Shown here: in pieces, positions 1-64,000 of the stretch
How the letters are laid out: the number at the start of each line of letters is the position of its first letter
Position numbering within the stretch: the first letter of the stretch is position 1
Assembly: GCA_963768175.1 (NCBI GenBank)
Contig: CAVYGQ010000001.1
Span: 840,717 to 904,716, forward strand
From: Candidatus Doudnabacteria bacterium
Lineage (GTDB): Bacteria; Patescibacteriota; Doudnabacteria; UBA920
Direction: 5' to 3'
Length of the DNA: 64,000 bases
Notes under the pieces: generated by a model
Told to the model about the DNA's origin: nothing
The model's database searches: none
What the model saw: the letters and a program-made list of their open reading frames with translations, nothing else
Translations under genes and position numbers: made by a program

Positions 1-663
1 CTAGGTCTTTAGAGGATTTGTTAAAATAGGTTTCGCTGGCGGCTTCTACGCCATAGGCGTTTCTGCCATAGGGAATTTCATTTAAGTATAGCTGGAGGAT
101 TTGGCTTTTGGAAAAGTGCGCGTCTATGGCAATAGCTAAAATTACTTCGCGGATTTTTCTGTCTATAGATTTGTTGTCGGTTAAAATGGCATTTTTGACA
201 AACTGTTGGGTAATGGTGCTGCCGCCTTGGGCTTTGCGGCCGCTTAAGATATCGGTTAAAATGGCTCTGGCAGTGCCGGTTAAGGATACGCCACCTTCTT
301 TATAAAAACTTTTGTCTTCAATGGCAATGGTCGCTTCTTGGGCCAGGGGTGGAATTTGGTCCAAAGTAACGAGCGTGCGTTTGTATTCGCCGTGGATTTC
401 GTAAAGCAGGCTGCCGTCGCGTGCGTAAATTTTGGTGGACTGGGGAACGTTGCGGTCAAGCAGTTTATTCGGGTCGGGCAGATCTTTGGAATAATACAAA
501 AACATTACTGCAATCAGCACCACCCCCAGCGCCACCAGGCGGAAAGCCCAGGTGAAAAACCTTTTCCAGCCCGATTTAAAGCCGGAACTTTTTTTTATTT
601 TGCTTGGTTTCGGGAATTTCCCCGAAGTGCTGGGTTTGGGGGGTTGGTAGGAATATACACGCA
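1..663 (-). CDS. Class A penicillin-binding protein, N-terminal GT51 transglycosylase part (gene continues beyond window start)
   Basis: Not in the ORF track because there is no stop inside the window. My translation from ATG at 663 gives MRVYSYQPPKPS..., a TM helix FRLVALGVVLIAVMFLYY, then EDKSFYKEGG, GGSTITQQ and RKIRE, which are GT51 motifs. The + strand ORFs 108-305 and 338-673 are antisense artefacts. Confidence 0.85.
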
Positions 664-738
664 TGGTGTATAAATTATAGCTGTTTTTAAGGTTAAAGAA
701 AAATGCTATAATAAGAAGAAGAAATTAAGGTTACGCAA

Positions 739-1941
739 ATGGGCATCATTACGGATAGAAAAAGGATTGATGAAATATTAAACCGGGGCATAGTGGTTGA
801 GGTTTTGCCGTCCAAGGAAGAATTTGTAAAAAAATTACAGTCCGGTGAGCGCCTAAAAATTTATATCGGGGCCGACCCCACCTCAAACTCCTTGCATCTT
901 AGCCACGCGAAAAATTATATGCTCCTCGAGGAGCTGCGTCAGCTTGGGCACCAGGTGACAATTTTGTTTGGGGATTTTACCGCCCAAATAGGCGACCCCA
1001 CGGGTAAAAGCGCCGCGCGGCCCTTGCTTTCCGAAAAGGAAATAAAAAACAATGTTAAAGGCTGGCTGGCACAAATTAAATCGTTAATGGATTTTAAAAG
1101 TAAACAAAATCCTCCAAAAATTGCTTATAACGGCAAATGGCTTTCCAAATTAAGTTTAAAAGATGTAATCAAGCTGGCTGCGAATTTTACGGTTCAACAA
1201 ATGATAGAACGAGACATGTTTGAAAAGCGCTGGGACAGCAATGTTCCGATTTATTTGCACGAGTTTATTTATCCGTTAATGCAGGGTTATGACAGCGTCG
1301 CTTTGGATACGGATGTGGAGATGTGCGGTACGGATCAGACGTTTAATGCGCTCGCCGGGCGGCTGCTATTAAAAAGGTTGAAGGACAAAGAAAAGTTTGT
1401 GTTGATTGTTAATTTAATGGCTAACCCGAAAACCGGCCAGCTTATGTCCAAGAGCCAAGGTACCGGAGTATTTTTATCTTCTCCGCCGAATGAAATGTAT
1501 GGCGCCATTATGGCCCAACCGGATGAGATGATTGAAGTGTTATTTATTAATTGTACCAGAACCCCTTTGGCCGAAAAAAATATAGTTTTAGGGTTGGGGC
1601 CGAGGGACGCCAAGGCCAAAGTCGCGTTTGAGATTGTAAAAAAGTTTTATGGCGAGAAAAGGGCCGTTTTAGCCCAGGAGGCGTTCGTGTCCCAGTTTAG
1701 CAAAGGCGAGCTGCCCAAAGAAATTCCGACAAAAAAAATTAACCCAGGTTCTTATCAGATTTCGCAACTTATTGTTATGGTTGGTTTGGCAGCAAGCCGA
1801 TCTGAAGCCAGACGACTTATGGAGCAGGGAGGCGTTCAATTGTCCGGCCAAGTTGAAAAATTTGATGATACTTTACTGGTCAAAGGCGGTGACAATTTAC
1901 TGTTACAGGTAGGAAAAAGAAAATTTATCAGGATTATCTGA
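739..1941 (+). CDS. tyrS: Tyrosyl-tRNA synthetase
   Basis: 400 aa. HIGH-like motif (SLHLSH), KMSKS-like motif (LMSKSQG), and a C-terminal S4 domain (SRSEARRLMEQGGVQLSG). Confidence 0.9.
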   Translation: MGIITDRKRIDEILNRGIVVEVLPSKEEFVKKLQSGERLKIYIGADPTSNSLHLSHAKNYMLLEELRQLGHQVTILFGDFTAQIGDPTGKSAARPLLSEKEIKNNVKGWLAQIKSLMDFKSKQNPPKIAYNGKWLSKLSLKDVIKLAANFTVQQMIERDMFEKRWDSNVPIYLHEFIYPLMQGYDSVALDTDVEMCGTDQTFNALAGRLLLKRLKDKEKFVLIVNLMANPKTGQLMSKSQGTGVFLSSPPNEMYGAIMAQPDEMIEVLFINCTRTPLAEKNIVLGLGPRDAKAKVAFEIVKKFYGEKRAVLAQEAFVSQFSKGELPKEIPTKKINPGSYQISQLIVMVGLAASRSEARRLMEQGGVQLSGQVEKFDDTLLVKGGDNLLLQVGKRKFIRII

Positions 1942-1944
1942 AGC

Positions 1945-1973
1945 AAAACCCCTCCAGTTTGGAGGGGTTTTGC
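1945..1973. terminator. Bidirectional rho-independent terminator hairpin
   Basis: CCCCTCC agttt GGAGGGG, flanked by an A-run upstream and a T-run downstream, directly after the tyrS stop. Confidence 0.6.
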
Positions 1974-2319
1974 TTTACGTGTTATATTCTGGCGTAGTCC
2001 GCAGTTTTACAGAGTATCGCCTGGAACTTCACCGTCTTTATCTTCATCCTTGTCGTCATCTAAAGGGGTGGCAACTACGCCGCCATCGGTTAAAGTGTCG
2101 TCTTCGTCGTCAAAAAACATATTATTTTACCCCGCGCCAATTAAGTAAAGTATTGAATTTAACCAATGCAATTTTTTTAATTGGTGATCACCATTTTCCC
2201 AAAAATTAGTAAGGGAATTGGTGCGGGGTGAACTTAATGCTTAAAGCCTTAACTTTTTTGGCTTGCCGCAATTATACCAAGGGGCTTATGGCATTGCAAA
2301 CCCAGTTGTGCACAGCCGC

Positions 2320-2817
2320 TTACAAGCTATTGCGCAGGCTTTTTATAAAATAATGCCCGGCACATAGGGCGATAGCCAGAGCGTCCGCCGCGTCGTCGGG
2401 CCTAGGGGCTGATTTTAATTTAAAAGTCTTTTGGATGATATATTGCACTTGTTTTTTTTCCGCTTTGCCGTAACCGCAAATAAAACTTTTTACTTGTAGC
2501 GGAGTAAATTCCAGAATCGGGAGATTTAGCGTCTGGCAAATTAGCAGCACTACTCCCCTGGCTTGCGAAACGGTCATTACGGTTTTTTGGTTGGTGGTAA
2601 AAAAAAGCTTTTCCACACCTACGGCGTCCGGTTTATATTTTTTTATCAGCTTTTTTAAATCATCAGCCAAAATTTTTAACCGCTTGGCATCGCCCAAAGT
2701 TTTTTTTGTTGTAATAACCCCAAAATCAACCAAAGTAAAATCATTGGATTTTTTTGAGGACTGGATTATTCCAAATCCGGTGGTGGCGGTTCCGGGGTCA
2801 ATTCCGAGTATGGTCAT
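2320..2817 (-). CDS. ruvC: Holliday junction resolvase RuvC
   Basis: 165 aa. MTILGIDPGTATTGFGII N-terminus and a C-terminal DAADALAIA motif. Confidence 0.9.
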   Translation of the reverse strand: MTILGIDPGTATTGFGIIQSSKKSNDFTLVDFGVITTKKTLGDAKRLKILADDLKKLIKKYKPDAVGVEKLFFTTNQKTVMTVSQARGVVLLICQTLNLPILEFTPLQVKSFICGYGKAEKKQVQYIIQKTFKLKSAPRPDDAADALAIALCAGHYFIKSLRNSL

Positions 2818-2884
2818 GTTAACATATTATCATTTTAGCATTCTAACAATTGAAAAATGTTAGTATGTTAAAATGTTTAAATGA

Positions 2885-3601
2885 TCAGAGGTTTGCTGAC
2901 GTGTGCACCGCTATTACGTCTTCGTCATTTTCCAGCTCCTGAAACAGCGCGTCAACTTTCAGTTTTTGCTCTTCGGTTAGGTCCGTGCCTTGGGAGCTTT
3001 CTTTAATAATCTCCGCTTGGGCGATTTTGGCGCCGGCCTTTTCCAGGACTTGTTTGATTTTGTTCAAATCCGTGGGCTTGGTGTAAACTTCCAAACCTTC
3101 TTCTGACTCGCGTACATCATCGGCCCCCGCATCTATAGCCGCCAATTCAATATCAGATATTTCTGCATCGCGTTCTACCAAAATTTGTCCCTTGGTGGAA
3201 AATTGCCACGCCACGCTCCCTTGTGCCCCTAAGTTGCCGCTGTGTTTGGAGAACACATGTTTGATGTCATTGGTTGTCCTGTTGGGATTATCGGTTGCCG
3301 CTTCCACCAAAAATGCCGTGCCAAATGGCCCGTAGCCTTCATAAACCACTTCTTTTACTGCGCCGGCCCCTTCGCCAAGCGCGTTTTTGATTGCCCTGTC
3401 TATATTATCATTCGGCATGCCTTGTGCTTTGGCGGAATCCACGACGCTCTTTAATTTAAAATTCGCTTCTGGGTTTCCACCCCCGCCTTCCTTAACGGCA
3501 ATGGAAATTTTTTTGGAAAATTTGGAAAACAGCAGTCCTTTTTTTTGGTCAAGGGCTCCCTTAGTTCTTTTGATTTGCGACCATTTACTGTGACCGGACA
3601 T
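2885..3601 (-). CDS. yebC: YebC/PmpR family DNA-binding regulator
   Basis: 238 aa. MSGHSKWSQIKRTKGALDQKKG is the hallmark N-terminus of this family. Confidence 0.9.
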   Translation of the reverse strand: MSGHSKWSQIKRTKGALDQKKGLLFSKFSKKISIAVKEGGGGNPEANFKLKSVVDSAKAQGMPNDNIDRAIKNALGEGAGAVKEVVYEGYGPFGTAFLVEAATDNPNRTTNDIKHVFSKHSGNLGAQGSVAWQFSTKGQILVERDAEISDIELAAIDAGADDVRESEEGLEVYTKPTDLNKIKQVLEKAGAKIAQAEIIKESSQGTDLTEEQKLKVDALFQELENDEDVIAVHTSANL

Positions 3602-3672
3602 AAATAAGTAATGTAGCGCGCCGATTTATCGGCAACTTGAGACAGCCCATAAATGGGCATGCTACGCTGAGA

Positions 3673-4458
3673 TTATTTAAATGACACTAATACCGTAAAT
3701 TCTCCTTTAATGGAAGGTTTTTCTTTTAAAACATCAGAAACCTGCATCGGCGTACCGCGGATAAACTCTTCGTGCATTTTGGTGATTTCGCGGGCAATGA
3801 CGATTTGCGATGACGGAAAGGCATTGGTAATATAGTTTAAGGTTTTTAAAATCCGTTCCGGGGATTCATAAAAAATTGCTGTGGCTTCGGCATCGGCCGC
3901 GCTCTGCAGCGCCGAAACGGTTTTTGCCGCGGTTTTTTGTAAAAAACCCAAAAACATAAATTTATCGGTCGGCAAACCGGAGGCTGAAAGCGCGGCAATG
4001 GCGGCATTGGCTCCCGGGATCGGGACAACGGCCACATTTTCTTTTATGCACTCGCGCACCAAGCGAAAACCAGGATCGGAAATCCCGGGTGTGCCCGCAT
4101 CGGTAATTAAACAGCCGTCTTGTTTGGCCAGCCGGCGCGCCAGCTCTTTTACAATTTGTTGTTCGTTAAATTCCGCGAACTGAATAATTGGTTTCGCTGA
4201 AATTGCGAGGAGTGCATCCCGCCCCGACTCGCCGTCTTCGGCGAGGCGGGCCGACGAAGCAATCCCGTCTTTGTTTGAGATTGCCGCGCCCTCAGATGCA
4301 TTCGGGCTCGCAATTTCTAGACGTTCAATGTATTGCAGCAGCCTCCTGCTATATCCTGGATTTTCCGCAATAACAAAACTGCACGATTTTAAAGTTTCAA
4401 TCGCGCGCAGGGTTATGTCCCCCAGATTTCCTATTGGAGTCGCAACGATATACAACAT
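3673..4458 (-). CDS. rsmI: 16S rRNA (cytidine1402-2'-O)-methyltransferase RsmI, carrying an in-frame palindromic insert
   Basis: MLYIVATPIGNLGDITLRAIETLK and TDAGTPGISDPG motifs. Extra segment ASPNASEGAAISNKDGIASSARLAEDGESGRDALLAIS is encoded by a palindromic element at 4199-4317. Confidence 0.85.
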   Translation of the reverse strand: MLYIVATPIGNLGDITLRAIETLKSCSFVIAENPGYSRRLLQYIERLEIASPNASEGAAISNKDGIASSARLAEDGESGRDALLAISAKPIIQFAEFNEQQIVKELARRLAKQDGCLITDAGTPGISDPGFRLVRECIKENVAVVPIPGANAAIAALSASGLPTDKFMFLGFLQKTAAKTVSALQSAADAEATAIFYESPERILKTLNYITNAFPSSQIVIAREITKMHEEFIRGTPMQVSDVLKEKPSIKGEFTVLVSFK

Positions 4459-4487
4459 TAGAATTTTAAATTTAAAATTTTATATCC

Positions 4488-4766
4488 CTACCAGTTTTTA
4501 TCCGGCGCTTCCAAACCAAAAGCCGCTTCTATAAAATCGTATTCCGCCTTAAGCTTGTCGCGGTATTCTTCCAGTTCGTTTTTTTGCTCGCCTTCGGCCT
4601 CGTACCATTCGTCATAGGAATTTTTTAATTCGTCATCAATCTCCTGCAGTCTCGCGTAGGCTTCGGCTTCTCCCTGCGGGCCCTGCTCCGCCCATTCCTC
4701 GTAGCTCATGCCGAGCGTCTTTTTGTATTTATCATCGTATAGGCTTTGTATGTCTTCTTGGTCCAT
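4488..4766 (-). CDS. Small acidic hypothetical protein (92 aa)
   Basis: Only the ORF and its Glu/Asp-rich helical-looking sequence. No recognisable family. Confidence 0.45.
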   Translation of the reverse strand: MDQEDIQSLYDDKYKKTLGMSYEEWAEQGPQGEAEAYARLQEIDDELKNSYDEWYEAEGEQKNELEEYRDKLKAEYDFIEAAFGLEAPDKNW

Positions 4767-4930
4767 AGAAAGTTATATGATACGGATATACGGATTAAAT
4801 ACTGATGATACGGATAATACAGATATCCATCAAGACGTTGCCTGACAGAATCCGTATTATCAGTTTCATCCGCATGTATCAGTATATCAGTATCTCCAAT
4901 TAGTTATTATCTCTACCTATTTTACTCTAA

Positions 4931-4996
4931 ATCTCCAAAAAAGAAAAACCCTCTATGTATTGCCAAGGCCGTCGGGCCTGTTTGGCAATAGAGGGT
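4931..4996 (-). terminator. Rho-independent terminator (minus strand)
   Basis: On the minus strand a long imperfect hairpin CCCTCTATTGCCAAAC..GTTGGCAATACATAGAGGG is followed by TTTTTCTTTTTT. Confidence 0.6.
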
Positions 4997-5212
4997 CTTT
5001 CCGAAAAGTCAAAAGAAGCTTTTTGTAAGCCGAAAGATTTACCTTGCGGCCCATCGCCTTATAAATAAAGGCGATATACATCCTGACGAATCAGGATTGG
5101 TTAAAAAACTTTTAGTTGTTTTTTATTTTGGTTTCTTCTGATGAAGAACTAACTTTTCTATACTAAGTATAGCAAATTTTTAGGCAGTTGTCTAGGGCCC
5201 TGACCCGGCATT

Positions 5213-6199
5213 TTATAGCCTGCTAACTATTTTTGCCACGTTTCCATACATAATGCCGTAAATTTCATCATCCGTTAGTCCTGCTATTTCCGAGAGCTGT
5301 TCCGCAATAACCGACAGTTTTCCAATCTCATCAAACTCTTCAAAGAGATGTTGGGCGTCAAGCCCGCCGAAATCGGTCCCGATTGCCGAATATTCTGTTG
5401 AACCGGTTATATCACCGGCTTGTTTGTATGTTTCTATATAATTTTTGAAAGTTGGGAAAAAAGGATTTGCTGGCGTGAACCCGACCACTCCGCCGCGCTT
5501 GGCGATTTCTTTAAGTAATTCGGGAGTGATTAACCGCTGTTTTTCCGAACCCAGGCCGGTGTGGGTGGTGACAATTTTATTATAGTTTCGTACGCGCTCC
5601 AAAATATCGGCAGTAGTTTTGTGGTTGGCATGGGCGGTGTCTATTATCATTTTCAGCTCAACAAGCCGGTCAATTACTTTTTTTCCAAGGTCGGTCAAGC
5701 CCCTGTTTGGATCGCCTGACGAACCTCCGCCAAGCAGGTTGTCGTGGGAGTAGATTGGCCCAACTGACCTGACGCCGCGCGCATACAATTCGTCAGCTAT
5801 ATCGGGCGCAGTAACAATATCCCCGCCTTCTAAATGCAGGATGATTTGTTCTTGGCTGTAAGGCTGATTTTGCAAGCGTAAGTCTTGCGGTCGTGTAAGT
5901 ACTTTAAAGTCTTCGGTTGATTGGTAGTAATCGATCAACCTATTATATTCGTTGCGCACGCCTGCCAATACAACTTCATTTCCGGTTAAGGCGGCTTGTT
6001 TTATCTCCGTATTTGCCCGGCGGTAGATGGTGGCAAAATGCAAGTCTAGCAGTCTTAAGCCTTCGCGCGGCAATTGTTTGCCTCGTTCTTTGGCATGGGC
6101 AAGTTCGGGGTTGTTTAAAATTTGGCACAGCCAGGGATTGAGCCGGTCTTGGTGGAAATCCGCAGCGCGAAAATTTTTACCTTCCTTGGTGTTTAACAT
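5213..6199 (-). CDS. Membrane-dipeptidase family (peptidase M19-like) protein
   Basis: 328 aa. HLEGGD, VRSVGPIYSHDN, IDTAHANH and GTDFGG resemble M19 metal-ligand and signature motifs. Recognised by eye. Confidence 0.7.
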   Translation of the reverse strand: MLNTKEGKNFRAADFHQDRLNPWLCQILNNPELAHAKERGKQLPREGLRLLDLHFATIYRRANTEIKQAALTGNEVVLAGVRNEYNRLIDYYQSTEDFKVLTRPQDLRLQNQPYSQEQIILHLEGGDIVTAPDIADELYARGVRSVGPIYSHDNLLGGGSSGDPNRGLTDLGKKVIDRLVELKMIIDTAHANHKTTADILERVRNYNKIVTTHTGLGSEKQRLITPELLKEIAKRGGVVGFTPANPFFPTFKNYIETYKQAGDITGSTEYSAIGTDFGGLDAQHLFEEFDEIGKLSVIAEQLSEIAGLTDDEIYGIMYGNVAKIVSRL

Positions 6200-6202
6200 A
6201 AG

Positions 6203-7141
6203 CTATTTGCGGTTAAGGGATCTATAGAAACCTAAAAATAGATTATTTAAATTTTGGCCTTGGAATTTGGCGCTGGCAGTCGCCACGCTTGCCGCGCTAA
6301 AACCCGGGTGTACATCTACTTCTATGAGAAAAAGCTTGTTGCCTTTAATTAGAATATTGGATTGGGAAAAAGTGCGGCAACCAAGCGCTTGGTGGGCGAT
6401 TTTGCTAATCTGTTTGACTTTTTTGATAATTTTGGGATTTAAGTGTGCCGGGAATTCTTTTAAAATCGCAGCCTTTCCATCTTTGATTTTTTTGGAAAGT
6501 AGGTCGCCGAGGACGCCGACCGGATCAAAAATTTTTGGTTCCCGGTTTCCAACAACAAGGCATGTTATTTCATAAGTCTTATTTATGTACTGTTCGGCAA
6601 TCATAGCCGAAACAGTGCCAATGTGCTTGTTGACTATTTTAATGCAGTTTTTTTGGCTTTTTGCAATAAACAATCCTCGGCTGTCAGTGCCGGCAACGTC
6701 TTTAATAATACATGGATAACCAATTCTGCTGACAGCTTTTAGTATAGTAGCCCTGGAATTTGTCCATAAGACTTTATCAATAAAAATGTCTTTTGCTACA
6801 GGTAAATGGCATTGCCGGAAAAAGGTTTTGGATAAAAATTTATTGGTTCCCAGAAAGGTTGCCAACGGCCCGGAGCCAAAGTACGGGATATTATAAAGTT
6901 CCAAAAAAGATTCTATGTCCGCTTCATTGCCCCGGCCATAAGCATTTTTTAAGACCACGCCGACTTGTTTGCGTTTAAAATCCTTTAATAATTCATCTGC
7001 CCCGGTGCGGCCGAAGTCATAAGCCTTAATCCGGAAATTTTTTAACTCGCGCTTCAAATCCAAAAGCTGTCTTTGATTTGCTTGAGCTTGCCCGGGATTG
7101 CCGTAAATAACGACGCCTAATTTTATAAGTTTGTTTTTCAT
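6203..7141 (-). CDS. D-alanine--D-alanine ligase-like ATP-grasp protein (second, divergent paralog)
   Basis: 312 aa. AYGRGNEADIESFLELYNIPYFGSG matches the Ddl pattern HG..GEDG..Q..LE...PY.GS. ATP-grasp core YPCIIKDVAGTDSRGLFIA ... FLIEVDVHPGF. A canonical ddl is at 55654-56853. Confidence 0.7.
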   Translation of the reverse strand: MKNKLIKLGVVIYGNPGQAQANQRQLLDLKRELKNFRIKAYDFGRTGADELLKDFKRKQVGVVLKNAYGRGNEADIESFLELYNIPYFGSGPLATFLGTNKFLSKTFFRQCHLPVAKDIFIDKVLWTNSRATILKAVSRIGYPCIIKDVAGTDSRGLFIAKSQKNCIKIVNKHIGTVSAMIAEQYINKTYEITCLVVGNREPKIFDPVGVLGDLLSKKIKDGKAAILKEFPAHLNPKIIKKVKQISKIAHQALGCRTFSQSNILIKGNKLFLIEVDVHPGFSAASVATASAKFQGQNLNNLFLGFYRSLNRK

Positions 7142-8601
7142 AAATTGTTAAAGGTAATGCTGGCTAAATCGTTGAAATTTATGGTTTTCTCGAGTTTTTT
7201 TGCGGGCGGGATATATTTGGACGAGATATAGTCGTAAATATCGGCGGCGCCGGTTTTAAAGAAGTCGCCATATTTCATACTCACCGCCGCTTCAAGATAC
7301 TTTGGACTTAAAGGCCCGTCACAAAATATATCATGCGCGTATAAAGCCTTAAGCTGTCCGTCAAAGCGCCTGAAAAAAAGCGCCATACCGGCAACCAGCC
7401 CGGAGGTGTCAATGTTTTTAATAAGCGGGATTTCTTCCATAAAGGCGGAATGTTCAAGCGTTTTTAGCCATGCATTTTTAAACAGGCTTAAATAAATTGC
7501 GGACCCGTAGCCGGTTAGCGGACGCACGCCGGAGTAAAAATTTAACATTGAAAAAATCGAAAACAGGCTCGGGTAAATTTCTTTTTCCGCTAGCTTCTCC
7601 ATTATAGAACCCTTGTCCATATGGATTTTAAGATGTTCAAATCTGCTGTCGGCGGGAATCAGATATTCTCCTTGAAGGTACATGCGTAAAGAACGAGGCT
7701 GCCCGGGGTACTTTCTCCAGAAAAAGTGGGTGCCCTTTCCTTCTCTTTCCCGCCAGGTGATTATAATTCCTCGAAAGTTTTCCAGTATTTGATCCCGGAA
7801 AGGCTTATCAAAATAAGCGGCGGTTATAAAATTGTCTTCTTTTAACAGTTCAAGCAGACATTGGGTAGTAAGTTCTTCCTGGGTTATATAGAGCAAGTCC
7901 GGCAAAGTGGGGCGGGAGGCCTCGGGAAACAACAGTGGCCAGGTTTCTTTCACAATGACGGTAATTTGGTCGGCGTAGTCTTTGCATCTGTCAAAATTGA
8001 TTGATGAAATAAAGGTGTTAAAATCTTGTAAGAACTTTTGTTCTCCTTTAGTGAATTCATGCCATTGGTGGCTGATTTTAAGTCTGGCGACAAAATCAAA
8101 ATCTCTTTTTGTAATATAATAAGAGCAATGTTCCCGTTCGGCTACGCTAAAAAGGGGAACGTGCTTTCCATGCAGACAAAAGCCGCTTTTCCCGAAATAA
8201 TTATTGGGGGGCACATCGCCGCTGGAGACGACGATGGTGGCGTCCGCTTTTTCCTTTTGGAAAAATTTATTGACGCTGCTTATAACGTTGGCAGACAATA
8301 AAAACGGGTGGTTTAGTATCTGGTGATGGTCGGCAATATTGAAAGCAAGGGAATTTGCGAAGTTAATTTTTAATTTTTCTTTTGCATTGCCGCCGAACAA
8401 CCCTTCAAATTTACGGGTGATTTTATTTTTTAGCAGCTCCTGCCGTTTAAGGTGTAGAGCCGGAGTTTTAAAATTATATAGCCCGTCCGAAAACTCCCTG
8501 ATGCTTAATGGCATTTCAAAATATTCCCGGTAAAGCGGCGCATAACGGGTAATTTGGGAGATTATTTGGTCGCGCTCTTTTAAAATTTTAGCTATTTCCA
8601 T
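7138..8601 (-). CDS. Hypothetical protein, 487 aa, no family recognised
   Basis: Long uninterrupted ORF. Its stop overlaps the start of the ATP-grasp gene by 4 nt (ATGA), implying translational coupling. Confidence 0.7.
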   Translation of the reverse strand: MEIAKILKERDQIISQITRYAPLYREYFEMPLSIREFSDGLYNFKTPALHLKRQELLKNKITRKFEGLFGGNAKEKLKINFANSLAFNIADHHQILNHPFLLSANVISSVNKFFQKEKADATIVVSSGDVPPNNYFGKSGFCLHGKHVPLFSVAEREHCSYYITKRDFDFVARLKISHQWHEFTKGEQKFLQDFNTFISSINFDRCKDYADQITVIVKETWPLLFPEASRPTLPDLLYITQEELTTQCLLELLKEDNFITAAYFDKPFRDQILENFRGIIITWREREGKGTHFFWRKYPGQPRSLRMYLQGEYLIPADSRFEHLKIHMDKGSIMEKLAEKEIYPSLFSIFSMLNFYSGVRPLTGYGSAIYLSLFKNAWLKTLEHSAFMEEIPLIKNIDTSGLVAGMALFFRRFDGQLKALYAHDIFCDGPLSPKYLEAAVSMKYGDFFKTGAADIYDYISSKYIPPAKKLEKTINFNDLASITFNNL

Positions 8602-8681
8602 AGGTATTTAAACTTTACTCCAATTCAAAAAATCCCGCCAGAATACGGTAAAATGCCAAAATTGTGTTTTAAAGTAATATT

Positions 8682-9434
8682 TTATTTTGTTTCCGCCTTA
8701 TCCCACATATACCAAAACCATTTACGATAGCTGTCGGCCAAATCCTTACTGTGCAAAATAAAGAATACAACATTATCAGAAAGCCTAAATAGTTCCAGGC
8801 CGGTGTAGGTAACTACATAGTCGCCAAAGACATGAAAAATGGAATTTGTGGAATATTCTTTTGGCAGAAAACGATATTTTAAAAGTCCCGGCCAGGTTTT
8901 GGCAAAATCTGGCGCCTGGGTTTTGATTTCATGATCAAATAATTGGTGAAATTTAATTTTTTTCCTGGCGGCTTCTTTAAAAAACGCCTGCCTGCTGGCT
9001 TCCAGTTTCGGTTCAAACCAGCCGCCTTTGGCCCCTACAACAAAATTTTCCTCACCAACGCGCAAAACATCCCGCCAAAGATTTTTTTGCCCTTCCAAGC
9101 CCCGATAAATATAGGCTTCTTCCGGGGCAATGCGACGGGTGAATTTCTTTTTTAAATCAGGAAGTATTTTTCCTAGGCTGGTTTGTTTTTCCGCCAGTAA
9201 TTCCGTCAGCTTGTCTGGGTCAACTGCATTGTAGAGATTTTCCGAAGATGAAAAAATCTCAAAGACTAAGCCTTTGTCTATAAGCCGGGCAATGGCATCA
9301 TAGGCATTGCGGCGGTGAATTTTGGCACTAACAGCTATCTTGCTAATACCCGCTTCCCCTGTTTCCACAAGGGATTCGTAAATTTTGGCTTCATTTGGCG
9401 AAAGCCCTAAGCTTAGGAATAAATCTTGGTTCAT
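8682..9434 (-). CDS. TrmB-like winged-HTH transcriptional regulator (paralog 1)
   Basis: 250 aa. N-terminus LGLSPNEAKIYESLVETGEAGISKIAVSAKIHRRNAYDAIARLIDKGLV is typical of the TrmB HTH. Confidence 0.75.
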   Translation of the reverse strand: MNQDLFLSLGLSPNEAKIYESLVETGEAGISKIAVSAKIHRRNAYDAIARLIDKGLVFEIFSSSENLYNAVDPDKLTELLAEKQTSLGKILPDLKKKFTRRIAPEEAYIYRGLEGQKNLWRDVLRVGEENFVVGAKGGWFEPKLEASRQAFFKEAARKKIKFHQLFDHEIKTQAPDFAKTWPGLLKYRFLPKEYSTNSIFHVFGDYVVTYTGLELFRLSDNVVFFILHSKDLADSYRKWFWYMWDKAETK

Positions 9435-9570
9435 ATAATGTGGTGATGATTGCTACCATGTGGCGCTATTGGCCACTCAATATAGATAATATATGCTTAT
9501 CTGTCAACCGTCAACCCCGCCGCTCGCGAGCGGCGGGTCAAGAAACGGCTCTGATAGAAGGAGGAATACA

Positions 9571-9894
9571 ATGCTTGATCAAGAGTTGAAGAGTTCTGCG
9601 ATTGCCCAAAACCCTCTCTTGGAACCGATGCTCGGGCGGAGTTCGTATACCTGCACGATTTTCGTGATTGATCTCCTTGGGGGGAAATCGGATAACTTTA
9701 GGATTTCAGACGAAGTTCTGGAGCAAATTCGAAAGAGGGTGGAGGGGGCGGAGGATGCGACCTACTACATCATCCACTTCATCCCCAGAGACTTTGAAGT
9801 TAGTAGTCTTGAGGACTTGCCTGAGTCCGAGAAAAAGAAGGTTCGCGAAGCGCTTAACCAAGCACCCTTTCCTGTTTGTATCGTTTGGGTTTAG
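9571..9894 (+). CDS. Hypothetical protein (107 aa), GC-rich islet A
   Basis: ATG at 9571 is preceded by GAAGGAGG (9557-9564). The track ORF 9493-9894 is the same frame with a longer start. No family recognised. Confidence 0.55.
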   Translation: MLDQELKSSAIAQNPLLEPMLGRSSYTCTIFVIDLLGGKSDNFRISDEVLEQIRKRVEGAEDATYYIIHFIPRDFEVSSLEDLPESEKKKVREALNQAPFPVCIVWV

Positions 9895-9967
9895 GCTAAC
9901 TATCGTGTGAGGTCGCTAGTACGAGCGAAGCTTGGGCGAGCTAGTGGGAGATTAAGAAAGGGGTAAT

Positions 9968-10552
9968 ATGAAAGCGGTACTGTTTTTGGCCATTTGTCTC
10001 ACCATCCCCGCTTCGGCCCAGGACTGGCAGACGCGGGACAGCCTGCACGTGCAGGCGGACGTCAGCAAAAATTGGTTCGTCTCCGGCTGGTCGGTGACCA
10101 ACCTGCGGACCGAAACCCCCAACAACACCAACCTGTTCGCAGGCGCAGGCTACCGCGGCAAAAACTGGTGGCTGGAGGCCATAGTACAGCACCAGTGGAA
10201 CACTAAGGCTAACCAGTGGATGCTGGACTTCCGGTTCAACAAGCAGACCGAACGGTGGCGCTTGTATGCCGAGGTCTCGCCTTTTCTGATCAAGAAGGCC
10301 TTCTACGAGTACGTTATTGTAGAACGGCGGACTTGGAAAGGCTTCTCGTTCGGCGCGGAGACCGAGAACACGCACCAGATTGGGCCGGACATGATCGCAA
10401 TAGGCCCTAGGGTTAGTCGCAAGCTCGGCCGGTTTGCTGGCTTTGATGCATCGGCCGCTATTGCGGTTCGGCTTAGCCCTGTCGGTGGGCATACTGAACC
10501 GCGGTTGTCCCTGACGTTCAACCGCCGGCTTTATTTGAGAGACCGCAAGTAG
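9968..10552 (+). CDS. Secreted beta-rich (outer-membrane beta-barrel-like) hypothetical protein, GC-rich islet A
   Basis: 194 aa. Signal peptide MKAVLFLAICLTIPASA-QD. Alternating aromatic/polar strands (WFVSGWSVTNL, WWLEAIVQHQW, WMLDFRF, RLSLTFN). SD AAAGGGG lies upstream. The overlapping minus ORF 9941-10492 is judged a high-GC artefact. Confidence 0.6.
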   Translation: MKAVLFLAICLTIPASAQDWQTRDSLHVQADVSKNWFVSGWSVTNLRTETPNNTNLFAGAGYRGKNWWLEAIVQHQWNTKANQWMLDFRFNKQTERWRLYAEVSPFLIKKAFYEYVIVERRTWKGFSFGAETENTHQIGPDMIAIGPRVSRKLGRFAGFDASAAIAVRLSPVGGHTEPRLSLTFNRRLYLRDRK

Positions 10553-10572
10553 CGCGCGGTCTCTCTTTTTTA
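10537..10572 (+). terminator. Rho-independent terminator
   Basis: GAGAGACCGC aagtagcgc GCGGTCTCTC followed by TTTTTT. Confidence 0.7.
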
Positions 10573-10622
10573 TTTGTTTTTATGCTATAATAAGCAGTAT
10601 ATTATTAAAACAAAAAATTACT

Positions 10623-11357
10623 ATGCAAGATAAGTTTGGCGGAAAAGAACCAAAGTATTACGATATTTTTACTGGTTTGTTTGTGGCAATATTGCTGATT
10701 TCAGAAATTACCTCTACAAAAATTGTGTCTTTGGGGTTTATCCAAACAGCAGGCGCCGCGGTGCTGTTCCCTATCTCTTACATTTTTAGCGATATTTTAA
10801 CCGAAGTTTACGGCTACGCCAGAGCCAGGCGCGTCATGTGGATCGGCTTTGCGTCTTTGGTATTGCTTTCAGCAATCTTAATTATTGTCCAGTATCTGCC
10901 GCCGGCGCCCTCCTGGCACAACCAGGCCGCTTACGACGTGATTTTGGGTGTTGTGCCCAGAATTTCCTTTGCCAGCGTGATAGCTTATTGGGCCGGCGGT
11001 TTTGCCAACGATTTAGTCTTGGCCAAAATGAAGCTTTTGACCAAGGGCAAATATTTGTGGACGCGCACCGTGGGCTCCACCGTGGTTGGCCAGGCCGTGG
11101 ACACTTTTTTGTTCCTTAGCATCGCGTTTTATGGTACCTTGCCCAACGCGGTTATTTTACAAATTATCTTCAGCTTTTATTTGTTTAAGTGCGGTTATGA
11201 AGTCGTAGCCACCCCGATTACTTATTTTGTGGTCAATAAATTAAAAAAGGCCGAAGGCCTGGATGTGTTTGATTACCATACCAATTTCAACCCTTTCAAG
11301 TTCAAGGTTGAAAATTCGGTAGACCAAGGGGCATCCTTGGACCCGGAACAATCTTAG
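10623..11357 (+). CDS. yhhQ: Queuosine-precursor transporter (YhhQ/VUT, DUF165 family)
   Basis: 244 aa multi-TM protein. FPISYIFSDILTEVYGYARARRVMW is the conserved family motif. Confidence 0.8.
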   Translation: MQDKFGGKEPKYYDIFTGLFVAILLISEITSTKIVSLGFIQTAGAAVLFPISYIFSDILTEVYGYARARRVMWIGFASLVLLSAILIIVQYLPPAPSWHNQAAYDVILGVVPRISFASVIAYWAGGFANDLVLAKMKLLTKGKYLWTRTVGSTVVGQAVDTFLFLSIAFYGTLPNAVILQIIFSFYLFKCGYEVVATPITYFVVNKLKKAEGLDVFDYHTNFNPFKFKVENSVDQGASLDPEQS

Positions 11358-11377
11358 ACCAAGGATGCCCCTTGGTA

Positions 11378-12154
11378 CTATTGGTGTTTCAAAAACGGTT
11401 TTAATATTGGCGCGTATAAATCTTTTTTCGGCGGAATAACCAATTTGTGATATAAATCCTTTTTGGTAAACTTAACAAATTTCGCCCCTCTTAGCACCAC
11501 CACCGGCGTTTGCTCGCCGCCTTCGCCCATTATCAGCGCTCCCAAGTCCGCCAGCGTGTCCACCAAATTGCGCTGGGTGTATTTTAATTTGCGTTTAAAA
11601 ATATCTTTTTGTCCGCGGTAATCAAACAGTGGCTTTAACCCCCAAAAGCCGATGCTTACCCCTTGCGTTCCCCATCTTAGCGGCGTGGTGCGGCTGTCCA
11701 CGGCCACGGCCGCCAGTTTTTTTGTGCCAAATTTTGTTTGGTATCTTTTGACAATTTGTTTAAGTAATAAATTAACATTCTTCGGCCAAAGAATAAAATA
11801 ACCATTGCCGTTGCTTTCATCTATGCCGGCCGAAGGTATAAGCGTGTAGTCTTTAATGGTCAAAATAATTTCCGAATCGCCAATCATGTAAGCCGGCAAG
11901 CTAAAATCGGCTTCTTTTTTTACAAGCTGGTGTTTTTGGTTGTAGCGTGCCGATTTATCCGCCGTCGCTGAAGCTTTGGCGGACAAGTCGGCCTTCTCGA
12001 TTTTCACGCATCTGCCCTGATGAATCGCCAAAATCTTGGAAGCAATCAACAAAACATCGCCTTCTTTAAGCTTAGGCAGGCGTTTGTCCAGCTCTTGCAA
12101 AATGTCGTCCTTTGGCGGCAGGAACTTGCGGGTTTTTATGGGAATGAATTGCAT
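11378..12154 (-). CDS. CofE-like gamma-glutamyl ligase family protein (F420-0:gamma-glutamyl ligase / folate-type)
   Basis: 258 aa. MQFIPIKTRKFLPPKDDIL...GDVLLIASKILAIHQGR N-terminus resembles the CofE family. Contains an in-frame palindromic insert (SAKASATADKSARY). Confidence 0.6.
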   Translation of the reverse strand: MQFIPIKTRKFLPPKDDILQELDKRLPKLKEGDVLLIASKILAIHQGRCVKIEKADLSAKASATADKSARYNQKHQLVKKEADFSLPAYMIGDSEIILTIKDYTLIPSAGIDESNGNGYFILWPKNVNLLLKQIVKRYQTKFGTKKLAAVAVDSRTTPLRWGTQGVSIGFWGLKPLFDYRGQKDIFKRKLKYTQRNLVDTLADLGALIMGEGGEQTPVVVLRGAKFVKFTKKDLYHKLVIPPKKDLYAPILKPFLKHQ

Positions 12155-12254
12155 AGAAGTAGTGTATCAAAAAAAATAACCCCTGGTAAGGAGGGTTTGA
12201 CAAGATAAAGAGAACCATATAAAATGTTAATACTTAGTATTAATTTAAGTTATT

Positions 12255-12518
12255 ATGAGAAATACTTCCTTAGTCACCATATCTTTGCCGCCGGCCATGG
12301 TCAGGGAATCCGATAGTAGGGCAAAAAGCAGGCAGATGACCCGGTCGGAACTTGTCCGTGCGGCCTTGCGCGAGTATTTGGAGCGCTACGGCGCCAAAAG
12401 AATCGCCTGGGAAGAACAGGACACCCTGAAAGCCATTCGGTCCTATGGGCGGGCAAAAAAACAGGGAAAACTAAAAATTTTAAGGTCCGGCGATTTAGCA
12501 AAATGGGCAAGAGAATAA
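12255..12518 (+). CDS. Ribbon-helix-helix (CopG-like) antitoxin
   Basis: 87 aa. TISLPPAMVRESD...RSELVRAALREYL is an RHH pattern. Sits 4 nt upstream of a RelE-like ORF. Confidence 0.7.
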   Translation: MRNTSLVTISLPPAMVRESDSRAKSRQMTRSELVRAALREYLERYGAKRIAWEEQDTLKAIRSYGRAKKQGKLKILRSGDLAKWARE

Positions 12519-12522
12519 TCAA

Positions 12523-12789
12523 ATGAAAATCGCCAAAATCAATTATACCCCCTATTTCAAAAGGGCTTATAAAAGGTTGCCTTCGGAAATTAAAACGATT
12601 TTTTCGGAAAGAGAAAAAATGTTCCGTGAAAATTGTTTTGACCCGAAGCTCAAAACGCATAAGCTTTCAGGAAGGTTGGCGGGTTGTTGGTCGTTTTCCC
12701 TTGATTATTCTTACCGGGTCCTGTTTGTGTTTGTTAGTGGTGGCGGAGCGGACTTTTTAAACGTCGGCGATCATTCTATATATCAATAA
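12523..12789 (+). CDS. RelE/ParE-superfamily type II toxin
   Basis: 88 aa. FKRAYKRLP...KLKTHKLSG.L.G.WSFSL.YSYRVLF is typical of the RelE/YafQ-like family. Confidence 0.7.
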   Translation: MKIAKINYTPYFKRAYKRLPSEIKTIFSEREKMFRENCFDPKLKTHKLSGRLAGCWSFSLDYSYRVLFVFVSGGGADFLNVGDHSIYQ

Positions 12790-12795
12790 TTTTAT

Positions 12796-12872
12796 GGGCT
12801 AGTAGCTCAGCTGGTTAGAGCACGTCTCTTATAAGGACGGGGTCGATGGTCCGAATCCATCCTAGCCCACCA
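12796..12872 (+). tRNA. tRNA-Ile (anticodon UAU), CCA encoded
   Basis: Hand-folded cloverleaf: GGGCTAG/CTAGCCC acceptor, anticodon stem CGTCT/GGACG, loop CTTATAA. T loop is TCCGAAT (C at position 55). Confidence 0.85.
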
Positions 12873-12901
12873 TTGGGACTATATTATTAAATTGTAGAAA
12901 A

Positions 12902-13132
12902 ATGGCAAATAAACCAAAGCCGCTCGCAAAATGCACTAGGTGTGGAAAAAGTACAACAGACGTGCGTTTGGTGAACCAGAGATGCCCAATTGTTTATAAA
13001 AAGGGTGGTAGATGTAAGGGTGTATATAGAAGTTTTATAATGCCTGGAGATTGGAAAAAATGCCCAGATTGTTTAGGAGAGAATAGTGAATGTGAGACTT
13101 GCCACGGGGCAGGTTGGCTTTCAACCAGATAA
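12902..13132 (+). CDS. Small Cys-rich zinc-finger protein (76 aa)
   Basis: CTRCG, CPIV..C, CPDC and CETCHGAG, the last being a DnaJ-type CxxCxGxG knuckle. Confidence 0.55.
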   Translation: MANKPKPLAKCTRCGKSTTDVRLVNQRCPIVYKKGGRCKGVYRSFIMPGDWKKCPDCLGENSECETCHGAGWLSTR

Positions 13133-13162
13133 ATAGTAGAGCATCTTGGTACGTTTAAAAAA

Positions 13163-13188
13163 ACTCCGGCAGTTGCCGGGGTTTTTTC
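13163..13188. terminator. Bidirectional terminator between the zinc-finger gene and gyrA
   Basis: AAAAAACT CCGGC agtt GCCGG GGTTTTTTC. Confidence 0.65.
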
Positions 13189-13220
13189 TTTTCACTAAGC
13201 ACTTAGCACTAATCACTAAT

Positions 13221-15686
13221 TTAAATTATCGTCGCACTCGCCACTTTATCTCCCTCATCCAGCCTCATTACCCTTACGCCTTGGGTGGCGCGGCCTAATG
13301 TGGAAACTTTGTTCAGTGGCGTGCGGATGGTTTGGCCGGATTTGGAAATTATGACCAAGTCGTGCTCTTCACTGTTGTTTAAAATATGCATGCTGACAAT
13401 TTTCCCGGTCTTGGGCGTAACTTTTACGGTTTTAATGCCGCTGCCGCCGCGCTTTTGCACTTTATAATACGACGCTTCGGTTTTTTTACCCAAACCGTTT
13501 TCCGTAACCACCAGAACTTCCAGAGTTTTTACATCCACGCTTTTGCGGATAATATCCATGCTGATAATCTTGTCGTCTTTTTTCAGGCGCATGCCGGTAA
13601 CGCCGCTGGCGTTTCGGCCCATGGCCCGGACGTCCTTCTCGCTAAAGCGGATGGCTTGGCCGTTTTCCGTGGACAGCATAATTTGGTCTTCGCCACTGGA
13701 GGTTTCCACCCACTTTAATTCATCGGCGCCTTTTAGGGAAATAGCTATCATGCCGCTGCGCCGTACTTTACTGAATTCGTCGCGGCTGGTTTTTTTAATC
13801 AGTCCGTTTTTGGTGGCCATAACCAGGAATTTGGCGTTGTCTTTTTTGGAAAAAGTAAGCACGGCTTGCGAAGTCTCGCCGCTTTGCAGCTGCAGGAAAT
13901 TCACCAAAGCCTGGCCTTTGGAAACGCGCGTGCCCTCGGGTAGCTCGTAAACTTTGGTCTGGAATACCCGTCCTTTGTTGGTGAAAAAGAGAATATCGTC
14001 GTGGGTATTGGAAGAAATAAGCTTTTCCACCACGTCTTCTTCTTTTAAGGTTTGGCCGATCACGCCTTTGCCGCCGCGGCTTTGGGTTTTGTAGGTGTCC
14101 GGCGCCAGGCGCTTGACATAGCCGGATTTGGTAATGGTAATAATTACGTTACTTTCCGGAATCAGATCTTCGGCAGAGAAGCTTCCAATGGCATTTTTTA
14201 TTACTTGCGTCCGGCGTTCGTCGCCAAAGCGAGACTTCATATCTTCCACCTCACTTCTAATAATTCCCAAAATTTTCTTCTTGGATTGCAAAATACCTTC
14301 CAATTCTTCTATTAAATTCTTTTTTTCTTTTAATTCGTCGTCAATTTTTTTACGCTCCAGGCCGGCCAAAGTTTGCAGGCGCATTTCCAAAATCGCGTCC
14401 GCCTGGATGTCCGTGAGCTTGAATTTTTTGATTAAATTGACTTTGGCTTCTTCCTTGGTGGGTGATTTTTTGATGGTGTTTATAACCTCATCAATACGGT
14501 CCAGGGCTTTTTTTAAGCCTTCCAGAATGTGGGCGCGTTCTTTGGCCTTTTTGAGTTCAAATTCCGTGCGTTTGCGCACCACAATTTCGCGGTGCTGCAA
14601 ATATTTTTCCAGGACAGTTTTTAAATTCAGGACATGGGGCTCAATGCCGTCTACCAAAGCCAGCATGTTCATGTGGAAAGATTCCTGGAGTTGGGTGTAG
14701 GAAAACAGCTGGTTTAAAATTTTGTTGGGCAACCCGTCTTTTTTTATGTCTATGACAATGCGCACGCCGTCTTTGTCGCTTTCGTCGCGTACGTCGCGGA
14801 TGCCTTCTATTTTTTTATCGCGGACCAGTTCGGCAATTTTTTCAAGTAAGGTGGCTTTGTTCACGCGGTAAGGAATCTCGTGGACCAAAATTTGGTAAGC
14901 GCCGGATTTGCTTTCTGTAATTTCCGTTTTGGCGCGCATCACAATACTGCCTTTGCCCGTGGCATAGGCGTTCTTAATGGCCGCGATGTCGTAAATTATG
15001 CCGCCGGTGGGGAAGTCCGGTCCCTTAACAAATTCCATTAGGTCTTCGGTAGTGGCTTCCGGGTCGTCAATTAGTTTAACAATGGCATCGCAAATTTCGC
15101 CTAAGTTGTGGGGCGGGATGTCTGTGGCCATGCCTACGGCAATGCCGAGCGTACCGTTAAGCAACAGATTAGGCAGTTTGCCCGGCAAGACCACTGGCTC
15201 TTTGCGTGTGGCGTCATAGTTGTCGCGCCAGTCCACGGTTTCTTTATCCAAGTCTACCAACAATTCTTCGGCCAAAGCGGACATGCGGGCTTCGGTGTAA
15301 CGCATGGCCGCGGCGCCGTCGCCGTCCATGGAGCCAAAGTTCCCCTGTCCGTCTATTAGCGGATAGCGCATGGCAAACAGCTGGGCCATATGGACCATGG
15401 AGTCGTAAACCGCAATATCGCCGTGGGGATGGTACTTGCCCAACACGTCTCCGACTACGGCCGCGGATTTGCGGAATTTGACGTTGTGGCGCAGTCCCAG
15501 TTCGTGCATCACGTATAAAATGCGCCTGTGCACGGGCTTTAAGCCGTCGCGGACATCCGGCAGGGCGCGGCTGACAATTACGCTCATGGCGTAATCCAAA
15601 TACGATTCCTGCATTTCCGTCTGGATGTCGCGCTGCTTGATTTCCCCGATGTCGGTGCTAAGTTCTGCTTTGGAATCTTTAGGCAT
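13221..15686 (-). CDS. gyrA: DNA gyrase subunit A
   Basis: [27 protein letters not shown], followed by C-terminal beta-pinwheel repeats. The ATG at 15686 (MPKDSK) is preferred over the TTG at 15701 used by the ORF track. Confidence 0.95.
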
Positions 15687-15760
15687 AAAGGTAATGAACA
15701 AAAATTAAAAAAATGACACAAATGAGCAAAAATGAACTGTGGTAATTTCCGTCATTTTTA

Positions 15761-15967
15761 TTATTTTTTATTGTAGCTCTCTTTTATATTATGAATCCCT
15801 TGGCCAATGGTTTGGAACAACGACATATTTTTGGCCACGTTCTTCTGGAACCTTGTGCTTACAACCCAAACCAAAATTAAAATTACCACAACAGTAACTG
15901 AAACAATCCACATTATCTTAATTTTCGTGTGTTGGGGCTGGTTTTGGATTTTTTGAATTATATTCAT
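15761..15967 (-). CDS. Small membrane protein (68 aa), hypothetical
   Basis: ORF with one hydrophobic helix (IMWIVSVTVVVILILVWVV). Confidence 0.4.
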   Translation of the reverse strand: MNIIQKIQNQPQHTKIKIMWIVSVTVVVILILVWVVSTRFQKNVAKNMSLFQTIGQGIHNIKESYNKK

Positions 15968-16056
15968 AATTTTCTACTAAATACTAAAATGGGCTAAATA
16001 CGAAACTTTGGATATCCGTTGTTTAGTATTTTGCTCCTTTTCGTATTTAGTAGAGG

Positions 16057-16683
16057 TTATCTTAATGGTTCCAAAACAACCACTTTTGTCCCCTCTTCCG
16101 GCAAATCTTTTTTCTTGAGCGTCAGTTTGTCCATTTCTTCCTTTTTCCCGCCCATTTCTTTGATAAACTTGTCCAAAGACTCCAAATCCAAAATTAACTC
16201 TTTGGTTTTATAATGGCTGGGGATGACAATTTTCGGCTCAACTTCGTTAATGACTTTGCCGGCGGCTGATGCCGAAAGCACCGTGTTGCCGCCGACGGGC
16301 AGAATTAAAATATCTATATCGCCCAGCTCTTCCAGCTCGTTTTCCGTTAAATTAAATTCTTTAATGTGGGTAAGGTTCAGTATACGGATGTCCTCGCTCT
16401 CAATTAAAAAGATCGTAATGTATTTGTTTTCCTGCTTTAAGGGTATCCCGGTGACCGTTACGCCTTTTATGTCGTATTCGCCGGGATCGGTAATGTCAAA
16501 ATGCCCGCCGGAAATGCCGGAGACAGCCGAGTAAAGTTTGCTGTTTTTTTGGGCCAAAATTAAAATATCAGCCGCTCCCCTTGGCGGAGTCAGGCCGGAG
16601 TCTTTATTAAACGGGTCGGTTATAATGGTGGCTAATTTGGTGCTGATTTTAAACGAAGATAAACCAAAATACTGGATTTGCAT
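16057..16683 (-). CDS. MBL-fold metal-dependent hydrolase (UPF0173-like)
   Basis: From the internal ATG at 16683: MQIQYFGLSSFKISTKLATIITDPF...ADILILAQ...ILPVGG. The N-terminal extension in the track ORF looks non-coding. Confidence 0.7.
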   Translation of the reverse strand: MQIQYFGLSSFKISTKLATIITDPFNKDSGLTPPRGAADILILAQKNSKLYSAVSGISGGHFDITDPGEYDIKGVTVTGIPLKQENKYITIFLIESEDIRILNLTHIKEFNLTENELEELGDIDILILPVGGNTVLSASAAGKVINEVEPKIVIPSHYKTKELILDLESLDKFIKEMGGKKEEMDKLTLKKKDLPEEGTKVVVLEPLR

Positions 16684-16802
16684 ATAATGAATTGTATCAT
16701 TTTTTAGGCAAAAAGAAAAGGGCAAAATAAGGCAAAAACAGTCTTGACTTTTAAGAAAATTTGCCATATTCTTAACTGTTGGAGAATTGTTGAGGAGGCA
16801 CT

Positions 16803-17084
16803 ATGTACCTTGAAGTAGGGTTATTTGGCTTCGTTATCATAAAGGAGGGACCCTCTTCTTTTGCAGATATCGAAGTCGAGCTCGTGAGGCAAGAGCTGGT
16901 TGGTCGGGGGGTGATTTTTGACCTCACCGGCCAGCAGGCCGACCCGAGCGAGGTCAAGAAGATTGCCATGGCGCTGCGCGTGCCGTGGATTGTCGTCGGG
17001 AGTGGTGCCGACGGCCTGGAAGGCCACACTGCCCAGACCGTTGAGCAGGCGGAGGACCAGCTCATGAGAGGGTATGGGAGCTGA
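16803..17084 (+). CDS. Hypothetical protein (93 aa), GC-rich islet B
   Basis: ATG preceded by GAGGAGG. A GC-rich hairpin GGGGTTGG..CCAACCCC follows the stop. The antisense ORF 16772-17125 is judged less likely. Confidence 0.5.
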   Translation: MYLEVGLFGFVIIKEGPSSFADIEVELVRQELVGRGVIFDLTGQQADPSEVKKIAMALRVPWIVVGSGADGLEGHTAQTVEQAEDQLMRGYGS

Positions 17085-17129
17085 GACTTTCTCGACGGGG
17101 GTTGGTTGTGCTGTGCGCCGGCCAACCCC

Positions 17130-17157
17130 TTGATTTATATCTTAAAACTGCTATAAT
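17130..17157 (+). promoter_or_regulatory. Sigma70-like promoter upstream of rpsA
   Basis: TTGATT, 16-nt spacer, then TGC-TATAAT (extended -10). Confidence 0.45.
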
Positions 17158-17361
17158 CTTAATACTTATTTGGCGCAAAGCGCTACATTAAATAAAATCA
17201 TTGACCCCCAAATAAGTTTTATTTAAGCGCTTTTTAACAATTAACCAAATGCAATAAGGTTTGTAATTGGACAACGATTAGCCGTTGTTTTATTTTTGCT
17301 CCGACGGCAATTTTGTTTAATGTTACTTAATTTTATCTAATTTTGGTCAATTATAATTATT

Positions 17362-18588
17362 ATGTCAGAAGAAAAACAGCAAAATGTAATTCCGGCGGCC
17401 GCGGCTACGGCCCAAACCATGGGCGACTTGCTCGGTAGTGGGATTGAAATTAAAGTTTTAAAACAGGGTGATATGGTGGAAGGCACCCTGATTTCCGTAG
17501 GCAAGAACGAAGTCTACGTGGACTTGGAAGGCTATGGCGTAGGCGTAGTGCGCGGGCGCGAACTTTACGACGACGAAGCCACCCTTAGTGCGCTCAAACC
17601 CGGCGACAAAATTTTTGTTTCCGTGGTAGAGCCGGAAAATAAGGAAGGCATTTCGGAACTGTCTTTGCGTCAGGCCGGCCAAGAGCGGGTTTGGCAGACG
17701 CTTAAAGAAAAAATGGAAAACAAGGAAGTTTTGCGCACCAAAATTTTGGAAGCCAATAAGGGTGGGCTGATGGTGGAAATCAACAACGTTATGGGTTTTT
17801 TGCCGGTCTCCCAGCTGTCGCTTGAGCATTATCCGCGCGTGGAAGACGGCGATAAAAACCGGATTTTAGGCGTCCTGCAAAGTTACATTGGCCAGTTGTT
17901 TGACGTGCAGATTATTACTGCTGACTCCGCCGAGGAAAAATTAATCGTCAGCGAAAAAGCCGTATTTGAAAAAGAGATGGAAAATCGCCTGGGCCAGCTG
18001 AAAATCGGCATGGTGGTGGAAGGCGCGGTTACCGGCGTGGTGGATTTCGGCGCTTTTGTGAAGTTTGGCGAAATGGAAGGGCTGGTCCATATAAGTGAGC
18101 TTGCCTGGCAGAGAATCGAAAATCCTAAAGATATTGTAAAAGTCGGGCAAAAAGTAACGGCTAAAATTATTTCCATAGATAAGGGCCGCGTCTCTTTGTC
18201 CATTAAGCAGCTGCAGGAAGACCCGTGGCTGGAAGCGGTAAAGAAATATCAAATCGGCCAGACCGTAAAAGGCAAGGTTGCCAAAATTATGCCCTTTGGC
18301 GTGTTTGTGGAGCTGGATAAAGATATCCAAGGGTTAGCCCATGTTATGGAATTGTCCCACGAAGCCGTAAAAAATCCGGAAGATATTTTAAAGCCTGGCG
18401 AAGAAAAGGAATTTAAAATTATTTCCATTGAACCGGCCGAGCATCGTTTGGGACTTTCTTTAAAAGCTTTGCAGGAAGCGCCCAAGAAGATTGCAGAGCC
18501 GCTGGTTGAAACTCCGCCAGTCGCAGATTCAAAACAGCAAGAAGAACCGGAGAAAGAAAACGAAGTCGTCCCGGAAGAAGCTAAGTAA
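17362..18588 (+). CDS. rpsA: 30S ribosomal protein S1
   Basis: 408 aa with repeated S1 domains (GxxVxGxVxxxxxxGxFVxL patterns, four or more). Confidence 0.9.
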   Translation: MSEEKQQNVIPAAAATAQTMGDLLGSGIEIKVLKQGDMVEGTLISVGKNEVYVDLEGYGVGVVRGRELYDDEATLSALKPGDKIFVSVVEPENKEGISELSLRQAGQERVWQTLKEKMENKEVLRTKILEANKGGLMVEINNVMGFLPVSQLSLEHYPRVEDGDKNRILGVLQSYIGQLFDVQIITADSAEEKLIVSEKAVFEKEMENRLGQLKIGMVVEGAVTGVVDFGAFVKFGEMEGLVHISELAWQRIENPKDIVKVGQKVTAKIISIDKGRVSLSIKQLQEDPWLEAVKKYQIGQTVKGKVAKIMPFGVFVELDKDIQGLAHVMELSHEAVKNPEDILKPGEEKEFKIISIEPAEHRLGLSLKALQEAPKKIAEPLVETPPVADSKQQEEPEKENEVVPEEAK

Positions 18589-18600
18589 GTCTGTGAATTT

Positions 18601-18634
18601 AAAAACCCCGCTTCTCGCGAGAAGCGGGGTTTTC
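18601..18634. terminator. Bidirectional terminator
   Basis: AAAAA CCCCGCTTCTC gcga GAGAAGCGGGG TTTTCC. Confidence 0.7.
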
Positions 18635-18648
18635 CATATCAGGATAAA

Positions 18649-18882
18649 TTACATTCCGGCCGGTTTGTTCGGCATCATAGGAGACGATGACGAACACGAT
18701 TTACAGTTGGCTTTGTGGGTGAATAACTCGTAAAGAGCGCCGAGGCCTACGAGCACATAAACAATTCTGGCAAGCGTTTCGCCAAGGTAAGTTACGACAT
18801 TAACACCAAACAATCCGACTATCAGCCAGACCAGCCCTCCAATTATAACCAGTATCCAGGCAATCATGTGTAGAGCTTTCAT
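18649..18882 (-). CDS. DUF378-family small membrane protein
   Basis: MKALHMIAWILVIIGGLVWLIVGLFGVNVV...LVGLGALYEL. The ATG at 18882 lies 8 nt after AAGGGGG. The track ORF starts at GTG 18891. Confidence 0.7.
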   Translation of the reverse strand: MKALHMIAWILVIIGGLVWLIVGLFGVNVVTYLGETLARIVYVLVGLGALYELFTHKANCKSCSSSSPMMPNKPAGM

Positions 18883-19169
18883 GTTGTTCACCCCCTTTTT
18901 ATCCGTCTTTGGAGATTTGGTTCAAAGGACGGAGCTTTTGTTTCTTTAAGTTTTAATTTCCGCAAAGACCTGCGCGGATAACCCTTTAATGCCCCGATAC
19001 AGCCAAGGCTAAGAGTCACCTCTAGTATACTGTTTAAGCCAGAAATTGCAAATCGGTTATCCCCCAGAGAGGAAATGACAAAAATGAACAAAAATTAAAA
19101 AATGACAAAAGTTATTGCAGTAGTATTTTTGTCATTTTTATTATTTATTTAATTTTTGTCATTATCCCC

Positions 19170-20597
19170 TTACCATCCGAACATTTTTCCGACCTCTTCC
19201 GACGTTTCACGGCGCCGGGCGATTTTAATTTCCCCGTTTTGGGCAATTAGCTTGGCCGGGGAAGACAGCAGGCAGTGGTGCGAGGCCAGGGAGTCTTGGT
19301 AGGCTCCGGTATCTAAAAATGCGATAAACAGTTCGTCTACATCTCCAAGGCGCGGAAGCAGTATATAGCCGCCGCCGGAGGTGTATTTGTCGTCGCTGTC
19401 GCAGGAACTGCCGGCCAGCCAGACCTTCTCGAGTTTTTTGGTTGTCATATTGTTGACCGGAATTACGTGCCATTTTTGGTGGATGGCCCAAGTATCAATT
19501 AAGTCATTCATAAAGCTGCCATCTATAACGTACCATTTGTTGTTGCCTTTATTGGTCACGGTTTTTTCGGCCAAGATTTTGTAAATGGTAATTTGCGCCG
19601 GCGCCGCAACATACCTGCCCCATTCGGCAATTAGATTGGGATGTCGTATGCCCAGTTTTTCGCTGTGGTTTTTTGCCGTTTTTACTAAGGCATGAATTAA
19701 ACTTTTGGCCGAGTAAAAATGTTTTTTCTTTTCGTAAGGCACGCCCGCCCCGCCGCCAATATCCAAAGTATCCAGTCCCGGATTTTTTTCCTTCAGCTTG
19801 GCGTAAAGTTCCAGCGCGCGCTTAAGCGGTTTGGCCATGCCGTCAATTTTTTCTATCTGGCTGGAAATGTGGTAGTGCAAAACCGAGAGGTTGCGGACTT
19901 TCCCCAAATCCAAAAGTTCTTTTTCCGTAAAGCCGTAACGGTTAAATTTTTTATCCCAATGGCTGTTGACTTTAAGGTCTAAATTTACGCGCACGCCCAT
20001 CTCGCCTTTGAATTTGGACATGTGTTCCAGTTCCACATAATCTTCTATAATCGGGATAACAATTAACCCTTTGGCTTTTAGCTCGTCAATTAATTCAATA
20101 TATTTGGGGGTCTTGGGGCCGTTACAAATAACGCGGATTTTGGAATTAAATTTATCCTGCTCTATCATCCTTTTAACTAAAAACAGCTCATTAGCGCTTG
20201 CTACGTCCAGGTTGGCGCCTTCGGCTACCGCCGGCAAAACAATTTCCTTGTTTTGGTTGACCTTCATGGCGTAGTGGTAGTAAAATTTGCCGCGGTAGCC
20301 CAATACTTTAATGTAGGCGTTAAAGGTTTCAATAAGGTCGCGCACGCGGCTTTCAATAACGGTGGGAAAAACAATTTCCGTTGCCGTGCCGTATTTTTTT
20401 ACAATATCAAAAATATTGTATTGGAAGTTCCCCTCCCTTACAATCAACTCGCCGTCCGGAGAAATGTCGAACATCTGGGTGTTGTATTCTTCAATGCCCA
20501 AACGCCAGAATTTTTTAGAGTCATTCTTTTTTTTCTTTGCTCGAGCTGTTGGGGTCATACGTGCGATTAGGTTGGAAGAGGACTGTCCTCTGGCCAC
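19170..20597 (-). CDS. speA: PLP-dependent (fold type III) arginine decarboxylase-like enzyme
   Basis: 475 aa. YHYAMKVNQNKEIV carries the PLP lysine. Also DIGGGAGVPY and a C-terminal beta-barrel domain. Substrate is inferred from size and context only. Confidence 0.65.
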   Translation of the reverse strand: MARGQSSSNLIARMTPTARAKKKKNDSKKFWRLGIEEYNTQMFDISPDGELIVREGNFQYNIFDIVKKYGTATEIVFPTVIESRVRDLIETFNAYIKVLGYRGKFYYHYAMKVNQNKEIVLPAVAEGANLDVASANELFLVKRMIEQDKFNSKIRVICNGPKTPKYIELIDELKAKGLIVIPIIEDYVELEHMSKFKGEMGVRVNLDLKVNSHWDKKFNRYGFTEKELLDLGKVRNLSVLHYHISSQIEKIDGMAKPLKRALELYAKLKEKNPGLDTLDIGGGAGVPYEKKKHFYSAKSLIHALVKTAKNHSEKLGIRHPNLIAEWGRYVAAPAQITIYKILAEKTVTNKGNNKWYVIDGSFMNDLIDTWAIHQKWHVIPVNNMTTKKLEKVWLAGSSCDSDDKYTSGGGYILLPRLGDVDELFIAFLDTGAYQDSLASHHCLLSSPAKLIAQNGEIKIARRRETSEEVGKMFGW

Positions 20598-20688
20598 AAT
20601 TAATATCGTTTAATAAATAATAGCTTGGTATTTATAGATCATTTTCTAAAATTATCAGTCTCTGCCAGAGGACAGTCCTCGTCATCAA

Positions 20689-21867
20689 TTATTGGTTAAT
20701 GTGTACTACCTTGGCCACCGGGAAGCCATTAAAGTCGGTGGCCGAGGCTAAAGTATAGGCGCCAATGTTTTCCGCGTAAAGCAAATCGTCAATCTGTAAA
20801 TCCTCCGGCAGTTCGTCTGCCAAGGAAATCGTATCAAACGCATCGCAGGTCGGACCGAAAGTTGCGCAAACTTTCAAATCGCCGTCCTTAAAAGAATGAA
20901 GCGGGTAATGCTGGTGGTCGTAAACCTGGCCGGAGAAAGTATGGTACACGCCGTCATCTAGATAATAACAGGTCTTGCCATCACGGATAGATTTGCCGAT
21001 AATTTTGGTAATCAAAGTGCAGGCCGTGGCAACCATAAATCGTCCGGGTTCGGCAATAACTTGAATATTGTCTTTTCCAAACAAGCGCTTTATTTCCGAA
21101 TTCAGTTTTTTGGCAAGTATGGTAAAAGATTTGGCGTCAGAGTCGTATTTTACCGGAAAGCCGCCGCCGATGTCCAAAACCTTTTTTCTCTTTTTCTCTT
21201 TGTCTAGAAAACCGATTTCAAACCCGCGCAGTTGCGCTTCTTTAAAAATTGAAGAGCAGATTTGCAAGGCTTGAATGTAATTGTCAAAATTATTGCATTG
21301 GCTGCCGACGTGGAAACTGATGCCTTCCACGCCTAGACCTAAATTAATGGCTTCCGCAATCAAATCCACCGCTTCGCCCGGATGCGCGCCGAATTTGGAA
21401 GACAGCTCTACCATGCTTCCGGTATTGGGGACGCGTATTCTTAATATTAAACCGACATCGGGGGCATGCTGTTTGATTTTTTTCAGCTCCTCTATGTTGT
21501 CAAAGGTTACCAAAATTTTATAAGGGTTAAGTTTGGTCAAAACTTTAGCCGGCTTAATGGTATTGGCATAGATTATTTTGTCCCAAATAAAATCCTGTCG
21601 CTCTTTTTCCGGCCAGTCTTCAATGTGCTTATAAACCAATTTGAATTCAAAAATGGAGGCCACGTCAAAGCTTGAGCCCATATTGAACATGGTCTTGATA
21701 ATCTCCGGATTGGAGTTGGCTTTAACTGCGAAATATAGTTGCACGTCCGGCAGTTTTTCTCTAAATTCTTTAAAATTTTGCTTTAAGATTTCGTGGTCAA
21801 CCACGAACAACGGGGTACCATTTTTAGCTGCCAATTCTAGCAAAAGTTTTTTGCGTTCTTGGGTCAT
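20689..21867 (-). CDS. Ornithine/lysine/DAP decarboxylase family (fold type III PLP) enzyme
   Basis: 392 aa. LYFAVKANSNPEIIKTM, DIGGGFPVKY and EPGRFMVA motifs. Confidence 0.75.
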   Translation of the reverse strand: MTQERKKLLLELAAKNGTPLFVVDHEILKQNFKEFREKLPDVQLYFAVKANSNPEIIKTMFNMGSSFDVASIFEFKLVYKHIEDWPEKERQDFIWDKIIYANTIKPAKVLTKLNPYKILVTFDNIEELKKIKQHAPDVGLILRIRVPNTGSMVELSSKFGAHPGEAVDLIAEAINLGLGVEGISFHVGSQCNNFDNYIQALQICSSIFKEAQLRGFEIGFLDKEKKRKKVLDIGGGFPVKYDSDAKSFTILAKKLNSEIKRLFGKDNIQVIAEPGRFMVATACTLITKIIGKSIRDGKTCYYLDDGVYHTFSGQVYDHQHYPLHSFKDGDLKVCATFGPTCDAFDTISLADELPEDLQIDDLLYAENIGAYTLASATDFNGFPVAKVVHINQ

Positions 21868-21904
21868 TAGAAAGTTAATAACACTTTTAATTATTCACGC
21901 TTTC

Positions 21905-22459
21905 TTAGAGTATCTGATGATTTTTTGACAAACTTAAACCATGCGATAACAACCAGGCCTCAACCTCTTTAGCTATTTTTTCGCTCATCCAATAACCCCT
22001 GGAAAGAGCAGCAATATCGGTTTTGGTAAGATCTTCAATAGTTTGAATGTTTGATCGTTTTGCCGTGGTATAAAAAGAGTTCGTGGCTCTAGTTCTTGAA
22101 AGCTTAATTATTGTCACTGGTTGTTTTAACAATTCTTGCTTAATATGTATCTCATTTTCTGCTATACGTTCTGCTTCCTTGTCTAATAAAGGTTTAAGTT
22201 TCCTAATCTCCGGATTAGTTTTTTCGTTTCGAGAAAGATCGCGAATAGGTTTTTCAATTTCAGCCATGGTTTCAGCTGTAATTGGATCTTCCACTTGGTT
22301 TATTCTTCTCTCTATTTCTTCGGAGCGGCGTTGAGTATTTTCAGGATTCACGAAATACCCTTTCTTATTATCATTCCCGCGAAAGCGGAAATTAGATTCC
22401 CGATCAGCTTTGGAATGACATAATGATAATAAATTATGGAATAAACCTAAAATTCTCAA
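21905..22459 (-). CDS. Hypothetical protein with RpoA C-terminal-domain-like helix-hairpin-helix
   Basis: C-terminus IKLSRTRATNSFYTTAKRSNIQTIEDLTKTDIAALSRG...IAKEVEAWLLSHGLSL resembles the alpha-CTD HhH. The start is uncertain. The annotated start overlaps the hss stop by 26 nt, and an internal ATG at 22267 is possible. Confidence 0.45.
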   Translation of the reverse strand: MRILGLFHNLLSLCHSKADRESNFRFRGNDNKKGYFVNPENTQRRSEEIERRINQVEDPITAETMAEIEKPIRDLSRNEKTNPEIRKLKPLLDKEAERIAENEIHIKQELLKQPVTIIKLSRTRATNSFYTTAKRSNIQTIEDLTKTDIAALSRGYWMSEKIAKEVEAWLLSHGLSLSKNHQIL

Positions 22460-23924
22460 ACTGCCAAACGTCCGCGGCCGGTTTGCTGGCCGGGTTTTCT
22501 TTGAAGTAGATTTTACGATTCTTTAGGGGCGTCCAGTCAGACGGCGTGGAAATAAAGTCGCCGAGATAAGGTTTTGCAATATCCAGCACAAAATCGTGCG
22601 GCAAGTCGTCAGGCAGGCAAATACCTTTTTTCGGATTTTCAAACATCCATAGTACGGCGGCAATTACGCCTAGCGCGACCTGTAAAGTGGTGGCATTTTG
22701 GCCAGGTGCCAGCCTCCGGGCTTCCTGTATGCTTAAATCGCTCCCTGTCCACCAAGAATTATACCGATGCCCCATCAGTAGCGCGCCTAAAATGTCCGCC
22801 CCGGAAGTAATCTCATCTTCCAAAATTCTTATCTTGGACTGCATTTCGTAATTCCTGCCGCGAAGTTCGCATAAAGAAGATAGTGTTTCGTGGCACGGCA
22901 TATACGCGTAATGCACTGTCGGGCGGTAAACTGCCCTATCTCCATCCCAAACTGTTAACCTGTCGGATAACCCAAATGCTTCGCCGTGGCGAATGACCAT
23001 GCCCACAATTTCTTCGTTGGGAATCCATGACCTTACCCAGGTATTAATTCCCATTTGGGAGAGCATAATCTGATTTTTTGGCCCGTAAGGCGGAATATTA
23101 GCCAAGTCCGGTAGCCTTTGTTCGTGTGTGCCCCAACCCATCTCGGCCGGCGCGGTTCCTTCTTCCCGCAAGCCTTCCACGCTCCAGGTTCCTACAAATT
23201 CATCAACTTCTTTTGGGCGATTGGTAATTTGCGTGTCGCGCTCGCTGCAGTGGATTACTTTGATTCCCAATTTTTGTCCGAGCAAATTGAATTTGAGGTT
23301 TTTAATATAATTTTCCAGTTCTTCCCTGTCTTTGCCAGCCACTTTTTTATCTGCGATTGTTTTATTGCCGATATCAATCAATCCTTGTTTGACAAAATGG
23401 GAGATCAAACCGGGGTTTGCGCCATGGTCCACGACTGCCGTAGTGGCGTCTTTCCAGTCTTTGGACATGTCGTGCAGTTTCATTTGGCGCCAGTAAAGCG
23501 ATTTTTCAAATGGGCTGTCAGTAAATAATCCCTTAATGGAATCCCAGATTTCAACCGAAGTATTTACATACAAAACATTATGGTCGTGGCACCAGCCGAT
23601 AATATCATTAGCACCAATATTCCATGCCAAATCTATAATCAGGCCGCCCTTGTCTGTGTATTTGGCCAACTCCGGGCCTAGGTTTTCCGGCGTAATCCTG
23701 TTGCGTACAAATTTGATGCCCTTGTCCGTGAATTTTTTTAAAGCCGCTGCTTTGTCTTCAAAATCCATTACCGTGACGTTTTTTGGGTCAACCTCAATTT
23801 TTTCCAGCAGAATCGGCAGGGTGCACTGCGACACCGCGCCATAACCGATAATCAAAATTTTGCGGTCAAACTTTTTTTTTCCGCCGGAGGCGGATCCGCC
23901 TTTAGCGGACATACGTTTTTCCAT
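22434..23924 (-). CDS. hss: Homospermidine synthase-like (saccharopine dehydrogenase family) enzyme
   Basis: 496 aa. KILIIGYGAVSQCTLPILLEKI resembles the bacterial HSS Rossmann N-terminus. The N-terminus carries the AKGGSASGG palindromic insert. Confidence 0.7.
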   Translation of the reverse strand: MEKRMSAKGGSASGGKKKFDRKILIIGYGAVSQCTLPILLEKIEVDPKNVTVMDFEDKAAALKKFTDKGIKFVRNRITPENLGPELAKYTDKGGLIIDLAWNIGANDIIGWCHDHNVLYVNTSVEIWDSIKGLFTDSPFEKSLYWRQMKLHDMSKDWKDATTAVVDHGANPGLISHFVKQGLIDIGNKTIADKKVAGKDREELENYIKNLKFNLLGQKLGIKVIHCSERDTQITNRPKEVDEFVGTWSVEGLREEGTAPAEMGWGTHEQRLPDLANIPPYGPKNQIMLSQMGINTWVRSWIPNEEIVGMVIRHGEAFGLSDRLTVWDGDRAVYRPTVHYAYMPCHETLSSLCELRGRNYEMQSKIRILEDEITSGADILGALLMGHRYNSWWTGSDLSIQEARRLAPGQNATTLQVALGVIAAVLWMFENPKKGICLPDDLPHDFVLDIAKPYLGDFISTPSDWTPLKNRKIYFKENPASKPAADVWQFENFRFIP

Positions 23925-24085
23925 ATTAAACTTAGATTTAGGGGTAAAAAATAAAAAGACAAACCCTTTTTGAGAATTTGCCTATAATGAACTAAGCCAT
24001 TGGATTGACTTGCAGGTTTCAGATGCGTTAGCCGTGCGAATGTCTTTTCTGTTCACCTCTCTATAAAATATTAAATATTACACCT

Positions 24086-24114
24086 AATTTAACATCTGCA
24101 GCCGGGTTTGTCAA
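24086..24114 (-). promoter_or_regulatory. Sigma70-like promoter for hss (minus strand)
   Basis: On the minus strand: TTGACA, 17 nt, TAAATT. This implies a 5' UTR of about 150 nt. Confidence 0.4.
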
Positions 24115-24167
24115 ATCTTGATTTAAAAGCCGATTTCAAGTAAAATAAAAAAGCTATTTACTGATTT

Positions 24168-24244
24168 GGCGCAGTGGTGAAGTAGTCCAACACGGCGGTC
24201 TGCAAAACCGCTATCCATGGGTGCAAATCCCATCTGCGCCTCCA
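24168..24244 (+). tRNA. tRNA-Cys (GCA), CCA encoded
   Basis: Acceptor GGCGCAG/CTGCGCC, anticodon stem GCGGT/ACCGC, loop CTGCAAA. T arm is ATGGG TGCAAAT CCCAT (G at position 55). Confidence 0.8.
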
Positions 24245-24388
24245 CTTCTTCGCTAAAGCTACGAAGTGCGAGCAACTTAGTTGGTATGCTCATTTTAATA
24301 GTTAACTGTAAATTTTAGAAGCGAAGAAGTGCCCTACGTAGCCTTGGCGAAGTAGGGCAGAAAACGGCTATATTCGGTGTCCTTATGT

Positions 24389-24473
24389 GCCCGGGTGGCG
24401 TAATTGGCAGCCGCGCTTGACTTAAGATCAAGTGCCGAAAGGCGTGCGGGTTCGAGTCCCGCCCTGGGCACCA
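24389..24473 (+). tRNA. tRNA-Leu (UAA), CCA encoded
   Basis: Acceptor GCCCGGG/CCTGGGC, anticodon arm CTTGA CTTAAGA TCAAG, long variable arm, T arm GCGGG TTCGAGT CCCGC. Confidence 0.9.
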
Positions 24474-24483
24474 CGAACAAATT

Positions 24484-24511
24484 AAAACCCTCCCTGTGCA
24501 GGGAGGGTTTT
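24484..24511. terminator. Bidirectional terminator
   Basis: AAAA CCCTCCCTG tgc AGGGAGGG TTTTA. Confidence 0.7.
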
Positions 24512-24518
24512 ATGGTTA

Positions 24519-25205
24519 TTATTGCGCGATTGTCGCCAATTCCCGGTCAGATTGTTGGGTAATGGCGCTGGCCCTGGCTATTTCTGTCCTTTCCATGTTG
24601 GAGAAGTTTTCAAGCTCTTGGAGCTGGGCAAACATTTTTTTGGAGCCGACTTTCCAGTTATAGCTATAAGGCTGGACATAAACGCCATCCATTTTATCCA
24701 AGGTCCAACCATTATAACGGGTTGCCAACACGCTGCTCATATCATCAATCCACTCGCTATAGTTATTATATTTTTTTAGGTATTCCTGACCTCCGATGCC
24801 GCTGCAGTTATAGTAATAACTGTGAGCACACATGTTGCTTTCCACAAAACTTATAGCTACAACGGTTTTCCAGTTATCGTGACTGAGTAGTTGGCTGGCA
24901 AAACCTTGGAGAGGCGAATTATTATCTTGCAGGAAAGCCTGCAAGTTAACCGTTAAAGGGTCTGTAGTCTGGATATCGTTTAAAGTTATGGAATTTTGGC
25001 TGATATTTTGTTTTGGAGCGGAACCAAGCAAACTTGGGTCCGAGATGTTGATTTCAAAAACTTGAGCTGTTGATTGCCCTGAAGCCTGTAGCGCGGCGGC
25101 TGATGCTAACTGCGGTTGTAACAACGGGGTTAGCAAGACCAAAGCAATAATGCCGACAAAAGAGCTTTGATCTATGGCAGACTTGAGAGTTAAAAGAGCT
25201 TTCAT
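24519..25205 (-). CDS. Secreted/anchored hypothetical protein (228 aa)
   Basis: N-terminal hydrophobic segment FVGIIALVLLTPLL..ASA. No family recognised. Confidence 0.6.
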   Translation of the reverse strand: MKALLTLKSAIDQSSFVGIIALVLLTPLLQPQLASAAALQASGQSTAQVFEINISDPSLLGSAPKQNISQNSITLNDIQTTDPLTVNLQAFLQDNNSPLQGFASQLLSHDNWKTVVAISFVESNMCAHSYYYNCSGIGGQEYLKKYNNYSEWIDDMSSVLATRYNGWTLDKMDGVYVQPYSYNWKVGSKKMFAQLQELENFSNMERTEIARASAITQQSDRELATIAQ

Positions 25206-25616
25206 TCTTTAAATCAAACTCCTTTCTCCCCTGTCCCGATTCGCCATCTGGCGGACTATCGAGAAAGTACATTATGTTAAAGTGCGACTGTTGGACCCGT
25301 TCCTGTCCGCCAGTTGGCGGATTAAGGAACGTCAGCCGTCCCGCCAAAGCCTAGAAGGCCTTTTTGGGATACACGCTTACTTTTACCCTGTTAAATGCCG
25401 TTTTACGGCTTCTGCCTAAAAGGAAGAAATTTAACTGGGTAAACAAAAAAGTGCTAAAAAGCACCTTTACTATTTAATTATACTCTTTAAGGAGACCTTT
25501 TTCAAGGTCTTTTAGCCATTTTATCGCTCAAATAAGACAAAAAACATTATATTACTGGCAAAATAGGCAATAAAAAACCCCTTGTTTAAAAGAGATTTTT
25601 TATAAAAATTTTAGTT

Positions 25617-26510
25617 TTAAGGCCTGGTCGCCTTGCAATATTTATAAACCTGATAGCCGTAAACGGTAACTAAAGGGGTCCAAACAAGCGAAAAAATATT
25701 GCCTATCCACGAAAGATTATTATATTTTATGCCTGTTAGTGAGCCAAAAATTGCTAAAATAATCATCAAACCAATATAAATGCCAAAAGTTATAATACCA
25801 ACATAAAACAGCTTGCCAAAAATTTGGCTGATTCTTCCTTTTACGTAATATTTGCTTCTTTTTAGCGCGGCGGTGTTGTTTAGGCCTTCTTCTATGACTA
25901 TATATGGCGACTGGCTGAACCATAAAGCAAAAATTATGCCCGGTATTATAAATAAAATCATCCCTCCTAATACCGCCAAGCCGTTAAGCAGGCCGGTAAA
26001 AAAGAATGGGTTTATTTTAGGGCGAGACCTTTTAAAAGACTCTTTCCAGCCAATACCTTCCGTTTGGTCTTTTATGGCGTATAGCTGTGCCACGGTCGCC
26101 CAAACATAAAGATAAATAAAGAAGATAACGGCGATCGCGGCTAAAATTATTCCAACAATGGCCAAGACCTGGATACTGCCGGGGCTTTGTTTAAGAAGTC
26201 CTCCCGTGATGGCGGCTATTAGGGCTCCCAAAAGTATAAATAGCAAGTAACATGTTGCGGGTATTAATATAATAGTGATTAAGGTTTTAAAACGGTTTTT
26301 GTAAATTGCCCAAGACTCCTTTAGGATTTGTTTGGATTTGGGGAGTTCGGCGGCAACCGGCAAGGGTGCGCCGGAAGTCATACCGGCAAAAGCCTGTTCC
26401 ACATCTTGCGCTCGCCAGCCCTTAGCAAGCAAGGCCGTGGTAATTTCTTCTTTATTTTTGCCGGTTTGCGTTTGTTGTTTTATATAATCCAAGAGTTGTT
26501 GGGTAACCAT
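25617..26510 (-). CDS. Polytopic membrane protein (297 aa), hypothetical
   Basis: Soluble N-terminal helix bundle (LLDYIKQQTQTGKNKEEITTALLAKGWRAQDVEQAF), then about six hydrophobic helices. Confidence 0.65.
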   Translation of the reverse strand: MVTQQLLDYIKQQTQTGKNKEEITTALLAKGWRAQDVEQAFAGMTSGAPLPVAAELPKSKQILKESWAIYKNRFKTLITIILIPATCYLLFILLGALIAAITGGLLKQSPGSIQVLAIVGIILAAIAVIFFIYLYVWATVAQLYAIKDQTEGIGWKESFKRSRPKINPFFFTGLLNGLAVLGGMILFIIPGIIFALWFSQSPYIVIEEGLNNTAALKRSKYYVKGRISQIFGKLFYVGIITFGIYIGLMIILAIFGSLTGIKYNNLSWIGNIFSLVWTPLVTVYGYQVYKYCKATRP

Positions 26511-26621
26511 AGGTTTTTGTTTGATTATTTATTCTACTTATAGTTTAACCTAGAATCTAATAAACGCAAATTTAAAAGTCTGATGCTAACAAAAAACACC
26601 ATCTTACAATGATGTCTTTTG

Positions 26622-26695
26622 TGGAGCGGCTAACGGGAATCGGACCCGTCCCCCAACCTTGGCAAGGTCGCGTACTACCACTATACTATAGCCGC
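26622..26695 (-). tRNA. tRNA-Gly (GCC), CCA encoded
   Basis: Minus strand: GCGGCTA..TAGCCGC acceptor, anticodon arm CGACC TTGCCAA GGTTG. T arm is ACGGG TCCGATT CCCGT (C at position 55). Confidence 0.85.
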
Positions 26696-26720
26696 GTAAA
26701 ATTATTATATCAGATTTTTT

Positions 26721-26796
26721 TGGTGCCGGGCCCCAGAGTTCGAACTGGGCACGCCTGCCTCTTCAGGGCAGCGCTCTACCGATGAGCTAGCCCGGC
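26721..26796 (-). tRNA. tRNA-Phe (GAA), CCA encoded, atypical T arm
   Basis: Minus strand: GCCGGGC/GCCCGGC acceptor, anticodon arm CTGCC CTGAAGA GGCAG. The T arm CCCAG TTCGAACT CTGGG needs an 8-nt loop or a bulged stem. Confidence 0.75.
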
Positions 26797-26938
26797 GTAA
26801 TAAATTTGTACTGTTTCTTAACTCGTCGTCTAACTCCTCGCTCGAGACACTCGCCTCGCTTTAACGTTCGTGGTTGCTTGAGGCCGTTCTACGGCCGAAA
26901 CCACGAGCGAGCTTTGACGTTAGTCAAAACGAGTTGAG

Positions 26939-27013
26939 TGGTGGGCAATGTAGGGATTGAACCTACGACCCCTTCCGTGTAAAGGAAGTGCTCTACCACT
27001 GAGCTAATTGCCC
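26939..27013 (-). tRNA. tRNA-Val (UAC), CCA encoded
   Basis: Minus strand: GGGCAAT/ATTGCCC acceptor, anticodon arm CTTCC TTTACAC GGAAG, T arm GTAGG TTCAATC CCTAC. Confidence 0.9.
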
Positions 27014-27061
27014 CTTAAGTTTGAATATTGTATCAAGATTCGGCCGTTTTGGCAAGAGAAC

Positions 27062-27364
27062 TTAAATAAATTTTGGCCCCAACCTTAAGATATTTTCAAA
27101 ATTGTCTTCCGGAGCTATTTTGTTTTTCTTTTTTTGGCCGCACTTTTGGCATTGGTGGACTAAAATGTAATCGCCGGATTTTATTTCTACAGCTACGGGC
27201 TTCATCATCCCCCCACAGGCTTCGGCGCGATCCCCCGGATTAACATCTATATGTTTGCTCCACAGGCAATTCGGGCAGTGGTTGGTATAACCCGTGCCTT
27301 TTATCTTTGCGCCGCAATGCTCGCAGACAAAATCTTCAATTGTCCTGGTGAATTTTTTGGACAT
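27062..27364 (-). CDS. RNHCP domain-containing protein
   Basis: 100 aa. FVCEHCG...GYTNHCPNCLWSKHID is the RNHCP signature. Confidence 0.75.
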   Translation of the reverse strand: MSKKFTRTIEDFVCEHCGAKIKGTGYTNHCPNCLWSKHIDVNPGDRAEACGGMMKPVAVEIKSGDYILVHQCQKCGQKKKNKIAPEDNFENILRLGPKFI

Positions 27365-27496
27365 AATAGGCTAATTATAGCTTAAAATAAATCAAGGGGC
27401 ACGTCATCAATCCTTTCGGACGAATCAGTGTCCCCTTGGGTTGTTTTGGCCTTTTAGCGGTTCCTCCTCGTGCCGCTTTTAAGCCGGTGGTGTTGT

Positions 27497-28132
27497 TCAG
27501 GCCGTTGGGAACAAGTAGGCCAAGATCTCATCGTGGGTAGCTTGGCCAATCTTCCCTGCCGACAGGTATAGTCCTAGCAGTTCTGATATCCGCCAAGCTA
27601 CGTAGCCTTTATAGTTCGCATTGGCGAGCTCGGCCATGCCGCCCTGCTCCCGGTCCACGAGCATGAAGATACCCGCGACATGGAGACGTTCGGCTTCTAA
27701 CACCTTAATGGACGCCAGTTTGGAATCCGCTTTGGTGATCAGGTCATCGAAGAGAGCCACGCGCTGGCCAGGCTGGTAAGCGCCGTCAATGTTGGCGCCA
27801 GAGCCGTGTGTCTTCATCTCTCGTGGAGTGATCATTGGTATCGTGGTAAAACTGGAGATTAGCGTAACCAGCGGAGTGGCGGCGGTCGGTACGTCGGCAA
27901 CCAAGTCACAGGTCACGCCTTCCATCATTTCTGTTAGGAGCCATGCGGTGTCCACCAGCAGCGTTGGAAACGAGCGGAGCAGGCGGAAGTTCAGGTAGAA
28001 TGGTGAGAGCGGGGCGTCGGGGTTTTTTTCGTGTAACTTGAGACGAAACCCTTTGCCTTGAGGCGACCTGGACTTGTCCAGGAAGATGCCGGCGTCAAAC
28101 CACGCCAGCGCGAGAGTTTCTTTGTCGATCAT
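27497..28132 (-). CDS. Orotate phosphoribosyltransferase-like PRTase, GC-rich islet C (second copy)
   Basis: From ATG 28132: MIDKETLALAWFDAGIFL...KLHEKNPDAPLSPFYLNFR...VALFDDLITKADS (PRPP-binding motif). The track ORF start at 28222 overlaps the upstream gene and is rejected. Confidence 0.7.
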   Translation of the reverse strand: MIDKETLALAWFDAGIFLDKSRSPQGKGFRLKLHEKNPDAPLSPFYLNFRLLRSFPTLLVDTAWLLTEMMEGVTCDLVADVPTAATPLVTLISSFTTIPMITPREMKTHGSGANIDGAYQPGQRVALFDDLITKADSKLASIKVLEAERLHVAGIFMLVDREQGGMAELANANYKGYVAWRISELLGLYLSAGKIGQATHDEILAYLFPTA

Positions 28133-28136
28133 GGTG

Positions 28137-28937
28137 TTAGTCCTGGCAGGCCTCGATGATGTTGTCGATGATGAGCTCCACCGCCGCCAGAGGATCCTGG
28201 GCGGCAGTAATGTCGCGGCCAACTACAATGCCGTTAGCGCCGCCGCTGATGGAGTTTCCTGGCGTTGCCACTGCCTTCTGCTCTTGCTTTGCGGAGCCAG
28301 GCAGTCGGACGCCAGGGGTGTAAATCAGGAAGTCCGGCCCGCAGGCTTCGCGGATAGCGGCGACTTCCAAAGGTGAGGCGATGACACCGTCGCAGCCGCA
28401 TTCCTGGGCCAGCTTGGCGTATCGAACAACGAGCTTGAGCCGATATGGCTCCTCGACCCCTTCTGGTTTCAGGCCAAGATCCACCAGGTCTTCCTCGCCG
28501 AGGGTGGTCAAGAGAGTTACGGCCAGCAGGAGAGGCTTGCGTTGCAGGTCGAGCTTAGCGGCGGTGGTGTCGATGGCTTCGCGGGCGGCTTTCATAGCCG
28601 CCTTGCCGGCAAAGGCGTGCATGTTGAACATAAGCGGTCGGAGACGGGTCAGGGCTGTTGCCGCGCCCTTGACCGTATTGCCTATATCGGCGAGTTTGCA
28701 GTCCATGAAGTCGGTGCCGACAAGCTCGCCAAACAGGTCCCGCAGGTCCTCGAGCGCCGTAAGCGCATCATCGTAGTCGGCGGTCACCAGAGTGGTAAAC
28801 ACCGAAAGTATGAACTCAAAGCCGATCTTGAACCCGCGCACCTTGCCTTTCAGCATGGTGACGAGCCCTGTGGCTTTGATCACATTGTCTACATCCAAGG
28901 CCACGATAATCCGTGACCCCGCGTCTTTTCGAGTCAT
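28137..28937 (-). CDS. Orotidine-5'-phosphate decarboxylase-like protein, GC-rich islet C (second copy)
   Basis: 266 aa. RIIVALDV, FKIGFEF and DCKLADIGNTV are OMPdecase family motifs. Confidence 0.75.
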   Translation of the reverse strand: MTRKDAGSRIIVALDVDNVIKATGLVTMLKGKVRGFKIGFEFILSVFTTLVTADYDDALTALEDLRDLFGELVGTDFMDCKLADIGNTVKGAATALTRLRPLMFNMHAFAGKAAMKAAREAIDTTAAKLDLQRKPLLLAVTLLTTLGEEDLVDLGLKPEGVEEPYRLKLVVRYAKLAQECGCDGVIASPLEVAAIREACGPDFLIYTPGVRLPGSAKQEQKAVATPGNSISGGANGIVVGRDITAAQDPLAAVELIIDNIIEACQD

Positions 28938-29113
28938 TGTCTAGTCCTTTCACGTGAAATGAAAAGAAGACCCCACTATACAGCTAATTGGGCCTCCTTT
29001 TGCTTGTGGACGGAGTATACCAAAAGGAAAGCTTAAAATCAAGGCTTTTTTAATGGTGAATTTTCCAAAAATTTGATATGATAAAAGCAGCCCAAAATTA
29101 AAAATTATCAAAA

Positions 29114-30004
29114 ATGAGCTCCGCATCCAAGGTAACCTTAGTGTCCCCGAATTTTTCCGATATCTTTACCCCAAATATTGAAATTGGCCAGTTTCCGGAC
29201 GGTGACAGCCACGTGCGCATCCCATTGATTGCGGAGTGCAAAGATGCCGATGTAGTGGTTTTTCACAGGCTTTACCCCAACCAGAACAGCTTACTGGTGA
29301 GCCTGCTTTTTATTTTGGACTCATTAAAAGAAGTTGGAGCAAAACATATAAGCGTGGTAGCGCCGTATTTGCCGTATTCCCGCCAGGATAAAAAAAAGCT
29401 CAACGGCGAAGTGGCAAGCGCGTACGTGGTTTGCAACATGCTTGCCCGGGCCGGCTGCGGCAAGCTGGTGGCGTTTGACTGCCATTTTTTAAATAATGAA
29501 GGTCCGGCGGAGTTTAACGGTTTGAAAATTCAAAACATATCCATGGGCAAGGCTTTGGTGGAGTACGCCAAGACAGCCGCGTTTTTGGGCGAGGACTGCG
29601 AGGTGATTTCGCCGGATATGGGCGCAAACTATTTGGTTAAAGACCTTGGGGGCAAGTCTTATAAAAAATCCAGGAAAGAATATGACGGTGAAAAAATTAA
29701 TTATCGCGACGTGGAAACCATGGACGGCGACTTTGACGTTAAGGGGAAAAACGTCTTGCTTTTGGACGATATGATAAGCACTGGCGCCACCATGCTCCGG
29801 GCTTTGGAAAAATTAACGGCTAGTGGAGCAAAGAAAATCTGCTGCGCCGCCACCCATGGGTTGTTCTTATACAATTGCGTGGATAAAATCAAAAAGTTTA
29901 CGGATTGTGTTTATTCCACGGATACGATTATTAACGACAACGCCAAAGTTTCCATCAAAGAAAAGTTGGCGGACATTGGTAGCAACCAGCCGACGTTATT
30001 TTAA
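29114..30004 (+). CDS. prs: Ribose-phosphate pyrophosphokinase
   Basis: 296 aa. FPDGDSHVRI, APYLPYSRQDKK and VLLLDDMISTGATM motifs. Confidence 0.85.
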   Translation: MSSASKVTLVSPNFSDIFTPNIEIGQFPDGDSHVRIPLIAECKDADVVVFHRLYPNQNSLLVSLLFILDSLKEVGAKHISVVAPYLPYSRQDKKKLNGEVASAYVVCNMLARAGCGKLVAFDCHFLNNEGPAEFNGLKIQNISMGKALVEYAKTAAFLGEDCEVISPDMGANYLVKDLGGKSYKKSRKEYDGEKINYRDVETMDGDFDVKGKNVLLLDDMISTGATMLRALEKLTASGAKKICCAATHGLFLYNCVDKIKKFTDCVYSTDTIINDNAKVSIKEKLADIGSNQPTLF

Positions 30005-30020
30005 ACCTATCGGCCAAATT

Positions 30021-30647
30021 ATGGAAAATATTCTGGATATCTTAAAAAAATCCGGGGCGATACTAGACGGCCATTTTGTTTTGACGTCCGGCAAGCACGC
30101 CAACGCTTATTTGAATAAAGACGCGCTTTATCCGCACATTCAAGATACCTCGGATGTCTGCAGGATGTTTGCCGAAAAAGTAAAAAATTTGGATATTGAT
30201 ACGGTTGTCGGCCCGGCTTTGGGGGGAATTATCCTTTCCACTTGGACGGCGCATCACCTTTCTAAATTTAAGGGCAAAGAGGTATTTGGCGTTTATACGC
30301 AAAAAGCCGCTGACGGCAGCATGCAATTTGCCAGGGGCTACGATAAATTTGTTGCCGGTAAAAAGGTTTTGGTGGTTGAGGACTTAACTTCTACCGGCGG
30401 GAGCGCGAAAAAAGTCGTGGATGCCGTAAAGGCCATTGGCGGCATGGTGGTTGGGGTTTGCGTTATGGTTAACCGCAATCCCAAAGAGGTGACCGCGGAT
30501 TATTTTGGCGTGCCGTTTTTTCCGCTCGGTACTTTTGAAGTTGAGGCTCATGAGCAAGTCGATTGTCCCATGTGCAAAGCCGGTGTACCGATAAATACAG
30601 AAGTCGGGCATGGGAAAGAGTATTTGGAAGCTAAAGGGTTGTTATAA
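30021..30647 (+). CDS. pyrE: Orotate phosphoribosyltransferase (native low-GC copy)
   Basis: ATG at 30021: MENILDILKKSGAILDGHFVLTSGKHANAYLNK ... VLVVEDLTSTGGS. The track ORF 29823 start overlaps prs. Confidence 0.85.
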   Translation: MENILDILKKSGAILDGHFVLTSGKHANAYLNKDALYPHIQDTSDVCRMFAEKVKNLDIDTVVGPALGGIILSTWTAHHLSKFKGKEVFGVYTQKAADGSMQFARGYDKFVAGKKVLVVEDLTSTGGSAKKVVDAVKAIGGMVVGVCVMVNRNPKEVTADYFGVPFFPLGTFEVEAHEQVDCPMCKAGVPINTEVGHGKEYLEAKGLL

Positions 30648-30659
30648 TTTTGCAACTTT

Positions 30660-31358
30660 ATGCTGACGGAAACAAAAGTTATCTTATCGGCCGATGGTTA
30701 CGATAAAGAGGGATTGCTTGGACTTGTGGAAAAAATCGGCAAGAAAGTTTATTGTGTGAAAATCCATAATTTGTATGACCGGTATGGGCCGCAAATTGTA
30801 AATGATTTGCGCAGAGCAGGGGCGCGAAAAGTTTGGGTGGACGTAAAATTACACGATATCCCCAATACGGTTAAATTGAGGGCGCGAGCCTTAGCCGAAT
30901 CCGGCTGTGAGATTATTACGGTGCACGCTTCGGGCGGTATGGAGATGATGCGGGCGGCCAAAGAAGGTTTTAATAAAGGCAAGGTTTTTGCCGTAACAGC
31001 GCTGACCTCCCTGAACAACGAGGCTATTAAGATTATTTATGGCGCCCAAGATGCCAAAGAATTGGTCATGCGTTTGGCGCTTTTGGTTAAAATGTCGGGG
31101 GTGGACGGTTTGGTATGTTCTCCGCAAGAAGTCCCGGCATTGCGCGCAGTTCCCGATTATAATGATTTAGAGCTGGTTGTACCGGGCATCCGCTCGGCAG
31201 GGGTCGGTGTGGATGACCAAAAGCGTTTTGATACCCCTTCAAATGCCTTAAGAGCCGGAGCGAATTTTTTAGTAATCGGCAGGCAAATAACTAAAGCCCC
31301 CAATCCGGTGGAGGCCGTAGATGCGTTGGAGTCTGAAATTGCGCAAGCCGTAAAATAA
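30660..31358 (+). CDS. pyrF: Orotidine-5'-phosphate decarboxylase (native low-GC copy)
   Basis: 232 aa. VILSADG, CVKIHNLY, DVKLHDIPNTV and ITVHASGG motifs. Confidence 0.85.
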   Translation: MLTETKVILSADGYDKEGLLGLVEKIGKKVYCVKIHNLYDRYGPQIVNDLRRAGARKVWVDVKLHDIPNTVKLRARALAESGCEIITVHASGGMEMMRAAKEGFNKGKVFAVTALTSLNNEAIKIIYGAQDAKELVMRLALLVKMSGVDGLVCSPQEVPALRAVPDYNDLELVVPGIRSAGVGVDDQKRFDTPSNALRAGANFLVIGRQITKAPNPVEAVDALESEIAQAVK

Positions 31359-31364
31359 TGGTAA

Positions 31365-32435
31365 ATGTATAAATTATTTAGGCCGTTAATCTTTAAAGCT
31401 TCGTCCGATCCCGAAGACATACACAGGGTGGTGATGGGGCTTTTGCATATGGTTGGCAGCATTAGTCCACTTGGCTGGGCGGAGCGGCGGGTTTTTGATT
31501 TTGCCGACAAAAGGCTGGCACAAAACCTTTTTGGTTTGAATTTTAAAAATCCGGTCGGTCTGGCTGGAGGTTTTGATAAGCATGGGGAAGCCATTTTAGG
31601 CTTGGCCAATGTAGGTTTTGGGTTTTTGGAAATCGGCACGGTCACACGTTTTGGTCAGCCGGGCAACCCCAGGCCGCGCATTTTTAGATTACAAAAAGAT
31701 GAAGCCTTAATTAACCGTATGGGTTTTAACAACGAAGGCGCGGATTTTTTGGCAAGCAAATTGTCAAAAACAAAAAAATTAACAATTCCGCTGGGCATTA
31801 ATTTGGGTAAGTCTAAAGTTACCGAACTGGCCAATGCGGCGGAAGATTATTTGTATTCCTTTTCCAAACTTTACGATTATGGCGATTATTTTGTGGTTAA
31901 TATTAGCTCGCCCAATACCTCGGGGCTGCGGCAGTTGCACGAAAAAAGTTTTTTGGTTGATATTTTGTCGGGTTTGAACGGTTACAGATTAAGGCAGCCG
32001 GTAATAAAACCGGTCTTGGTAAAAACCGTTGTGGACTTGTCTTTGGAGGCAATTGACGAGGCATTGGAAGTTTGCAAAAACCAAAATGTTGACGGTATAA
32101 TTATTAGCAACACTTCAATTGGTAGGGATGGCTTCAAAATTAAAACCGATGAAACAGGAGGTTTAAGCGGCAAGCCGATAAGACAGAAATCTACTGATTA
32201 TATAAAATATATTCATCGGCAGGCTCCAGGCCTTCCAATTGTAGGTGTTGGTGGAATTTTTAGTGCGGAAGATGCTTACGAAAAAATTAAAGCGGGAGCA
32301 TCGCTTGCCCAAATTTATACCGGATTGATTTACGAAGGCCCGGGAGTGGTAAAAAAAATAAACCAGGGTTTGGTAAAATTGCTTGAGCGCGACGGGTTTA
32401 AAAATATTGGTGAAGCGGTTGGGAAAGGAAACTAA
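31365..32435 (+). CDS. pyrD: Dihydroorotate dehydrogenase (quinone), class 2
   Basis: 356 aa. GLNFKNPVGLAGGFDK, GFGFLEIGTVT..GQPGNPRPRIFRL and IVGVGGI motifs. Confidence 0.9.
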   Translation: MYKLFRPLIFKASSDPEDIHRVVMGLLHMVGSISPLGWAERRVFDFADKRLAQNLFGLNFKNPVGLAGGFDKHGEAILGLANVGFGFLEIGTVTRFGQPGNPRPRIFRLQKDEALINRMGFNNEGADFLASKLSKTKKLTIPLGINLGKSKVTELANAAEDYLYSFSKLYDYGDYFVVNISSPNTSGLRQLHEKSFLVDILSGLNGYRLRQPVIKPVLVKTVVDLSLEAIDEALEVCKNQNVDGIIISNTSIGRDGFKIKTDETGGLSGKPIRQKSTDYIKYIHRQAPGLPIVGVGGIFSAEDAYEKIKAGASLAQIYTGLIYEGPGVVKKINQGLVKLLERDGFKNIGEAVGKGN

Positions 32436-32440
32436 AGGAC

Positions 32441-32550
32441 GACGTCATTCCGAGCGCCTGCAATATCGCGCGAGGAATCTCTTATTGGCAGTTCGTTATT
32501 TAAGAGATCCTTCACCCTTCGGATGCACTCGGGGTTCAGGATGACGCCGC
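32441..32550. repeat. Palindromic MITE/RPE-like element, intergenic copy 1
   Basis: GACGTCATTCCGAG...GAGGAATCTC...AGAGATCCTTCACCCTTCGGATGCACTCGGGGTTCAGGATGACGCC. Terminal inverted repeats GTCAT..ATGAC. Same family as 43990-44075, 54178-54277 and 57344-57451. Confidence 0.8.
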
Positions 32551-32569
32551 TAATTTGGATGTTTGAGCC

Positions 32570-32598
32570 TTGAAAAATGTCAGTACTTGGGGTATAAT
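32570..32598 (+). promoter_or_regulatory. Near-consensus sigma70 promoter for tRNA-Leu(GAG)
   Basis: TTGAAA, 17 nt, TATAAT, ending 20 nt upstream of the tRNA 5' end. Confidence 0.6.
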
Positions 32599-32618
32599 CT
32601 ATAGGCAAATTTGATAAT

Positions 32619-32705
32619 GCCCAGGTGGTGGAACTGGTATACACGTAGGCTTGAGGTGCTTATGGGAGCAATCCCGTGCGGGTTCGAGTCCCGCCCTGGG
32701 CACCA
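32619..32705 (+). tRNA. tRNA-Leu (GAG), CCA encoded
   Basis: Acceptor GCCCAGG/CCTGGGC, anticodon arm TAGGC TTGAGGT GCTTA, long variable arm, T arm GCGGG TTCGAGT CCCGC. ORFs 32580-32879(-) and 32611-32850(+) overlap it and are spurious. Confidence 0.9.
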
Positions 32706-32846
32706 GACAGGAAAAGTCAAAGAGTTTCGGTTCGCCTCGCTTCGCTCGGCGACTAATTTGTATTCAATTTTGGGGGTAAAAACGAATTCGCGATTTCGCA
32801 TTTTGGGAGAAGAAAATTTTTTAATCATCTGGAAAAAGGAAAAAAC

Positions 32847-33239
32847 TTGAATATGAATTTTCCAAGCAGAATATTCCATAGGGTCGTTGCAATGCTGTAT
32901 GTGTTCGGCGTTGTTCTCCTTACATCCAGAGTACTTATCGGGTTTGAGCCGAGCTTGATACCGAGAATAGTTGATGTGATTATTTTAATTGGCGCTCTTT
33001 ATGGAGGAATTGGTTATCTAAAGTTCTGGAAAAATATTGATTTTCCAAGAACAATCACAAAGGTACTCTACGCCATTATCACTTTTCATCTTCTTGGATC
33101 TGTTATTATACATGCTTTTGTTATCGCCATTCCCAACAATAAAATCTTAGATATATTTCCTGTCTGGTATAGTTATATTATGGCTCCGATAATGGCTTTA
33201 TTTGCTTACTATAGCTGGAATGTGAGATTTAAAAAATGA
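32847..33239 (+). CDS. Membrane protein (130 aa), hypothetical
   Basis: Four hydrophobic helices. No family recognised. Confidence 0.55.
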   Translation: MNMNFPSRIFHRVVAMLYVFGVVLLTSRVLIGFEPSLIPRIVDVIILIGALYGGIGYLKFWKNIDFPRTITKVLYAIITFHLLGSVIIHAFVIAIPNNKILDIFPVWYSYIMAPIMALFAYYSWNVRFKK

Positions 33240-33476
33240 TCATAATTTGCCGCCAAAGAAAAACTTGAAATTGTTATCGGCGCGGCTCCGCCGCCTTTCC
33301 GGATTTTCGCGGGGGGGGATTTTCCGGGAAAATGCGTTCGGACTAATTCAAGAATACTGCACCAATTTAAAATTTCAAATATCAAATTACAAATTTCAAA
33401 CGAATGTCCAATGACAGAATTTTGGAATTTAATAATTAGGATTTTATTTGACATTTGAAATTGGAAATTTGGAATT

Positions 33477-34058
33477 ATGCTCAATATCCCCGTAATTTTA
33501 GGTTCGGTGCGCGAGGGCCGCAAGAGCGAGGCGCCAGCTAAATATATAGTGGAAAAAATCAAAACCGCCGGATACCAAACCCAGCTGGTTGATTTTAAAG
33601 AGCTGCCTTTGCCGTTTTATGACGCTAAGGCTGTGCCGGTGGTATATTTTAAATCGCAATATCCCAATGCCAATGCCCAAAAGTGGAGCCAGATTGCCCG
33701 GGCGGCGGACGCTTTTGTTATTGTTTCTCCGGAATACAATCACGGTTACTCGGCGGTTTTAAAAAATGCGCTGGATTGGGGCTATTTGGAGTTTGAGAAA
33801 AAACCGTTTGGTTTGGTCGGGGTTTCTAATGGAACGGTCGGAGGGGCGCGGATGATTGAAAGCCTGCGTCTGGTGGTTGCGAATTTTGGTGCGGTGACTA
33901 CGCAGGAAACCATTATGATCGGCCCGGTACAAAGCTACTTTGCCGATGACGGGGAAATGATAAATCCCGAACTGGACAAAAGAATCGACGGCCTGCTAAA
34001 AAGTTTAACCTGGTGGGCCGAGGCTTTGAAAGATCACAGATACGCAGATAAAAAATAA
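33477..34058 (+). CDS. NADPH-dependent FMN reductase family protein
   Basis: 193 aa. ILGSVREGRKS...FVIVSPEYNHGYSAVLKNALDW is the typical motif. Confidence 0.8.
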   Translation: MLNIPVILGSVREGRKSEAPAKYIVEKIKTAGYQTQLVDFKELPLPFYDAKAVPVVYFKSQYPNANAQKWSQIARAADAFVIVSPEYNHGYSAVLKNALDWGYLEFEKKPFGLVGVSNGTVGGARMIESLRLVVANFGAVTTQETIMIGPVQSYFADDGEMINPELDKRIDGLLKSLTWWAEALKDHRYADKK

Positions 34059-34134
34059 TAACACAGATTTAAAAACACCTGGCAATCCAGGTGTTTTATT
34101 AGTCTAATTTGCCCCCTATCTGTGTATTTGTGAT

Positions 34135-35085
34135 CTAAACCACTTTCCACTTCCCTTGCTCATCTTTCATCAGCTTTCCGGCTACGGAAAATCCGGCCGC
34201 TAGTTTATGCCCGCCGCCGCCAAAAATATGGGCGATTTTGGAAACATCTATATTTTTAAAAGTATCCGAGCGCAGGCTTCCCTTTATTACCCCGCCGTCC
34301 TGGCGCAAAAACATGGCGAACTTGGCTTCGGGCATGGTATTTAAGGTCTCGGTAAACCCTTCAAAGGCGGCCTGCGGCAAACTTGTGAATTCCGCCAAAT
34401 CTTTTTCCGTCATTACGGAATAAATGATCTTATTTTTTTTGTCGTAGTAGGAATTTTCCATAGCTTTGCCCCAGGCTTTTAAAATTTGAGGCGATTTGTT
34501 TTTGTAGGTTTCCCGGATAATTTTATGGCTCTGCGCGCCTTTGCGCAAAAGCAGTCCGGCGGTTTTTAGTGTGGAGCTTTGGGTGTTTGAGTGCATAAAA
34601 CCACCCGTGTCGGTAATAATTCCTGTGAGCAGACAAGTGGCAATGTCTTTGGTAATTGGCCAGTTATTAAAGTTAAAAAAGTCATAAACCAGTTCCGCCA
34701 CCGAAGATTTTTTTGCATCCACCACATTGACATGGCCAAAGCCCGTATTGTCGGGATGGTGGTCTATATTTAATATTGGGATATCCAATTCCATAATTTT
34801 TGGGCTGCCACAGCGGGTTTTTTCCGAGCAGCCAAAAGTAATCACAAGATCAAAGTTATTATTTTCAATATCATCGACAATTTTTTCCGCACCGGGCAAG
34901 AAGCTTAAATTCGGCGGCACTCCTTTTTTAACGGCGTAAGTTACCTGCTTGCCCATTTTTTCCAGTTGTTGCCCCATAGCCAAAAGCGCGCCCCCGTCAT
35001 CGCCGTCCATGCGCTCGTGCATGGTTAGGATAATACGCTTTGATTGATCAATTAAGTTTTTTGCTTTTGTAAATTCTTGCTCCAT
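34135..35085 (-). CDS. nrnA: DHH/DHHA1 phosphoesterase (NrnA-like oligoribonuclease / pAp phosphatase)
   Basis: 316 aa. HERMDGDDGGA, NIDHHPDN and C-terminal GGGHKLAAGF (DHHA1). Confidence 0.8.
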   Translation of the reverse strand: MEQEFTKAKNLIDQSKRIILTMHERMDGDDGGALLAMGQQLEKMGKQVTYAVKKGVPPNLSFLPGAEKIVDDIENNNFDLVITFGCSEKTRCGSPKIMELDIPILNIDHHPDNTGFGHVNVVDAKKSSVAELVYDFFNFNNWPITKDIATCLLTGIITDTGGFMHSNTQSSTLKTAGLLLRKGAQSHKIIRETYKNKSPQILKAWGKAMENSYYDKKNKIIYSVMTEKDLAEFTSLPQAAFEGFTETLNTMPEAKFAMFLRQDGGVIKGSLRSDTFKNIDVSKIAHIFGGGGHKLAAGFSVAGKLMKDEQGKWKVV

Positions 35086-35205
35086 AATACCGTTAATGCA
35101 AAATTTTCAATTTTTAATTTTCAGTTTTCAAACAATTTTTAATTATCCAATTTTAAAATTAAGTTATTGAAAATTGTTTAGAAATTAGAAATTGAGAATT
35201 ATAAA

Positions 35206-35691
35206 TTATTTTTCCTCGTGTATTTTACGTATAACTTCGTCTATATGCTGCACATATCTCGGGCTAGTGTCTAGATGGAAGCTTATTCGGGGAATGACTT
35301 TGGTGGCAAAGTGCTTGTTAACTTCGCCCTGGAGGTCGTAAATGTTTTTTCCCAAAAATGTTAAGATTTTATAGTCCAAAGATAGAGCAGTCTGAGATTT
35401 TTTATCAGCCTGCGACAAACTTTTTTTCCCTCTCCCTTCTTGCCCGCCGTAGCCTTGGCGAAGGCGGGTGGGAGAGGGTGCCCCAAGCCCGTCTTGGGGC
35501 GGGTGAGGGTCTGGGTTAAAAATAGAAATCCAAATTTTGGCGTACTTCATATCTTTGCTGGTTTCCACTTTGGTTATGGTCACCAGGCCTTTTTGCCAAT
35601 CCAAAAATTTATGCAAAACCGGCCCCAATTCGTGCTGGATTAAGGAGTTTACCTTAGCTATGCGGTTGGTGTCTTTTTTTACCGGCTTCAT
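35206..35691 (-). CDS. rbfA: Ribosome-binding factor A with a roughly 45-aa in-frame palindromic insert
   Basis: RIAKVNSLIQHELGPVL...ITKVETSKDMKYAKIWIS ... FHLD...HIDEVI are RbfA motifs. The inserted PDPHPPQDGLGAPSPTRLRQGYGGQEGRGKK is encoded by hairpins at 35428-35499. Confidence 0.8.
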   Translation of the reverse strand: MKPVKKDTNRIAKVNSLIQHELGPVLHKFLDWQKGLVTITKVETSKDMKYAKIWISIFNPDPHPPQDGLGAPSPTRLRQGYGGQEGRGKKSLSQADKKSQTALSLDYKILTFLGKNIYDLQGEVNKHFATKVIPRISFHLDTSPRYVQHIDEVIRKIHEEK

Positions 35692-35750
35692 AAATTTAAG
35701 TTAGCTGAGTATTGTATATCTTTTATTGCCTTTTAGCAAGAGTGTAAAGT

Positions 35751-36482
35751 TTATATGGTATTCCAAAAATGGTTGAGAATTATGCTTACGGTTTCATATA
35801 TATCGGCGCTTTCAACCACCAGCCCCAGCGAGCTGTCCCCTTCCTGGGTAATAAAAGCCACTTTTCCGTTATAGGCAAACATTTCATTTTTAAACGGAAA
35901 ATTTTGGGCTGGTATTAACTTGGTTTGCCTTAAAGCGAATTTGTCTTTTGATTGTAAATCTTGATAAAAGGGAATATCAGGGGCGATTATTTTTACAAAA
36001 TTTCCTTTTTTTACCCTTCTTTCCACGTATTCTTCGCCCCAATAGTCTCGGATTTTTTCATCAGGCAGTTTTGTGGAAAGTACCTCTATATAGTTGGCAT
36101 GCTTGGATAAAATATCTTCATAAATTTCCTTAATGCCCTCAAGCCCTTGATATATCCTGACTGATGGTTTTTTGCCGGCATGGCTCTGGATAGCCAAAAG
36201 CTGTCCCATGATGTTATCTAAGGCATTCTCTTTTTGTTTAATCAATGGAAAAATATTCTGTGGGTCTTCCACGATGTATATTTTGCGTTTGCCTTTCAAA
36301 ATAGTTTTAATCAATCCTTTTTCTTTTAAGCTGTCTACGAGTTCATAAACCGTGGCGCGTTTTAATTTGGCATTATTAACCAGTTCCTGCATAGTCGCGG
36401 GACCGGTTTGCAGGCCGGCCAAGTAAAGAGCGGACTCTTTTTCGCTTAGTCCGATTTTTTGCAGGTTTTGTTCTAAATTCAT
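35751..36482 (-). CDS. TrmB-like winged-HTH transcriptional regulator (paralog 2)
   Basis: 243 aa. IGLSEKESALYLAGLQTGPATMQELVNNAKLKRATVYELVDSLKEKGLI. Confidence 0.75.
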   Translation of the reverse strand: MNLEQNLQKIGLSEKESALYLAGLQTGPATMQELVNNAKLKRATVYELVDSLKEKGLIKTILKGKRKIYIVEDPQNIFPLIKQKENALDNIMGQLLAIQSHAGKKPSVRIYQGLEGIKEIYEDILSKHANYIEVLSTKLPDEKIRDYWGEEYVERRVKKGNFVKIIAPDIPFYQDLQSKDKFALRQTKLIPAQNFPFKNEMFAYNGKVAFITQEGDSSLGLVVESADIYETVSIILNHFWNTI

Positions 36483-36632
36483 AAAGTATCGGTAAAACCG
36501 ACGATATTTTAATTACAATATAACCTTATTTTAAAGGATATTTTTAATATTGTCAATAATATATATCAAGATTATTGATATATTTAACAAATTAGTGTAT
36601 AGTGTTTGGTCAACCTTAAGGAGGGTTGGGTT

Positions 36633-37277
36633 ATGAGAATATTAGTCGTTGACGACGAGCCCATCAATTTGCTCGCCGCGCAGCAGACTTTGGTTGGGCA
36701 CGAGTTAGTGCTCGTTGACGGTTACGATAAGGCAACGGTACTTTTGGAGCCGGCCGCATACGAAGAAGAGATCACAAAACTCCAGGGAGGGGAAGGCCAC
36801 CGCATTAGCTACCGGCAAGTGCAAGAGATGTTACGCAAGTCTACCAAAGTGTTTGATGCCGTCTTAACTGACCTGCTCATGCCCCCAGGCAAGAGGGGGC
36901 AATCACCGCGGTCTCGCGAAACGTTCCAGAACCTCCCATTTCCTTCGGGGGTGATGCTCGCCCTGCACGCGATCCGGCAAGGCGCAAAGTATGTCGCTGT
37001 GTTCACAAGCGGGATCAACCATCACCACAATCCCGCGGTCTGGATGATGGAGCCGCTCAGGTGGGGCTGGAACGCTACGCCGCAGAAGTTCTTGGTCAAC
37101 GGAGCCATTTTGGGATTCTTTGATGAGTGCGATGGCGGTCGCGTCCCTGTAGATGGCACTGTGTGTCAGGAATGCAATGGCAAAGGTTGCCTAACATATT
37201 GTCATGAAACTGGCAAGCTTTTTGCCAAGAACTGGGGAAGGGTTCTTGAGGAGCTCATCAAGCACCACAACAGCTAG
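36633..37277 (+). CDS. Stand-alone receiver (CheY-like)-related protein with C-terminal zinc knuckle, GC-rich islet D
   Basis: ATG 36633 follows TAAGGAGGG. MRILVVDDEP ... FDAVLTDLLMP ... VAVFTSG follows the REC beta1/beta3/beta4 pattern. C-terminal CQECNGKGC..C. Homologous by eye to 40433-40876. Confidence 0.65.
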   Translation: MRILVVDDEPINLLAAQQTLVGHELVLVDGYDKATVLLEPAAYEEEITKLQGGEGHRISYRQVQEMLRKSTKVFDAVLTDLLMPPGKRGQSPRSRETFQNLPFPSGVMLALHAIRQGAKYVAVFTSGINHHHNPAVWMMEPLRWGWNATPQKFLVNGAILGFFDECDGGRVPVDGTVCQECNGKGCLTYCHETGKLFAKNWGRVLEELIKHHNS

Positions 37278-37286
37278 GGAGTTTCG

Positions 37287-37328
37287 TACCGGACGCGAAT
37301 GCACTTTTTGCGCCCGGTTTTCTTTTGG
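37287..37328 (+). terminator. Rho-independent terminator after the receiver-like gene
   Basis: ACCGGaCGC gaatgcacttttt GCGcCCGGT followed by TTTCTTTT. Confidence 0.55.
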
Positions 37329-37396
37329 CCAAAAATAAACCCCCTTATGGGGGTTCGGCGTTATCTCAGCGTCGCTATCAGCGATTGATCAGCGGT

Positions 37397-39331
37397 TTAT
37401 AACGTCTTCTGTTTTATCTTTTCCTCAAAACTCTCCAAGACATCCCCGACTAAAATTTTAATCGGGGTTTTTATTTTCATGCCGAATTCTTCGCCGGAGT
37501 TTACCGACTTAGATATAACTTTGCTTTGCTGGAGCTCCTCAATTTCTCCGCGGCCTAGCTCGGTATCGGCTCGCCAAACGTTAATGTGGCTGGTCTTTTT
37601 TAACAAGCCTTCTTCCACGCGGCCGCCAACAATCATTTGGCCTTTTTCCGTCATAAAAATTGCTAGAACTTTAGCCTTGCCTAAAACGTGTTTTTCCAGC
37701 TCAGGCGTAAACATCTTTATAACCGCCGAAGTAATATCTTCCAAAAGTTCGTAAATGACGTCGTAGGTATCTATAATAACCTTTTTTTGCTTGGCTAAAT
37801 TAATGGCTTTGGGGTTTACTTTGGTGCGAAAGCCGACAATTACGGCTTTGGAGCTGCCGGCGAGCAAAACATCGGACTCGTTAATTTCCCCCACGCCTTC
37901 GCTTAAGATGTTAATTTTAACCTCATCATTTTTTAATTTGGCCACGCTCTGTTTAATGGCTTCCAGCGAGCCGGCTACGTCGGTTTTTAAAATCAAATTT
38001 AAAGTTTTATTTTCCAAATTCCCCACAATGGCTTGTTTGCTGGAAAGTTTGTGGCTGTGGTTTTTGCGCTGGACCAAAACGGCAATAGCCTTGGCTTCGT
38101 CCAAAGTCGCGGTGGTCTGCAAAATGTCGCCGGCCTGCGGAACTTCCGAAAGCCCGGAAATTTGCGCGGCCGTGGAAGGCGTGGCTTCTTTAAGCTTGCG
38201 GCCGGTCTCGTCTTCCAGGCTCCTGACCCTGCCAAACGCGGCGCCCGCGGCAAAAATATCGCCAACCCTTAGCGTGCCGTTTTGCACCATAACCGTGGCC
38301 GTGGCCCCTTTGCCCTGGGTGATTTTGCTTTCTATAATTGTGCCCACCATTTTGCCGTGCGGGTTGGCGCGCAAATTTTCCATTTCCGCCGTCAGTAAAA
38401 TCATTTCTAAAAGCTGGTCTATGCCCTTGTTTTGTTTGGCGGAAATTTCGCAGGCAATGACCTTGCCTCCCCATTCTTCGGTAAGCACCCCTTGACCGGC
38501 CAGCTCTTGCTTAACCCTGGTAACGTTGGCTTCGGGCTTATCTATTTTGTTTATGGCCACAATCATGGGCGTGTTGGTGAATTTGGCGCGATTGATGACT
38601 TCCAAAGTCTGCGGCCTGACGCCGTCGTCCGCTGCCACAACCAACACGATAATGTCCGTTACGTTGGCACCGCGCGAACGCATCTCAGAAAAAGCTTCGT
38701 GGCCAGGAGTGTCCAAAAAAGTTATCCATTTGTCGTTTTTCTTTACTTTGTAGGCGCCAATATGCTGGGTAATGCCGCCGCTTTCGCCTTCGGCCACTTT
38801 GGTTTTACGGATGGTATCCAAGAGTGTGGTTTTGCCGTGGTCAACGTGTCCCATAATGGCAACTATGGGCGGGCGCGGTTTTAGGTTTTCTTCTTTTTCA
38901 GCTTTTAAGACTTCGTTTAAAAACCCTAAGCCGTATTCCGCTACGCTCTGGTCAGCTTCTGTCTCTACCTCAAAACCTAAATCCTGGGCCACAATGCTGG
39001 CGGTATCAAAATCTATTTCCTCGTTAATGGAAGCCATGACCCCGTTGTTTATCAGCACGGTAATAACTTTGGTTACCGGCAATTTTAACAGTAAGGCAAA
39101 ATCGCGGACTTTAATGAACGAAGGCAATTTAACTTTTATTGGCGTAATAGGAAGGCTGGTCGAAGATCCTGAGCGATTAGTCGAGGGACCAAAAGCTTCC
39201 AGCAGTTTTCGCGCTACGTAATTGTCTACCTTGTTGGCTTTGGGCGAAATGAAATAGCCTTTCTCCTTGGCCTTAAGGCGAACGTCTTGTATGGACATAT
39301 TCAGTTGTGAGGAGAGAGATGAGAGGTTCAT
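37397..39331 (-). CDS. infB: Translation initiation factor IF-2
   Basis: 644 aa. [20 protein letters not shown] and NKID GTPase motifs plus C-terminal IF-2 domains. Confidence 0.95.
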
Positions 39332-39417
39332 GTTTTATTCCTCTCCTTTTTAAGGAGAGGCTAGGTGAGGTTATTTTGCGTTTAACTTATTGATTATACT
39401 CATAAATCTTAATAAAA

Positions 39418-40174
39418 TCAAGACATTTTAGCGCTTGGACTTGCGTCCCAAATTGTCTCAAACAACTTAATTTCTCCAGCCACGATATCCGGGCTTTCAA
39501 TAATTACCGTTACCAATTCTTTTTTGGAACTGAAGATTGCCACTTTATTTCCGTAAATTAGTTTTGAACTGTTATATAAATGGTTTTCCGGCAAATATTT
39601 TACTTCCCTTAGAAGTTCGGCGTGATTGGCTGTTAAAAAAGATTCCGGCATCTGGGATTTAAAATATAAAGCTTTAAAGTTTATACGTTTTTTCAATCTG
39701 GTTGGGATATAGTAGTTTAAATCCCAGATCCTCGCCGATGACTTTATGGATTTCGCTAATTGAGCCAATGTGCCTGACGGTGGAATTGAAAGTTTTGAGG
39801 GAATCCTCCGAGGCAATAAAGTATCCTTCTTTGCCTTCGTAGTAAGTAATCTGCGGTTTCAGATCTGGTTTTTGCGCCAGACTGTTTAATTGCGGCAAGA
39901 TACTTTTTAAGTCGTCTAATTCTTTTTCTGTTTTAGATGCCAAAATATGCGGCGGTGTGGCCACAAATTTTAACCCGCTCCGCATTTTAAAACTGCCCAT
40001 TAAACCCTTTTTCTCCAAAGCCTGGAAAATTACATAAGCCGAAGTTCGTTTTAGTTGCGCTTCCAGCGCCAATTCCGACATCCCCGCCTCACCAAGTTTA
40101 AGCGATGCCAAATACAAAGCCACTTCGCCGTCTTCCAGCCCTAATTCTTTAAGAGTTTGTTTAATGTCTTGCAT
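39418..40174 (-). pseudogene. TrmB-like regulator (paralog 3) split by a frameshift
   Basis: ORF 39674-40174 holds the HTH (LGLEDGEVALYLASLKLGEAGMSELA..KRTSAYVIFQALEKKGLM). ORF 39418-39816 continues the family C-terminal domain in another frame (WDLNYYIPTRLKKRINFKALY.. compare WGEEYVERRVKKGNFVKII in paralog 2). The frames switch near 39723-39733. This could be a sequencing error. Confidence 0.65.
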
Positions 40175-40432
40175 ATTAAATACAAATAAATTGATGCCTG
40201 AGCTTGTCGAAGGCTCAATTTATTTGTCCCTTCGACTTTGCTCAGGGGACAAATAAATTTAAATTTGACGTTTTTTACGTCAACAGTATATCAAATCTAA
40301 TAAAAATAAGCAAATAAAGGCAAAATATATAATAAATTATGCCACAATTATTGACGTTATGTCAATTTTGATGTATTGTTATCGGTCAAAACAAAAACAC
40401 CTGACGAGGTTAACAACGCAAAGGAGGTAGTT

Positions 40433-40876
40433 ATGAATATTTTGGTTGTAGAAGACGATCCGAAGCATATGAAGGAGGCTGTTGAGGTCATTCAAGCCGC
40501 CGGACACGAAGTGATACAGGCAACTGATATGTATAGAGCCAGGGAGTATCTCTACGATGACCGCCCCGACGGAGTAATTACTGACCTTTTTATTCCGGAT
40601 GGTGCGGGAGGAGTAAATGAAGATGCGGATCAGCCGCGAGGCCTAGGAATTGTCTTAATGGCGCAGCAGGAAGGCATTCCTTGCATCATCTGCACCGCAG
40701 GATATCACCACGGATCCAAGTACAACTGGATCTGCGGACTCGGGCGGAGGTTGCACTGGCCACCGATGGTAGATCAGCTTCAGGATCGGCACAACTACGA
40801 GGTGGAAAGCCAGTCGAAAGACTGGCAAGAAGCGCTCGACACCCTGGTCAAGATCATAGTGGCCAAGGGATATTAA
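40433..40876 (+). CDS. Stand-alone receiver (CheY-like)-related protein, GC-rich islet E
   Basis: ATG 40433 follows AAAGGAGG. MNILVVEDDP ... PDGVITDLFIP ... CIICTAGYHH. Confidence 0.6.
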   Translation: MNILVVEDDPKHMKEAVEVIQAAGHEVIQATDMYRAREYLYDDRPDGVITDLFIPDGAGGVNEDADQPRGLGIVLMAQQEGIPCIICTAGYHHGSKYNWICGLGRRLHWPPMVDQLQDRHNYEVESQSKDWQEALDTLVKIIVAKGY

Positions 40877-40995
40877 CAGCCAATGTGTTCAAAAACCGGC
40901 GGTTGTTCGGCGTTAGGAGGCGCGCGAACTACTGACCGGTTTTGTTTTGGCAGAATTGTTTACTTGCTAAACTCACGGCCGTGAGTTTAGCAAGT

Positions 40996-41322
40996 TTAGG
41001 TATTTGCTCTGGCCAAAGTCGCAAATTGCAAAAAGTATTTATTTAAACCTTCCGGGTTTTGCGGTTTATCGGATAGCTCCAGGCAGGCGTTTTCCCGCAG
41101 GCGGCATAGCTCTTTTAGTCTTGGCCCGCGCCAACGGGGATCGTTTATGGTTAAATCCGTCAATTCAAGCATTCTATCAAAGGCTTTTTGGAAATAAGCG
41201 GGCTGGTTTTTTTGTTTCCATCTTAAAGCCCGTCCGAACTCACTGCCTATGTTGCCAAGCTGTTCTTCAAGCGACATTTTTTGCCATTTTTGTTTTATCT
41301 CAGGACCATGGATGTATCCCAT
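40996..41322 (-). CDS. Hypothetical helical protein (108 aa)
   Basis: ORF only. No family recognised. Confidence 0.5.
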   Translation of the reverse strand: MGYIHGPEIKQKWQKMSLEEQLGNIGSEFGRALRWKQKNQPAYFQKAFDRMLELTDLTINDPRWRGPRLKELCRLRENACLELSDKPQNPEGLNKYFLQFATLARANT

Positions 41323-41423
41323 AAATTTATTTTAGGTTATCTGCGTTCTAGATCCCGGATATTTTTTGTGGCTTGTGATAATCATCAGCACAAAAAATTC
41401 CGGGATGGAACACTAAGGGGTAT

Positions 41424-42266
41424 TTAGAATGTACGGTTTTTTCCCACAATCATCTTCAGCCTCTGAGGGATTATTTCCACGGTGCTGGGGAATTTGGCAA
41501 CAACGCGGCCGAGCATGGTCAAATTGGTGCCGCGCGGCTCCAAAAATTCAATTTTTTTGCATTTAATGACTGTGGTATTGGGCACCTTTTCCAGACAGCC
41601 TTCTGAAATAATGTTGCGGTATTTTAAAACCTGCATTTTATTAAGGTGCTCCATTATGAGCAGATCTAAATTGCCGTCCGTGGGGTTGGCGATTTTTTCG
41701 CTTTGGCAGGAAGTGGAACGGATGTTGGCCACCAGTCCGCCGAGCCCGTTTATGGTCACGTTGTAAGAATCATCCACCCGGATGGTAAAGCCTTTTGCCT
41801 CCGAAGAAAGCAGCTTCAGGCTTTGCCACAAAGAGGCGGTTTTGATGTTGTGGGACATTACGCCAAATTCCAGAAAGCTGATAAAATAATTGCCGGAAAT
41901 TTTGGCCAGGTCAATTTTTTCTATGCGCCTGGCGGCAATGGTTTTTACGCCCAAAAAGACGTTTTCAATGCCTAAAATTTTTGCCAAATTTGAATTTTCA
42001 TCAAACGGGATAAAACCCAAAGTAAAATCCCGCCCCTTAAGCGCCGCCAGCATTAAGTTAAAGGTATCGTCACTGCCGCAGGCCACCAAAGTATTGGTGC
42101 CTCTTTGGCTGGCCGTATCCACCAAATCCTGCACGCTGCGCAAGGGAGTTACCCTTGAAGCCTCGCCGGAAACTTTAAATTCGGCCAAAAGCCCGGAAAG
42201 CTCGGTCTGGAGCTTCTCAAATTTTTCCATGGGCAAATTGTGCTGGTCGAGGATATAGTAGTGCAC
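41424..42266 (-). CDS. Diacylglycerol/lipid kinase catalytic-domain (YegS/BmrU-like) protein
   Basis: 280 aa. LVACGSDDTFNLML sits at the position of the GGDGT motif, within overall DAGK_cat-like topology. Confidence 0.65.
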   Translation of the reverse strand: MHYYILDQHNLPMEKFEKLQTELSGLLAEFKVSGEASRVTPLRSVQDLVDTASQRGTNTLVACGSDDTFNLMLAALKGRDFTLGFIPFDENSNLAKILGIENVFLGVKTIAARRIEKIDLAKISGNYFISFLEFGVMSHNIKTASLWQSLKLLSSEAKGFTIRVDDSYNVTINGLGGLVANIRSTSCQSEKIANPTDGNLDLLIMEHLNKMQVLKYRNIISEGCLEKVPNTTVIKCKKIEFLEPRGTNLTMLGRVVAKFPSTVEIIPQRLKMIVGKNRTF

Positions 42267-42369
42267 AAAAGAAATGACAAAAATTAAAAAAATAATAAAA
42301 ATGACAAAAATAAATGGGCCTATAATTTTTGCTCATTTATGCCAATTTTGTCATTTTTGCTCATTACCT

Positions 42370-42788
42370 TTACTCTTCTGGTTCAATAAGGGGTTCGGCT
42401 TTTTCCACGGGAGTTTTCTTGCCGCTGCCCCCGCTTACTCCGTTGCCGCCCATAACGCACTTGCCGGAAAATTGGGCACCGTCTTCCACCCTAAAAACCG
42501 TGCAGACAATATCCCCTAAAACTTTTGCCGTACTCTGTAATATCAAATGCCCGGATATTTTTAAGTTACCCTGTATTTCCCCGCCGACCACGGCATTGCC
42601 CGCCAAAATGTCTGCCGCAATTTTGGCCCCGGGACAACAAATACGCTCTGGCTAGTTTTGACTTTGCCGCTTACCTGGCCTTCTATTTTTATGTTGCCTT
42701 CGCTGTTTAAATCTCCTTGAATTTTAACGCTGGGGCCGACTACGGTTTCGGCCGGGCTGTTTAGGTTCTCGTCTAAGGTTTTGTCCAT
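42370..42788 (-). pseudogene. Bactofilin-like protein split by a frameshift
   Basis: ORF 42561-42788 (..VKIQGDLNSEGNIKIEGQVSGKVKTSQSVFV) and ORF 42370-42606 (AGNAVVGGEIQGNLKISGHLILQSTAKVLGDIVCTVFRVEDGAQFSGKCVM) together give a bactofilin beta-helix repeat. The frames switch at the CCCCGGG run near 42627-42633. Confidence 0.65.
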
Positions 42789-42984
42789 AAATGTCTTTTT
42801 CCGCCGGGTTTCCCGGCTTAATTAATGGTTGGGTCCGGTATTTGTTTAGGTTTTAATATAAATTTGAAGCATTAAATCCGAAATTCGAAACAAATTCTAA
42901 TATCTAAATTGTAAATTCAAAATCCTGGATGTGCCCGTTTAAATATTAAGTATTTGAATTTGTGAATTGTTTCGGATTTCGATA

Positions 42985-43455
42985 TTAGGATTTCAAATTT
43001 GCCTTTTCTACTGCCTGTTGCTCTTCATCGGTCAGTTTAATCTCACATTTCCCCTGGTCTATTTTTTTGGTGTAAATCCTGTTTTGCTCGCGTCCATACA
43101 TGGAGGTAATAATTATTCCGGTATTGTGTTCATCCAATAAAGCCAAAGAAAAACTAAAATTCCCGCCGCCATCGTTAAACGGATTAAAACGTACAAGCCC
43201 CACTTTCTGAACGGCAAAAGTAACCTTAGTTTTTAGTTCATTTAATTCCTGCATCAAAGCCGTTTCCTGCTCCCGGCTGTTCTGTAATTCTTGCTTTAAG
43301 GAGTAAATCACACTTTCTAAACTTAGAGCTTTTCCACCCGCGAAAAAAGCCTTTTTTAGCTTATTAATAGAAATTATTTGCCAGGTGCAGTATCCGGCTA
43401 AAATCAGGGCCAAGCCGGCCAAAATTAAGGTGATTGTAGGTAGCTGTGTTATCAT
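42985..43455 (-). CDS. DUF4446-family protein
   Basis: 156 aa. N-terminal TM helix, coiled coil, then VGLVRFNPFNDGGGNFSFSLALLD, which is typical of DUF4446. Confidence 0.7.
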   Translation of the reverse strand: MITQLPTITLILAGLALILAGYCTWQIISINKLKKAFFAGGKALSLESVIYSLKQELQNSREQETALMQELNELKTKVTFAVQKVGLVRFNPFNDGGGNFSFSLALLDEHNTGIIITSMYGREQNRIYTKKIDQGKCEIKLTDEEQQAVEKANLKS

Positions 43456-43586
43456 ATCTAAGCTATTGTAGCACTAGTTATGGCTTGCGTTCAAATGATA
43501 AATTGTATCATTATCCTTTATCTTTTATCCTTGACAACCTTCGCTTGGTAAAGGATAATGGATAAAAGATTAAAGATAAATTTATT

Positions 43587-43793
43587 ATGTCCAAAAAGCA
43601 CAAAAGAAGCGATTACCAAATACCCCAGCAAGCCGGTATTTCCCATGCCGCGGAATACCGCATTATTAAGTTTGATTTGGTAAAAGTGGTAATTTTAAAC
43701 CTTGTTTATTTAGCGGTTATTTTGTCGTTGTATTTTGGCAACCAGCATACGCATTTTTTGGATAACTGGTTTGCGAAACTTCTCCATTTCTAG
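43587..43793 (+). CDS. Small membrane protein (68 aa), hypothetical
   Basis: ORF with one hydrophobic helix. Followed by the hairpin AACAACGGGCATCATTGG..CCAATGGTGCCCGTTGTT. Confidence 0.4.
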   Translation: MSKKHKRSDYQIPQQAGISHAAEYRIIKFDLVKVVILNLVYLAVILSLYFGNQHTHFLDNWFAKLLHF

Positions 43794-43989
43794 TTTATCT
43801 TTGAACAACGGGCATCATTGGTCTTAGAAATATTTCAATCCAATGGTGCCCGTTGTTACCTTTTGTTATAGACGCCCCATAATGGGCGGGTTTTGTCATA
43901 TATGATATAAAGTGGATAATTTTGGTTGACCAAAGGGCAAAAATTTGCTAAAATTGTAATACATATATCACATACGATAGTTTCCCTTT

Positions 43990-44075
43990 GGCGTCATCCT
44001 GAGCGTAGCGAAGGATCTCATTAAAGAAAGAGATTCTTCACCCTTCGGATGCTACTTCAGGTTCAGAATGACGCC
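43990..44075. repeat. Palindromic MITE/RPE-like element, intergenic copy 2
   Basis: GGCGTCATCCTGAGCGTAGCGAAGGATCTC...AGAGATTCTTCACCCTTCGGATGCTACTTCAGGTTCAGAATGACGCC. Confidence 0.8.
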
Positions 44076-44094
44076 TTAGGAAAGAAAATATTAT

Positions 44095-45648
44095 ATGCAA
44101 AACCTTATAAAGGATCAGCAGAAAATCGGCCAGTTTATAGCCGAAGTCCGTGAGCTTAAAGGCTTTACCCAAAGCCAGTTTGCCAAAAGCTTAAAAACCA
44201 GCCAGTCAGCCGTAGCCAGGATGGAAAGCGGCCAGCAAAACTTAACTACAGAGATGCTGGCTAAGATTAGCGCAGTTTTGAACCATGAAATTATTACGTT
44301 GGCCGACAAGTCGGTAAATTTTAAAATAGAAGGCGGGCGGAAACTTTCGGGAAGGGTCGCGGTTAATACTTCCAAGAATGCCGCGGTGGCGCTGTTGTGC
44401 GCTTCTTTGCTTAATGAAGGTAAAACTATTTTTAAGAATGTGCCTAAAATAGAGGAAGTCTACCGGGTAATTGAAGTTTTGGTCAGTCTTGGCGTCTCGG
44501 TAAAATGGCAGGGCGCGGATGTGGAAATTTTGCCGGGCAAAAAAATTACCATAAATAAAATAGACAAAGAAGCCGCGGTTAAAACCAGAAGCGTTCTTAT
44601 GCTGCTTGGGCCTTTGGCTCATATTCTTCCCGCTTTTAACCTGCCTTTGGCCGGCGGCTGCAAACTGGGCGAACGGACCGTGAGGCCGCATTTGTTTGCT
44701 TTGGAAAAGCTTGGAGTTAAAATTCAGACCCATCATGACCATTACGCCGTAAGCTCGGCTAAAGCTCCCGCCAAAGGCGGATCCGCCTCCGGCGGAAAAA
44801 CCGCGGAGGTAGTGCTTTACGAAATGGGTGACACAGTGACGGAAAACACGCTTATGGCCGCGGCAAAAATAAACGGCGTGACCACCATCAAGCTGGCCTC
44901 TTCCAATTACATGGTGCAGGATTTATGTCATTTTTTGCAAAGTTTGGGCGTAAAAATTGAAGGCGTGGGTACCTCCACCTTAAAAGTGCATGGCAAACCG
45001 CACATTAACCAGCGTGTGGTCTTTTATTTAAGCGAAGACCCCATAGAAGCCATGCTGTTTTTGTCTTTGGCTGTCACCACAAATTCTTCCATAACCGTTG
45101 AGCGCTGCCCCATAGACTTTTTGGAGCTGGAACTGTTGAAATTGGAAAAGATGGGGTTTAAGTACCGGATTATTAAGCGTTATAAAAGCCATAACGGTAT
45201 TACCAATTTGGCAGATATTAAGACTTTCCCGTCTAAATTAATCGCGCTGGAAGAAAAAATCCACCCGTTGACGTCCTCGGCCGGAATTAATATAGATAAC
45301 CTGCCGTTTTTTGTGCCCATTGCCACCCAGGCCAAAGGCACCACGCTGATTCACGACTGGGTTTACGAAAATCGCGCTATTTACTATTTGGAATTAAATA
45401 AGCTGCGGGCCAATATAATTTTGGCCGACGCCCACCGCGTTTACATAGACGGCCCGACCGAACTTAAAGCAGGCGAAGTCATTTGTCCCCCTGCCCTGCG
45501 CCCGGCCGCGATAATTCTAATTGCGATGTTAGCCGCCAAAGGCACCTCTATTCTCCGCAACGTTTATTCCATAAACCGCGGCTATGAGAATTTGGTGCAG
45601 CGATTACAGAAGCTCGGAGCCAAGATCGAAATGATACATGGCATGTAA
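44095..45648 (+). CDS. murA: UDP-N-acetylglucosamine 1-carboxyvinyltransferase with N-terminal XRE-type HTH domain
   Basis: 517 aa. Residues 1-70, IGQFIAEVRELKGFTQSQFAKSLKTSQSAVARMESGQQNLTTEMLAKISAVL, form a Cro/C1 HTH. The rest is MurA (KLSGRVAVNTSKNAAVALLCASLL, LAGGCKLGERTVRPH with the active-site Cys retained). In-frame AKGGSASGG insert. Confidence 0.85.
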   Translation: MQNLIKDQQKIGQFIAEVRELKGFTQSQFAKSLKTSQSAVARMESGQQNLTTEMLAKISAVLNHEIITLADKSVNFKIEGGRKLSGRVAVNTSKNAAVALLCASLLNEGKTIFKNVPKIEEVYRVIEVLVSLGVSVKWQGADVEILPGKKITINKIDKEAAVKTRSVLMLLGPLAHILPAFNLPLAGGCKLGERTVRPHLFALEKLGVKIQTHHDHYAVSSAKAPAKGGSASGGKTAEVVLYEMGDTVTENTLMAAAKINGVTTIKLASSNYMVQDLCHFLQSLGVKIEGVGTSTLKVHGKPHINQRVVFYLSEDPIEAMLFLSLAVTTNSSITVERCPIDFLELELLKLEKMGFKYRIIKRYKSHNGITNLADIKTFPSKLIALEEKIHPLTSSAGINIDNLPFFVPIATQAKGTTLIHDWVYENRAIYYLELNKLRANIILADAHRVYIDGPTELKAGEVICPPALRPAAIILIAMLAAKGTSILRNVYSINRGYENLVQRLQKLGAKIEMIHGM

Positions 45649-45652
45649 ATTT

Positions 45653-45683
45653 AAGCCCAGGCAAATTGGCAGGGCTTTTTTGT
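45653..45683 (+). terminator. Rho-independent terminator after murA
   Basis: AGCCC aggcaaattggca GGGCT followed by TTTTTTG. Confidence 0.5.
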
Positions 45684-45713
45684 TTTGTGCTAAAATAAAG
45701 ATATAAAAGCGCC

Positions 45714-48209
45714 ATGGCGGAAACAAACAACAATTTGGGTTTATCATCAGCCGAAGCCGCTAGCAGATTAAGGCAGTACGGCTATAACGAAATTGCGGAA
45801 AGCAAAAGGCTATCCGGGCTTTTGGCTTTTTTGTTAAGGTTCCGCAATCCGCTGGTGCTGATTTTGGTCTTTGCGGCTACGATATCAGCTGTAACCGGGG
45901 ATCCCGTCAGTGCGCTGATTATCATCAGTATTGTACTGCTGTCCGTTATCTTAGATTTTTTTAATACCTACAAATCCCAAAAAGCCGCGGAAGAGCTGAT
46001 AGAAAAAGTGGAAATTACAGCCGAGGTATTGAGAGGCGGCATAGTGACTCCCCTGCCGCTGCGCTTGATTGTGCCCGGAGACGTGGTGGAACTTGAGGCC
46101 GGAGACGTAATTCCCGCAGACGGCAAAATTTTAAGCGCCAAAGATTTATTTTTGAACGAATCTTCGCTAACCGGCGAATCTTTTCCCGCGGAAAAGCAGG
46201 AAGGCTTGCCTATTTTTTTGGGAACCAACGTGGTTACCGGCACTGGCCGGATGCTGGTGGAAGTTACGGGTAAAAAAACCAAGTTCAGCAAAATCGCGGA
46301 AAGTCTGGAAGCGCCGGAAAGGCCTACGGATTTTGACCGCAGCATAAAAGATTTTAGCTACTTAATTATGAAGATAACTTTTGTCTTGGTTATCTTTATT
46401 TTTTTGGTTAACGCCATACTCAAAGGCAGCACTTATATTTTGGAGTTGTTTTTGTTTGCCGCGGCCTTGGCCGTGGGCTTGACGCCGGAGCTTTTGCCCA
46501 TGATTATTACGCTTAATTTATCCAAGGGCTCTTTGGCCATGTCCAAGCACGGCGTAATTGTAAAAAAACTATCGGCCATCCAAAACTTTGGCGCTATGGA
46601 TGTATTGTGCACCGATAAAACCGGCACGTTGACGGAAGACAGGATTGAACTGGTCAAGTACGTGGACGCCGAGGGCAAGCCGGATGAAAACATTTTTAAG
46701 TACGCTTACCTTTCCAGCAGTTTCCGCAGCGGCTTTAAGAATCCGCTGGATGTGGCTGTAAAAAATTTCAAGATGTTTGATATTGGCGGCAAATCCGCCT
46801 TCGCTGAAGCTTCGGCGGATGACTCGCTATCAAATATATTAATGGGAGTCAAAAAAATAGACGAAATCCCCTTTGATTACCGGCGCAAGCGCGATTCCAT
46901 TATCGTGAAAACTTCTCAAGGCTATGAGCTTATTTCCAAAGGCGCGCCTGAAGAAATGTTTGAGACCTGCAGTTTTTATAGCCAGATGGGTAAAAAACTC
47001 ACCCCTACTATAGCCAAAAAATTGGAAAAAGAATATCAGGCTTTAAGTGCCGACGGCTTTAGGGTTTTGGCTGTGGCCTGCAAGACGCTTCCGGAAAAAA
47101 CGGCATACGAAAAAGAAGACGAAAGGGATTTGGTTATATTGGGCTTTATTGCTTTTTTGGATCCGCCCAAAAAGAGCGTGACCGAAACCCTGCGGACTTT
47201 GGAAAATTATGGCATCGCCATAAAAGTTATTACCGGCGATAACGAAATTATTACCAAAAAAATCGCTCAGGAAATTAATTTGCCCGTTTTGGGCAGTTTG
47301 ACCGGGGCAGAGATAGAAAAATTGACCGATCGGCAGCTAGCAATAGATGCGGAGAAAACTACAGTTTTTGCGCGCGTTACGCCGGAACAAAAAAAGCGCA
47401 TTATTTTGGCTTTGCAAAAAAATAAACACGTAGTCGGGTTTATGGGCGATGGTATAAATGACGCGCCGTCGCTTAAGACCGCGGACGTGGGCATTTCGGT
47501 TAACAACGCGGTGGACGTGGCCAAGGAATCGGCCGATTTAATTTTATTGCACAAGAGTTTAAAGGAGCTGGCTTTAGGCGTTATCCAGGGCCGCAAAACT
47601 TTTGCCAATACTTTAAAGTATTTAATGATGGGTTTGAGCTCAAATTTCGGCAATATGTTTTCCATGGCCGGAGCATCCATGTTTTTTCCGTTTTTGCCCA
47701 TGCTGCCGGCCCAGATTTTGCTAAATAATCTGCTGTATGACGGCTCGCAGTTTGTCATTCCGCTGGACAATGTGGATGAGCAGGACATTGCCAGGCCACG
47801 GCAAATGAAGATCCATTTTTTGCGCAGATTTATGGTGGTTTTTGGCATTTTAAGTTCGGTGTTTGATTTTGTGACGTTTTTAGTGTTAACTTTTGTCTTC
47901 CATTATACCAACCACTACTTCCAGACCGGCTGGTTTATTACCTCTTTTGCCACGCAAATTTTAGTGGTATTTGTTATCCGCACCAAGCAGGTGCCGTTTT
48001 TCAAAAGCAAGCCGGCTAAGTCCTTAGTTATTTCCGTGTTTAGTTTTTTGGCTTTAGCCCTGCTTTTGGCCTTAGGCCCGATAAAAAATATCTTCGGCTT
48101 TGCCCCGCTTTCGCTGGCCATGGTTTTAAGCGCTTTCCTTATTACCCTGCTCTATTTAATCTGTATTGAGTTCGCCAAAAGCAAATTTTACCAATATGTT
48201 TCGGAATAA
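45714..48209 (+). CDS. mgtA: Magnesium-translocating P-type ATPase
   Basis: 831 aa. CTDKTGTLT, MGDGINDAPSLKTADVGISV, and an MgtA-like N-terminus (GLSSAEAASRLRQYGYNE). Confidence 0.85.
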   Translation: MAETNNNLGLSSAEAASRLRQYGYNEIAESKRLSGLLAFLLRFRNPLVLILVFAATISAVTGDPVSALIIISIVLLSVILDFFNTYKSQKAAEELIEKVEITAEVLRGGIVTPLPLRLIVPGDVVELEAGDVIPADGKILSAKDLFLNESSLTGESFPAEKQEGLPIFLGTNVVTGTGRMLVEVTGKKTKFSKIAESLEAPERPTDFDRSIKDFSYLIMKITFVLVIFIFLVNAILKGSTYILELFLFAAALAVGLTPELLPMIITLNLSKGSLAMSKHGVIVKKLSAIQNFGAMDVLCTDKTGTLTEDRIELVKYVDAEGKPDENIFKYAYLSSSFRSGFKNPLDVAVKNFKMFDIGGKSAFAEASADDSLSNILMGVKKIDEIPFDYRRKRDSIIVKTSQGYELISKGAPEEMFETCSFYSQMGKKLTPTIAKKLEKEYQALSADGFRVLAVACKTLPEKTAYEKEDERDLVILGFIAFLDPPKKSVTETLRTLENYGIAIKVITGDNEIITKKIAQEINLPVLGSLTGAEIEKLTDRQLAIDAEKTTVFARVTPEQKKRIILALQKNKHVVGFMGDGINDAPSLKTADVGISVNNAVDVAKESADLILLHKSLKELALGVIQGRKTFANTLKYLMMGLSSNFGNMFSMAGASMFFPFLPMLPAQILLNNLLYDGSQFVIPLDNVDEQDIARPRQMKIHFLRRFMVVFGILSSVFDFVTFLVLTFVFHYTNHYFQTGWFITSFATQILVVFVIRTKQVPFFKSKPAKSLVISVFSFLALALLLALGPIKNIFGFAPLSLAMVLSAFLITLLYLICIEFAKSKFYQYVSE

Positions 48210-48284
48210 ACTTTAACTCATTCTCTAGTGCTTATTCGTGCGAATTAGCACTCGCTCGATAAAAAACAAGCCCTGCGATGAGGC

Positions 48285-48524
48285 TTATTTTTTTATCAGT
48301 TTTAACTTTTTTATCCGTGGCCACTTTTTTATTTCCGCCTCGCGCTTAAGCGCCTTGCCCCAGCTCTTGAATTTTTCATGGTAAACAATTTTTCCGCCGC
48401 CGTGGGCGATTACATATTTGGAACCTTTACCGGAATTGTGTTTTTGCTCCCGCTTTTTTAAATCCTTGGCGCTGCCGGAATATAGCGTGCCGTCTTTGCA
48501 TTTTAGGATGTAGAAATAGAACAT
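48285..48524 (-). CDS. GIY-YIG nuclease superfamily protein (UPF0213-like)
   Basis: 79 aa. FYFYILKCKDGTLYSGSAKDLKKREQKHNSG. Confidence 0.75.
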   Translation of the reverse strand: MFYFYILKCKDGTLYSGSAKDLKKREQKHNSGKGSKYVIAHGGGKIVYHEKFKSWGKALKREAEIKKWPRIKKLKLIKK

Positions 48525-48570
48525 GTCTTTACTTAAGTTCGGATTATAGCTAAAATTATAGAGATTTACT

Positions 48571-48771
48571 GGGCCTATAGTAAAGTGGTATTACGCGGCA
48601 TTTTCACCCCGTCACTAAATTGCATACAATACAAATGCTGGGCCTATGGTCCAGTGGTAAGACACGGCATTCGCATTGCCGGGACGCGAGTTCGATTCTC
48701 GCTAGGTCCACCAGCGTTTAGTGACGGGGCGAGTTGCTGAGGCGGGAGTTCGATTCTCCCTGGGTCCACCA
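48571..48771 (+). tRNA. Interrupted tRNA gene: 5' part 48571-48606 and 3' part 48734-48771 (Ala-type acceptor G3:U70/A73, anticodon UUC if joined at 37/38), 127-nt insert
   Basis: Hand fold: GGGCCTA TA GTAA AGTGGTA TTAC G CGGCA TTTTCA | insert | T TGCTG AGGC GGGAG TTCGATT CTCCC TGGGTCC A CCA. All four stems pair. The insert starts and ends with a perfect 13-bp helix CCCCGTCACTAAA/TTTAGTGACGGGG. Confidence 0.5.
48640..48713 (+). tRNA. tRNA-Ala (CGC), CCA encoded, nested inside the insert of the interrupted tRNA
   Basis: GGGCCTA/TAGGTCC acceptor with G3:U70, anticodon arm CGGCA TTCGCAT TGCCG, T arm GCGAG TTCGATT CTCGC. Confidence 0.9.
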
Positions 48772-48944
48772 TTTGACTTCGTTTCAGCAAGTTGAAACTT
48801 CGCTTATGGTTTTCGACCATATTACCGACGAATGTTTATACTTAGATAAAGTCGAATGTCTTGAGCGAGCGAAGCGAGTCGAAAGGCACTCACTCTCGTG
48901 GCCTTCGGCCAAATAATTCCCCCGATAAGGGGTTTTATCGTCTT

Positions 48945-49415
48945 ATGTTAAAAATTGAAATAATCGCTTTAGGAAAATTCAAGGAAAAGGCTTACAGGGA
49001 TCTGGAAGCCGAGTTTTTAAAGCGCTTGTCCCCCTTTGCCAAAATTAAAGTTATTGAACTGCCGGAAATCGGTTACGGCAAGAACCAGGATTTGGGAAAA
49101 ATTAAACAGCAGGAAGCGGAAAAAATAGTTAAACAATTGCCGGACGGCGGGGTAATAATTTTGCTGGAAGAAAAGGGAACATTGCGCAATTCCAAGGATT
49201 TTGCCGGTTTTTTAGAGCGGGTTGGCGGCTTGGGCAAAAAATTGGTTTTTGTCATCGGCAGCGGTATTGGTCTGCACGAATCAATCCGCCAATACAGCAA
49301 CTACACCATTTCCCTGTCCCCTCTTACTTTCCCGCACAATATGGCCAGGATCATTCTTGAGGAGCAGATATACAGAGCGTGTACCATTTTGTCCGGGAAA
49401 GACTATCATAAGTAG
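48945..49415 (+). CDS. rlmH: 23S rRNA (pseudouridine1915-N3)-methyltransferase RlmH
   Basis: ATG 48945: MLKIEIIALGKFKEKAYRDLEAEFLKRL...FVIGSGIGLHESI...SLSPLTFPHNMARIILEEQIYRA. The track ORF start 48861 runs through repeat sequence. Confidence 0.85.
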   Translation: MLKIEIIALGKFKEKAYRDLEAEFLKRLSPFAKIKVIELPEIGYGKNQDLGKIKQQEAEKIVKQLPDGGVIILLEEKGTLRNSKDFAGFLERVGGLGKKLVFVIGSGIGLHESIRQYSNYTISLSPLTFPHNMARIILEEQIYRACTILSGKDYHK

Positions 49416-49509
49416 ATTTAAGATTAAAGATTTAGGTTTTAAGACTTCCCTCACCCGAGGGATTTTTTGAATCCGCGGCGATCAATGCCAAAAATATCCA
49501 AAGTAAAAG

Positions 49510-50805
49510 TTAAGTCTGGTCAAGAGTGTAAAAGTAGTGGTCAAATTGCATCAAAATTAGAAAAGTTACAAAAATAGTAACAAGAAGTAAGCTATAAGTA
49601 GTAAGTTTTTGTTTTAAAAGTTTATAAAGGTGTGAGAAAAATATCCAAACCAAAATTAACATTGCCGGGATGCCCATTTCCGCGGCGGCGATAATAAAAT
49701 AGTTGTGCGGCGGTTGTTTGTCCCACGGGGCTAGTGTTTTACCAGAGATGGTGTCCATCTCAAGCAGGCTCTCCCCTAGCCCAACTCCAAAAATTGGATT
49801 TTTTACTGCCATTTTTATGCCGGTAACATCGTAAAATTTTCTTGCTATAGTGGATTGGTCGAAAAAGGTCGCTCGGGTAATGAGAAAAGGCTTAAAAAGA
49901 ATAAACGAGGCTATAAGCGAAGCAACAAGAATAATTATGGCTGACGCTATCCTTCGAATGCCGGTCTCGGTATGATGCCAAAGAAGAAAACCAAAGAAAA
50001 TAACCAATCCGGCGGCTAGAGCAAGGAATGCTCCACGTGAAAAGGTAACTGTAAGCCCAAGAATATCAATGAATAGCAGAATTGAGTATAAAACCCTAGA
50101 TTTTTTAGTAATTAGGTTGGTTAATAAGTAAATAGTAATTAGAATCCCCGCCACCAGGAAGGCAGAAAATGGGTTTGGGTGAGGAAAGGTGCCATATCCG
50201 CGTATATAGGCTGTTCCACCTGAAACAATTTTTGCCACCCCAAGGATGCTTGGAGCCAAATGCGACTCCCCTAGTTTGTAAAGTCCGATTGAAGATTGCT
50301 TGGCAAATTGAATTAGAGCAAGGATGGATTCCAAGCCACAGAGCCAGGCAAAAAGCTTTAAAAACAAGTTTTTTATGGCATTTTGCTCAAATAGTAAGCT
50401 AAATGTTCCATATGCAACAATTAATTCTAGCCATTTTATCAATAAATAAGCATTAAGCCTTATATTTAAGCTAAAATGTATAAAAAATATAACAAAAATG
50501 GCTAAAATAAGCCATTTTAACGATTTTGCCACGTGGTAGAAATTTACACCACGTGGTGGAAAAACGGTCAAAGCAGTAAAAAATATCAATATGTCGCTTA
50601 AATATAAGGAAAAAGAAGTAAAATCCGAATAATCGCCGATTAAATAAGCTTCTTTTGTCAGAAAAACATGGCGGACAGGGAAAAAGATGCTAAAAATCGC
50701 TAAAATAAACAGCAAAACGAGGATTTTGTAATAATTTTGACTATTTTTAAGATTTATGATATAATTATGCATAATAAATAATTTTGCCAGGACAATGGTG
50801 CCCAT
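49510..50805 (-). CDS. O-antigen ligase/polymerase (Wzy_C) family membrane protein
   Basis: 431 aa with 10 or more TM helices. TFSRGAFLALAAGLVIFF sits in the position of the Wzy_C motif. The start is ambiguous (alternative ATG at 50772). Confidence 0.65.
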   Translation of the reverse strand: MGTIVLAKLFIMHNYIINLKNSQNYYKILVLLFILAIFSIFFPVRHVFLTKEAYLIGDYSDFTSFSLYLSDILIFFTALTVFPPRGVNFYHVAKSLKWLILAIFVIFFIHFSLNIRLNAYLLIKWLELIVAYGTFSLLFEQNAIKNLFLKLFAWLCGLESILALIQFAKQSSIGLYKLGESHLAPSILGVAKIVSGGTAYIRGYGTFPHPNPFSAFLVAGILITIYLLTNLITKKSRVLYSILLFIDILGLTVTFSRGAFLALAAGLVIFFGFLLWHHTETGIRRIASAIIILVASLIASFILFKPFLITRATFFDQSTIARKFYDVTGIKMAVKNPIFGVGLGESLLEMDTISGKTLAPWDKQPPHNYFIIAAAEMGIPAMLILVWIFFSHLYKLLKQKLTTYSLLLVTIFVTFLILMQFDHYFYTLDQT

Positions 50806-50888
50806 TGTAAAATACGCTTATCTCTTTAACCATTCTAGCACAGCGGGTTTTTGTGTTATAATTTTTGAGTCCTGATGCTAAATTTTAT

Positions 50889-50963
50889 CTCCTCGTAGCT
50901 CAACGGATAGAGCAGCGGCGTCCTAAGCCGTTGATGTTGGTTCAATTCCAGCCGAGGAGACCA
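50889..50963 (+). tRNA. tRNA-Arg (CCU), CCA encoded
   Basis: Acceptor CTCCTCG/CGAGGAG, anticodon arm GCGGC GTCCTAA GCCGT, T arm GTTGG TTCAATT CCAGC. Confidence 0.85.
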
Positions 50964-50988
50964 AAATAATCTATGTTATAATAAAACC

Positions 50989-51357
50989 ATGATTGACCCG
51001 GATTTAAAAAGCCAATTAGATCAAGTTAACGCAAATCTGATTGTTATCAAAAATCGAAAGAGTGGGGGAGTCTGGCGTGCTTTTTTTAACGGCGTGTTTG
51101 GGGCCCTTGGTTATGTGGTCGGTTTGGCAATCGTTGTACTCATTTTGGGCTGGTTTTTGCAAAAAAACGGCTTGCTGGGTGCATTTGAGACGCAGCTAAA
51201 GAATTTTACAGACTTAATTGACTCCGCTAAAAATTTAATTCCCAGCAATCAAAGCACCTCAACCTCAAAGACCATCCAACAGAACGGGGGAACGCCAACT
51301 ATGGTAACCTTGCCGAACGGCCAGCAAATAAAGGTAAATTTGCCTCAGGGGTACTGA
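50989..51357 (+). CDS. Membrane-anchored hypothetical protein (122 aa)
   Basis: One TM helix (FFNGVFGALGYVVGLAIVVLILGWFL). The stop lies immediately upstream of a CCCCG..CGGGG hairpin. Confidence 0.5.
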   Translation: MIDPDLKSQLDQVNANLIVIKNRKSGGVWRAFFNGVFGALGYVVGLAIVVLILGWFLQKNGLLGAFETQLKNFTDLIDSAKNLIPSNQSTSTSKTIQQNGGTPTMVTLPNGQQIKVNLPQGY

Positions 51358-51511
51358 CCCCGTTAGAAGTCCAGCATATATCTTTTTAGCGGGTACTTTT
51401 AAGGTGTCCGACTTCTAACGGGGTTGATAAAATAAGCTAAATCTAATAAAATATCTAAGCAACATTTTGTTGATCGTTTAAGGTTTGCCCTACGTAGCCT
51501 TGGCGAAGTAA

Positions 51512-51585
51512 GGGCCTGTAGTATAATGGTAATACGGATCCATGGCATGGATTAGTCGGGGGTCCGATTCCCCCCAGGTCCACCA
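51512..51585 (+). tRNA. tRNA-Ala (GGC), CCA encoded
   Basis: GGGCCTG/CAGGTCC acceptor with G3:U70, anticodon arm GATCC ATGGCAT GGATT. T arm is GGGGG TCCGATT CCCCC (C at position 55). Confidence 0.85.
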
Positions 51586-51727
51586 CTCGACTCGCTTTGA
51601 CTAAAAGTCAAAGCTCGCTCGTGGCCTTCGGCCAAATCGAAGCGAGTTGACTGTCCCGAACGAAGTTGAGGGGCAAAAGTAACTCTCGTTGCGAGGGTTA
51701 TTTTTGTAAGGTATAATTAACCAGATT

Positions 51728-51801
51728 CGGGATGTAGTATACCGGTAGTACACACGCTTCGGGTGCGTGGAGACTGGGTTCGATTCCCAGCATCCCGACC
51801 A
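51728..51801 (+). tRNA. tRNA-Pro (CGG), CCA encoded
   Basis: CGGGATG/CATCCCG acceptor, anticodon arm CACGC TTCGGGT GCGTG, T arm CTGGG TTCGATT CCCAG. Confidence 0.9.
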
Positions 51802-51949
51802 GAGATAAAGCCCCAGTAAAATCTGGGGTTTTATCTTAGGTAAAGCAATGGTATGATATAGGTATGAACCCCGTTAGAAATTTATTCTTTCGGGAAACTT
51901 AGAGTAAATTGTTGAACATATCAAATATCTATTGTTTTATTGTTATTCC

Positions 51950-52783
51950 ATGGCTATTTCTAACGGGGTGAATAAGCAGGTTGTTATAAACAATCTTTTG
52001 ATTAGTTACAGCGAGGTACAAAGCGGCGGCGCTCAAACGCTGTTGTTTTTGCATGGCTGGCGGAGCCAAAAGGAAGTTTGGCTGCCGGTAATCCAAAAGT
52101 TGTCGGTCATAAACAGTCAGTTATCAATTTACGCAATAGATTTGCCTGGATTTGGCGGGTCGCAAGCTCCAACCACCCCGCCCCGTCAGACGGGCCACCC
52201 CTCCTTAAATAAGGAGGGGAATACTGCAGGATGGACGGTGGGGGATTATGTGAATATTGTTGCGGAATTTATTGGGAAATTAGAATTAAAAAATGTCATC
52301 GTTGTTGGCCATTCTTTTGGCGGCAGGGTGGCTATAAAATTAGCTTCGGTAAATCCGAAATTGGTAAATAAAGTGGTGTTGGTGGATAGCGCTGGATTTG
52401 CTATGGAAGCATCAAAGAAAAAATTGGCGGCCTTAGCCGCAAAAATTGTTAAACCGGTTTTTAAGCCCAAAGTCATGCAGGGACTACGCAAAAAAATTTA
52501 TCAGACAATCGGCGCGGAAGATTACGTAGCCATCCCGGAACTGCAAAAAACTTTTGTGAACGTTACGAACGAGGATTTGTCGGATGACATGAAAAAAATA
52601 CAGGCACCTACTCTTATAATTTTCGGGGAAAACGATAAAGAAACGCCGGCAACTTACGGCGAGTTAATGAAGTTTTTAATCCCAAAATCCAAATGCTTAA
52701 TTTTGAAAGGCACTGGGCACTTTAGTTTTTTGGAAAGGCCGGAGGAATTTGTAAAAATATTAAGTGATTTTATTCTATCTTAA
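51950..52783 (+). CDS. Alpha/beta hydrolase fold protein
   Basis: ATG 51950. LLFLHGW and the nucleophile elbow VVGHSFGG. In-frame hairpin insert encoding PPRQTGHPSLNKEGNT (CCCCTCCTT aaat AAGGAGGGG near 52198-52219). Confidence 0.75.
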   Translation: MAISNGVNKQVVINNLLISYSEVQSGGAQTLLFLHGWRSQKEVWLPVIQKLSVINSQLSIYAIDLPGFGGSQAPTTPPRQTGHPSLNKEGNTAGWTVGDYVNIVAEFIGKLELKNVIVVGHSFGGRVAIKLASVNPKLVNKVVLVDSAGFAMEASKKKLAALAAKIVKPVFKPKVMQGLRKKIYQTIGAEDYVAIPELQKTFVNVTNEDLSDDMKKIQAPTLIIFGENDKETPATYGELMKFLIPKSKCLILKGTGHFSFLERPEEFVKILSDFILS

Positions 52784-52819
52784 CTATCTCTAATTCGCGC
52801 GAATAGGAGAACACTTAAA

Positions 52820-54403
52820 ATGGACTTGTTTGTTCCAAAATTTATCCAATACCAATTATACCTGCTCCAGCTGGAAAATTATGAGCTGGGAAGGTATTGG
52901 AAATTGCTTATAAAAAAGGGAGTTTTCCCTAAAAAAAGCCAACCTTTGCGCAAAGAGCTGGTCTGGACCGCTAAAGCTCGGGCGTTAATGCTTATGGCTG
53001 TGGCCCTGCATGGTTTGGTGGTCGTTTTGGTTGGGCTTATGGTTTTAACTTTAAAGCCGGGCATAGATAACTTTTTTACCACAATAATTTTGGCGGTATT
53101 AATTTTGTTGCCGTTTTATTTTGTTTTTTTCAGTCTGGCTTTGTTAATCCTTAAGCCTTTGGACACTCTGGTAAAACAAAGCCTTGTGGCTAAAGCCAAA
53201 ACCAAGCTGGCTGGATTGCCTGATGTCAAGATAATCGGCGTTGCCGGCAGTTACGGCAAAACTACAATGAAGGAAGTGTTGAGGGCAGTGCTAAGTGCTA
53301 AGTTCAAAGTGCTAAGTACGCCGGAGAGCATAAACACGCCGGTGGGGATTGCCAGATGGATTATAAATAAAATAACGGACGAAACCCAAATTCTGATTGT
53401 AGAAATGGGGGAGCATTATGAGAAAGACGTTAAAGAAATTTGCGATATAGCAAAACCCGACATCGCGGTGGTTACCGGCATTAACGAATCCCACTTGGAG
53501 CGGATGAAAAAAATGGATACGGTTATTGCCACAATTTTTGAAATCGTGAGTAACGCCCAGCCCGGCGCGGCTATTGTGCTAAACGGCGATGATCGCAGGG
53601 TTATGGAGAATTATAAAAAATTTGTCTGGCCAGACCATCGGCTGGAATTTTTTACAAAAAATCCCGGCAGTGAAAAGTGTAAAGTGAAAAGTGCAAAGTT
53701 TAACACAGACAAGCTGTGTTGGAATTTAGAGATTGATGATCTTGGCTCGGTAGAACTGGATTTACTTGGGGAATACGCGTTGGGCGACGTTGACGCGGCC
53801 GTGAAAATTGCCAAAAGTTTGGGTATGAGCAATGAGCAAATTATCGCGGGGATCAAAAATATCAAGCCCGTGGAGCACAGGCTCCAGCCGATAAAGTCTG
53901 CCACGAATGTTTTGGTAATAGACGACAGTTACAACGGCAATTCCGACGGAGTAGTGGAAGCCATAAAAGTTTTGTCGCGCTTTTCCGCCAAAGGCGGATC
54001 CGCCTCCGGCGGAGAAGGCCGCCGGAAGATTTATATCACTCCCGGGCTGGTGGAAATAGGCAAAAGTTCCGCCGATATTCATCGCAGTATTGGCAAACAG
54101 CTGGCGGACGTTGCGGATGTGGTTATTTTGATAAAAAATAGCGCGACGGGGTTTATTGAAGAGGGAATCCTCTTAGGGCGTCATTCTGACCCTGAGCGGA
54201 GCGAAGGGGAAGAATCTCAAACTAAGGATAAAGAGATCCTTCGTCCCTCGGATGCACTCGGGGCTCAGGATGACGCCGCTGGTAAGAGACCAAGAATTAT
54301 CTGGTTTAATTCCGCCTTGGAAGCGTACGCGGGGCTAAAAGACATTTTAAAACCCGGGGATGTAATTTTGTTTCAGAACGATTGGGGAGACCAGTATTTG
54401 TAA
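52820..54403 (+). CDS. murF: Mur ligase, MurF-like (UDP-MurNAc-tripeptide--D-Ala-D-Ala ligase) with N-terminal membrane segment and in-frame repeat inserts
   Basis: 527 aa. GVAGSYGKTTMKE P-loop and VIDDSYNGN. The first 115 aa or so contain 3 hydrophobic helices. Inserts at 53985-54012 (AKGGSASGG) and 54178-54277 (RPE-like). Confidence 0.8.
   Translation: MDLFVPKFIQYQLYLLQLENYELGRYWKLLIKKGVFPKKSQPLRKELVWTAKARALMLMAVALHGLVVVLVGLMVLTLKPGIDNFFTTIILAVLILLPFYFVFFSLALLILKPLDTLVKQSLVAKAKTKLAGLPDVKIIGVAGSYGKTTMKEVLRAVLSAKFKVLSTPESINTPVGIARWIINKITDETQILIVEMGEHYEKDVKEICDIAKPDIAVVTGINESHLERMKKMDTVIATIFEIVSNAQPGAAIVLNGDDRRVMENYKKFVWPDHRLEFFTKNPGSEKCKVKSAKFNTDKLCWNLEIDDLGSVELDLLGEYALGDVDAAVKIAKSLGMSNEQIIAGIKNIKPVEHRLQPIKSATNVLVIDDSYNGNSDGVVEAIKVLSRFSAKGGSASGGEGRRKIYITPGLVEIGKSSADIHRSIGKQLADVADVVILIKNSATGFIEEGILLGRHSDPERSEGEESQTKDKEILRPSDALGAQDDAAGKRPRIIWFNSALEAYAGLKDILKPGDVILFQNDWGDQYL
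54178..54277. repeat. Palindromic MITE/RPE-like element, in-frame inside murF (copy 3)
   Basis: GGCGTCATTCTGACCCTGAGCGGAGCGAAGGGGAAGAATCTCAAAC...AGAGATCCTTCGTCCCTCGGATGCACTCGGGGCTCAGGATGACGCC. Translated as GRHSDPERSEGEESQTKDKEILRPSDALGAQDDAA. Confidence 0.8.
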
Positions 54404-54442
54404 TGACAAAAATTAAAAAAATGACATAATTGACAAAAATTC

Positions 54443-55588
54443 ATGGGGACAATCGGAAAAATTTTTAATAAGATAGTATCACCAAAAATTAACTATCAAC
54501 CGCTTATAGAAGTGAGGATTTTTAAAGATGCCTTGCTGCATAATTTACACGTTTTCCAAGAAAAATATCCGAGCCTTGAGTTTGCCCCAGTGATAAAAAG
54601 CAACGCTTACGGACACGGTATGGTACAGGTGGCAAAAATTTTTGACAGCAAACCCAAAGCTTTTTTTATGGTGGACTCATTTTATGAGGCTTTGGTGTTA
54701 AGGCGCGCCGGAATTAAATCTAAAATTTTAATGCTGGGTTTTAACCGGATTGAGCAATTGATTAACCCCAAATTAAAAAATTGTTCCTCGGCGATTATTG
54801 ATTTCTCCACTTTGCAGGAAGTGGTGGCAAAATTAAAAAAGCCGGCGATCTTTCATCTCAAGATTGATACGGGTATGCACCGGCAGGGACTGTGGGGGGA
54901 AGAAGTAAATAAGGCAATTGCGTTAATCAAGTCTAACCCAAACTTTAATTTGGAGGGCTTATGCAGCCATTTGGCGGATGCCGACGGGGCTGGGCAGGAT
55001 TTTACCAAACAGCAGATTAGACTGTGGAATCAAGTCGTGGAAAAATTCAAACAAAACTTTCCCTCCATTAAATATTTCCATTTAGCCAATACCGCCGGGA
55101 CTTTTTATACCAACGAAATTACGGCCAACGTGGCGCGCATCGGCATCGGGCTGTATGGGTTAAATAATTCACAGTTTGAAAAGTTGGACTTAAAACCGGC
55201 TTTGGAAATGGCCTCTATTGTCACTTCCGTAAAAACTATTCCGGCTGGGGAGAAAATCGGTTACAATATAACTTATGAGGCGCCGAAAGAAACAAAAATC
55301 GCCACCGTACCGGCGGGATTCAACGAAGGCGTGGACCGCAGGCTTTCAAATAAAGGATTTTACCAAATTAAGGGGCAAAACTGTCCTTTGCGGGGCAAGG
55401 TGAGCATGAACATAAGCAGCGTGGAAGTAACCAGTGTCCCTGGAGTTAAAGTGGGGGATGAGGTGGTAATTATAAGCCGAAATCCGAGCGATAAAAATTC
55501 GGTGGAAAATATTGCCAAAATGTGCGACACGGTACATTACGAAATTCTGGTTCATATACCTTCTATATTAAGAAGAATAATAGTGTAG
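54443..55588 (+). CDS. alr: Alanine racemase
   Basis: 381 aa. PVIKSNAYGHG carries the PLP lysine, with the typical C-terminal beta domain. Confidence 0.9.
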   Translation: MGTIGKIFNKIVSPKINYQPLIEVRIFKDALLHNLHVFQEKYPSLEFAPVIKSNAYGHGMVQVAKIFDSKPKAFFMVDSFYEALVLRRAGIKSKILMLGFNRIEQLINPKLKNCSSAIIDFSTLQEVVAKLKKPAIFHLKIDTGMHRQGLWGEEVNKAIALIKSNPNFNLEGLCSHLADADGAGQDFTKQQIRLWNQVVEKFKQNFPSIKYFHLANTAGTFYTNEITANVARIGIGLYGLNNSQFEKLDLKPALEMASIVTSVKTIPAGEKIGYNITYEAPKETKIATVPAGFNEGVDRRLSNKGFYQIKGQNCPLRGKVSMNISSVEVTSVPGVKVGDEVVIISRNPSDKNSVENIAKMCDTVHYEILVHIPSILRRIIV

Positions 55589-55653
55589 CGCGCCGATTTA
55601 TCGGCATCCTAAGATAGCCCATAAATGGGCACGCTACAGATGGAAAAAATTTT

Positions 55654-56853
55654 ATGAAAAAAAACATTGGCGTATTTTTTGGCTCGGGCTCTACAGAACA
55701 CGATATTTCGATAATTACGGCCCAGCTGATTATTGCCGGGCTAAAAGGTTTGGAATACCCGGTAACCCCCGTCTATATTACCAAGCAGGGCAAATGGATG
55801 CTCGGGGAAGAGCTGGGGAACTTGAAATTTTTTATTGACCCGAGTAAAAAAGTTGAAGACGAAAAAAAATATTACGAATATTATTTGGATATGCAAGAGT
55901 TGGTGGGGAAGATGGTGTTTAAGCGTAAGGGATTTTTGGGCAAATCTATTGTCATCGATGTGGCTTTTCCGGCCTTACACGGCGCTTTCGGCGAAGACGG
56001 AACCATTCAGGGGGTGTTCGAGATGCTCGGTGTGCCTTACGTGGGCTGCGGCGTGCCGGCCTCGGCCATTGCCATGGACAAGGCTCTGACCAAGATAATT
56101 ATGAAGGACGCGGGCGTGCCGACCACTAAATTTGCTTTTTTCTATAAACAGGATTGGGAAAATAGCAAGCCGCAAATTATAAATCAAATTAATCAGCTCA
56201 AGTGGCCGGTGTTTGTAAAACCGGTACATTTGGGCTCTTCCATCGGCATCGGCAAAGTAAAGGCGGGGGATATTAAAGATTTGGAAAATAAGATTGAAGT
56301 TGCGCTACATTATGACGAAAAAGTTTTGGTGGAAGAAAGCGTGGAAAATTTAATGGATGTGACATGCTGTATAATCGGCAACAACCAGCTGCGCGCCTCG
56401 TTGCTTCAGGAGTCGGTGTTTAGCAGCGAACTGTTTGATTTTGAAAACAAGTATATTTCCGGCGGCGGCAGCCAGACCGGCAAAGCCGTCAATAATTTGA
56501 TTATTCCCGCCAGACTGGACGAGGCCACCACCAAAGCAATTCAGGATTGCGCCATAAAAGTTTATAAAGCTTTGGGCTGTTTTGGCATCGCCAGGGTGGA
56601 TTTTTTATACAACAAGCAAACCAAAGAATTTTTTGCCAATGAAGTTAATCCTTTACCGGGTACGCTTTATCACCATTTGTGGAAAGCCAGCGGTTTGGAA
56701 TTAGGCCAACTTTTGCAGCAGCTGATAAAATTTGCGGAAGAAAAATACGAACAAAAACGCGAAATTACTTTTACCTTTGAATCTAGCGTGTTAAAACAGT
56801 TAAGTAGCGTTAAGTTAAAATCAAAAAAGTTAGATAGTGGTGTTTCATCATAA
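55654..56853 (+). CDS. ddl: D-alanine--D-alanine ligase
   Basis: 399 aa. FPALHGAFGEDGTIQGVFEMLGVPYVGCG, with the ATP-grasp core ..ARVDFLY..EVNPLPG. Confidence 0.9.
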   Translation: MKKNIGVFFGSGSTEHDISIITAQLIIAGLKGLEYPVTPVYITKQGKWMLGEELGNLKFFIDPSKKVEDEKKYYEYYLDMQELVGKMVFKRKGFLGKSIVIDVAFPALHGAFGEDGTIQGVFEMLGVPYVGCGVPASAIAMDKALTKIIMKDAGVPTTKFAFFYKQDWENSKPQIINQINQLKWPVFVKPVHLGSSIGIGKVKAGDIKDLENKIEVALHYDEKVLVEESVENLMDVTCCIIGNNQLRASLLQESVFSSELFDFENKYISGGGSQTGKAVNNLIIPARLDEATTKAIQDCAIKVYKALGCFGIARVDFLYNKQTKEFFANEVNPLPGTLYHHLWKASGLELGQLLQQLIKFAEEKYEQKREITFTFESSVLKQLSSVKLKSKKLDSGVSS

Positions 56854-57010
56854 TAATGACGATTTTATGAGGAAATATGATTTGCCCCGCCAGACAAGGG
56901 TATTTTGTCTTGTTTCATTTAAGCTAGTTGGCAATAAACTTAGTAATAAGCCGGTAATTTTGTCTGACGGGGTGAAACCCTCCCACTACGTGGTGGGTTT
57001 GATATAAAAC

Positions 57011-57739
57011 ATGACTTTTAGATACGAAAACCAAAAGTACAAACAAGGCTATAGCCATGTTATCGGCTGTGATGAAGTGGGTAAGGGCAGTTTGGCCGGG
57101 CCGGTGGTCGCGGTGGCAATAATATTGGATTTAAGATGTAAGATTAAAGATTTAAGCGAAGTCAGGGATAGTAAAATGTTGTCTCAAGAACAGAGGGAAA
57201 AACTTCAACCATTGATAAAGCAACATTGCCTGGCTTGGGGGATAGGCGTAGTCGATGAAAAAACTATAGACAAAATAAATATTCACCGCGCAACCTTGGC
57301 CGCGATGAAACTGGCTGTGGGAAATTTGTTGGCCTCTTTCTCCGGCGTCATTCTGAGGCCAAAGTGCTACTCCGAGGCTGAAGAATCTCAAACCGGGAAG
57401 AGATCCTTCGCCCGCACTGATAACTCCAGGGAACGGGCCCAGGATGACGCCGCTAAAGGAGTTTTGGTAGCCATAGACGGCAAGTTTATTATCCCCGATT
57501 TGAATTTGGAACAGGAAGCCGTAGTAGGAGGCGACAATAAAATTCTTTCCGTTGCTGCTGCCTCCATTGTTGCCAAAGTTTACCGCGATGATTTGATGCG
57601 CAAGCTTCATCGTCAATATCCGGTTTACAATTTTGCCCGGCACAAAGGCTACGGCACTTTGTTTCATCGAACAATGATTAAACAAAATGGTCTGTCGCCA
57701 ATACATCGCAGAAGTTTTTGCAAAAACCTATCAATTTAA
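57011..57739 (+). CDS. rnhB: Ribonuclease HII with in-frame repeat insert
   Basis: VIGCDEVGKGSLAGPVV, LAAMKLAV, IDGK, GGDNKILSVAAASIVAKVYRD and HKGYG motifs. A 36-codon insert lies at 57344-57451. Confidence 0.85.
   Translation: MTFRYENQKYKQGYSHVIGCDEVGKGSLAGPVVAVAIILDLRCKIKDLSEVRDSKMLSQEQREKLQPLIKQHCLAWGIGVVDEKTIDKINIHRATLAAMKLAVGNLLASFSGVILRPKCYSEAEESQTGKRSFARTDNSRERAQDDAAKGVLVAIDGKFIIPDLNLEQEAVVGGDNKILSVAAASIVAKVYRDDLMRKLHRQYPVYNFARHKGYGTLFHRTMIKQNGLSPIHRRSFCKNLSI
57344..57451. repeat. Palindromic MITE/RPE-like element, in-frame inside rnhB (copy 4)
   Basis: GGCGTCATTCTGAGGCC...GCTGAAGAATCTCAAACC..AGAGATCCTTCGCCC...CCCAGGATGACGCC. Translated as GVILRPKCYSEAEESQTGKRSFARTDNSRERAQDDAA. Confidence 0.8.
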
Positions 57740-57844
57740 TCCACAAGGGGCATCCTTGTGCTGCACAAGGATGCCCCTTGTATTGATTGGAAGCCGCTGA
57801 CAAACAGCGGTTTTTGTTTTATAATAAGCTAAGTAGCCACTTAT

Positions 57845-57936
<92 letters not shown>

Positions 57937-57963
57937 AATTAGAAAAATTAGATTAAAATTTTT

Positions 57964-59286
57964 ATGAAAAAATATTACGGTGAGCAAACGCAAAAAGCCA
58001 TCAGAAATTTTCCTTTCCACGTTTACCGCGTGCACAGCGAATTTATTATGGCTCTGGCCATGATAAAGCGCTCTGCCGCTATTGCCAATTGCGAAGCGGG
58101 TAATTTTAGCCAGAGCATTAAAGGCGCGATTGTAAAAGCTTGTGATGAAATTTTAGCCGGCAAAATGCTCGACCAGTTCCCGTTAAGGGCCCTGCAGGGC
58201 GGAGCAGGCACTTCCATTAATATGAACGTGAATGAGGTAGTAGCTGCCCGGGCCACGGAAATATTGGAAAAGCAGGGCAAGAAAATCGTGGTTCATCCGA
58301 ACGATCATGTAAATTGCAGTATGTCTACAAATGACGCTAACCCCTCGGCCATTAAAATCGCCTCCATTTTTTTAGCCCGTGACTTGCAAAAGACCACGGC
58401 AATTTTGGCTAACGCCTTGGAAGCCAAAGCCAGGGCGTATAAAAACATTATTAAGCTTGGGCGCACTCATTTGCAGGACGCAGTGCCAACAACTCTGGGC
58501 GCGGTCTTTGCTTCTTATGCTGGCATTGTCCGTTGGCATCAGGAAAAAATAAACCGGGTTATCTCCTATATGCAGGAGCTAAATTTAGGAGGCACGGTTT
58601 TGGGTAATAGCATTAATGCCAGTCCAAAATATATTAAAGTAGTATATCGTGAGCTAAATAAACTTACTAAACAGAATTTTCACCCGGCAAAAAATTTAAT
58701 GTCCCAGACTTCCAGCCAGACCGACTTTTTGGCCATTTCTCAGGCAGTTACGGCCCTGTGCGTGGATTTATCCAAAATAGCCAATGATTTAAGGCTACTC
58801 TCCAGTGGGCCGCGCGGCGGCATCGGCGAAATTACCTTGTTGGAACTGCAAAAAGGCTCTTCTATTATGCCCGGAAAAGTGAACCCGGTATTGCCGGAAA
58901 CCGTAAACCAACTTTATTTTTTAATTTCTGGTAACAATTTAACCATTGAACATGCCGCCGCCGCCGCGCAATTTGAACTGGGCGTGATGTTTCCGATTAT
59001 CGCCGACCGCTTGCTTCAAAGCTTAAAATTGACTTCAGAAGTGATTGAACAGTTTGTGAAGGTATGCATTAATAAGATTAAAGCCAATCCTAAGCGTTGC
59101 AAGGAGCTTTTAGAAAAATCCACGGCTTACGCCACGCTATTTAGCCCCAAACTTGGTTACGACGCCACGGCAGAGCTTGTCAAAGAATCGGTTAAAAGCG
59201 GCAAAACTATCCGCGAACTGGTTTTGGGGAAAAAGCTAATGGCTAACAAAGAGTTTGAGGCGGTGGTGAAATCTTTTAGACCGTAA
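57964..59286 (+). CDS. aspA: Aspartate ammonia-lyase / class II fumarase family lyase
   Basis: 440 aa. GSSIMPGKVNP signature. The N-terminus YYGEQTQKAIRNFPF is aspartase-like. The aspartase versus fumarase assignment is uncertain. Confidence 0.7.
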   Translation: MKKYYGEQTQKAIRNFPFHVYRVHSEFIMALAMIKRSAAIANCEAGNFSQSIKGAIVKACDEILAGKMLDQFPLRALQGGAGTSINMNVNEVVAARATEILEKQGKKIVVHPNDHVNCSMSTNDANPSAIKIASIFLARDLQKTTAILANALEAKARAYKNIIKLGRTHLQDAVPTTLGAVFASYAGIVRWHQEKINRVISYMQELNLGGTVLGNSINASPKYIKVVYRELNKLTKQNFHPAKNLMSQTSSQTDFLAISQAVTALCVDLSKIANDLRLLSSGPRGGIGEITLLELQKGSSIMPGKVNPVLPETVNQLYFLISGNNLTIEHAAAAAQFELGVMFPIIADRLLQSLKLTSEVIEQFVKVCINKIKANPKRCKELLEKSTAYATLFSPKLGYDATAELVKESVKSGKTIRELVLGKKLMANKEFEAVVKSFRP

Positions 59287-59399
59287 TTTCAGGCCCCTCC
59301 CCTTAGAATAAGGGGAGGCAGGGAGGGGATATTATTCGAGGATAAATATCATCCTCTAACCCCCTCTTATGAATAAGAGGGGGTAACTCGTATCTATTT

Positions 59400-60044
59400 A
59401 TGTACATAGACCTCTCCCACATTTTTAATAACAACATGCCAGTTTACCCCGGCGATCCAGAGCCGGAGCTGGTTAAAATTGCCTCTGTGGGAAAAGACGG
59501 TTTTGCAAACCACCAGCTTAAAACCACCATGCATGTGGGCACGCATATGGATGCGCCGGCGCATATGATTCAAGATGGAAAATATTTGTCCGATTATCCG
59601 GCGGGGAAATTTTTTGGTCGTGGTGTTATAATCGACGCCCGTGGAAAGCCGTTGGCCGATGCCAATTTGTTGGCAAGTCACGAAATCCAGGCCGGCGATA
59701 TAGTAATAGTTAATTTTGGATGGGCACAAAATTTTGGCAGGGATGAATATTATAAAAAATATCCCGAACTGACCGAAGCTTTTGCAAAAAAATTAATTGA
59801 TCTTGGCGTTTCCATCGTGGGCACGGATACCCCAAGTCCGGATCGCCCGCCTTACAATGCCCATAAAATTTTACTTTCACATGATATCTTAATTATCGAA
59901 AACCTTACAAACCTGGAAGCCCTTATCGGCAAAACAAACTTTGAAATTATTGCTCTCCCAGCTAAATTTGCAGCCGAGGCCGCGCCTTGCAGAGTTGTGG
60001 TAAAGCTACTTGCTAAAACCGCGGCCGCGGTTTTAGCAAGTTAA
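59400..60044 (+). CDS. Cyclase family protein (kynurenine formamidase-like)
   Basis: 214 aa. MPVYPGDPEP and HVGTHMDAPAH motifs. The last 11 aa (LLAKTAAAVLAS) are encoded by a perfect hairpin repeat. Confidence 0.75.
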   Translation: MYIDLSHIFNNNMPVYPGDPEPELVKIASVGKDGFANHQLKTTMHVGTHMDAPAHMIQDGKYLSDYPAGKFFGRGVIIDARGKPLADANLLASHEIQAGDIVIVNFGWAQNFGRDEYYKKYPELTEAFAKKLIDLGVSIVGTDTPSPDRPPYNAHKILLSHDILIIENLTNLEALIGKTNFEIIALPAKFAAEAAPCRVVVKLLAKTAAAVLAS

Positions 60045-60072
60045 TCTAATCTTTGCAACTTTTTAATTCCAA

Positions 60073-61164
60073 ATGAATAAGAAGATCCTCATTTTTTATA
60101 CTTCTGTAGGTCTGGGGCATAAAAGCATTGCCGAGAATATCGGTTTTTATTTGGAACAGGCCGGTTACGAGGTTAAACTCACCGATATTGGCAAAGTGCA
60201 AAAGGGGAAGTTTGAACATATTGTGGTCGGTGTCCACCAATTTATCAACCGCAATCTCCCATTTGTCTGGGGCTGGCTATATCGGTGGGGGTATTATCCG
60301 ACTTTGCCATTTCGAACCTTTATTGCCGGGTTTAATTATAAATCGGCCAAAAATTATATAGATGAGTTTAAGCCCGATCTGATTATTAGCACTCAAACCA
60401 CCGCCTCGGCCGTGGTTGCTTACTTAAAAAAGCAAAAATTATACAATGGCAAGTTTGGCATAGCGTTTTCGGATTTCCATTTGCACAAGTATTGGCTATA
60501 CCATCAAGCCGATTTTTATTTGGCCAACACCGAGGAGCAAAAAAAGCAAATGGTAGAGCTTGGCACATCAGAAAATATAATTTATGTCTGCGGCATTACC
60601 CTAAAACCGCAAATAAAGATTGCTCTATTATCAGTAAAACAAAAACTTGGCATCCAGCCTACAGAAAAGGTGGTTTTGGTCGGCACCGGATCTTTGGGCT
60701 TGGGTTTTAAGGAAAAAGATTTGGAAGAACTGTCAAAATTGCAGAGCACAAAAATAATTTTTGTCTGTGGGAAGAACGCGGAGCTTTATCAAAAAATTAA
60801 AAAATTAAATTATCCAAATATTTTACCCTTAGGTTTTTATCAGCCCATGGACGAGCTTTACGCCATTGCCGATATTTTTGTGGGCAAGCCCGGGGGCTTG
60901 AGCACGGCGGAATCTTTAAGGTGGGATTTGCCTTTGGCGGTTTGTTACACTTTGCCCGGACAGGAAGAAGAAAACCTTAAATATTTAAATAAACGCAAGT
61001 TGGTTATTGCAAAACCAAAGCATCTTATTTCGGCGGTCAGCGGGGAACTTGAGACCGGAGAGTTTAGAGAATCGTTAAAACACAATCCCGAGAAACTTAA
61101 AATGTTTCAGGAAGGCGAGGCGCCGGTTTTGGCTGTAAAAACAGTTTTAGAGGGTTCTATTTGA
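60073..61164 (+). CDS. MGDG synthase-like glycosyltransferase (GT28 family, UgtP-like)
   Basis: 363 aa. KILIFYTSVGLGHKSIAENI N-terminus and FVGKPGGLSTAESL C-terminal motif. Confidence 0.7.
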   Translation: MNKKILIFYTSVGLGHKSIAENIGFYLEQAGYEVKLTDIGKVQKGKFEHIVVGVHQFINRNLPFVWGWLYRWGYYPTLPFRTFIAGFNYKSAKNYIDEFKPDLIISTQTTASAVVAYLKKQKLYNGKFGIAFSDFHLHKYWLYHQADFYLANTEEQKKQMVELGTSENIIYVCGITLKPQIKIALLSVKQKLGIQPTEKVVLVGTGSLGLGFKEKDLEELSKLQSTKIIFVCGKNAELYQKIKKLNYPNILPLGFYQPMDELYAIADIFVGKPGGLSTAESLRWDLPLAVCYTLPGQEEENLKYLNKRKLVIAKPKHLISAVSGELETGEFRESLKHNPEKLKMFQEGEAPVLAVKTVLEGSI

Positions 61165-61303
61165 AGAGTGTTGCACGGGGGTTTGGCATACATCTTAAAG
61201 TTTGATTGGCCGGGTTTGACGTAATTTTAGTGATAGTTTATTATGAAGGTAATCAGAGGGAAAAGTTTGACAAGATTTTGAAAATTATATTAAGCAAAAA
61301 TTT

Positions 61304-61900
61304 ATGGCAAAGAAAGAAAAAACATCGTTTTTTGGCAAGATAATGGGGGGAAACGTTACAGAGGACACGGTTGTGACGCAGCCTGTTTCACAAACGCAGG
61401 AAGAAGATCTGGCTGAAGAACTCGCGCCGGATGATGACAATATAGTGGAGGAACGGGAAATGGTCATAGAGGAAGACTTGGTAGAGCCAGCTGTGCCGGC
61501 AGAGAAGGCCGCGGGGCAACAGGAGGCAGGTCAAGCCAAAGAAGGCAACGAGGAATGGCTTAACGACTTTGAGGGCCAGCTGAACATAGATATGTATCAG
61601 ACCAAGGACAATGTTATTATTAAGTCCACCATTGCCGGAGTCCGCCCCGAAGACATAGATATTACCGTGGCTAACGATATGGTAACCATAAGGGGCGCGC
61701 GCAAAAAAGACGAGAATATCCCGCAGGACGATTATTTTTACCAGGAATGCTACTGGGGCAATTTTTCCCGCTCGGTCATTATTCCCGTGGACATTGAAAG
61801 CGAAAGCATTGAAGCCGACCTAAAAGATGGTATTCTGACAGTGATTATACCAAAGGCGGCTAAGGCGAAGACAAAGAAAGTAAAAGTAAAAGGTTTATAG
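61304..61900 (+). CDS. Hsp20/alpha-crystallin family small heat-shock protein with acidic N-terminal extension
   Basis: 198 aa. DMYQTKDNVIIKSTIAGVRPEDIDITV...GILTVIIPK is the alpha-crystallin domain. Confidence 0.85.
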   Translation: MAKKEKTSFFGKIMGGNVTEDTVVTQPVSQTQEEDLAEELAPDDDNIVEEREMVIEEDLVEPAVPAEKAAGQQEAGQAKEGNEEWLNDFEGQLNIDMYQTKDNVIIKSTIAGVRPEDIDITVANDMVTIRGARKKDENIPQDDYFYQECYWGNFSRSVIIPVDIESESIEADLKDGILTVIIPKAAKAKTKKVKVKGL

Positions 61901-61935
61901 TGCTTAGTGCTTAGTGCTTAGTGCTTAGTGCTTAG
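61898..61935 (+). repeat. Heptamer tandem array (TGCTTAG x5) starting at the hsp20 stop codon
   Basis: TAG TGCTTAG TGCTTAG TGCTTAG TGCTTAG TGCTTAG. TAG recurs every 7 nt and therefore in all three frames. Confidence 0.9.
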
Positions 61936-61989
61936 AGAGTAGTGAATCCGCCTTCGCTAAAGCTACGGCGGACAAGTAGGATAAAACAC

Positions 61990-62235
61990 ATGAAAATTGT
62001 CAGAAATATTTATCAATACACCGCGGTATTTGAACCTGACAAAAAACGGGGCGGATTTACCGTGACCATTCCTTTTTTGCCAGGGTGTATTTCCGAAGGC
62101 GATACTTTTGAACAAGCTACCTTAAACATTCAGGAAGCCGCTGAGCTTTATCTTGAAGTAATGAAAAAGAAGAGAACAAAAATCTTGCGGGAAGAAAAAG
62201 GCGTGGTTGTGGCGCCCATTCAAGTTAGAGCTTAA
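61990..62235 (+). CDS. hicB: HicB-family antitoxin (UPF0150)
   Basis: ATG 61990: YTAVFEPDKKRGGFTVTIPFLPGCISEGDTFEQATLNIQEAAELYLE. Confidence 0.75.
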   Translation: MKIVRNIYQYTAVFEPDKKRGGFTVTIPFLPGCISEGDTFEQATLNIQEAAELYLEVMKKKRTKILREEKGVVVAPIQVRA

Positions 62236-62236
62236 T

Positions 62237-62455
62237 ATGCCAAAATTACCCGTTCTTACACCCAGAGTGGTTTGCAAGGCTTTGGAAAGAGCGGGTTTTG
62301 TTTTGGTTCGGCAAAAAGGCAGCCATAAAATGTATTTAAAAGATAGTTTAGGAGTAACCGTCCCGTATCACAACAAGGATTTAAAACCAAAAACTCTAAA
62401 ACACATTATTCAGGCATCCGGAATGGACTTGGTTGAGTTTATGGATTTGCTGTAA
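62237..62455 (+). CDS. hicA: HicA-family mRNA interferase toxin
   Basis: ATG 62237: LTPRVVCKALERAGFVLVRQKGSHKMYLKD...VPYHNKDLKPKTLKHIIQ. Confidence 0.8.
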   Translation: MPKLPVLTPRVVCKALERAGFVLVRQKGSHKMYLKDSLGVTVPYHNKDLKPKTLKHIIQASGMDLVEFMDLL

Positions 62456-62504
62456 AAGTTATTTAACAATTCCGCTCCCAAAAGGCGCGGGATTTTGAAT
62501 ACAA

Positions 62505-62545
62505 AAAGAAAAGGCAAGTCGCGACGGCCTGCCTTCAATACTGGA
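62505..62545 (-). terminator. Rho-independent terminator (minus strand)
   Basis: Minus strand: AAGGCAG gccgtcgcgac TTGCCTT followed by TTCTTTTTG. Confidence 0.55.
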
Positions 62546-62619
62546 GAGATGTCGCTCTTCCGGGCGCTTTGCGTTGGTACCCCGCAAAGCGGGTTTGTGA
62601 TGTGACGCCCAATTTCCAT

Positions 62620-62883
62620 TCAGATGGACGGCAAGTCTTTCCTTTTTTGGAACTCTTGATAAGAGATTTTTTCGCCGTTGGGCAAAAGGACGTGGGTTAT
62701 TGGTTGATTCCAAACAAGCTTCCGCCGATGGTCAAAAACAAGATACTCACAACTCAATTTACCAGAGCCTTTGCAAAAGCCGCACGCTTTTGCTACCGTG
62801 TCGCCTGGGTCAACTGGCCCCCAAAGTCCTGTCATACAGCAGTGGTGGCATCCGGTTATTATGAGTTTAGTTTTTATTTTCAT
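62620..62883 (-). CDS. Small zinc-finger protein (87 aa), islet F
   Basis: From ATG 62883, 1 nt after the upstream stop: GCHHCC..., CGFCKGSGK (CxxCxGxG knuckle). The longer track start 62922 overlaps the upstream gene. Confidence 0.5.
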   Translation of the reverse strand: MKIKTKLIITGCHHCCMTGLWGPVDPGDTVAKACGFCKGSGKLSCEYLVFDHRRKLVWNQPITHVLLPNGEKISYQEFQKRKDLPSI

Positions 62884-62884
62884 T

Positions 62885-63130
62885 CTACTTATCCCCGAGT
62901 TTTTCAAGAAGGTCAAGGACACCCCCGTAAAGCAGGTACCAAACGGAGAAAACCTTCAGCCCAATTGCTCCAAGCATAGCCGCACTGACTAACAACACTT
63001 TGCCGATAGTTCCTCCGAACACTAAGGCAAGAACAACGAGAAACAGAGCGGCGATGAAAAGGGATAGCGAGATTTTTCCGCAAACCCGTTTTTCCCTCTC
63101 AAAACTCAGTTCTTTGTCCGTATCCATCAT
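62885..63130 (-). CDS. Small membrane protein (81 aa), islet F
   Basis: ATG preceded by AAGGAGG. Two hydrophobic helices. Confidence 0.55.
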   Translation of the reverse strand: MMDTDKELSFEREKRVCGKISLSLFIAALFLVVLALVFGGTIGKVLLVSAAMLGAIGLKVFSVWYLLYGGVLDLLEKLGDK

Positions 63131-63285
63131 AGTTTCCTCCTTGGGGATTGAGCTTTATAATCGTCAAAAAATGAAAAATAGTCAATAAAAATCGACTATT
63201 TATTTAGTGGATATAAATTTTATTAGTAAACATTGATTAAATATGTTATATTTTTGTTGTCAGAAAGCAATGACAAATATTGTTT

Positions 63286-64000
63286 ATGGAAGAAGAATTG
63301 CAAAAATTAGGCTTAAGTGAGCACGAAGCCAAAATATATTTGGCGGCTTTGAGTTTGGGTCCTTCATCGGCGGCCCAAATATCGACGCAGACTAGTATAA
63401 AGCGGCCCACTGTTTATTTGGCTTTGGACAGTTTAATTAAGCAAGGATTAGTTTTAGAAAATTTTGCCGGGAAAAAGAGGTTGTTTGAGGCTGAGAAGCC
63501 TCAAAAGTTAGAAAAGCTGACCAAACGAATGAGGCGGCAAGTTATTGATGCGGAAATTTTGTTAGAAAGCGTATTGCCGGGACTAATTAAACTTCCTAAA
63601 CAATACTCACAAGAGCCGAAAGTAAGTTTTTATTCAGGAGAAGAAGGTTTAAAAAATATTGCGCTTGAAATTTCAGCTTGCTCATCTTCCTGGTATGCTT
63701 TTGGCTCCGGCGCAAAAATATTGGAAAAACTTGCAAAATTCAAAAGGATGGACATACTTTACGATTCTTGGGATATACGCAGTAGCCCGAGCAGGCCGAA
63801 AATTTATATAATTACAGACGCAGGAGTTTTTTCTTTGGGAAAAGAATGGGAAAAAAACAAAACTCCCTGGCGGGAAGTAAAGATTTTACCCGGGATCATT
63901 GGTGTCGGCTCCGGACTTATTATTTATGAAGATAAAGTGGCAGTATTGAGTCTTGAAAATAAACCTTTTGTTGCGGTAATTAAGAGCAAAGAGGTTGTGG
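63286..64000 (+). CDS. TrmB-like winged-HTH transcriptional regulator (paralog 4), 3' end beyond window
   Basis: My translation: MEEELQKLGLSEHEAKIYLAALSLGPSSAAQISTQTSIKRPTVYLALDSLIKQGLV..., open to the window end. Confidence 0.75.
   Translation, partial: MEEELQKLGLSEHEAKIYLAALSLGPSSAAQISTQTSIKRPTVYLALDSLIKQGLVLENFAGKKRLFEAEKPQKLEKLTKRMRRQVIDAEILLESVLPGLIKLPKQYSQEPKVSFYSGEEGLKNIALEISACSSSWYAFGSGAKILEKLAKFKRMDILYDSWDIRSSPSRPKIYIITDAGVFSLGKEWEKNKTPWREVKILPGIIGVGSGLIIYEDKVAVLSLENKPFVAVIKSKEVV

Follow-up and report, generated by a model that had tools for sequence, protein, structure and literature searches.

Two head-to-head gene pairs flank infB in the 64-kb stretch of DNA analyzed here (the window), each consisting of a TrmB-family regulator gene and a divergently oriented gene coding for a stand-alone receiver-like protein. 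All four genes, here called TrmB1, REC1, TrmB2, and REC2, are present where a preliminary description of this DNA had placed them, and pair 1 is indeed located between infB and rbfA; in the related loci L080 and L083 these two genes are adjacent, with nothing intervening. The features of the region are:

35751 to 36482, minus strand: TrmB1, a short-form TrmB-family winged-helix regulator of 243 aa (Pfam TrmB)
36483 to 36632: pair 1 intergenic region, with back-to-back divergent promoters
36561 to 36583: candidate TrmB1 operator, the perfect inverted repeat ATATATCAA-N5-TTGATATAT (100% complementary), overlapping the REC1 -35 box
36633 to 37277, plus strand: REC1, a stand-alone atypical receiver of 214 aa with one DnaJ-like zinc knuckle (CQECNGKG...CLTYCHETG)
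37337 to 37356: GC-rich hairpin GAACCCCCATAAGGGGGTTT plus a minus-strand T-run, between the convergent REC1 and infB
37397 to 39331, minus strand: infB (IF-2; Pfam GTP_EFTU, IF-2, IF2_N), with one module on either side
39418 to 40174, minus strand: TrmB2, a TrmB-family regulator with a +1 frameshift (Pfam TrmB)
40175 to 40432: pair 2 intergenic region, with promoter, candidate operator, and 5'UTR (the platform)
40265 to 40283: candidate TrmB2 operator TTGACGT-N5-ACGTCAA, a perfect inverted repeat that is unique in the window
40433 to 40876, plus strand: REC2, a stand-alone atypical receiver of 147 aa, a minimal form without a zinc knuckle
40962 to 40995: perfect 17+17 nt palindrome 3' of REC2 (100% complementary)

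The divergent promoters of pair 1 are TTGACA(36556)-17-TAAAAT on the minus strand (11/12) and TTGATA(36575)-17-TATAGT on the plus strand (10/12); those of pair 2 are TTGACG(40351)-17-TATTGT on the plus strand and TTGACA(40365)-18-CATAAT on the minus strand. The AGGAGG sites ascribed earlier to the REC-like genes are found as AAGGAGG, that of REC1 being 8 nt ahead of its ATG. TrmB-family operators are palindromes and include the N5-spaced TGM (TrmBL1/Tgr motif) TATCAC-N5-GTGATA (PMC4158304). The candidate TrmB1 operator has the same N5 geometry, with one base different per half-site, and we infer that TrmB1 may bind this palindrome; its core, TATCAA-N5-TTGATA, has no second exact copy in the window, and a single one-mismatch match is present at 46766 to 46782. 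The candidate TrmB2 operator is kept in L007, L081, and L083, and has a single base changed in L078. The N5-spaced candidate palindromes lie between the near-consensus divergent promoters or over them, in part coinciding with -35 hexamers, and TTGACGTTATGTCAA at 40351 to 40365 may simply be two overlapping -35 boxes. The hairpin at 37337 to 37356 is probably a terminator common to REC1 and infB, and the palindrome beyond REC2 probably a bidirectional terminator; an Rfam search of positions 33000 to 43000 gave no genuine match.

Both regulators score above the Pfam TrmB (PF01978) cut-off of 25.6 bits, TrmB1 with 49.8 bits (3.1e-13) and the N-terminal open reading frame (ORF) of TrmB2 with 36.2 bits (5.6e-9), as do the partner regulators of L001, L003, and L007. 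TrmB1 aligns with residues 10 to 185 (of 342) of Pyrococcus furiosus TrmB 3QPH (E=4e-6), a stretch that spans the DNA-binding domain, the dimerization helix, and the first part of the effector domain. Pfam gives no TrmB_C (PF11495) match in the TrmB-like proteins of either pair, and TrmB1 is, as judged from its alignment, a short form retaining just the first part of the effector domain. The frameshift described in TrmB2 is real in the sequence and consists of one extra T (GAGGA[T]CTGGGAT, at about 39727) relative to the intact orthologues in all four of L007, L078, L081, and L083; it yields a 166-aa N-terminal ORF (39674 to 40174) and a C-terminal remnant (39418 to 39816). Repaired TrmB2 is 95% identical to the L078 orthologue, 80% to that of L081, 77% to that of L083, and 74% to that of L007. 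The frameshift may leave module 2 deregulated, or it may be an assembly error. The view that the locus contains two diverged copies of one pair is not supported: TrmB1 and TrmB2 are 26% identical, and each is as close to unpaired TrmB-like proteins of the window as to the other. The sequences modestly favor two independent local regulatory modules over copies of one ancestral pair.

REC1 and REC2 are members of a family that has no model of its own in the libraries searched and that comprises at least 192 clusters at E<=1e-30; its identified relatives are only in Patescibacteria and DPANN archaea. The two proteins are about 25 to 28% identical (BLASTP E=3e-5), and their earlier by-eye motif alignment is correct, the shared motifs being the invariant positions of the family. 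Structure prediction indicates that the REC-like proteins adopt the (beta-alpha)5 flavodoxin-like receiver fold, with whole-domain structural matches exclusively to receiver domains. The acidic pocket and acceptor Asp are likewise kept (D7, D8, and D80 in REC1; E7, D8, D9, and D51 in REC2): among 167 sequences, made up of 25 seed sequences and top search hits, D8 is present in 165, and the acceptor Asp, one Gly, a Thr/Ser, and a His are each present in all 167. The Thr/Ser is at the end of strand 4 (Thr in 151, Ser in 16; T125 of REC1 at the end of predicted strand 120-124, T88 of REC2 at that of 84-88), and a Lys just before the last helix (K199 in REC1, K129 in REC2) is invariant (162/162). 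The invariant His, found in the loop that follows strand 4, lies beyond the canonical receiver set, and a second His, often present directly after the strand 4 Thr/Ser, is not a feature of canonical receivers either. An insertion of 15 to 70 residues precedes the conserved Lys, the position of which relative to strand 5 is atypical (in REC2, predicted strand 5 at 112-114 ends up 15 residues ahead of K129), and canonical phosphotransfer chemistry is therefore not assured. DnaJ-like zinc knuckles are frequent across the family, and the CQECNGKGC knuckle of REC1 can be identified at the family level as a DnaJ-like CxxCxGxG insertion.

By sequence, receiver profiles match just the N-terminal half of these proteins. 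Pfam Response_reg (PF00072) gives REC2 30.7 bits against a gathering score of 30.2, over residues 3-59 only, and REC1 13 bits, under that score; matches of the family profile to PDB receivers are confined to positions 1-62 (best E=2.5e-7). Loci were scanned with subfamily alignments, the combined alignment of 25 sequences being too diverse for this purpose. Consistent with the preliminary description, a crude and unvalidated regular expression for the histidine kinase motif combination gave no match in the window (64 kb of a 949-kb genome), nor in 354 ORFs of 77 loci; the Pfam lists of genes neighboring REC-like loci contain no HisKA or HATPase_c. The additional His residues, the long insertion, the half-length profile matches, and the lack of a nearby kinase could all be explained if the REC-like proteins had a receiver scaffold but served as small enzymes or bound metals (such as a His-using Asp-nucleophile phosphatase, or a metal sensor acting via His-His and the acidic pocket) and were mere targets of the local regulator. 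We regard this as very improbable, because all canonical receiver pocket residues are kept, the structural matches include nothing other than receivers, and searches of Pfam, NCBIfam, PHROGs, and PADLOC returned only generic receiver and TrmB matches, with no enzyme family.

A neighborhood survey supports the proposal that head-to-head pairing of REC-like and winged-helix genes recurs in relatives, and it does so in both Patescibacteria and DPANN archaea. A divergent winged-helix partner accompanies 23 of 44 distinct REC-like genes (20 TrmB-like, and 3 tandem Lrp/AsnC-like, which in archaea replace the TrmB-like ones at some loci), and for about half of the REC-like genes no winged-helix regulator gene lies next door; L033 and L049 have several pairs per locus. 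With four TrmB-like genes in the window, adjacency could in principle arise by chance, simply from TrmB-like genes being very common in these genomes. However, the expected frequency is no more than about 5% (binomial P about 1e-18 against this background), and the same pattern is seen in bacteria and archaea; chance is extremely improbable and is effectively refuted by the pairing count.

Comparison with close relatives shows what stands in each of the two slots beside infB, a gene that is 91% identical to that of L078 and 74% to that of L080. A TrmB gene lies immediately upstream of infB in L078, L080, L081, and L083, and pair 2 is therefore not a recent displacement. The pair 2 intergenic region is 84% identical to that of L078, and homology ends 5 nt ahead of the REC2 ATG. 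In L078 the TrmB2 orthologue has a 59-aa ORF beside it and then, two genes away, a 21%-identical REC-like gene; in L081 and L083 the orthologue adjoins genes unrelated to receivers. The operator, -35 boxes, 5'UTR, and ribosome-binding site of pair 2 are kept in five genomes with five different downstream ORFs, and it is on these five, a small sample of close relatives, that the conclusion of cargo swapping is based. In the window the infB-rbfA slot is occupied by TrmB1/REC1, in L078 and L081 by another TrmB gene and a zinc-ribbon gene, and in L080 and L083 it is empty. At the DNA level, pair 1 shares no homology with L078 anywhere from the precise end of rbfA to that of infB. Insertion polymorphism in both slots is real.

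These observations bear on whether each pair is a split response regulator, in which the receiver would act in trans by docking on the truncated effector domain that its TrmB-like neighbor carries, phosphorylation would control DNA binding, and the pair would constitute one two-protein transcription factor. The adjacency is strong and recurs in two domains of life, the receiver has no output domain, and divergent promoters would coexpress both proteins; moreover, the TrmB-like proteins need some other input, because they lack the C-terminal sugar-binding subdomain. VemR and HrpG offer a precedent, in that a transcription factor is bound there by a single-domain receiver (PMC9923393), and the same idea has been put forward as a hypothesis for archaeal REC/HTH neighbors (Galperin et al., PMC5847659). 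The histories of the partners argue against it. First, there is no mirror-tree signal, the partner and receiver identity matrices being uncorrelated (Pearson 0.13, Mantel p=0.067), and several pairs are strongly discordant: the regulators of L027 and L046 are 85% identical and their receivers 39%, and the receivers of L001 and L045 are 71% identical and their regulators below 25%. Second, the TrmB2 orthologues, at 74 to 95% identity, have the differing neighbors described above, the window also has regulators of this architecture that lack a receiver, the partner family changes to Lrp/AsnC in some archaea, and about half of the receivers stand without such a neighbor. Paired and unpaired TrmB-like proteins are interspersed and do not cluster apart (p=0.27). 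Of the functional coupling suggested in the preliminary description, the recurrent arrangement stands; the partner discordance and swapped neighbors argue against an obligate, coevolving split response regulator. We consider the split response regulator possible but unlikely, and less likely than a local regulator with an exchangeable receiver; partner discordance and the independent histories of the slots favor a regulator with an exchangeable target over an obligate two-protein regulator, and the receiver gene is probably an accessory under local control, not one member of a fixed pair.

The genes also differ in composition. As described, the REC-like genes are GC-rich and the TrmB-like genes are not: of the 59 genes of the window ordered by GC, REC1 is 5th, REC2 6th, and TrmB1 (GC 0.387) 56th, and the GC of the REC-like gene exceeds that of its partner in 19/19 pairs, by a mean of 10 points (15 points in GC3). 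Codon bias, and not lateral transfer, could underlie the excess; together with rapid receiver replacement, the excess points to lateral exchange of signaling parts among episymbionts. A mobile regulatory cassette, in which regulator and receiver travel as a unit that has inserted on either side of infB, would accommodate the GC-rich receivers, the polymorphic infB-rbfA slot, the varied genomic contexts of the pairs among genomes, and the weakly rve-like (integrase core domain) gene adjoining one receiver, in L004. Nonetheless, only short, chance-level repeats occur at 35000 to 41500, with no terminal inverted or direct repeats or target duplications around the pairs, and no transposase, integrase, or recombinase is found among the genes neighboring the pairs in the window. 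In addition, for pair 2 both the regulator and the intergenic region date back to the ancestor of the clade, with only the receiver side varying, and regulator and receiver histories are discordant. Scans of viral contigs with both subfamily profiles gave no relatives, and a phage origin is without support. Of the earlier transposable-cassette proposal, insertion polymorphism at both slots stands but transposon hallmarks do not, and movement as a unit is improbable.

The explanation that we prefer, and hold to be somewhat better than even, is that there are two local modules, each with a TrmB repressor or activator, a palindromic candidate operator, and an exchangeable orphan receiver. A TrmB dimer would bind the intergenic palindrome, autoregulate, and gate transcription of the adjoining receiver gene. 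The receiver, once produced, would bind Mg2+ and become phosphorylated on the conserved Asp, the phosphoryl group coming either from a kinase encoded elsewhere or from a small molecule such as acetyl phosphate, and would signal by protein-protein contact with some target, possibly the regulator itself as feedback. Receivers would then be laterally exchanged, GC-rich accessory cargo put under the control of the resident regulator. A more elaborate version, decidedly unlikely in our estimation, has a fixed platform (TrmB gene, operator, and 5'UTR) into which "His-His" receivers that work without a kinase are swapped, along with other small GC-rich proteins, by start-codon recombination. The receiver would dock on what is left of the effector domain in the resident TrmB-like protein and form a split response regulator with swappable input, in ultra-small Patescibacteria and DPANN archaea alike.

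To our knowledge, very little is known about sensing and regulation in Patescibacteria and DPANN archaea, and literature searches for TrmB and response regulators in Patescibacteria/CPR returned no papers, with nothing relevant for Saccharibacteria. The analysis defines a sizeable unannotated receiver subfamily with an intact phospho-acceptor pocket, an extra invariant His, and no kinase seen nearby, and it establishes a statistically solid link, in bacteria and archaea, between this subfamily and the TrmB-like proteins, the dominant local regulator family.

Protein-protein contact is the expected mode of action of stand-alone CheY-like response regulators. The REC-like proteins share with these the (beta-alpha)5 fold, the acidic pair, the acceptor Asp followed by x-x-M/I-P, the strand 4 Thr/Ser, a conserved Lys before helix 5 (here atypically placed relative to strand 5), and the lack of an output domain. 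They differ in that sequence profiles recognize just the N-terminal half, the strand 4-helix 4 loop is extended and carries the invariant His (usually His-His), and the insertion, often with CxxCxGxG knuckles, precedes a Lys-Asp-Trp motif; furthermore, no kinase is found near them, identified relatives are restricted to Patescibacteria and DPANN, and the genes are GC-rich relative to the host genome. The TrmB-like regulators resemble archaeal TrmB/TrmBL1 in the N-terminal TrmB winged helix, the dimerization helix, and N5-spaced palindromes at promoters (here candidate operators), and autoregulation is plausible by analogy; unlike the archaeal proteins, which have about 340 aa, they have about 245, no match to the sugar-binding TrmB_C domain, a bacterial host with sigma-70-type promoters, and a receiver gene as putative target rather than sugar transport or glycolysis genes. 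Xanthomonas VemR is a receiver-only protein that modulates the DNA-binding regulator HrpG by direct contact (PMC9923393), the mode of action put forward in the preliminary description; this system shares neither gene adjacency nor a family relationship with the TrmB/REC pairs, for which evolutionary discordance disfavors such direct contact. The closest architectural parallel is in Thaumarchaeota, where REC-only genes are occasionally divergent from ArsR-type wHTH genes (arCOG03067 pairs, e.g., Nmar_0452-0453; Galperin et al. 2018, PMC5847659), with the same head-to-head stand-alone receiver and winged-helix regulator. The pairs described here differ in having a TrmB-like or tandem Lrp/AsnC-like regulator rather than ArsR/HTH_20, in occurring in other lineages, including bacteria, in that about half of the family is paired, and in the exchangeability of the receiver side. 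Close relatives carrying the same regulator and promoter with different cargo constitute a natural experiment, and together with the concrete candidate operators they make the long-standing question of whether REC-only and neighboring HTH proteins talk to each other directly testable.

All four open reading frames (ORFs) of the two regulator/receiver pairs that bracket infB lie where the preliminary description placed them.

Genes of the two pairs and infB (window positions)
35751-36482, minus strand: TrmB1, TrmB-family winged-helix regulator of pair 1
36633-37277, plus strand: REC1, stand-alone receiver-type (REC-like) protein of pair 1
37397-39331, minus strand: infB, encoding IF-2
39418-40174, minus strand: TrmB2, frameshifted TrmB-family regulator of pair 2
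40433-40876, plus strand: REC2, REC-like protein of pair 2

The assignment of both regulators to the TrmB family is borne out by Pfam TrmB scores of 49.8 bits for TrmB1 and 36.2 bits for the N-terminal ORF of TrmB2 (cut-off, 25.6). The frameshift reported in TrmB2 is a single extra T at ~39727 (GAGGA[T]CTGGGAT), and orthologues are intact in four other genomes. REC2 barely exceeds the Pfam Response_reg cut-off, and only across residues 3-59 (30.7 versus 30.2 bits), and REC1 falls below it at 13 bits; the two receivers share 25% identity in their best local alignment (BLASTP, E=3e-5) and 28% over a multiple alignment. Ribosome-binding sites and a zinc knuckle are as previously described, and so is the GC richness of the receiver genes: REC1 (0.544) and REC2 (0.519) rank 5 and 6 of the 59 genes in the window, which is 44% GC overall, with TrmB1 low at rank 56.

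A word-indexed search of 5.8 billion proteins returned only a dozen close relatives each for REC1 and REC2, and an exhaustive search with a profile built from 25 sequences revealed a larger family: 2,567 cluster representatives at E<=1e-10, of which 192 reach E<=1e-30. Nearly all of the top 150 profile matches are full-length, in proteins that range from 132 to 307 aa. Conservation was counted over 167 aligned sequences, comprising the 25 seeds and the top matches of the exhaustive search. The acceptor Asp, an invariant Gly, the Thr/Ser after strand 4, and a His 4-5 residues past that Thr/Ser are present in all 167, the acidic residue after strand 1 and a Pro at +4 from the Asp in 165 each, and another His before the invariant one in 151. 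A Lys-x-Trp precedes the last helix (Lys, 162/162; Trp, 161/162), and 53 of the 167 sequences carry at least two CxxC motifs; these belong to DnaJ-like CxxCxGxG knuckles in an insertion that separates helix 4 from the Lys. From these conserved positions we conclude that the REC-like proteins are a real and distinct receiver subfamily, with an intact phospho-acceptor pocket and an extra invariant His. Searches of Pfam, NCBIfam, PHROGs and PADLOC found no curated model that names this subfamily. Among species-representative genomes, true members are found in Patescibacteria (records titled Saccharibacteria, Minisyncoccia and 'Patescibacteria group') and in DPANN archaea (Woesearchaeota and Pacearchaeota), and matches in other phyla cover the generic N-terminal half only.

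To survey pairing, loci around family members were taken from assemblies, species genomes and metagenomes and scanned with local HMMs, for which sequences of the window and the first matches served as source. This gave 61 distinct REC-like genes, of which the 44 with 900 bp or more of sequence upstream were counted. A divergent winged-helix regulator lies within 900 bp of 23 of the 44 (52%); 20 of these regulators are TrmB-like and 3 are tandem Lrp/AsnC-like, an excess with P ~1e-18 against a generous 5% background. Two more archaeal cases fell under the scan thresholds (L020, TrmB-like; L021, Lrp/AsnC-like), and loci with two pairs occur elsewhere, in tandem (L033) or mirrored (L049). These counts establish that the regulator/receiver association is genuine and occurs in bacteria as well as archaea. 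Annotation shows no histidine kinase beside any family member in the collected loci, nor did 354 ORFs yield one in a crude search for kinase motifs. We note that some REC-like genes without a TrmB neighbor follow a same-strand ORF of 97-126 aa; those at L038 3121-3477, L054 3142-3498 and L071 3071-3367 look alike by eye, and those at L037 2853-3143 and L047 2900-3277 are Cys-rich. Such ORFs may be alternative partners of the receivers.

The suggestion that the window holds two diverged copies of one pair does not stand. TrmB1 and TrmB2 share 26% identity, no more than either shows to the unpaired TrmB-like proteins in the window. Identity matrices of 19 regulator/receiver pairs are uncorrelated (Pearson 0.13, Spearman -0.03, Mantel p=0.067), and clustering does not set paired TrmB-like proteins apart from unpaired ones (p=0.27). 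At L027 and L046 the regulators are 85% identical and the receivers 39%, with DNA homology covering the regulator and intergenic region and fading ~50 codons inside the receiver. L039, L049 and L016 have regulators 88-95% identical and different neighbors; conversely, the receivers of L001 and L045 are 71% identical and their regulators <25%.

Homologues of the adjacent DHH gene place the source of the window near genomes submitted as Candidatus Doudnabacteria, and both flanks of infB were compared across five related loci. A TrmB gene is kept directly upstream of infB, with 95% (L078), 80% (L081) and 77% (L083) identity to repaired TrmB2; L080 has a more distant one (32%). In L080 this gene (4673-5446) overlaps the start of infB (5431-7449) by 16 nt, an overlap that implies probable co-transcription of regulator and infB. 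Between the window and L078, whose infB genes are 91% identical, DNA homology at 84% identity spans 39383-40428, that is, TrmB2 and the whole intergenic region, and ends 5 nt ahead of the REC2 start codon (40428/40433). It restarts only at 41421, in a diacylglycerol-kinase-like gene and a few bases from its 3' end. The gene set of the intervening slot (40429-41420), which the TrmB2 promoter region and the kinase-like gene delimit, differs in every relative examined.

Contents of the two slots flanking infB
Window: TrmB2 side, REC2 and a 108-aa ORF; infB-rbfA side, TrmB1/REC1
L078: TrmB2 side, a 59-aa ORF, a REC-like gene 21% identical to REC2, and a BrnT/CopG toxin-antitoxin pair; infB-rbfA side, a different TrmB (27% identical to TrmB1) and a GC-rich zinc-ribbon protein
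L081: TrmB2 side, an unrelated 202-aa protein; infB-rbfA side, a different TrmB and a GC-rich zinc-ribbon protein
L083: TrmB2 side, an unrelated 152-aa protein; infB-rbfA side, empty
L080: TrmB2 side, a periplasmic binding protein; infB-rbfA side, empty

Because of these contents, we conclude that both flanks of infB are variable slots, that the receiver is exchangeable beside a stable regulator and promoter, and that, in this clade, infB lying next to rbfA is the simpler state. The zinc-ribbon genes (L078 5885-6166, L081 5914-6186, both minus strand; 90-93 aa, GC3 0.71, four CxxC motifs) lie opposite a TrmB-like gene, which suggests that small zinc-binding proteins may be another class of cargo controlled by TrmB-like regulators. 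For the transposable cassette raised in the preliminary description, a repeat search around the pairs in the window found no structural hallmarks, and we regard a transposon-like cassette as improbable.

The same comparisons bear on the earlier proposal of a split response regulator, in which the receiver acts with the neighboring TrmB-like protein. Its premises hold in part: adjacency is strong, the receiver lacks an output domain, and TrmB1, which aligns to residues 10-185 of 342 in P. furiosus TrmB (3QPH), covering the winged helix, dimerisation helix and first part of the effector domain, is without the C-terminal sugar-binding part. Transcription factors can be bound by single-domain receivers (PMC9923393). 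However, regulators and receivers have discordant histories and the same regulator stands beside non-receiver cargo, which together make an obligate complex unlikely and leave the split regulator rather doubtful. The window contains two further TrmB-like genes, at 8682-9434 (minus) and 63274-63999 (plus, extending past the window end), neither with a REC-like neighbor there; the former faces a 133-aa GC-rich ORF (9493-9894, GC 0.50), again an AT-rich regulator opposite a GC-rich small gene, without a receiver.

GC content is higher in the REC-like gene than in its partner regulator in 19/19 pairs (mean, +10 points) and than in its own locus in 18/19; GC3 is 15 points above the partner, and higher in 16/19. 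Zinc-ribbon cargo genes are likewise GC-biased and other cargo genes are not. The nearest REC1 homologues are just 38% identical, although the neighboring DHH gene has homologues at 85-91% identity in that set of proteins. The bias, the distant homologues and the replacements would fit lateral exchange of receivers, with strong codon bias as an alternative. Other compositional outliers are pyrF, a pyrimidine-biosynthesis gene (28140-28937, GC 0.60, the GC-richest in the window), and a 211-aa ORF beside it (27500-28132, GC 0.56); with pyrD at 31365-32435, the pyrD-pyrF-phosphoribosyltransferase cluster is syntenic beside FMN-reductase and DHH genes in relatives. Within rbfA (35206-35691, minus) there is an in-frame 138-nt (45-aa) GC-rich insertion at 35377-35514 (…PDPHPPQDGLGAPSPTRLRQGYGGQEG…), missing from rbfA of L078 and L080. 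The core of this insertion (35439-35467) is repeated at 61948-61976 with 90% identity over 29 nt, and 16-mers from it occur at 24337-24352 and 51493-51508; the insertion resembles a short dispersed repeat, which may have landed within an essential gene.

Promoters and candidate operators of the two pairs
Pair 1, minus strand: TrmB1 promoter, near-consensus TTGACA-17-TAAAAT
Pair 1, plus strand: REC1 promoter, near-consensus TTGATA-17-TATAGT, back-to-back with the former
Pair 1, 36561-36583: candidate operator, perfect inverted repeat ATATATCAA-N5-TTGATATAT, overlapping the REC1 -35 box
Pair 2, 40351-40365: overlapping -35 hexamers of the two promoters
Pair 2, 40265-40283: candidate operator, conserved palindrome TTGACGT-N5-ACGTCAA inside the TrmB2 leader

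The pair 1 palindrome core has no second exact copy in the window (one 1-mismatch match, 46766-46782). Its TATCAA-N5-TTGATA is spaced as in the TrmBL1/Tgr motif, TATCAC-N5-GTGATA, from which it differs by one base per half-site (PMC4158304). For pair 2, five intergenic regions can be aligned over a stretch that starts at the palindrome, takes in the -35 region and 5'UTR, and ends at the ribosome-binding site. This layout has the features expected of an autoregulated local repressor or activator, with binding predicted from sequence. Nested perfect inverted repeats with 13- and 14-nt arms occupy ~80 nt (40182-40259) on the TrmB2 side of the conserved candidate operator, ahead of the TrmB2 start; they align poorly with the L078 and L081 leaders, are missing from L007 and L083, and have no Rfam match. 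Other repeats include a perfect 17+17-nt palindrome downstream of REC2 (40962-40995) and a hairpin with a ~20-bp stem just past the 3' end of the kinase-like gene (41351-41407; ATCCCGGATATTTTTTGTG…CACAAAAAATTCCGGGAT). The hairpin is single-copy in the window, and L078 has an 88%-identical copy of it in an intergenic region that is unrelated (11649-11705). The DHH gene and rbfA are separated by an AT-rich inverted repeat (35102-35207) whose 53-nt arms are 74% complementary.

The best-supported model, toward which we lean with some reserve, is one in which a local regulator has as its target an orphan receiver gene that can be exchanged. Signaling by this receiver is probably via Asp phosphorylation, from a phosphoryl donor that would be unlinked or a small molecule, and its output would be through protein contacts. 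The module is real and recurrent, and its parts are of known kinds, a TrmB-family regulator and a single-domain receiver; its mechanism is one that we infer. What is new is the distinct receiver subfamily common to Patescibacteria and DPANN, the systematic GC excess in receiver genes, and the cassette-like turnover of receivers beside a conserved regulator and promoter. We found no report in the literature of paired TrmB and receiver genes in Patescibacteria. The closest published parallel is in thaumarchaea, where REC-only genes are sometimes divergent from ArsR-type winged-helix genes, and any interaction of the two products is left untested there (PMC5847659).

What the first reader, a model, noticed from the sequence alone, without database searches (positions are those of the whole stretch)
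44095..45648. MurA fused to an N-terminal XRE/Cro-type helix-turn-helix domain
The first 70 or so residues (QKIGQFIAEVRELKGFTQSQFAKSLKTSQSAVARMESGQQNLTTEMLAKISAVL) are a canonical Cro/C1 HTH. They continue without a stop into a complete MurA with the active-site Cys loop (AGGCKLGERTVRPH). A DNA-binding domain on the first committed peptidoglycan enzyme suggests autoregulation or moonlighting. It is not a standard MurA architecture.
Basis: partly seen in the sequence, partly recalled or inferred. Interest (0 to 1): 0.5.

Follow-up and report, generated by a model that had tools for sequence, protein, structure and literature searches.

The report
Self-regulating cell-wall enzyme MurA with DNA-binding head
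In this candidate-phyla-radiation bacterium, and in hundreds of related species, the first committed enzyme of cell-wall synthesis (MurA) carries a built-in DNA-binding domain, and comparative evidence indicates that this domain sits on a conserved palindrome in the gene's own promoter, so the enzyme probably represses its own production.

Summary
ORF 44095-45648 (+) is one uninterrupted 517-aa protein with an XRE/Cro-type HTH (Pfam HTH_3, aa 15-63) joined to a full MurA-like enolpyruvyl transferase (aa 75-514) that keeps its catalytic Lys, Cys, Arg and Asp residues.

It is not an assembly artefact. The same fusion is encoded in at least 504 GTDB species genomes, and all of the best 80 carry Patescibacteria/CPR labels except one mislabelled bin. 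The window is closest to Doudnabacteria.

New here: almost every fusion gene is preceded by a 16-bp palindrome, ATATCA-N4-TGATAT. I found 53 perfect sites, all within 250 nt upstream of the gene, and none in about 918 kb of flanking DNA. A symmetric operator variant (ATAGCA...TGCTAT) co-occurs 15/15 with an S36T change at the N-cap of the recognition helix, at three or more separate places in the tree.

The window has two operators flanking its promoter, 72 bp apart. Relatives show 62 or 72-73 bp.

Divergent family members have lost the catalytic residues but keep the HTH and the operator, and they sit next to unfused murA-murB or mur-ligase operons.

Best reading: a bifunctional, autorepressing "trigger enzyme". 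Enzyme activity and ligand control of DNA binding are inferred, not shown. I found no paper describing it.

The parts
44095..45648 (+). HTH-MurA fusion gene (517 aa plus stop)
   Evidence: Single ORF. Pfam HTH_3 plus EPSP_synthase. NCBIfam MurA subfamily above cutoff. AF2 model with mean pLDDT 86.3.
44098..44292 (+). XRE/Cro-type helix-turn-helix domain (aa 2-66; model helices 2-21, 26-33, 37-44, 52-62)
   Evidence: HTH_3 at aa 15-63. Helices from the AF2 model. Q37, S38, A39, A41, R42, E44, G46, Q48 and N49 are invariant in 85 family members.
44200..44226 (+). Ser36 plus the recognition helix (aa 36-44, SQSAVARME)
   Evidence: Ser36 is Thr in exactly the 15 loci whose operator is ATAGCA/TGCTAT.
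44284..44316 (+). Interdomain linker (aa 64-74)
   Evidence: pLDDT below 50 at aa 68-71. No PDB chain aligns before aa 75.
44317..45636 (+). MurA-like enolpyruvyl-transferase module (aa 75-514)
   Evidence: Best PDB sequence hits are all MurA (5ujs, 1.7e-53). Foldseek top hits are MurA with TM (target) 0.85-0.93. K94, N95, C189, R194, D401, R469 and R495 are 100% conserved in 79 intact relatives.
44659..44661 (+). Codon of active-site Cys189 (equivalent to E. coli Cys115)
   Evidence: Aligned to the Cys of PGGCAIGxRP in 5ujs and 5u4h. Cys in 79/79 intact relatives.
44767..44796 (+). 10-aa insertion (APAKGGSASG, aa 225-234) peculiar to this genome
   Evidence: Absent from more than half of the 120 homologues. 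pLDDT below 50. The DNA contains the palindrome GGCGGATCCGCC.
43893..43908 (.). Distal operator TTGTCATATATGATAT, just upstream of the -35 box
   Evidence: Matches. PWM 12.9 bits. Aligned and invariant in close relatives.
43926..43954 (+). Sigma-70-like promoter: TTGACC, 17-nt spacer, TAAAAT with TG extension
   Evidence: Consensus scan, 10 of 12 matches. Conserved in relatives.
43965..43980 (.). Proximal operator ATATCACATACGATAG, just downstream of the -10 box and the presumed transcription start
   Evidence: Matches. PWM 10.5 bits. Its centre lies 72 bp from the distal site.
43981..44090 (+). Window-specific insertion of about 110 nt forming a long hairpin leader, followed by AGGAAAG (44078-44084) before the ATG
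   Evidence: Absent from L001, L002, L004, L009 and L012, where the ATG follows the proximal operator within about 8 nt. RNA fold -46.1 kcal/mol, z = -5.6. Not repeated elsewhere in the window.

Best explanation
The gene encodes a bifunctional enzyme-repressor, a 'trigger enzyme'. The C-terminal 440 residues are a MurA-type UDP-GlcNAc enolpyruvyl transferase with an intact catalytic set. The N-terminal XRE-type HTH binds, presumably as a dimer, to a 16-bp palindrome with consensus ATATCA-N4-TGATAT in the gene's own promoter. In most lineages the palindrome overlaps the -10 box and transcription start. In the Doudnabacteria-type arrangement seen in the window, two copies bracket the promoter. 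The distal copy is at 43893-43908, upstream of the -35 box. The proximal copy is at 43965-43980, just after the -10 box. Their centres are 72 bp apart, about seven helical turns, which suggests cooperative or looped binding. Occupancy would block RNA polymerase, so the MurA level represses its own synthesis.

Shown here: the fusion, its conservation, the operator, its exclusive association with this gene, and protein-operator covariation. Inferred: repression rather than activation, dimer or tetramer binding, and catalytic activity. Speculative (about 0.35): binding of UDP-GlcNAc, PEP or UDP-MurNAc to the MurA fold, through its known open/closed transition, modulates DNA binding and so couples transcription to the precursor pool.
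For: Domain calls and fold.

Fusion conserved: 120/120 top homologues and 504 GTDB species.

Operator: a palindrome is visible upstream of nearly all 79 loci. There are 53 perfect 12/12 matches, all within 250 nt upstream of the gene, against 0 in the remaining ~918 kb. A PWM score of 10 bits or more is reached in 77/79 loci against 2 background hits in ~910 kb.

Covariation: the HTH motif TTQSA occurs in 15 loci, and all 15 have ATAGCA...TGCTAT. TSQSA loci have ATATCA...TGATAT, with two hybrid sites. The Thr/GC state appears at three or more separate places in a tree built from the MurA part alone. Both half-sites change together, as expected for a symmetric dimer.

Two-operator spacing is quantised at 62 or 72-73 bp.

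The recognition helix is invariant across 85 members.

Relatives that lost Cys189, Arg194 and Arg469 still keep the HTH and the operator. They lie divergent from unfused murA-murB or mur-ligase operons.

The same palindrome, in the same -35/-10 position, precedes Gp49/RelE-like toxin plus XRE-antitoxin operons whose HTH is homologous. That is a classic autorepression layout.

No second MurA-like gene is present in the 64-kb window or within ±6 kb in 79 loci.
Against: There is no experiment: DNA binding, repression and catalysis are all inferred.

MurA enzymes are normally monomers, so the dimerisation the palindrome requires has no identified interface.

The window's own two operators are the weakest in the family (10/12 matches each; 12.9 and 10.5 bits). 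A 110-nt hairpin insertion separates them from the ATG, so regulation in this particular genome could be altered.

The residue equivalent to E. coli Asp369 is Ala in 78/79 intact members, and the protein scores below the TIGR01072 equivalog cutoff. Full MurA activity is therefore not certain.

Whole genomes could not be searched for a second MurA or for further operators.

The S/T to T/G rule does not transfer to the TA antitoxins, where TTQSN goes with ATATCA. The contact assignment is therefore only suggestive.
Confidence: 0.78

Rival explanations
1. The window protein is mainly a transcription factor whose MurA-like module is only a ligand sensor with no catalysis. The real MurA would be encoded elsewhere in the genome, as in the lineages that carry degenerate copies.
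For: Degenerate HTH-pseudoMurA proteins exist next to unfused MurA genes. The window protein is below the murA equivalog cutoff and has Ala at the Asp369-equivalent position.
Against: K94, N95, C189, R194, D401, R469 and R495 are 100% conserved in 79 intact relatives, whereas the degenerate copies lose them quickly. No second MurA-like gene is present in the window or within ±6 kb of 79 loci. PRK09369 is above its cutoff.
Confidence: 0.12
2. The palindrome is bound by a different XRE protein, such as a TA-type antitoxin or a separate repressor, or is simply a promoter element. The fused HTH would have another target.
For: The same 18-mer also precedes toxin-antitoxin operons with their own XRE protein. 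Its 3' half often doubles as an extended -10 box, TGATATAAT.
Against: The operator variant tracks a substitution in the fused HTH itself, 15/15, at three or more tree positions. No perfect site occurs at other promoters in ~918 kb. Distal copies lie upstream of the -35 box, so they are not -10 boxes. Both half-sites change symmetrically.
Confidence: 0.07
3. The HTH is a protein-protein interaction module, like the XRE-type HTH of RodZ that binds MreB. It would tether MurA to a cytoskeletal or divisome partner rather than to DNA.
For: RodZ is a precedent for a non-DNA-binding XRE fold in cell-wall morphogenesis (general knowledge). A bactofilin gene lies 1.5 kb upstream.
Against: The best Pfam matches are the DNA-binding HTH_3, HTH_31 and HTH_19 families, and HTH_25 (RodZ) was not reported. 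The operator evidence and the protein-DNA covariation are not explained by this idea.
Confidence: 0.03
4. The fusion is an artefact: two adjacent genes joined by a sequencing or assembly error.
For: None found.
Against: The continuous frame is present in 120/120 homologues and in 80 independent genome loci from many studies.
Confidence: 0.005

Closest known systems
Trigger enzymes with a fused DNA-binding domain: BirA (biotin ligase/bio repressor), PutA (proline dehydrogenase/put repressor) and NadR (XRE-type HTH plus NMN adenylyltransferase/ribosylnicotinamide kinase). Recalled from general knowledge.
   Same: An N-terminal DNA-binding domain sits on a metabolic enzyme, and the protein targets a palindromic operator at the promoter of its own pathway gene. 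NadR, as I recall, also uses a Cro/C1-type HTH.
   Different: The enzyme is MurA, the first committed step of peptidoglycan synthesis, for which I found no fused or enzyme-borne transcription factor described. The effector logic, well known for BirA (biotinyl-AMP) and PutA (redox state and membrane binding), is unknown here. The lineage is CPR only.
Canonical bacterial MurA (E. coli, E. cloacae, C. jejuni 5ujs)
   Same: Same two-domain inside-out alpha/beta barrel fold (TM about 0.9). Conserved Lys22, Asn23, Cys115, Arg120, Asp305, Arg371 and Arg397 equivalents. Flexible Cys loop (low pLDDT at aa 189-193).
   Different: Identity is only about 25-31%. There is an extra 74-residue HTH plus linker. 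The Asp369 equivalent is Ala. The score is below the TIGR01072 equivalog cutoff. Known MurA control is post-translational (ClpCP/ReoM proteolysis in Firmicutes, UDP-MurNAc feedback), not self-transcriptional (general knowledge).
XRE-family antitoxins of Gp49/RelE(HigB)-like toxin-antitoxin modules
   Same: A homologous HTH (40-54% identity over aa 15-66; recognition helix T[KT]QSN[VI]AR[MI]E). The identical palindrome TATATCATATATGATATA lies between the -35 and -10 boxes of their own operon.
   Different: These are stand-alone antitoxins of about 100 aa paired with a toxin, with no enzyme module. They probably indicate where the DNA-binding domain and its operator came from.
RodZ (XRE-type HTH used in cell-wall morphogenesis)
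   Same: An XRE fold attached to the cell-wall machinery.
   Different: The RodZ HTH binds MreB, not DNA. Here an operator and protein-DNA covariation point to DNA binding.

Membership tests
XRE/Cro-C1 helix-turn-helix (Pfam HTH_3, PF01381) | Profile match above the curated threshold | tested here: met
   45.6 bits against a cutoff of 23, aa 15-63.
XRE/Cro-C1 helix-turn-helix (Pfam HTH_3, PF01381) | Five-helix bundle with helix 2, turn and helix 3 | tested here: met
   AF2 helices at 2-21, 26-33, 37-44 and 52-62, with pLDDT 80-91.
XRE/Cro-C1 helix-turn-helix (Pfam HTH_3, PF01381) | Sequence-specific binding to a palindromic operator | tested here: inconclusive
   Strong comparative support: an exclusive palindrome and covariation. 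There is no binding experiment.
MurA (UDP-N-acetylglucosamine 1-carboxyvinyltransferase) | Profile match above the curated threshold | tested here: inconclusive
   PRK09369 subfamily at 313 bits, above its cutoff of 297. TIGR01072 equivalog at 304 bits, below 392.7. NF009470 at 208 bits, below 552.
MurA (UDP-N-acetylglucosamine 1-carboxyvinyltransferase) | MurA/EPSPS two-domain fold that is closer to MurA than to AroA or NikO | tested here: met
   Foldseek ranks 1-43 are all MurA (E 1e-38 to 1e-32). NikO gives 1e-29 and AroA 1e-25. phmmer gives MurA 1e-53 and AroA 1e-7.
MurA (UDP-N-acetylglucosamine 1-carboxyvinyltransferase) | Catalytic and PEP-binding residues (E. coli K22, C115, R120, D305, R371, R397) | tested here: met
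   K94, C189, R194, D401, R469 and R495 are present and 79/79 conserved.
MurA (UDP-N-acetylglucosamine 1-carboxyvinyltransferase) | Asp369 equivalent | tested here: not met
   Aligned residue is Ala467 (PPALRP), Ala in 78/79. The alignment has a 1-residue indel here, so the assignment is approximate.
MurA (UDP-N-acetylglucosamine 1-carboxyvinyltransferase) | Enolpyruvyl transfer to UDP-GlcNAc; sole or essential MurA of the cell | not testable with these tools
   No assay is possible. Only the 64-kb window and ±6 kb flanks could be searched, and they hold no second copy.
Trigger enzyme / bifunctional enzyme-repressor (BirA, PutA, NadR type) | One polypeptide with an enzyme domain and a DNA-binding domain | tested here: met
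Trigger enzyme / bifunctional enzyme-repressor (BirA, PutA, NadR type) | Controls genes of its own pathway | tested here: inconclusive
   The operator lies in the gene's own promoter in 77/79 loci. In the degenerate copies it lies between that gene and murA-murB or mur-ligase operons. Binding itself is not shown.
Trigger enzyme / bifunctional enzyme-repressor (BirA, PutA, NadR type) | DNA binding is switched by substrate or product of the enzyme | not testable with these tools
   This is inference only. Retention of the MurA fold in catalytically dead copies is compatible with a sensor role.

The most novel reading that the evidence does not exclude
HTH-MurA is a one-protein homeostat for cell-wall precursor flux in CPR bacteria. 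The open/closed or UDP-MurNAc-locked state of the MurA fold would allosterically set the affinity of the HTH dimer or tetramer for its operators, so that transcription of murA reads the UDP-sugar pool directly. In some lineages this would extend to murB, ddl and mur-ligase genes. The catalytically dead copies beside unfused murA would be caught-in-the-act examples of an enzyme turning into a dedicated ligand-sensing transcription factor.
Probability: 0.35. Interest if true: 0.8.

Novelty: new variant of a known kind. Interest (0 to 1): 0.62.

Why it matters
MurA is the gate of peptidoglycan synthesis and the target of fosfomycin. Its known control is post-translational, and I found no enzyme-borne transcriptional control described for any Mur enzyme.

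The fusion, its operator and a specificity-determining residue are conserved across hundreds of CPR species. These organisms are uncultured, have very few transcription factors, and have almost no experimentally defined regulons.

This analysis supplies a ready-made, testable regulator-operator pair, including a natural specificity swap (Ser36 with T:A versus Thr36 with G:C). It also supplies a natural series from bifunctional enzyme to pseudo-enzyme regulator, which bears on how ligand-sensing transcription factors evolve from enzymes.

Practically, automated annotation calls these proteins plain 'MurA' and misses the regulatory half. It also labels the catalytically dead copies as enzymes.

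Tried and rejected
- **Riboswitch or known RNA in the leader.** An Rfam gathering scan of the whole window found only 12 tRNAs.
- **The 5' hairpin as a repeated element.** Its 25-mer core occurs only once in the window, even at up to 3 mismatches. It is absent from close relatives, so it is a window-specific insertion and not part of the conserved mechanism.
- **A wider regulon.** No other perfect operator was found in the 64-kb window or in ~918 kb of flanks.
- **Metagenome scan for the exact 18-mer.** It returned 120 loci. 22 lie next to HTH-MurA and 13 next to toxin-antitoxin operons. Most of the rest are AT-rich contigs with no recurrent neighbouring gene. No additional regulon member emerged.
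- **A second MurA.** None was found in the window or in the flanks of intact fusions. The only apparent hit, L007/L008, is a palindromic contig artefact.
- **Conserved synteny with other mur genes for intact fusions.** Only one of 79 loci has murB nearby. The window gene stands alone between a DUF4446 gene and a P-type ATPase gene.
- **Literature.** Six full-text searches found no description of an HTH-MurA protein. One paper merely lists HTH_3 as a domain that co-occurs with PF00275.
- **The representative-library search with the HTH alone.** It mostly returned contig-end fragments of the same fusion, plus unrelated multi-HTH repeat proteins.
Full report
**1. What is in the window**

Positions 44095-45648 (+) form one uninterrupted ORF of 517 codons.
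- Pfam places an XRE/Cro-type HTH_3 domain at aa 15-63 (45.6 bits, cutoff 23) and an EPSP_synthase-superfamily domain at aa 79-504 (E 1e-47).
- NCBIfam identifies the enzyme part as MurA. The subfamily model PRK09369 scores 313 bits against a cutoff of 297. The stricter equivalog model TIGR01072 scores 304 bits against 392.7.
- Every significant PDB sequence hit that covers the enzyme part is a MurA (best 5ujs, 1.7e-53), and no chain aligns before residue 75.
- An AlphaFold2 model (mean pLDDT 86.3, pTM 0.81) shows a helical bundle with helices at 2-21, 26-33, 37-44 and 52-62. It also shows a low-confidence linker at 68-71 and a confident two-lobed MurA body.
- By Foldseek, the 43 best structural neighbours are all MurA, with TM-scores of 0.85-0.93 on the target. 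NikO and AroA follow.

**2. The fusion is a conserved gene**

- The 120 best homologues in the 5.8-billion-protein collection are 69-90% identical, 502-535 aa long, and all carry both Pfam domains. Sources name them only as 'UDP-N-acetylglucosamine 1-carboxyvinyltransferase' from Doudnabacteria or Patescibacteria.
- A scan of one genome per GTDB species found 504 genomes encoding a relative. The best 80 loci (59-90% identity) carry Doudnabacteria, Kerfeldbacteria, Taylorbacteria, Liptonbacteria, Nomurabacteria, Parcubacteria, Peribacteria or Gracilibacteria labels.
- The window's closest relatives are Doudnabacteria-type MAGs (L001 and L002, 89-90%).
- Relative to most homologues, the window protein has a private 10-residue insertion (aa 225-234). 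It lies in a surface loop that the model leaves disordered.

**3. Catalytic equipment**

The residues that align with E. coli Lys22, Asn23, Cys115, Arg120, Asp305, Arg371 and Arg397 are K94, N95, C189, R194, D401, R469 and R495. Each is conserved in 79 of 79 intact relatives. The assignment of E. coli numbers rests on general knowledge of MurA motifs.

One deviation stands out. The position aligned with Asp369 is Ala467, and it is Ala in 78/79. It sits in a strongly conserved PPALRP motif next to a one-residue indel.

No second MurA-like gene occurs in the 64-kb window or within ±6 kb of the fusion in 79 other genomes. I therefore consider the protein a probable working MurA, at about 0.7-0.75. 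This was not and could not be tested here.

**4. A conserved operator**

I printed the 110 nt upstream of each of the 79 orthologous starts. This revealed a 16-bp palindrome, ATATCA-N4-TGATAT, whose centre is usually TATA, CATA or TATG.
- With 12 specified positions (ATA[T/G]CA N4 TG[A/C]TAT) there are 53 perfect matches. All lie within 250 nt upstream of an HTH-murA start, and none lies in the remaining ~918 kb of fetched DNA.
- A symmetrised weight matrix scoring 10 bits or more finds a site in 77 of 79 loci. One exception has only 18 nt of upstream sequence. The same threshold gives two background hits in ~910 kb.
- In many Paceibacteria-type loci the 3' half-site runs into TGATATAAT, ending about 7 nt before the ATG. 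That reads as an extended -10 box of a leaderless or near-leaderless transcript, so a bound protein would occlude RNA polymerase (inference).

**5. Protein-operator covariation**

Fifteen loci have Thr instead of Ser at window position 36, the residue capping the recognition helix (TTQSA instead of TSQSA). All fifteen have the symmetric operator variant ATAGCA...TGCTAT. The 64 Ser loci have ATATCA...TGATAT, apart from two sites with one half-site of each type.

In a neighbour-joining tree built from the MurA part only, the Thr/GC state appears at three or more separate places. These are L024/L025, nested among Ser/TA loci; L062, alone; and the L061-L067 clade.
- The two half-sites change together, which is the signature of a two-fold symmetric dimer.
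- The change tracks a residue of the fused HTH itself, which argues that this protein reads the site rather than some other repressor.
- The rest of the recognition surface (Q37, S38, A39, A41, R42, E44, G46, Q48, N49) is invariant in all 85 aligned family members.
- A caveat applies. In homologous toxin-antitoxin antitoxins, TTQSN goes with ATATCA, so the one-residue, one-base assignment is suggestive and not proven.

**6. Anatomy in the window**

Two operator copies are present: a distal TTGTCATATATGATAT at 43893-43908 and a proximal ATATCACATACGATAG at 43965-43980. Between them lies a sigma-70-like promoter, with TTGACC at 43926-43931, a 17-nt spacer, and TG-extended TAAAAT at 43949-43954.

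Their centres are 72 bp apart. Other loci with two sites show 62 bp (L012, L020), 72 bp (L013, L014, L015, L022) or 73 bp (L026). The two classes differ by one helical turn, at roughly 6 and 7 turns. That pattern is what cooperative binding on one face of the DNA, or looping, would predict (inference).

Both window sites are imperfect (10/12 matches each). The window also differs from its close relatives by an insertion of about 110 nt (43981-44090) between the proximal operator and the ATG.
- The insertion folds into a long hairpin (-46.1 kcal/mol, z = -5.6).
- It is followed by AGGAAAG at 44078-44084.
- In the relatives, the ATG follows the operator within about 8 nt.

The conserved control elements are therefore present here, but this genome has a private structured leader whose effect is unknown.

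**7. Pseudo-enzyme relatives**

More distant full-length members (P0138, P0155, P0156, P0167, P0178, P0240; 33-42% identical to the query) keep the HTH. Their HTH identity to intact members averages 52%, against 35% for the enzyme part. They have lost Cys189 (6/6), Arg194 (5/6) and Arg469 (5/6).
- Three of them lie next to unfused mur genes. P0138 and P0155 are divergent from an unfused murA (438-452 aa)-murB operon. P0167 lies near a mur-ligase gene and an unfused murA. All three overlap a downstream ddl or mur-ligase gene.
- The operator lies in the short upstream or shared intergenic region. L081 has a perfect site immediately after a TTGACA box. L087 and L088 have perfect sites, and L086 has 11/12.
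- P0156 follows NUDIX and NTP-transferase genes, each preceded by an 11/12 site.
- The dead enzyme module of P0138 is closer to the window's MurA module (39% identity) than to its neighbour's unfused MurA (25%). It therefore descends from the fused lineage.

In those genomes the protein can only be a regulator, yet it retains the whole MurA fold. This is the best, though indirect, hint that the fold also serves as a sensor.

**8. Origin of the DNA-binding head**

I scanned metagenome contigs for the exact 18-mer TATATCATATATGATATA, and the scan returned 120 loci.
- 22 lie next to an HTH-MurA gene.
- 13 lie 1-42 nt upstream of Gp49/RelE-like toxin genes that are followed by an XRE antitoxin. 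That antitoxin's HTH is 40-54% identical to the window's, with the palindrome placed between TTGACA and the -10 box.
- Most of the rest are AT-rich contigs with no recurrent neighbouring gene.

The HTH and its operator thus look like a module shared with, and perhaps taken from, autorepressed toxin-antitoxin operons. No further regulon member emerged.

**9. Comparison with what is known**

Functionally this resembles trigger enzymes that carry their own DNA-binding domain: BirA, PutA and NadR (general knowledge). NadR is the nearest in design, with a Cro/C1-type HTH on a nucleotide-metabolism enzyme.

It differs in the enzyme (MurA), the pathway (peptidoglycan), the lineage (CPR) and the unknown effector logic. 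Known MurA regulation is proteolytic or by feedback inhibition (general knowledge).

Six full-text searches found no description of this protein. One paper only tabulates HTH_3 among domains that co-occur with PF00275. The architecture is therefore visible in databases but apparently uninterpreted. I found no published description of the operator, the covariation or the pseudo-enzyme series.

**10. Verdict**

- The autoregulation idea is supported by strong comparative evidence, but not by experiment.
- Bifunctionality is probable.
- Ligand coupling is speculative.
- I rate it a new variant of a known kind (enzyme-repressor fusions), with interest 0.62.

Noticed in passing
window 43981-44090: An insertion of about 110 nt, absent from the closest relatives, forms a very stable hairpin (-46 kcal/mol, z = -5.6) between the proximal operator and the murA start. 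Its arms (GGCGTCATCCTGAGCG... / ...TTCAGAATGACGCC) look like a REP/MITE-type palindromic element, but it occurs only once in the window.
   Followed up: partly
window 42370-42788 (- strand): A bactofilin gene appears split into two overlapping ORFs: 42561-42788 for the N-terminal part and 42370-42606 for the C-terminal part (Pfam Bactofilin positions 49-97). This suggests a frameshift, a pseudogene or a sequencing error.
   Followed up: no
window 40288-40303 and 40359-40374: Two weak operator-like sites, each with 2 mismatches (ATATCAAATCTAATAA and ATGTCAATTTTGATGT), lie 71 bp apart. They sit just upstream of a response-regulator-like ORF (40376-40876) and downstream of a TrmB-like gene. The spacing resembles the murA operator pair, but this may be chance: the window has 8 such matches against 2.3 expected.
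   Followed up: no
window 44767-44796: A private 10-aa insertion (APAKGGSASG) sits in a MurA surface loop. Its DNA contains the perfect palindrome GGCGGATCCGCC, which hints at a small hairpin-mediated insertion.
   Followed up: partly
metagenome loci L110, L134, L156, L157, L171, L174, L193, L199 and others: Gp49/RelE-like toxin plus XRE-antitoxin operons carry exactly the same palindrome (TATATCATATATGATATA) between TTGACA and the -10 box. Their antitoxin HTH is homologous to the MurA-fused HTH.
   Followed up: partly
L081 6624-7940, L086 3768-5126, L087 95-1411: Unfused MurA genes of 438-452 aa lie next to catalytically dead HTH-pseudoMurA genes. Databases would annotate both as MurA.
   Followed up: partly
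L007/L008 (contig CAYIHW010000023.1): The contig is a perfect inverted duplication around its midpoint, with two mirrored copies of the gene. This is almost certainly an assembly artefact.
   Followed up: yes
L084 6686-6701 and 7242-7257: In one degenerate-copy locus, operator-like sites (11/12) precede a NUDIX gene and an NTP-transferase (sugar nucleotidyltransferase-like) gene, both upstream of the HTH-pseudoMurA gene. This is a possible extension of the regulon to nucleotide-sugar metabolism.
   Followed up: no

Follow-up and report, generated by a model that had tools for sequence, protein, structure and literature searches.

A bacterial tRNA-Ala(CGC) gene interrupted at position 37/38 by a probable mobile cassette that carries a complete tRNA-Ala(CGC)

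The tRNA introns of archaea and eukaryotes and the split tRNAs of Nanoarchaeum, which involve bulge-helix-bulge motifs, EndA and RtcB, lie at position 37/38; a 12-14-bp, GC-started helix formed by the leaders of the Nanoarchaeum tRNA halves adjoins the break, and an archaeal tRNA-Trp intron contains a C/D box RNA. Several kinds of mobile DNA also enter genes of this sort. MITEs and the Rickettsia palindromic elements are miniature palindromic elements that enter genes and RNA genes, and integrase islands use tRNA genes, often in the anticodon loop, where attL/attR duplicate the 3' part of the tRNA and the element restores the gene. A mitochondrial GIY-YIG ORF, said to have been described in Allomyces atp6 by Paquin et al. 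in 1994, reportedly inserts into its target together with a copy of the gene end that it displaces. Phage T4 SegB is a free-standing GIY-YIG homing endonuclease encoded in a tRNA gene cluster (PMC2330249). Group I introns occur at 35/36 in tRNA genes of Patescibacteria, in a paper that reports neither tRNA-Ala nor nested tRNAs (PMC13011429). Nested bacterial tRNA genes are not described in the literature searched, in which the tFind preprint was checked for relevant terms, and the family of tRNA-in-tRNA cassettes presented below appears to be unreported.

The locus studied here belongs to an ultra-small bacterium (Patescibacteria/CPR, probably Doudnabacteria-like) and lies in a stretch of 64,000 nucleotides of its DNA, analysed as a whole and hereafter called the window. 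Its features are the following.

48285-48524, minus strand: gene of a 79-aa protein made of a GIY-YIG nuclease domain only (Pfam PF01541, E = 2.7e-16)
48528-48556, plus strand: promoter-like site TTTACT-17 nt-TAAAAT, from a consensus scan, directly upstream of the outer 5' half
48571-48606, plus strand: outer 5' half of the resident tRNA-Ala gene (tRNA positions 1-37), sequence GGGCCTATAGTAAAGTGGTATTACGCGGCATTTTCA
48607-48619, plus strand: 5' arm of the cassette, CCCCGTCACTAAA, whose leading CCC is invariant family-wide
48620-48639, plus strand: 20-nt spacer and 5' leader of the inner tRNA, TTGCATACAATACAAATGCT, related to the spacer of locus L180, TTGAATACAAATGTT
48640-48713, plus strand: inner, intact tRNA-Ala(CGC) with CCA encoded (ARAGORN; Rfam RF00005, 61.7 bits)
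48714-48716, plus strand: 3-nt spacer GCG, from direct sequence reading
48717-48729, plus strand: 3' arm, TTTAGTGACGGGG, perfect complement of 48607-48619
48730-48733, plus strand: junction tetranucleotide CGAG (C-R-A-G in the family), with C, A and G invariant in 21/21 family members (alignment columns 48, 50 and 51)
48734-48771, plus strand: outer 3' half of the resident tRNA-Ala gene (positions 38-76, CCA included)

The original prediction, made from this DNA alone, had described a tRNA broken at 37/38 by an insert that is closed by a helix and contains a complete tRNA-Ala(CGC), and this description is borne out, the coordinates and sequences of its halves, arms, spacers and inner tRNA being correct base for base. 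The insert (48607-48733) measures 127 nt, of which 74 nt are tRNA, and contains no ORF; direct sequence reading found no target-site duplication flanking it. The 13-mer of the arms occurs twice in the whole 64-kb window, both times at this locus, and the inverted repeat stretches to 16 nt with one mismatch. In the native sequence, the inner tRNA-Ala(cgc) is the sole tRNA called by ARAGORN and Rfam, and the intron mode of ARAGORN likewise returned the inner tRNA and did not call the outer one. When joined in silico, the halves yield a 74-nt tRNA that ARAGORN calls Glu(ttc), a cloverleaf with a 7-bp acceptor (G3.U70, U6.G67), a 4-bp D stem, an anticodon stem of 5 bp including one G.U, a 5-bp T stem, A73 and CCA. 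This outer tRNA and the inner one are paralogs (82-84% identity). The 201-nt RNA is predicted to fold at -85.7 kcal/mol (z = -5.2; 0/200 shuffles as good), with both the outer cloverleaf and the arms present; from the anticodon stem onward, the fold has a UU/U internal loop, 3 bp (UUC/GAG), an A/C mismatch and then the 13-bp helix of the arms.

This architecture can be compared with the systems mentioned above. Like archaeal and eukaryal introns and split tRNAs, it has its break at 37/38; like the Nanoarchaeum leaders, a GC-started helix next to the break; and like the archaeal tRNA-Trp intron, a functional RNA inside the insert. However, its host is bacterial, its "exons" have no sensible anticodon, the outer copies decay, the cassette supplies a replacement tRNA and the bulge-helix-bulge geometry is absent: several registers were tried by hand and none fits, since no pair of 3-nt bulges surrounds a 4-bp helix at the junctions, and the family consensus TTTTCA/CCCC...GGGG-CAAG/T (slashes marking the insert borders) cannot form the motif either. 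The cassette shares with group I tRNA introns the phylum Patescibacteria and insertion in the anticodon loop, exactly at 35/36 in the UGC-type cassettes L065 and L068, whereas it has only 127 nt, a tRNA payload and no P3-P9 core. Intron_gpI and the small ribozymes of Rfam, at gathering scores, matched neither the window nor six related loci, and a search of 48450-48900 at E <= 1 for Intron_gpI and small ribozymes returned only tRNA and weak tmRNA-like tails; with respect to the group I splice-site rule of U at -1 and a terminal intron G, the nucleotide at -1 is A37, not U, and the insert ends in G (48733). Compared with MITE-like elements, the cassette is similarly small, ORF-less, bounded by terminal inverted repeats (perfect 13-bp arms, 127 nt in all) and probably mobilised in trans, but it is single-copy in the window, makes no target-site duplication, enters one tRNA loop only and has a functional gene as cargo. 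Finally, integrase islands resemble it in their tRNA target and in the restoration of the gene by the element, but the 127-nt cassette has no integrase and leaves 5' and 3' relics that are symmetric around a complete inner gene.

We propose, with a probability of about 0.7, that the insert is a self-complementing, ORF-less mobile tRNA cassette sitting in a resident tRNA-Ala(CGC) gene, that it was gained by site-specific homing and that the outer halves are a relic. A tRNA-carrying palindromic element that may have killed a tRNA gene was one of three readings in the original prediction, and it is the one that the evidence favours. The syntenic tRNA-Ala(cgc) gene is filled in the window, L180 and L142 and empty in L007, L184 and L186. 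In L007, the gene order is MurA, GIY-YIG and an uninterrupted tRNA-Ala(cgc) matching the joined halves of the window at 69/74 positions: the outer 5' half equals positions 1-37 of the L007 tRNA save at 12, 23 and the anticodon, and the outer 3' half matches its 3' part at 37/38 positions (97.4% in blastn). L184 and L186, with the synteny RlmH/GIY-YIG/MgtA, have an uninterrupted tRNA identical at 71/74 positions to the outer halves of L180. Since the syntenic genes of L007, L184 and L186 are uninterrupted and have the anticodon CGC, the outer halves must be the resident tRNA-Ala(CGC) gene, and the insert brings in a replacement for the very isoacceptor whose gene it interrupts. The anticodon-loop remnant of the outer 5' half reads TTTTCA, against TTCGCA in the uninterrupted orthologs, and besides the anticodon the only post-insertion change in the window's outer copy is A67G, which gives U.G.

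Compensated changes in the stems had been taken earlier as a sign that each half is constrained. Differences at 12:23, 7:66, 52:62 and 28:42 exist among uninterrupted tRNA-Ala(CGC) genes (L007 versus L184/L186), so the stem differences predate the insertion. It had also been said that the idea of functional halves should be given up if relatives were uninterrupted at this locus while the halves here accumulated stem-breaking substitutions; the relatives are indeed uninterrupted, and stem-breaking substitutions were not seen in the window's halves.

The cassette and its host genes appear to have travelled separately. L180 and the window have the same cassette (inner tRNA 73/74, arms 13/13), and their outer copies are each nearest to an uninterrupted ortholog. 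RlmH is 92% identical at the amino acid level between L180 and L184, 91% between L180 and L186, and 85-87% between the window and L180, L184 or L186. The flanks of L164 are ~40-50% identical in amino acids to those of the window, yet the arms are identical and the inner tRNA is 96% identical. Relative to the window, the identity of the inner tRNA is 99% in L180, 96% in L164 and 84% in L145, and that of the outer copy is 89%, 86% and 95%, respectively. The presence of near-identical cassettes in diverged host alleles, together with filled and empty alleles interleaved among close relatives, shows that cassette and host tRNA have discordant histories and, as a comparative pattern, indicates that the cassette was probably gained horizontally in a site-specific manner (homing).

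The arrangement is not confined to these genomes. Metagenome and genome scans, MAGs included, gave ~46 non-redundant loci with the same architecture and real 3' halves, a census limited to the strict class and manual reading because a tolerant automatic search for 5' partners gave many spurious ones. This recurrence in independent assemblies is far beyond chance. The insertion targets across the family are tRNA-Ala genes only, and the catalogued viral contigs that we scanned contained no cassette, with four random coding matches as the only hits. The junctions follow the pattern (TT)TTCA/CCC ... GGG-C-R-A-G/T, in which CCC/GGG, C-R-A-G and T38 are invariant. Both sides of the arms change in 11/14 pairs, and 90.8% of cells are paired (0/500 shuffles reach this level; slid controls, 37-45%), a value inflated at the positions used for preselection of the units, namely, the 9-nt arm complement and at least 4/5 anticodon-stem pairs. 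Mismatches in the arms are G.T in two cases and A.C in two, and so pairing at the RNA level and at the DNA level cannot be separated. The covarying arms, which a pure DNA homing model would not need, argue for some function at the level of RNA or of single-stranded DNA.

The outer copies of the family have loops that read TTTTCA, TTTTTA, TTCGTTCA, TTTCCA or TTCGCA, with degenerate anticodons (UUC, UUU, UCC, CGC, or 8-nt loops), and G3:U70 is present in all. Such varied loops with a G3:U70 that is always kept are not the pattern of a decoding tRNA, and we suggest that these copies do not decode. Many inner copies of the family have no CCA encoded. The dual-identity Glu/Ala tRNA that had been envisaged fits neither this range of loops nor the CGC of the uninterrupted ortholog. 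Among the ~46 outer copies, 21 are perfect (12/12 inter-half base pairs), 5 have one mismatch, and ~20 (about 40%) have a partner that is missing, truncated, chimeric or hairpin-inserted. Nests are several levels deep in some loci, among them L091, where five 5' halves are stacked but 3' halves number only two. Half of the outer copies retain a perfect cloverleaf, which would fit selection on the outer fold as well.

GIY-YIG ORFs are enriched beside or within tRNA-Ala genes: in 1.23 Mb of loci, 10/15 lie at most 200 nt from a tRNA-Ala. In L098 and L168, the ORF is enclosed by 15-nt arms, ATCCCGTTAGAGAAA / TTTCTCTAACGGGAT, which share their motif family with the most frequent arms of the cassettes, CCCCGTTAGAAAT. 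In the UGC-type insertions L029, L013 and L065, the ORF has a tRNA-Ala(UGC) fragment on one side and a complete copy on the other, and L068 corresponds to L065 without the ORF, with identical junctions. In the window, the GIY-YIG gene is divergent from the tRNA, with its start 46 nt away, and exact-sequence look-ups of its protein and of the window's RlmH returned no identical record. From its sequence context, the 79-aa protein would be a weak candidate for a trans-acting endonuclease, because no arms surround its gene, because the same gene adjoins the intact, uninterrupted tRNA-Ala(cgc) in L007 and L186, and because a close homolog in L182/L183 has no tRNA nearby.

Our current working hypothesis is that a small ORF-less cassette, laid out as 13-bp arm, spacer, complete tRNA-Ala(CGC), spacer, complementary arm and C-R-A-G, invaded the resident tRNA-Ala(CGC) gene at position 37/38 of the anticodon loop and that the outer anticodon change from CG to TT arrived along with it. 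The host gene would thereby have been destroyed, yet a working copy of the same isoacceptor would have been delivered. The site TTTACT-17-TAAAAT is also found upstream of the uninterrupted allele in L186, and we infer that this conserved promoter-like site is presumably the promoter of the resident tRNA and would at present serve the nested unit in its entirety; the inner copy would be transcribed from it within a precursor of ~200 nt and freed by ordinary end-processing (RNase P and 3' trimming), and the outer halves would be a young relic, not the exons of a spliced tRNA. A second promoter-like sequence, TTTTCA-18-TACAAT, ends where the inner tRNA begins and is specific to this window; we treated it as a chance occurrence because the spacer of most cassettes is too short for it. 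Since the cassette brings back what it targets, the anticodon loop of an intact tRNA-Ala(CGC), re-invasion would be possible and would produce Russian-doll nests, later pruned by deletion. Spread would proceed by site-specific homing or gene conversion into homologous tRNA genes, with the tRNA halves as homology, and the trigger would most likely be a GIY-YIG endonuclease acting in trans, both the enzyme and its cut site being putative. The arms may act as an RNA clamp or processing stem, or as a DNA hairpin recognised by its structure.

The cassette would thus be a miniature, tRNA-carrying relative of the hairpin-enclosed GIY-YIG elements. It resembles GIY-YIG homing elements in being selfish, in having one target gene with filled and empty alleles among relatives, in the association of GIY-YIG ORFs with tRNA genes, in the co-conversion of flanking markers (here, the anticodon CG to TT) and in bringing along a replacement for the disrupted part. 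In contrast to these elements, it has no ORF, its cargo is an entire tRNA gene and not just a gene end, its position is within the anticodon loop of its own paralog, covarying 13-bp arms close it, and it can be re-invaded to give multi-level nests; cleavage, in the present case, is presumed.

If this proposal is correct, a selfish element can enter an essential RNA gene without self-splicing by carrying a spare copy of its target, and the spare copy, by recreating the target, permits repeated invasion. This would offer a concrete, datable route to split, nested and half-gene-littered tRNA genes in bacteria, a subject so far discussed mainly for archaea, and would caution annotators that, in Patescibacteria, an orphan tRNA half or a tRNA called as "intron-containing" may be a relic of this process. 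It would also point to a large uncharacterised group of 80-95-aa, GIY-YIG-domain-only proteins tied to tRNA-Ala genes and raise the testable question of the role of the covarying arms.

The strong covariation of the arms would also be expected if the locus were an ancient, vertically kept precursor, immobile now, in which the outer halves and arms are selected because they clamp the fold of the essential inner tRNA or scaffold its processing, for instance as an RNase III-type stem or as insulation against mispairing of the paralogous halves. We consider this unlikely. The 21 outer copies that keep all inter-half pairs are consistent with such a scaffold, as are the presence of the nested unit at the syntenic position in the distant relatives L145 and L164, the contribution of about -23 kcal/mol made by the arms to the nested fold and the full pairability of outer/inner chimeric folds (26/26 and 29/29 pairs); moreover, one gain and one precise loss explain the five syntenic genomes as parsimoniously as two gains. 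However, the empty alleles of the closest relatives, L184, L186 and L007, mean that a scaffold would be dispensable, the similarities of cassettes and outer copies are discordant in L180, L164 and L145, and about 40% of outer copies are broken, with orphan halves stacked. In addition, the nested fold beats the swapped folds even without arms (-45 versus -31/-27 kcal/mol), so that the idea of arms that prevent mispairing is weakly supported.

A quite improbable variant is that the outer halves and arms yield a two-piece or religated tRNA-like molecule, chargeable by AlaRS via G3:U70 and non-decoding, which would be a dedicated alanine carrier kept off the ribosome, a regulator, or else a product of protein-based bacterial tRNA splicing. 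Processing would in this case consist of the release of the inner tRNA by RNase P/Z, perhaps with RNase III acting in the arms. Such a molecule would account for the covarying arms and for perfect cloverleaves whose anticodons are systematically destroyed.

We regard as very improbable that the 127-nt insert is a true intron, removed from the RNA by a bacterial pathway (e.g., RNase III, or RNase P/Z with RtcB) to leave a functional outer tRNA, possibly an Ala-charged tRNA with a UUC anticodon. The canonical 37/38 position, the exon ends brought together by a helix, the perfect cloverleaf of the joined halves and the junction nucleotides conserved across the family would all suit an intron, but the locus has neither a bulge-helix-bulge motif nor a group I core or other ribozyme, and the splicing or religation of the halves considered in the original prediction is further disfavored by the ~40% of family outer copies that lack a usable partner half or are otherwise defective. 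The joined product would have UUC beside the Ala identity pair G3:U70, unlike the CGC of uninterrupted orthologs, and the UUC, UUU, UCC or 8-nt loops of the family would entail mistranslation if functional; an insert that brings a replacement of the isoacceptor it interrupts also argues against an intron. Splice registers restoring an Ala anticodon were considered, and none exists for a TTTTCA-type junction.

A local rearrangement without a mobile element (tandem tRNA duplication and internal rearrangement) or an assembly artefact is hardly credible: the outer and inner tRNAs are paralogous, as a duplication would have them, but the same junctions and arms recur in dozens of independent assemblies (JGI, ENA and NCBI MAGs), the inner tRNA is nearer to the cassettes of other genomes than to the outer copy that surrounds it, and tandem duplication leaves both the nesting and the perfect inverted arms without an explanation.

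In related loci, insertions are also seen in the D loop, at 26/27 and in the T loop. Apart from the cassette, the window has a 29-nt palindromic repeat that lies in frame in three ORFs.

Our comparisons show that a resident tRNA-Ala(CGC) gene has been split at 37/38 by a cassette of a conserved, horizontally spreading family, which carries an intact tRNA-Ala(CGC). The arrangement of one tRNA nested within another, as described in the original prediction, was confirmed by direct reading of window positions 48300-49100, and its coordinates for the nested unit were all correct:

48571-48606, outer 5' half, tRNA positions 1-37
48607-48619, 5' arm, CCCCGTCACTAAA
48620-48639, spacer of 20 nt
48640-48713, inner tRNA, tRNA-Ala(CGC) with CCA
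48714-48716, spacer, GCG
48717-48729, 3' arm, TTTAGTGACGGGG
48730-48733, junction, CGAG
48734-48771, outer 3' half, tRNA positions 38-76

The sole tRNA called by ARAGORN and Rfam at the native locus is the inner tRNA-Ala(cgc); joining the outer halves in silico yields a 74-nt ARAGORN call with anticodon TTC, G3.U70, A73 and CCA. The predicted fold of the 201-nt RNA includes the outer cloverleaf and the arms (z = -5.2 against shuffles), and no further copy of the 13-mer arm occurs within the 64-kb window. A bulge-helix-bulge at the junction was ruled out: between the anticodon stem and the 13-bp helix lie, in this order, a UU/U internal loop, UUC/GAG and an A/C mismatch. Both tRNA copies of the window carry an encoded CCA; in related loci (designated by L and a number), the CCA is often absent from the inner tRNA and present in the outer 3' half of the same locus, or vice versa (L085, L065, L068, L081 and many metagenome units). 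Of note, the altered loop TTTTCA and TACAAT in the spacer (48601-48630) form a sigma-70-like pair with 18-nt spacing, which would place a transcription start near the 5' end of the inner tRNA, but this pair is probably fortuitous, since spacers are shorter in most family members.

The genes around the nested unit are typical of Patescibacteria:

MurA-like enzyme with an N-terminal HTH domain
P-type cation ATPase
48285-48524, minus strand, 79-aa protein consisting of a GIY-YIG domain only, 46 nt from the tRNA
RlmH (PF02590)

The nearest named relative of the GIY-YIG protein comes from a Candidatus Doudnabacteria MAG. The MurA-like enzyme (PF00275, 44095-45648) is an unusual fusion, its N-terminal DNA-binding domain being of the HTH_3 (XRE) type.

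Comparison of orthologous loci, as the original prediction had proposed, revealed an uninterrupted tRNA-Ala(CGC) in three relatives. In L007, where the gene order is MurA, GIY-YIG, tRNA, the tRNA equals the joined halves of the window apart from position 67, the 12:23 pair (C-G for A-T) and the anticodon (CGC for TTC). L184 and L186 are syntenic with the window over RlmH, GIY-YIG and MgtA, and their tRNA matches the outer halves of L180 at 71/74 positions, the differences being G15A and the same CG-to-TT change. L180, continued by L142, bears the window's cassette at the same locus: identity over the 201 nt of the nested unit is 92%, against 70-78% for neighbouring genes, and the DNA between genes could not be aligned. 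The uninterrupted tRNA-Ala(CGC) at the orthologous locus indicates that the outer halves are the resident gene and that the insert brings a second tRNA-Ala(CGC), supporting the earlier alternative that an element killed a tRNA gene. The compensated stem changes, previously taken as a sign of continuing constraint, do not bear that meaning, since the same differences separate uninterrupted alleles and are thus older than the insertion. Besides the anticodon, each outer copy has a single post-insertion change, A67G (giving U.G) in the window and G15A in L180.

Filled and empty alleles are interleaved among the five syntenic genomes, in which RlmH identity is 92% for L180-L184, 91% for L180-L186 and 85-87% between the window and these, with L007 more distant. 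This pattern is explained by two site-specific gains of a nearly identical cassette, and equally well by one gain followed by precise loss. The arms of the window, L180 and L164 cassettes are identical and their inner tRNAs are 96-99% identical, yet the proteins flanking L164 share only about 40-50% identity with those of the window. Conversely, the outer copy of L145 is 95% identical to that of the window and its inner tRNA only 84%. Because the L164 host is distant and the cassette and outer-copy similarities are discordant, we favour horizontal gain. The CG-to-TT anticodon change accompanies the cassette in both filled alleles (window and L180) and is best read as co-converted donor sequence. 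The tRNA-Ala/GIY-YIG neighbourhood is a hot spot of rearrangement; syntenic relatives differ in how the tRNA is oriented with respect to RlmH, and Gp49 (HigB-like) and HTH toxin-antitoxin-type gene pairs lie near tRNA-Ala/GIY-YIG in L184 (1821-2496, 2954-3226), L186 (2985-3819) and L182 (715-1366).

The window locus belongs to a widespread family of self-complementing tRNA-in-tRNA cassettes that has apparently not been described before; a literature search covering nested, interrupted and split tRNA genes of bacteria returned no description of such an arrangement. The outer T-arm/acceptor pattern matched 88 loci in GTDB species genomes, nearly all ordinary Patescibacteria tRNA-Ala genes, with a complete tRNA-Ala followed by an additional 3' half in a few (L085, L065, L068, L081). 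The 3' junction (GGGCRAGTTG... T arm), searched in metagenomes, matched 93 stretches, a minority being random GC-rich coding matches without tRNA context (9/60 non-redundant 3' halves examined). The remaining units share one order: outer 5' half, loop remnant, CCC-arm, short spacer, tRNA-Ala(cgc), spacer, arm'-GGG, C-R-A-G, T38 and outer 3' half. We aligned the junctions of 21 distinct units, pre-selected for a 9-nt arm complement and at least 4/5 anticodon-stem pairs. In this alignment CCC/GGG, C-A-G and T38 are invariant, 11/14 arm pairs are changed on both sides with 90.8% of cells paired, and the anticodon stem is 100% paired with 3/5 pairs compensated, its strands lying 110-130 nt apart; no shuffle paired as highly and slid controls reached 37-45%.

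The outer copies are unlike genes for decoding tRNAs. Their loop remnants read TTTTCA (the majority, window included), TTTTTA, TTCGTTCA, TTTCCA, ATTTCA or an intact TTCGCA, and all retain the alanine identity pair G3:U70. About 46 genuine, non-redundant 3' halves had sufficient sequence upstream: 21 of them pair with a perfect partner (12/12 inter-half pairs, exact spacing), 5 show a single acceptor mismatch, and in about 20 the partner is missing, truncated, chimeric or hairpin-interrupted. In L091 (minus strand, 1211-1665), a single intact tRNA-Ala(cgc) stands behind a series of five tRNA-Ala 5' halves, each with a CCCCGTTAGA-type arm after it, and is followed by two 3' halves only; the near-identity of 5' halves 2 and 5 suggests that blocks were duplicated besides being nested. 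Two-level nests with deleted parts occur in L135/L155, L089, L176 and L168. Such a pattern would be expected from repeated invasion of the single intact copy and erosion of the older shells. Splicing of the halves into a tRNA of dual identity, as considered originally, is not supported, given that the orthologs read CGC, that the outer loops are degenerate around a constant G3:U70 and that no bulge-helix-bulge is present. Short hairpins, e.g., CTCCGACGTAAAAGTCGGAG, were also seen inside outer 5' halves, in the D loop or at about position 26 (L100, L149, L013, L081, L089), and L089 contains an arms-only hairpin, CCCAGCACC...GGTGCGGGG, with no tRNA within.

GIY-YIG ORFs lie within 200 nt of a tRNA-Ala in 10/15 cases (1.23 Mb of loci). 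In L098 (minus strand, 1463-1747) and L168 (3665-3949), a GIY-YIG ORF (PF01541) directly behind a nested unit is closed by perfect 15-nt arms, ATCCCGTTAGAGAAA ... TTTCTCTAACGGGAT; these and the most frequent cassette arms, CCCCGTTAGAAAT / ATTTCTAACGGGG, belong to one motif family. The 15-nt arms overlap the start and stop codons (ATGAATCCCGTTAGAG ... CTCTAACGGGATGA), and their pairing could hide the start codon and thereby control translation of the nuclease. In L029 (5225-5655) and L013 (5350-5745), the ORF sits between a tRNA-Ala(UGC) 5' fragment (positions 1-57 in L029; 1-19 plus 22-31 in L013) and a complete copy, in which the stop codon lies in L029. In L065 (minus strand, 3512-3990), an outer tRNA-Ala(UGC) is interrupted at 35/36 by a GIY-YIG ORF, which is frameshifted, together with a tRNA-Ala(UGC) closed by a helix; L068 (219-522) has the same junctions with a hairpin replacing the ORF, and its outer copy carries G1-to-T, a mismatch in the D stem and, in the D loop, a second insertion. 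These two loci represent a second cassette family, which targets tRNA-Ala(UGC) exactly at 35/36 (junctions G|TCCCGA ... CATCGGAA|CAT). Evidence that the GIY-YIG gene of the window itself is a mobility factor is weak, since no arms were found around it, it is a conserved neighbour of empty alleles too, and a close homolog has no tRNA nearby.

Our working model is that the nested unit would be transcribed from the resident promoter, a promoter-like TTTACT-17-TAAAAT being conserved at the empty and filled alleles, that normal end-processing would free the inner tRNA and that the outer pieces would be discarded. Breakage of an intact tRNA-Ala(CGC) gene, or its recombination with a filled allele, would generate new copies, the tRNA halves providing homology, probably with a GIY-YIG enzyme acting in trans. 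The role of the covarying arms may be that of an RNA clamp or processing stem, of a translational/processing hairpin inherited from an ORF-bearing element, or of a DNA hairpin recognised by its structure; neither calculated folding energies nor the asymmetry of arm mismatches favoured one of these. The cassette is neither a bulge-helix-bulge intron nor an integrase island. In the way it works it most resembles a homing-endonuclease-associated element, with which it shares the carriage of a replacement for the disrupted target; what sets it apart is that it lacks an ORF, brings a complete tRNA, lies inside its own paralog and is recursive. For GIY-YIG enzymes at tRNA genes there is a precedent in T4 SegB, which is located in the tRNA gene cluster (PMC2330249).

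A palindromic repeat of ~29 nt, CCGCCAAAGGCGGATCCGCCTCCGGCGGA, occurs three times in the window (44761-44800, 53978-54017 and, on the minus strand, 23876-23915), always in frame within ORFs (MurA-like, MurF-like and a third), to which it adds the peptide AKGGSASGG. The repeat resembles a miniature hairpin element that coding sequence tolerates, and a similar hairpin, CCGCCCCAAAGGGCGG, lies in the D loop of the L081 outer tRNA fragment. ARAGORN also called a tRNA-Ile with anticodon TAT (UAU) at 12796-12872; such tRNAs are uncommon in bacteria, where AUA is usually read by a lysidine-modified CAU tRNA.
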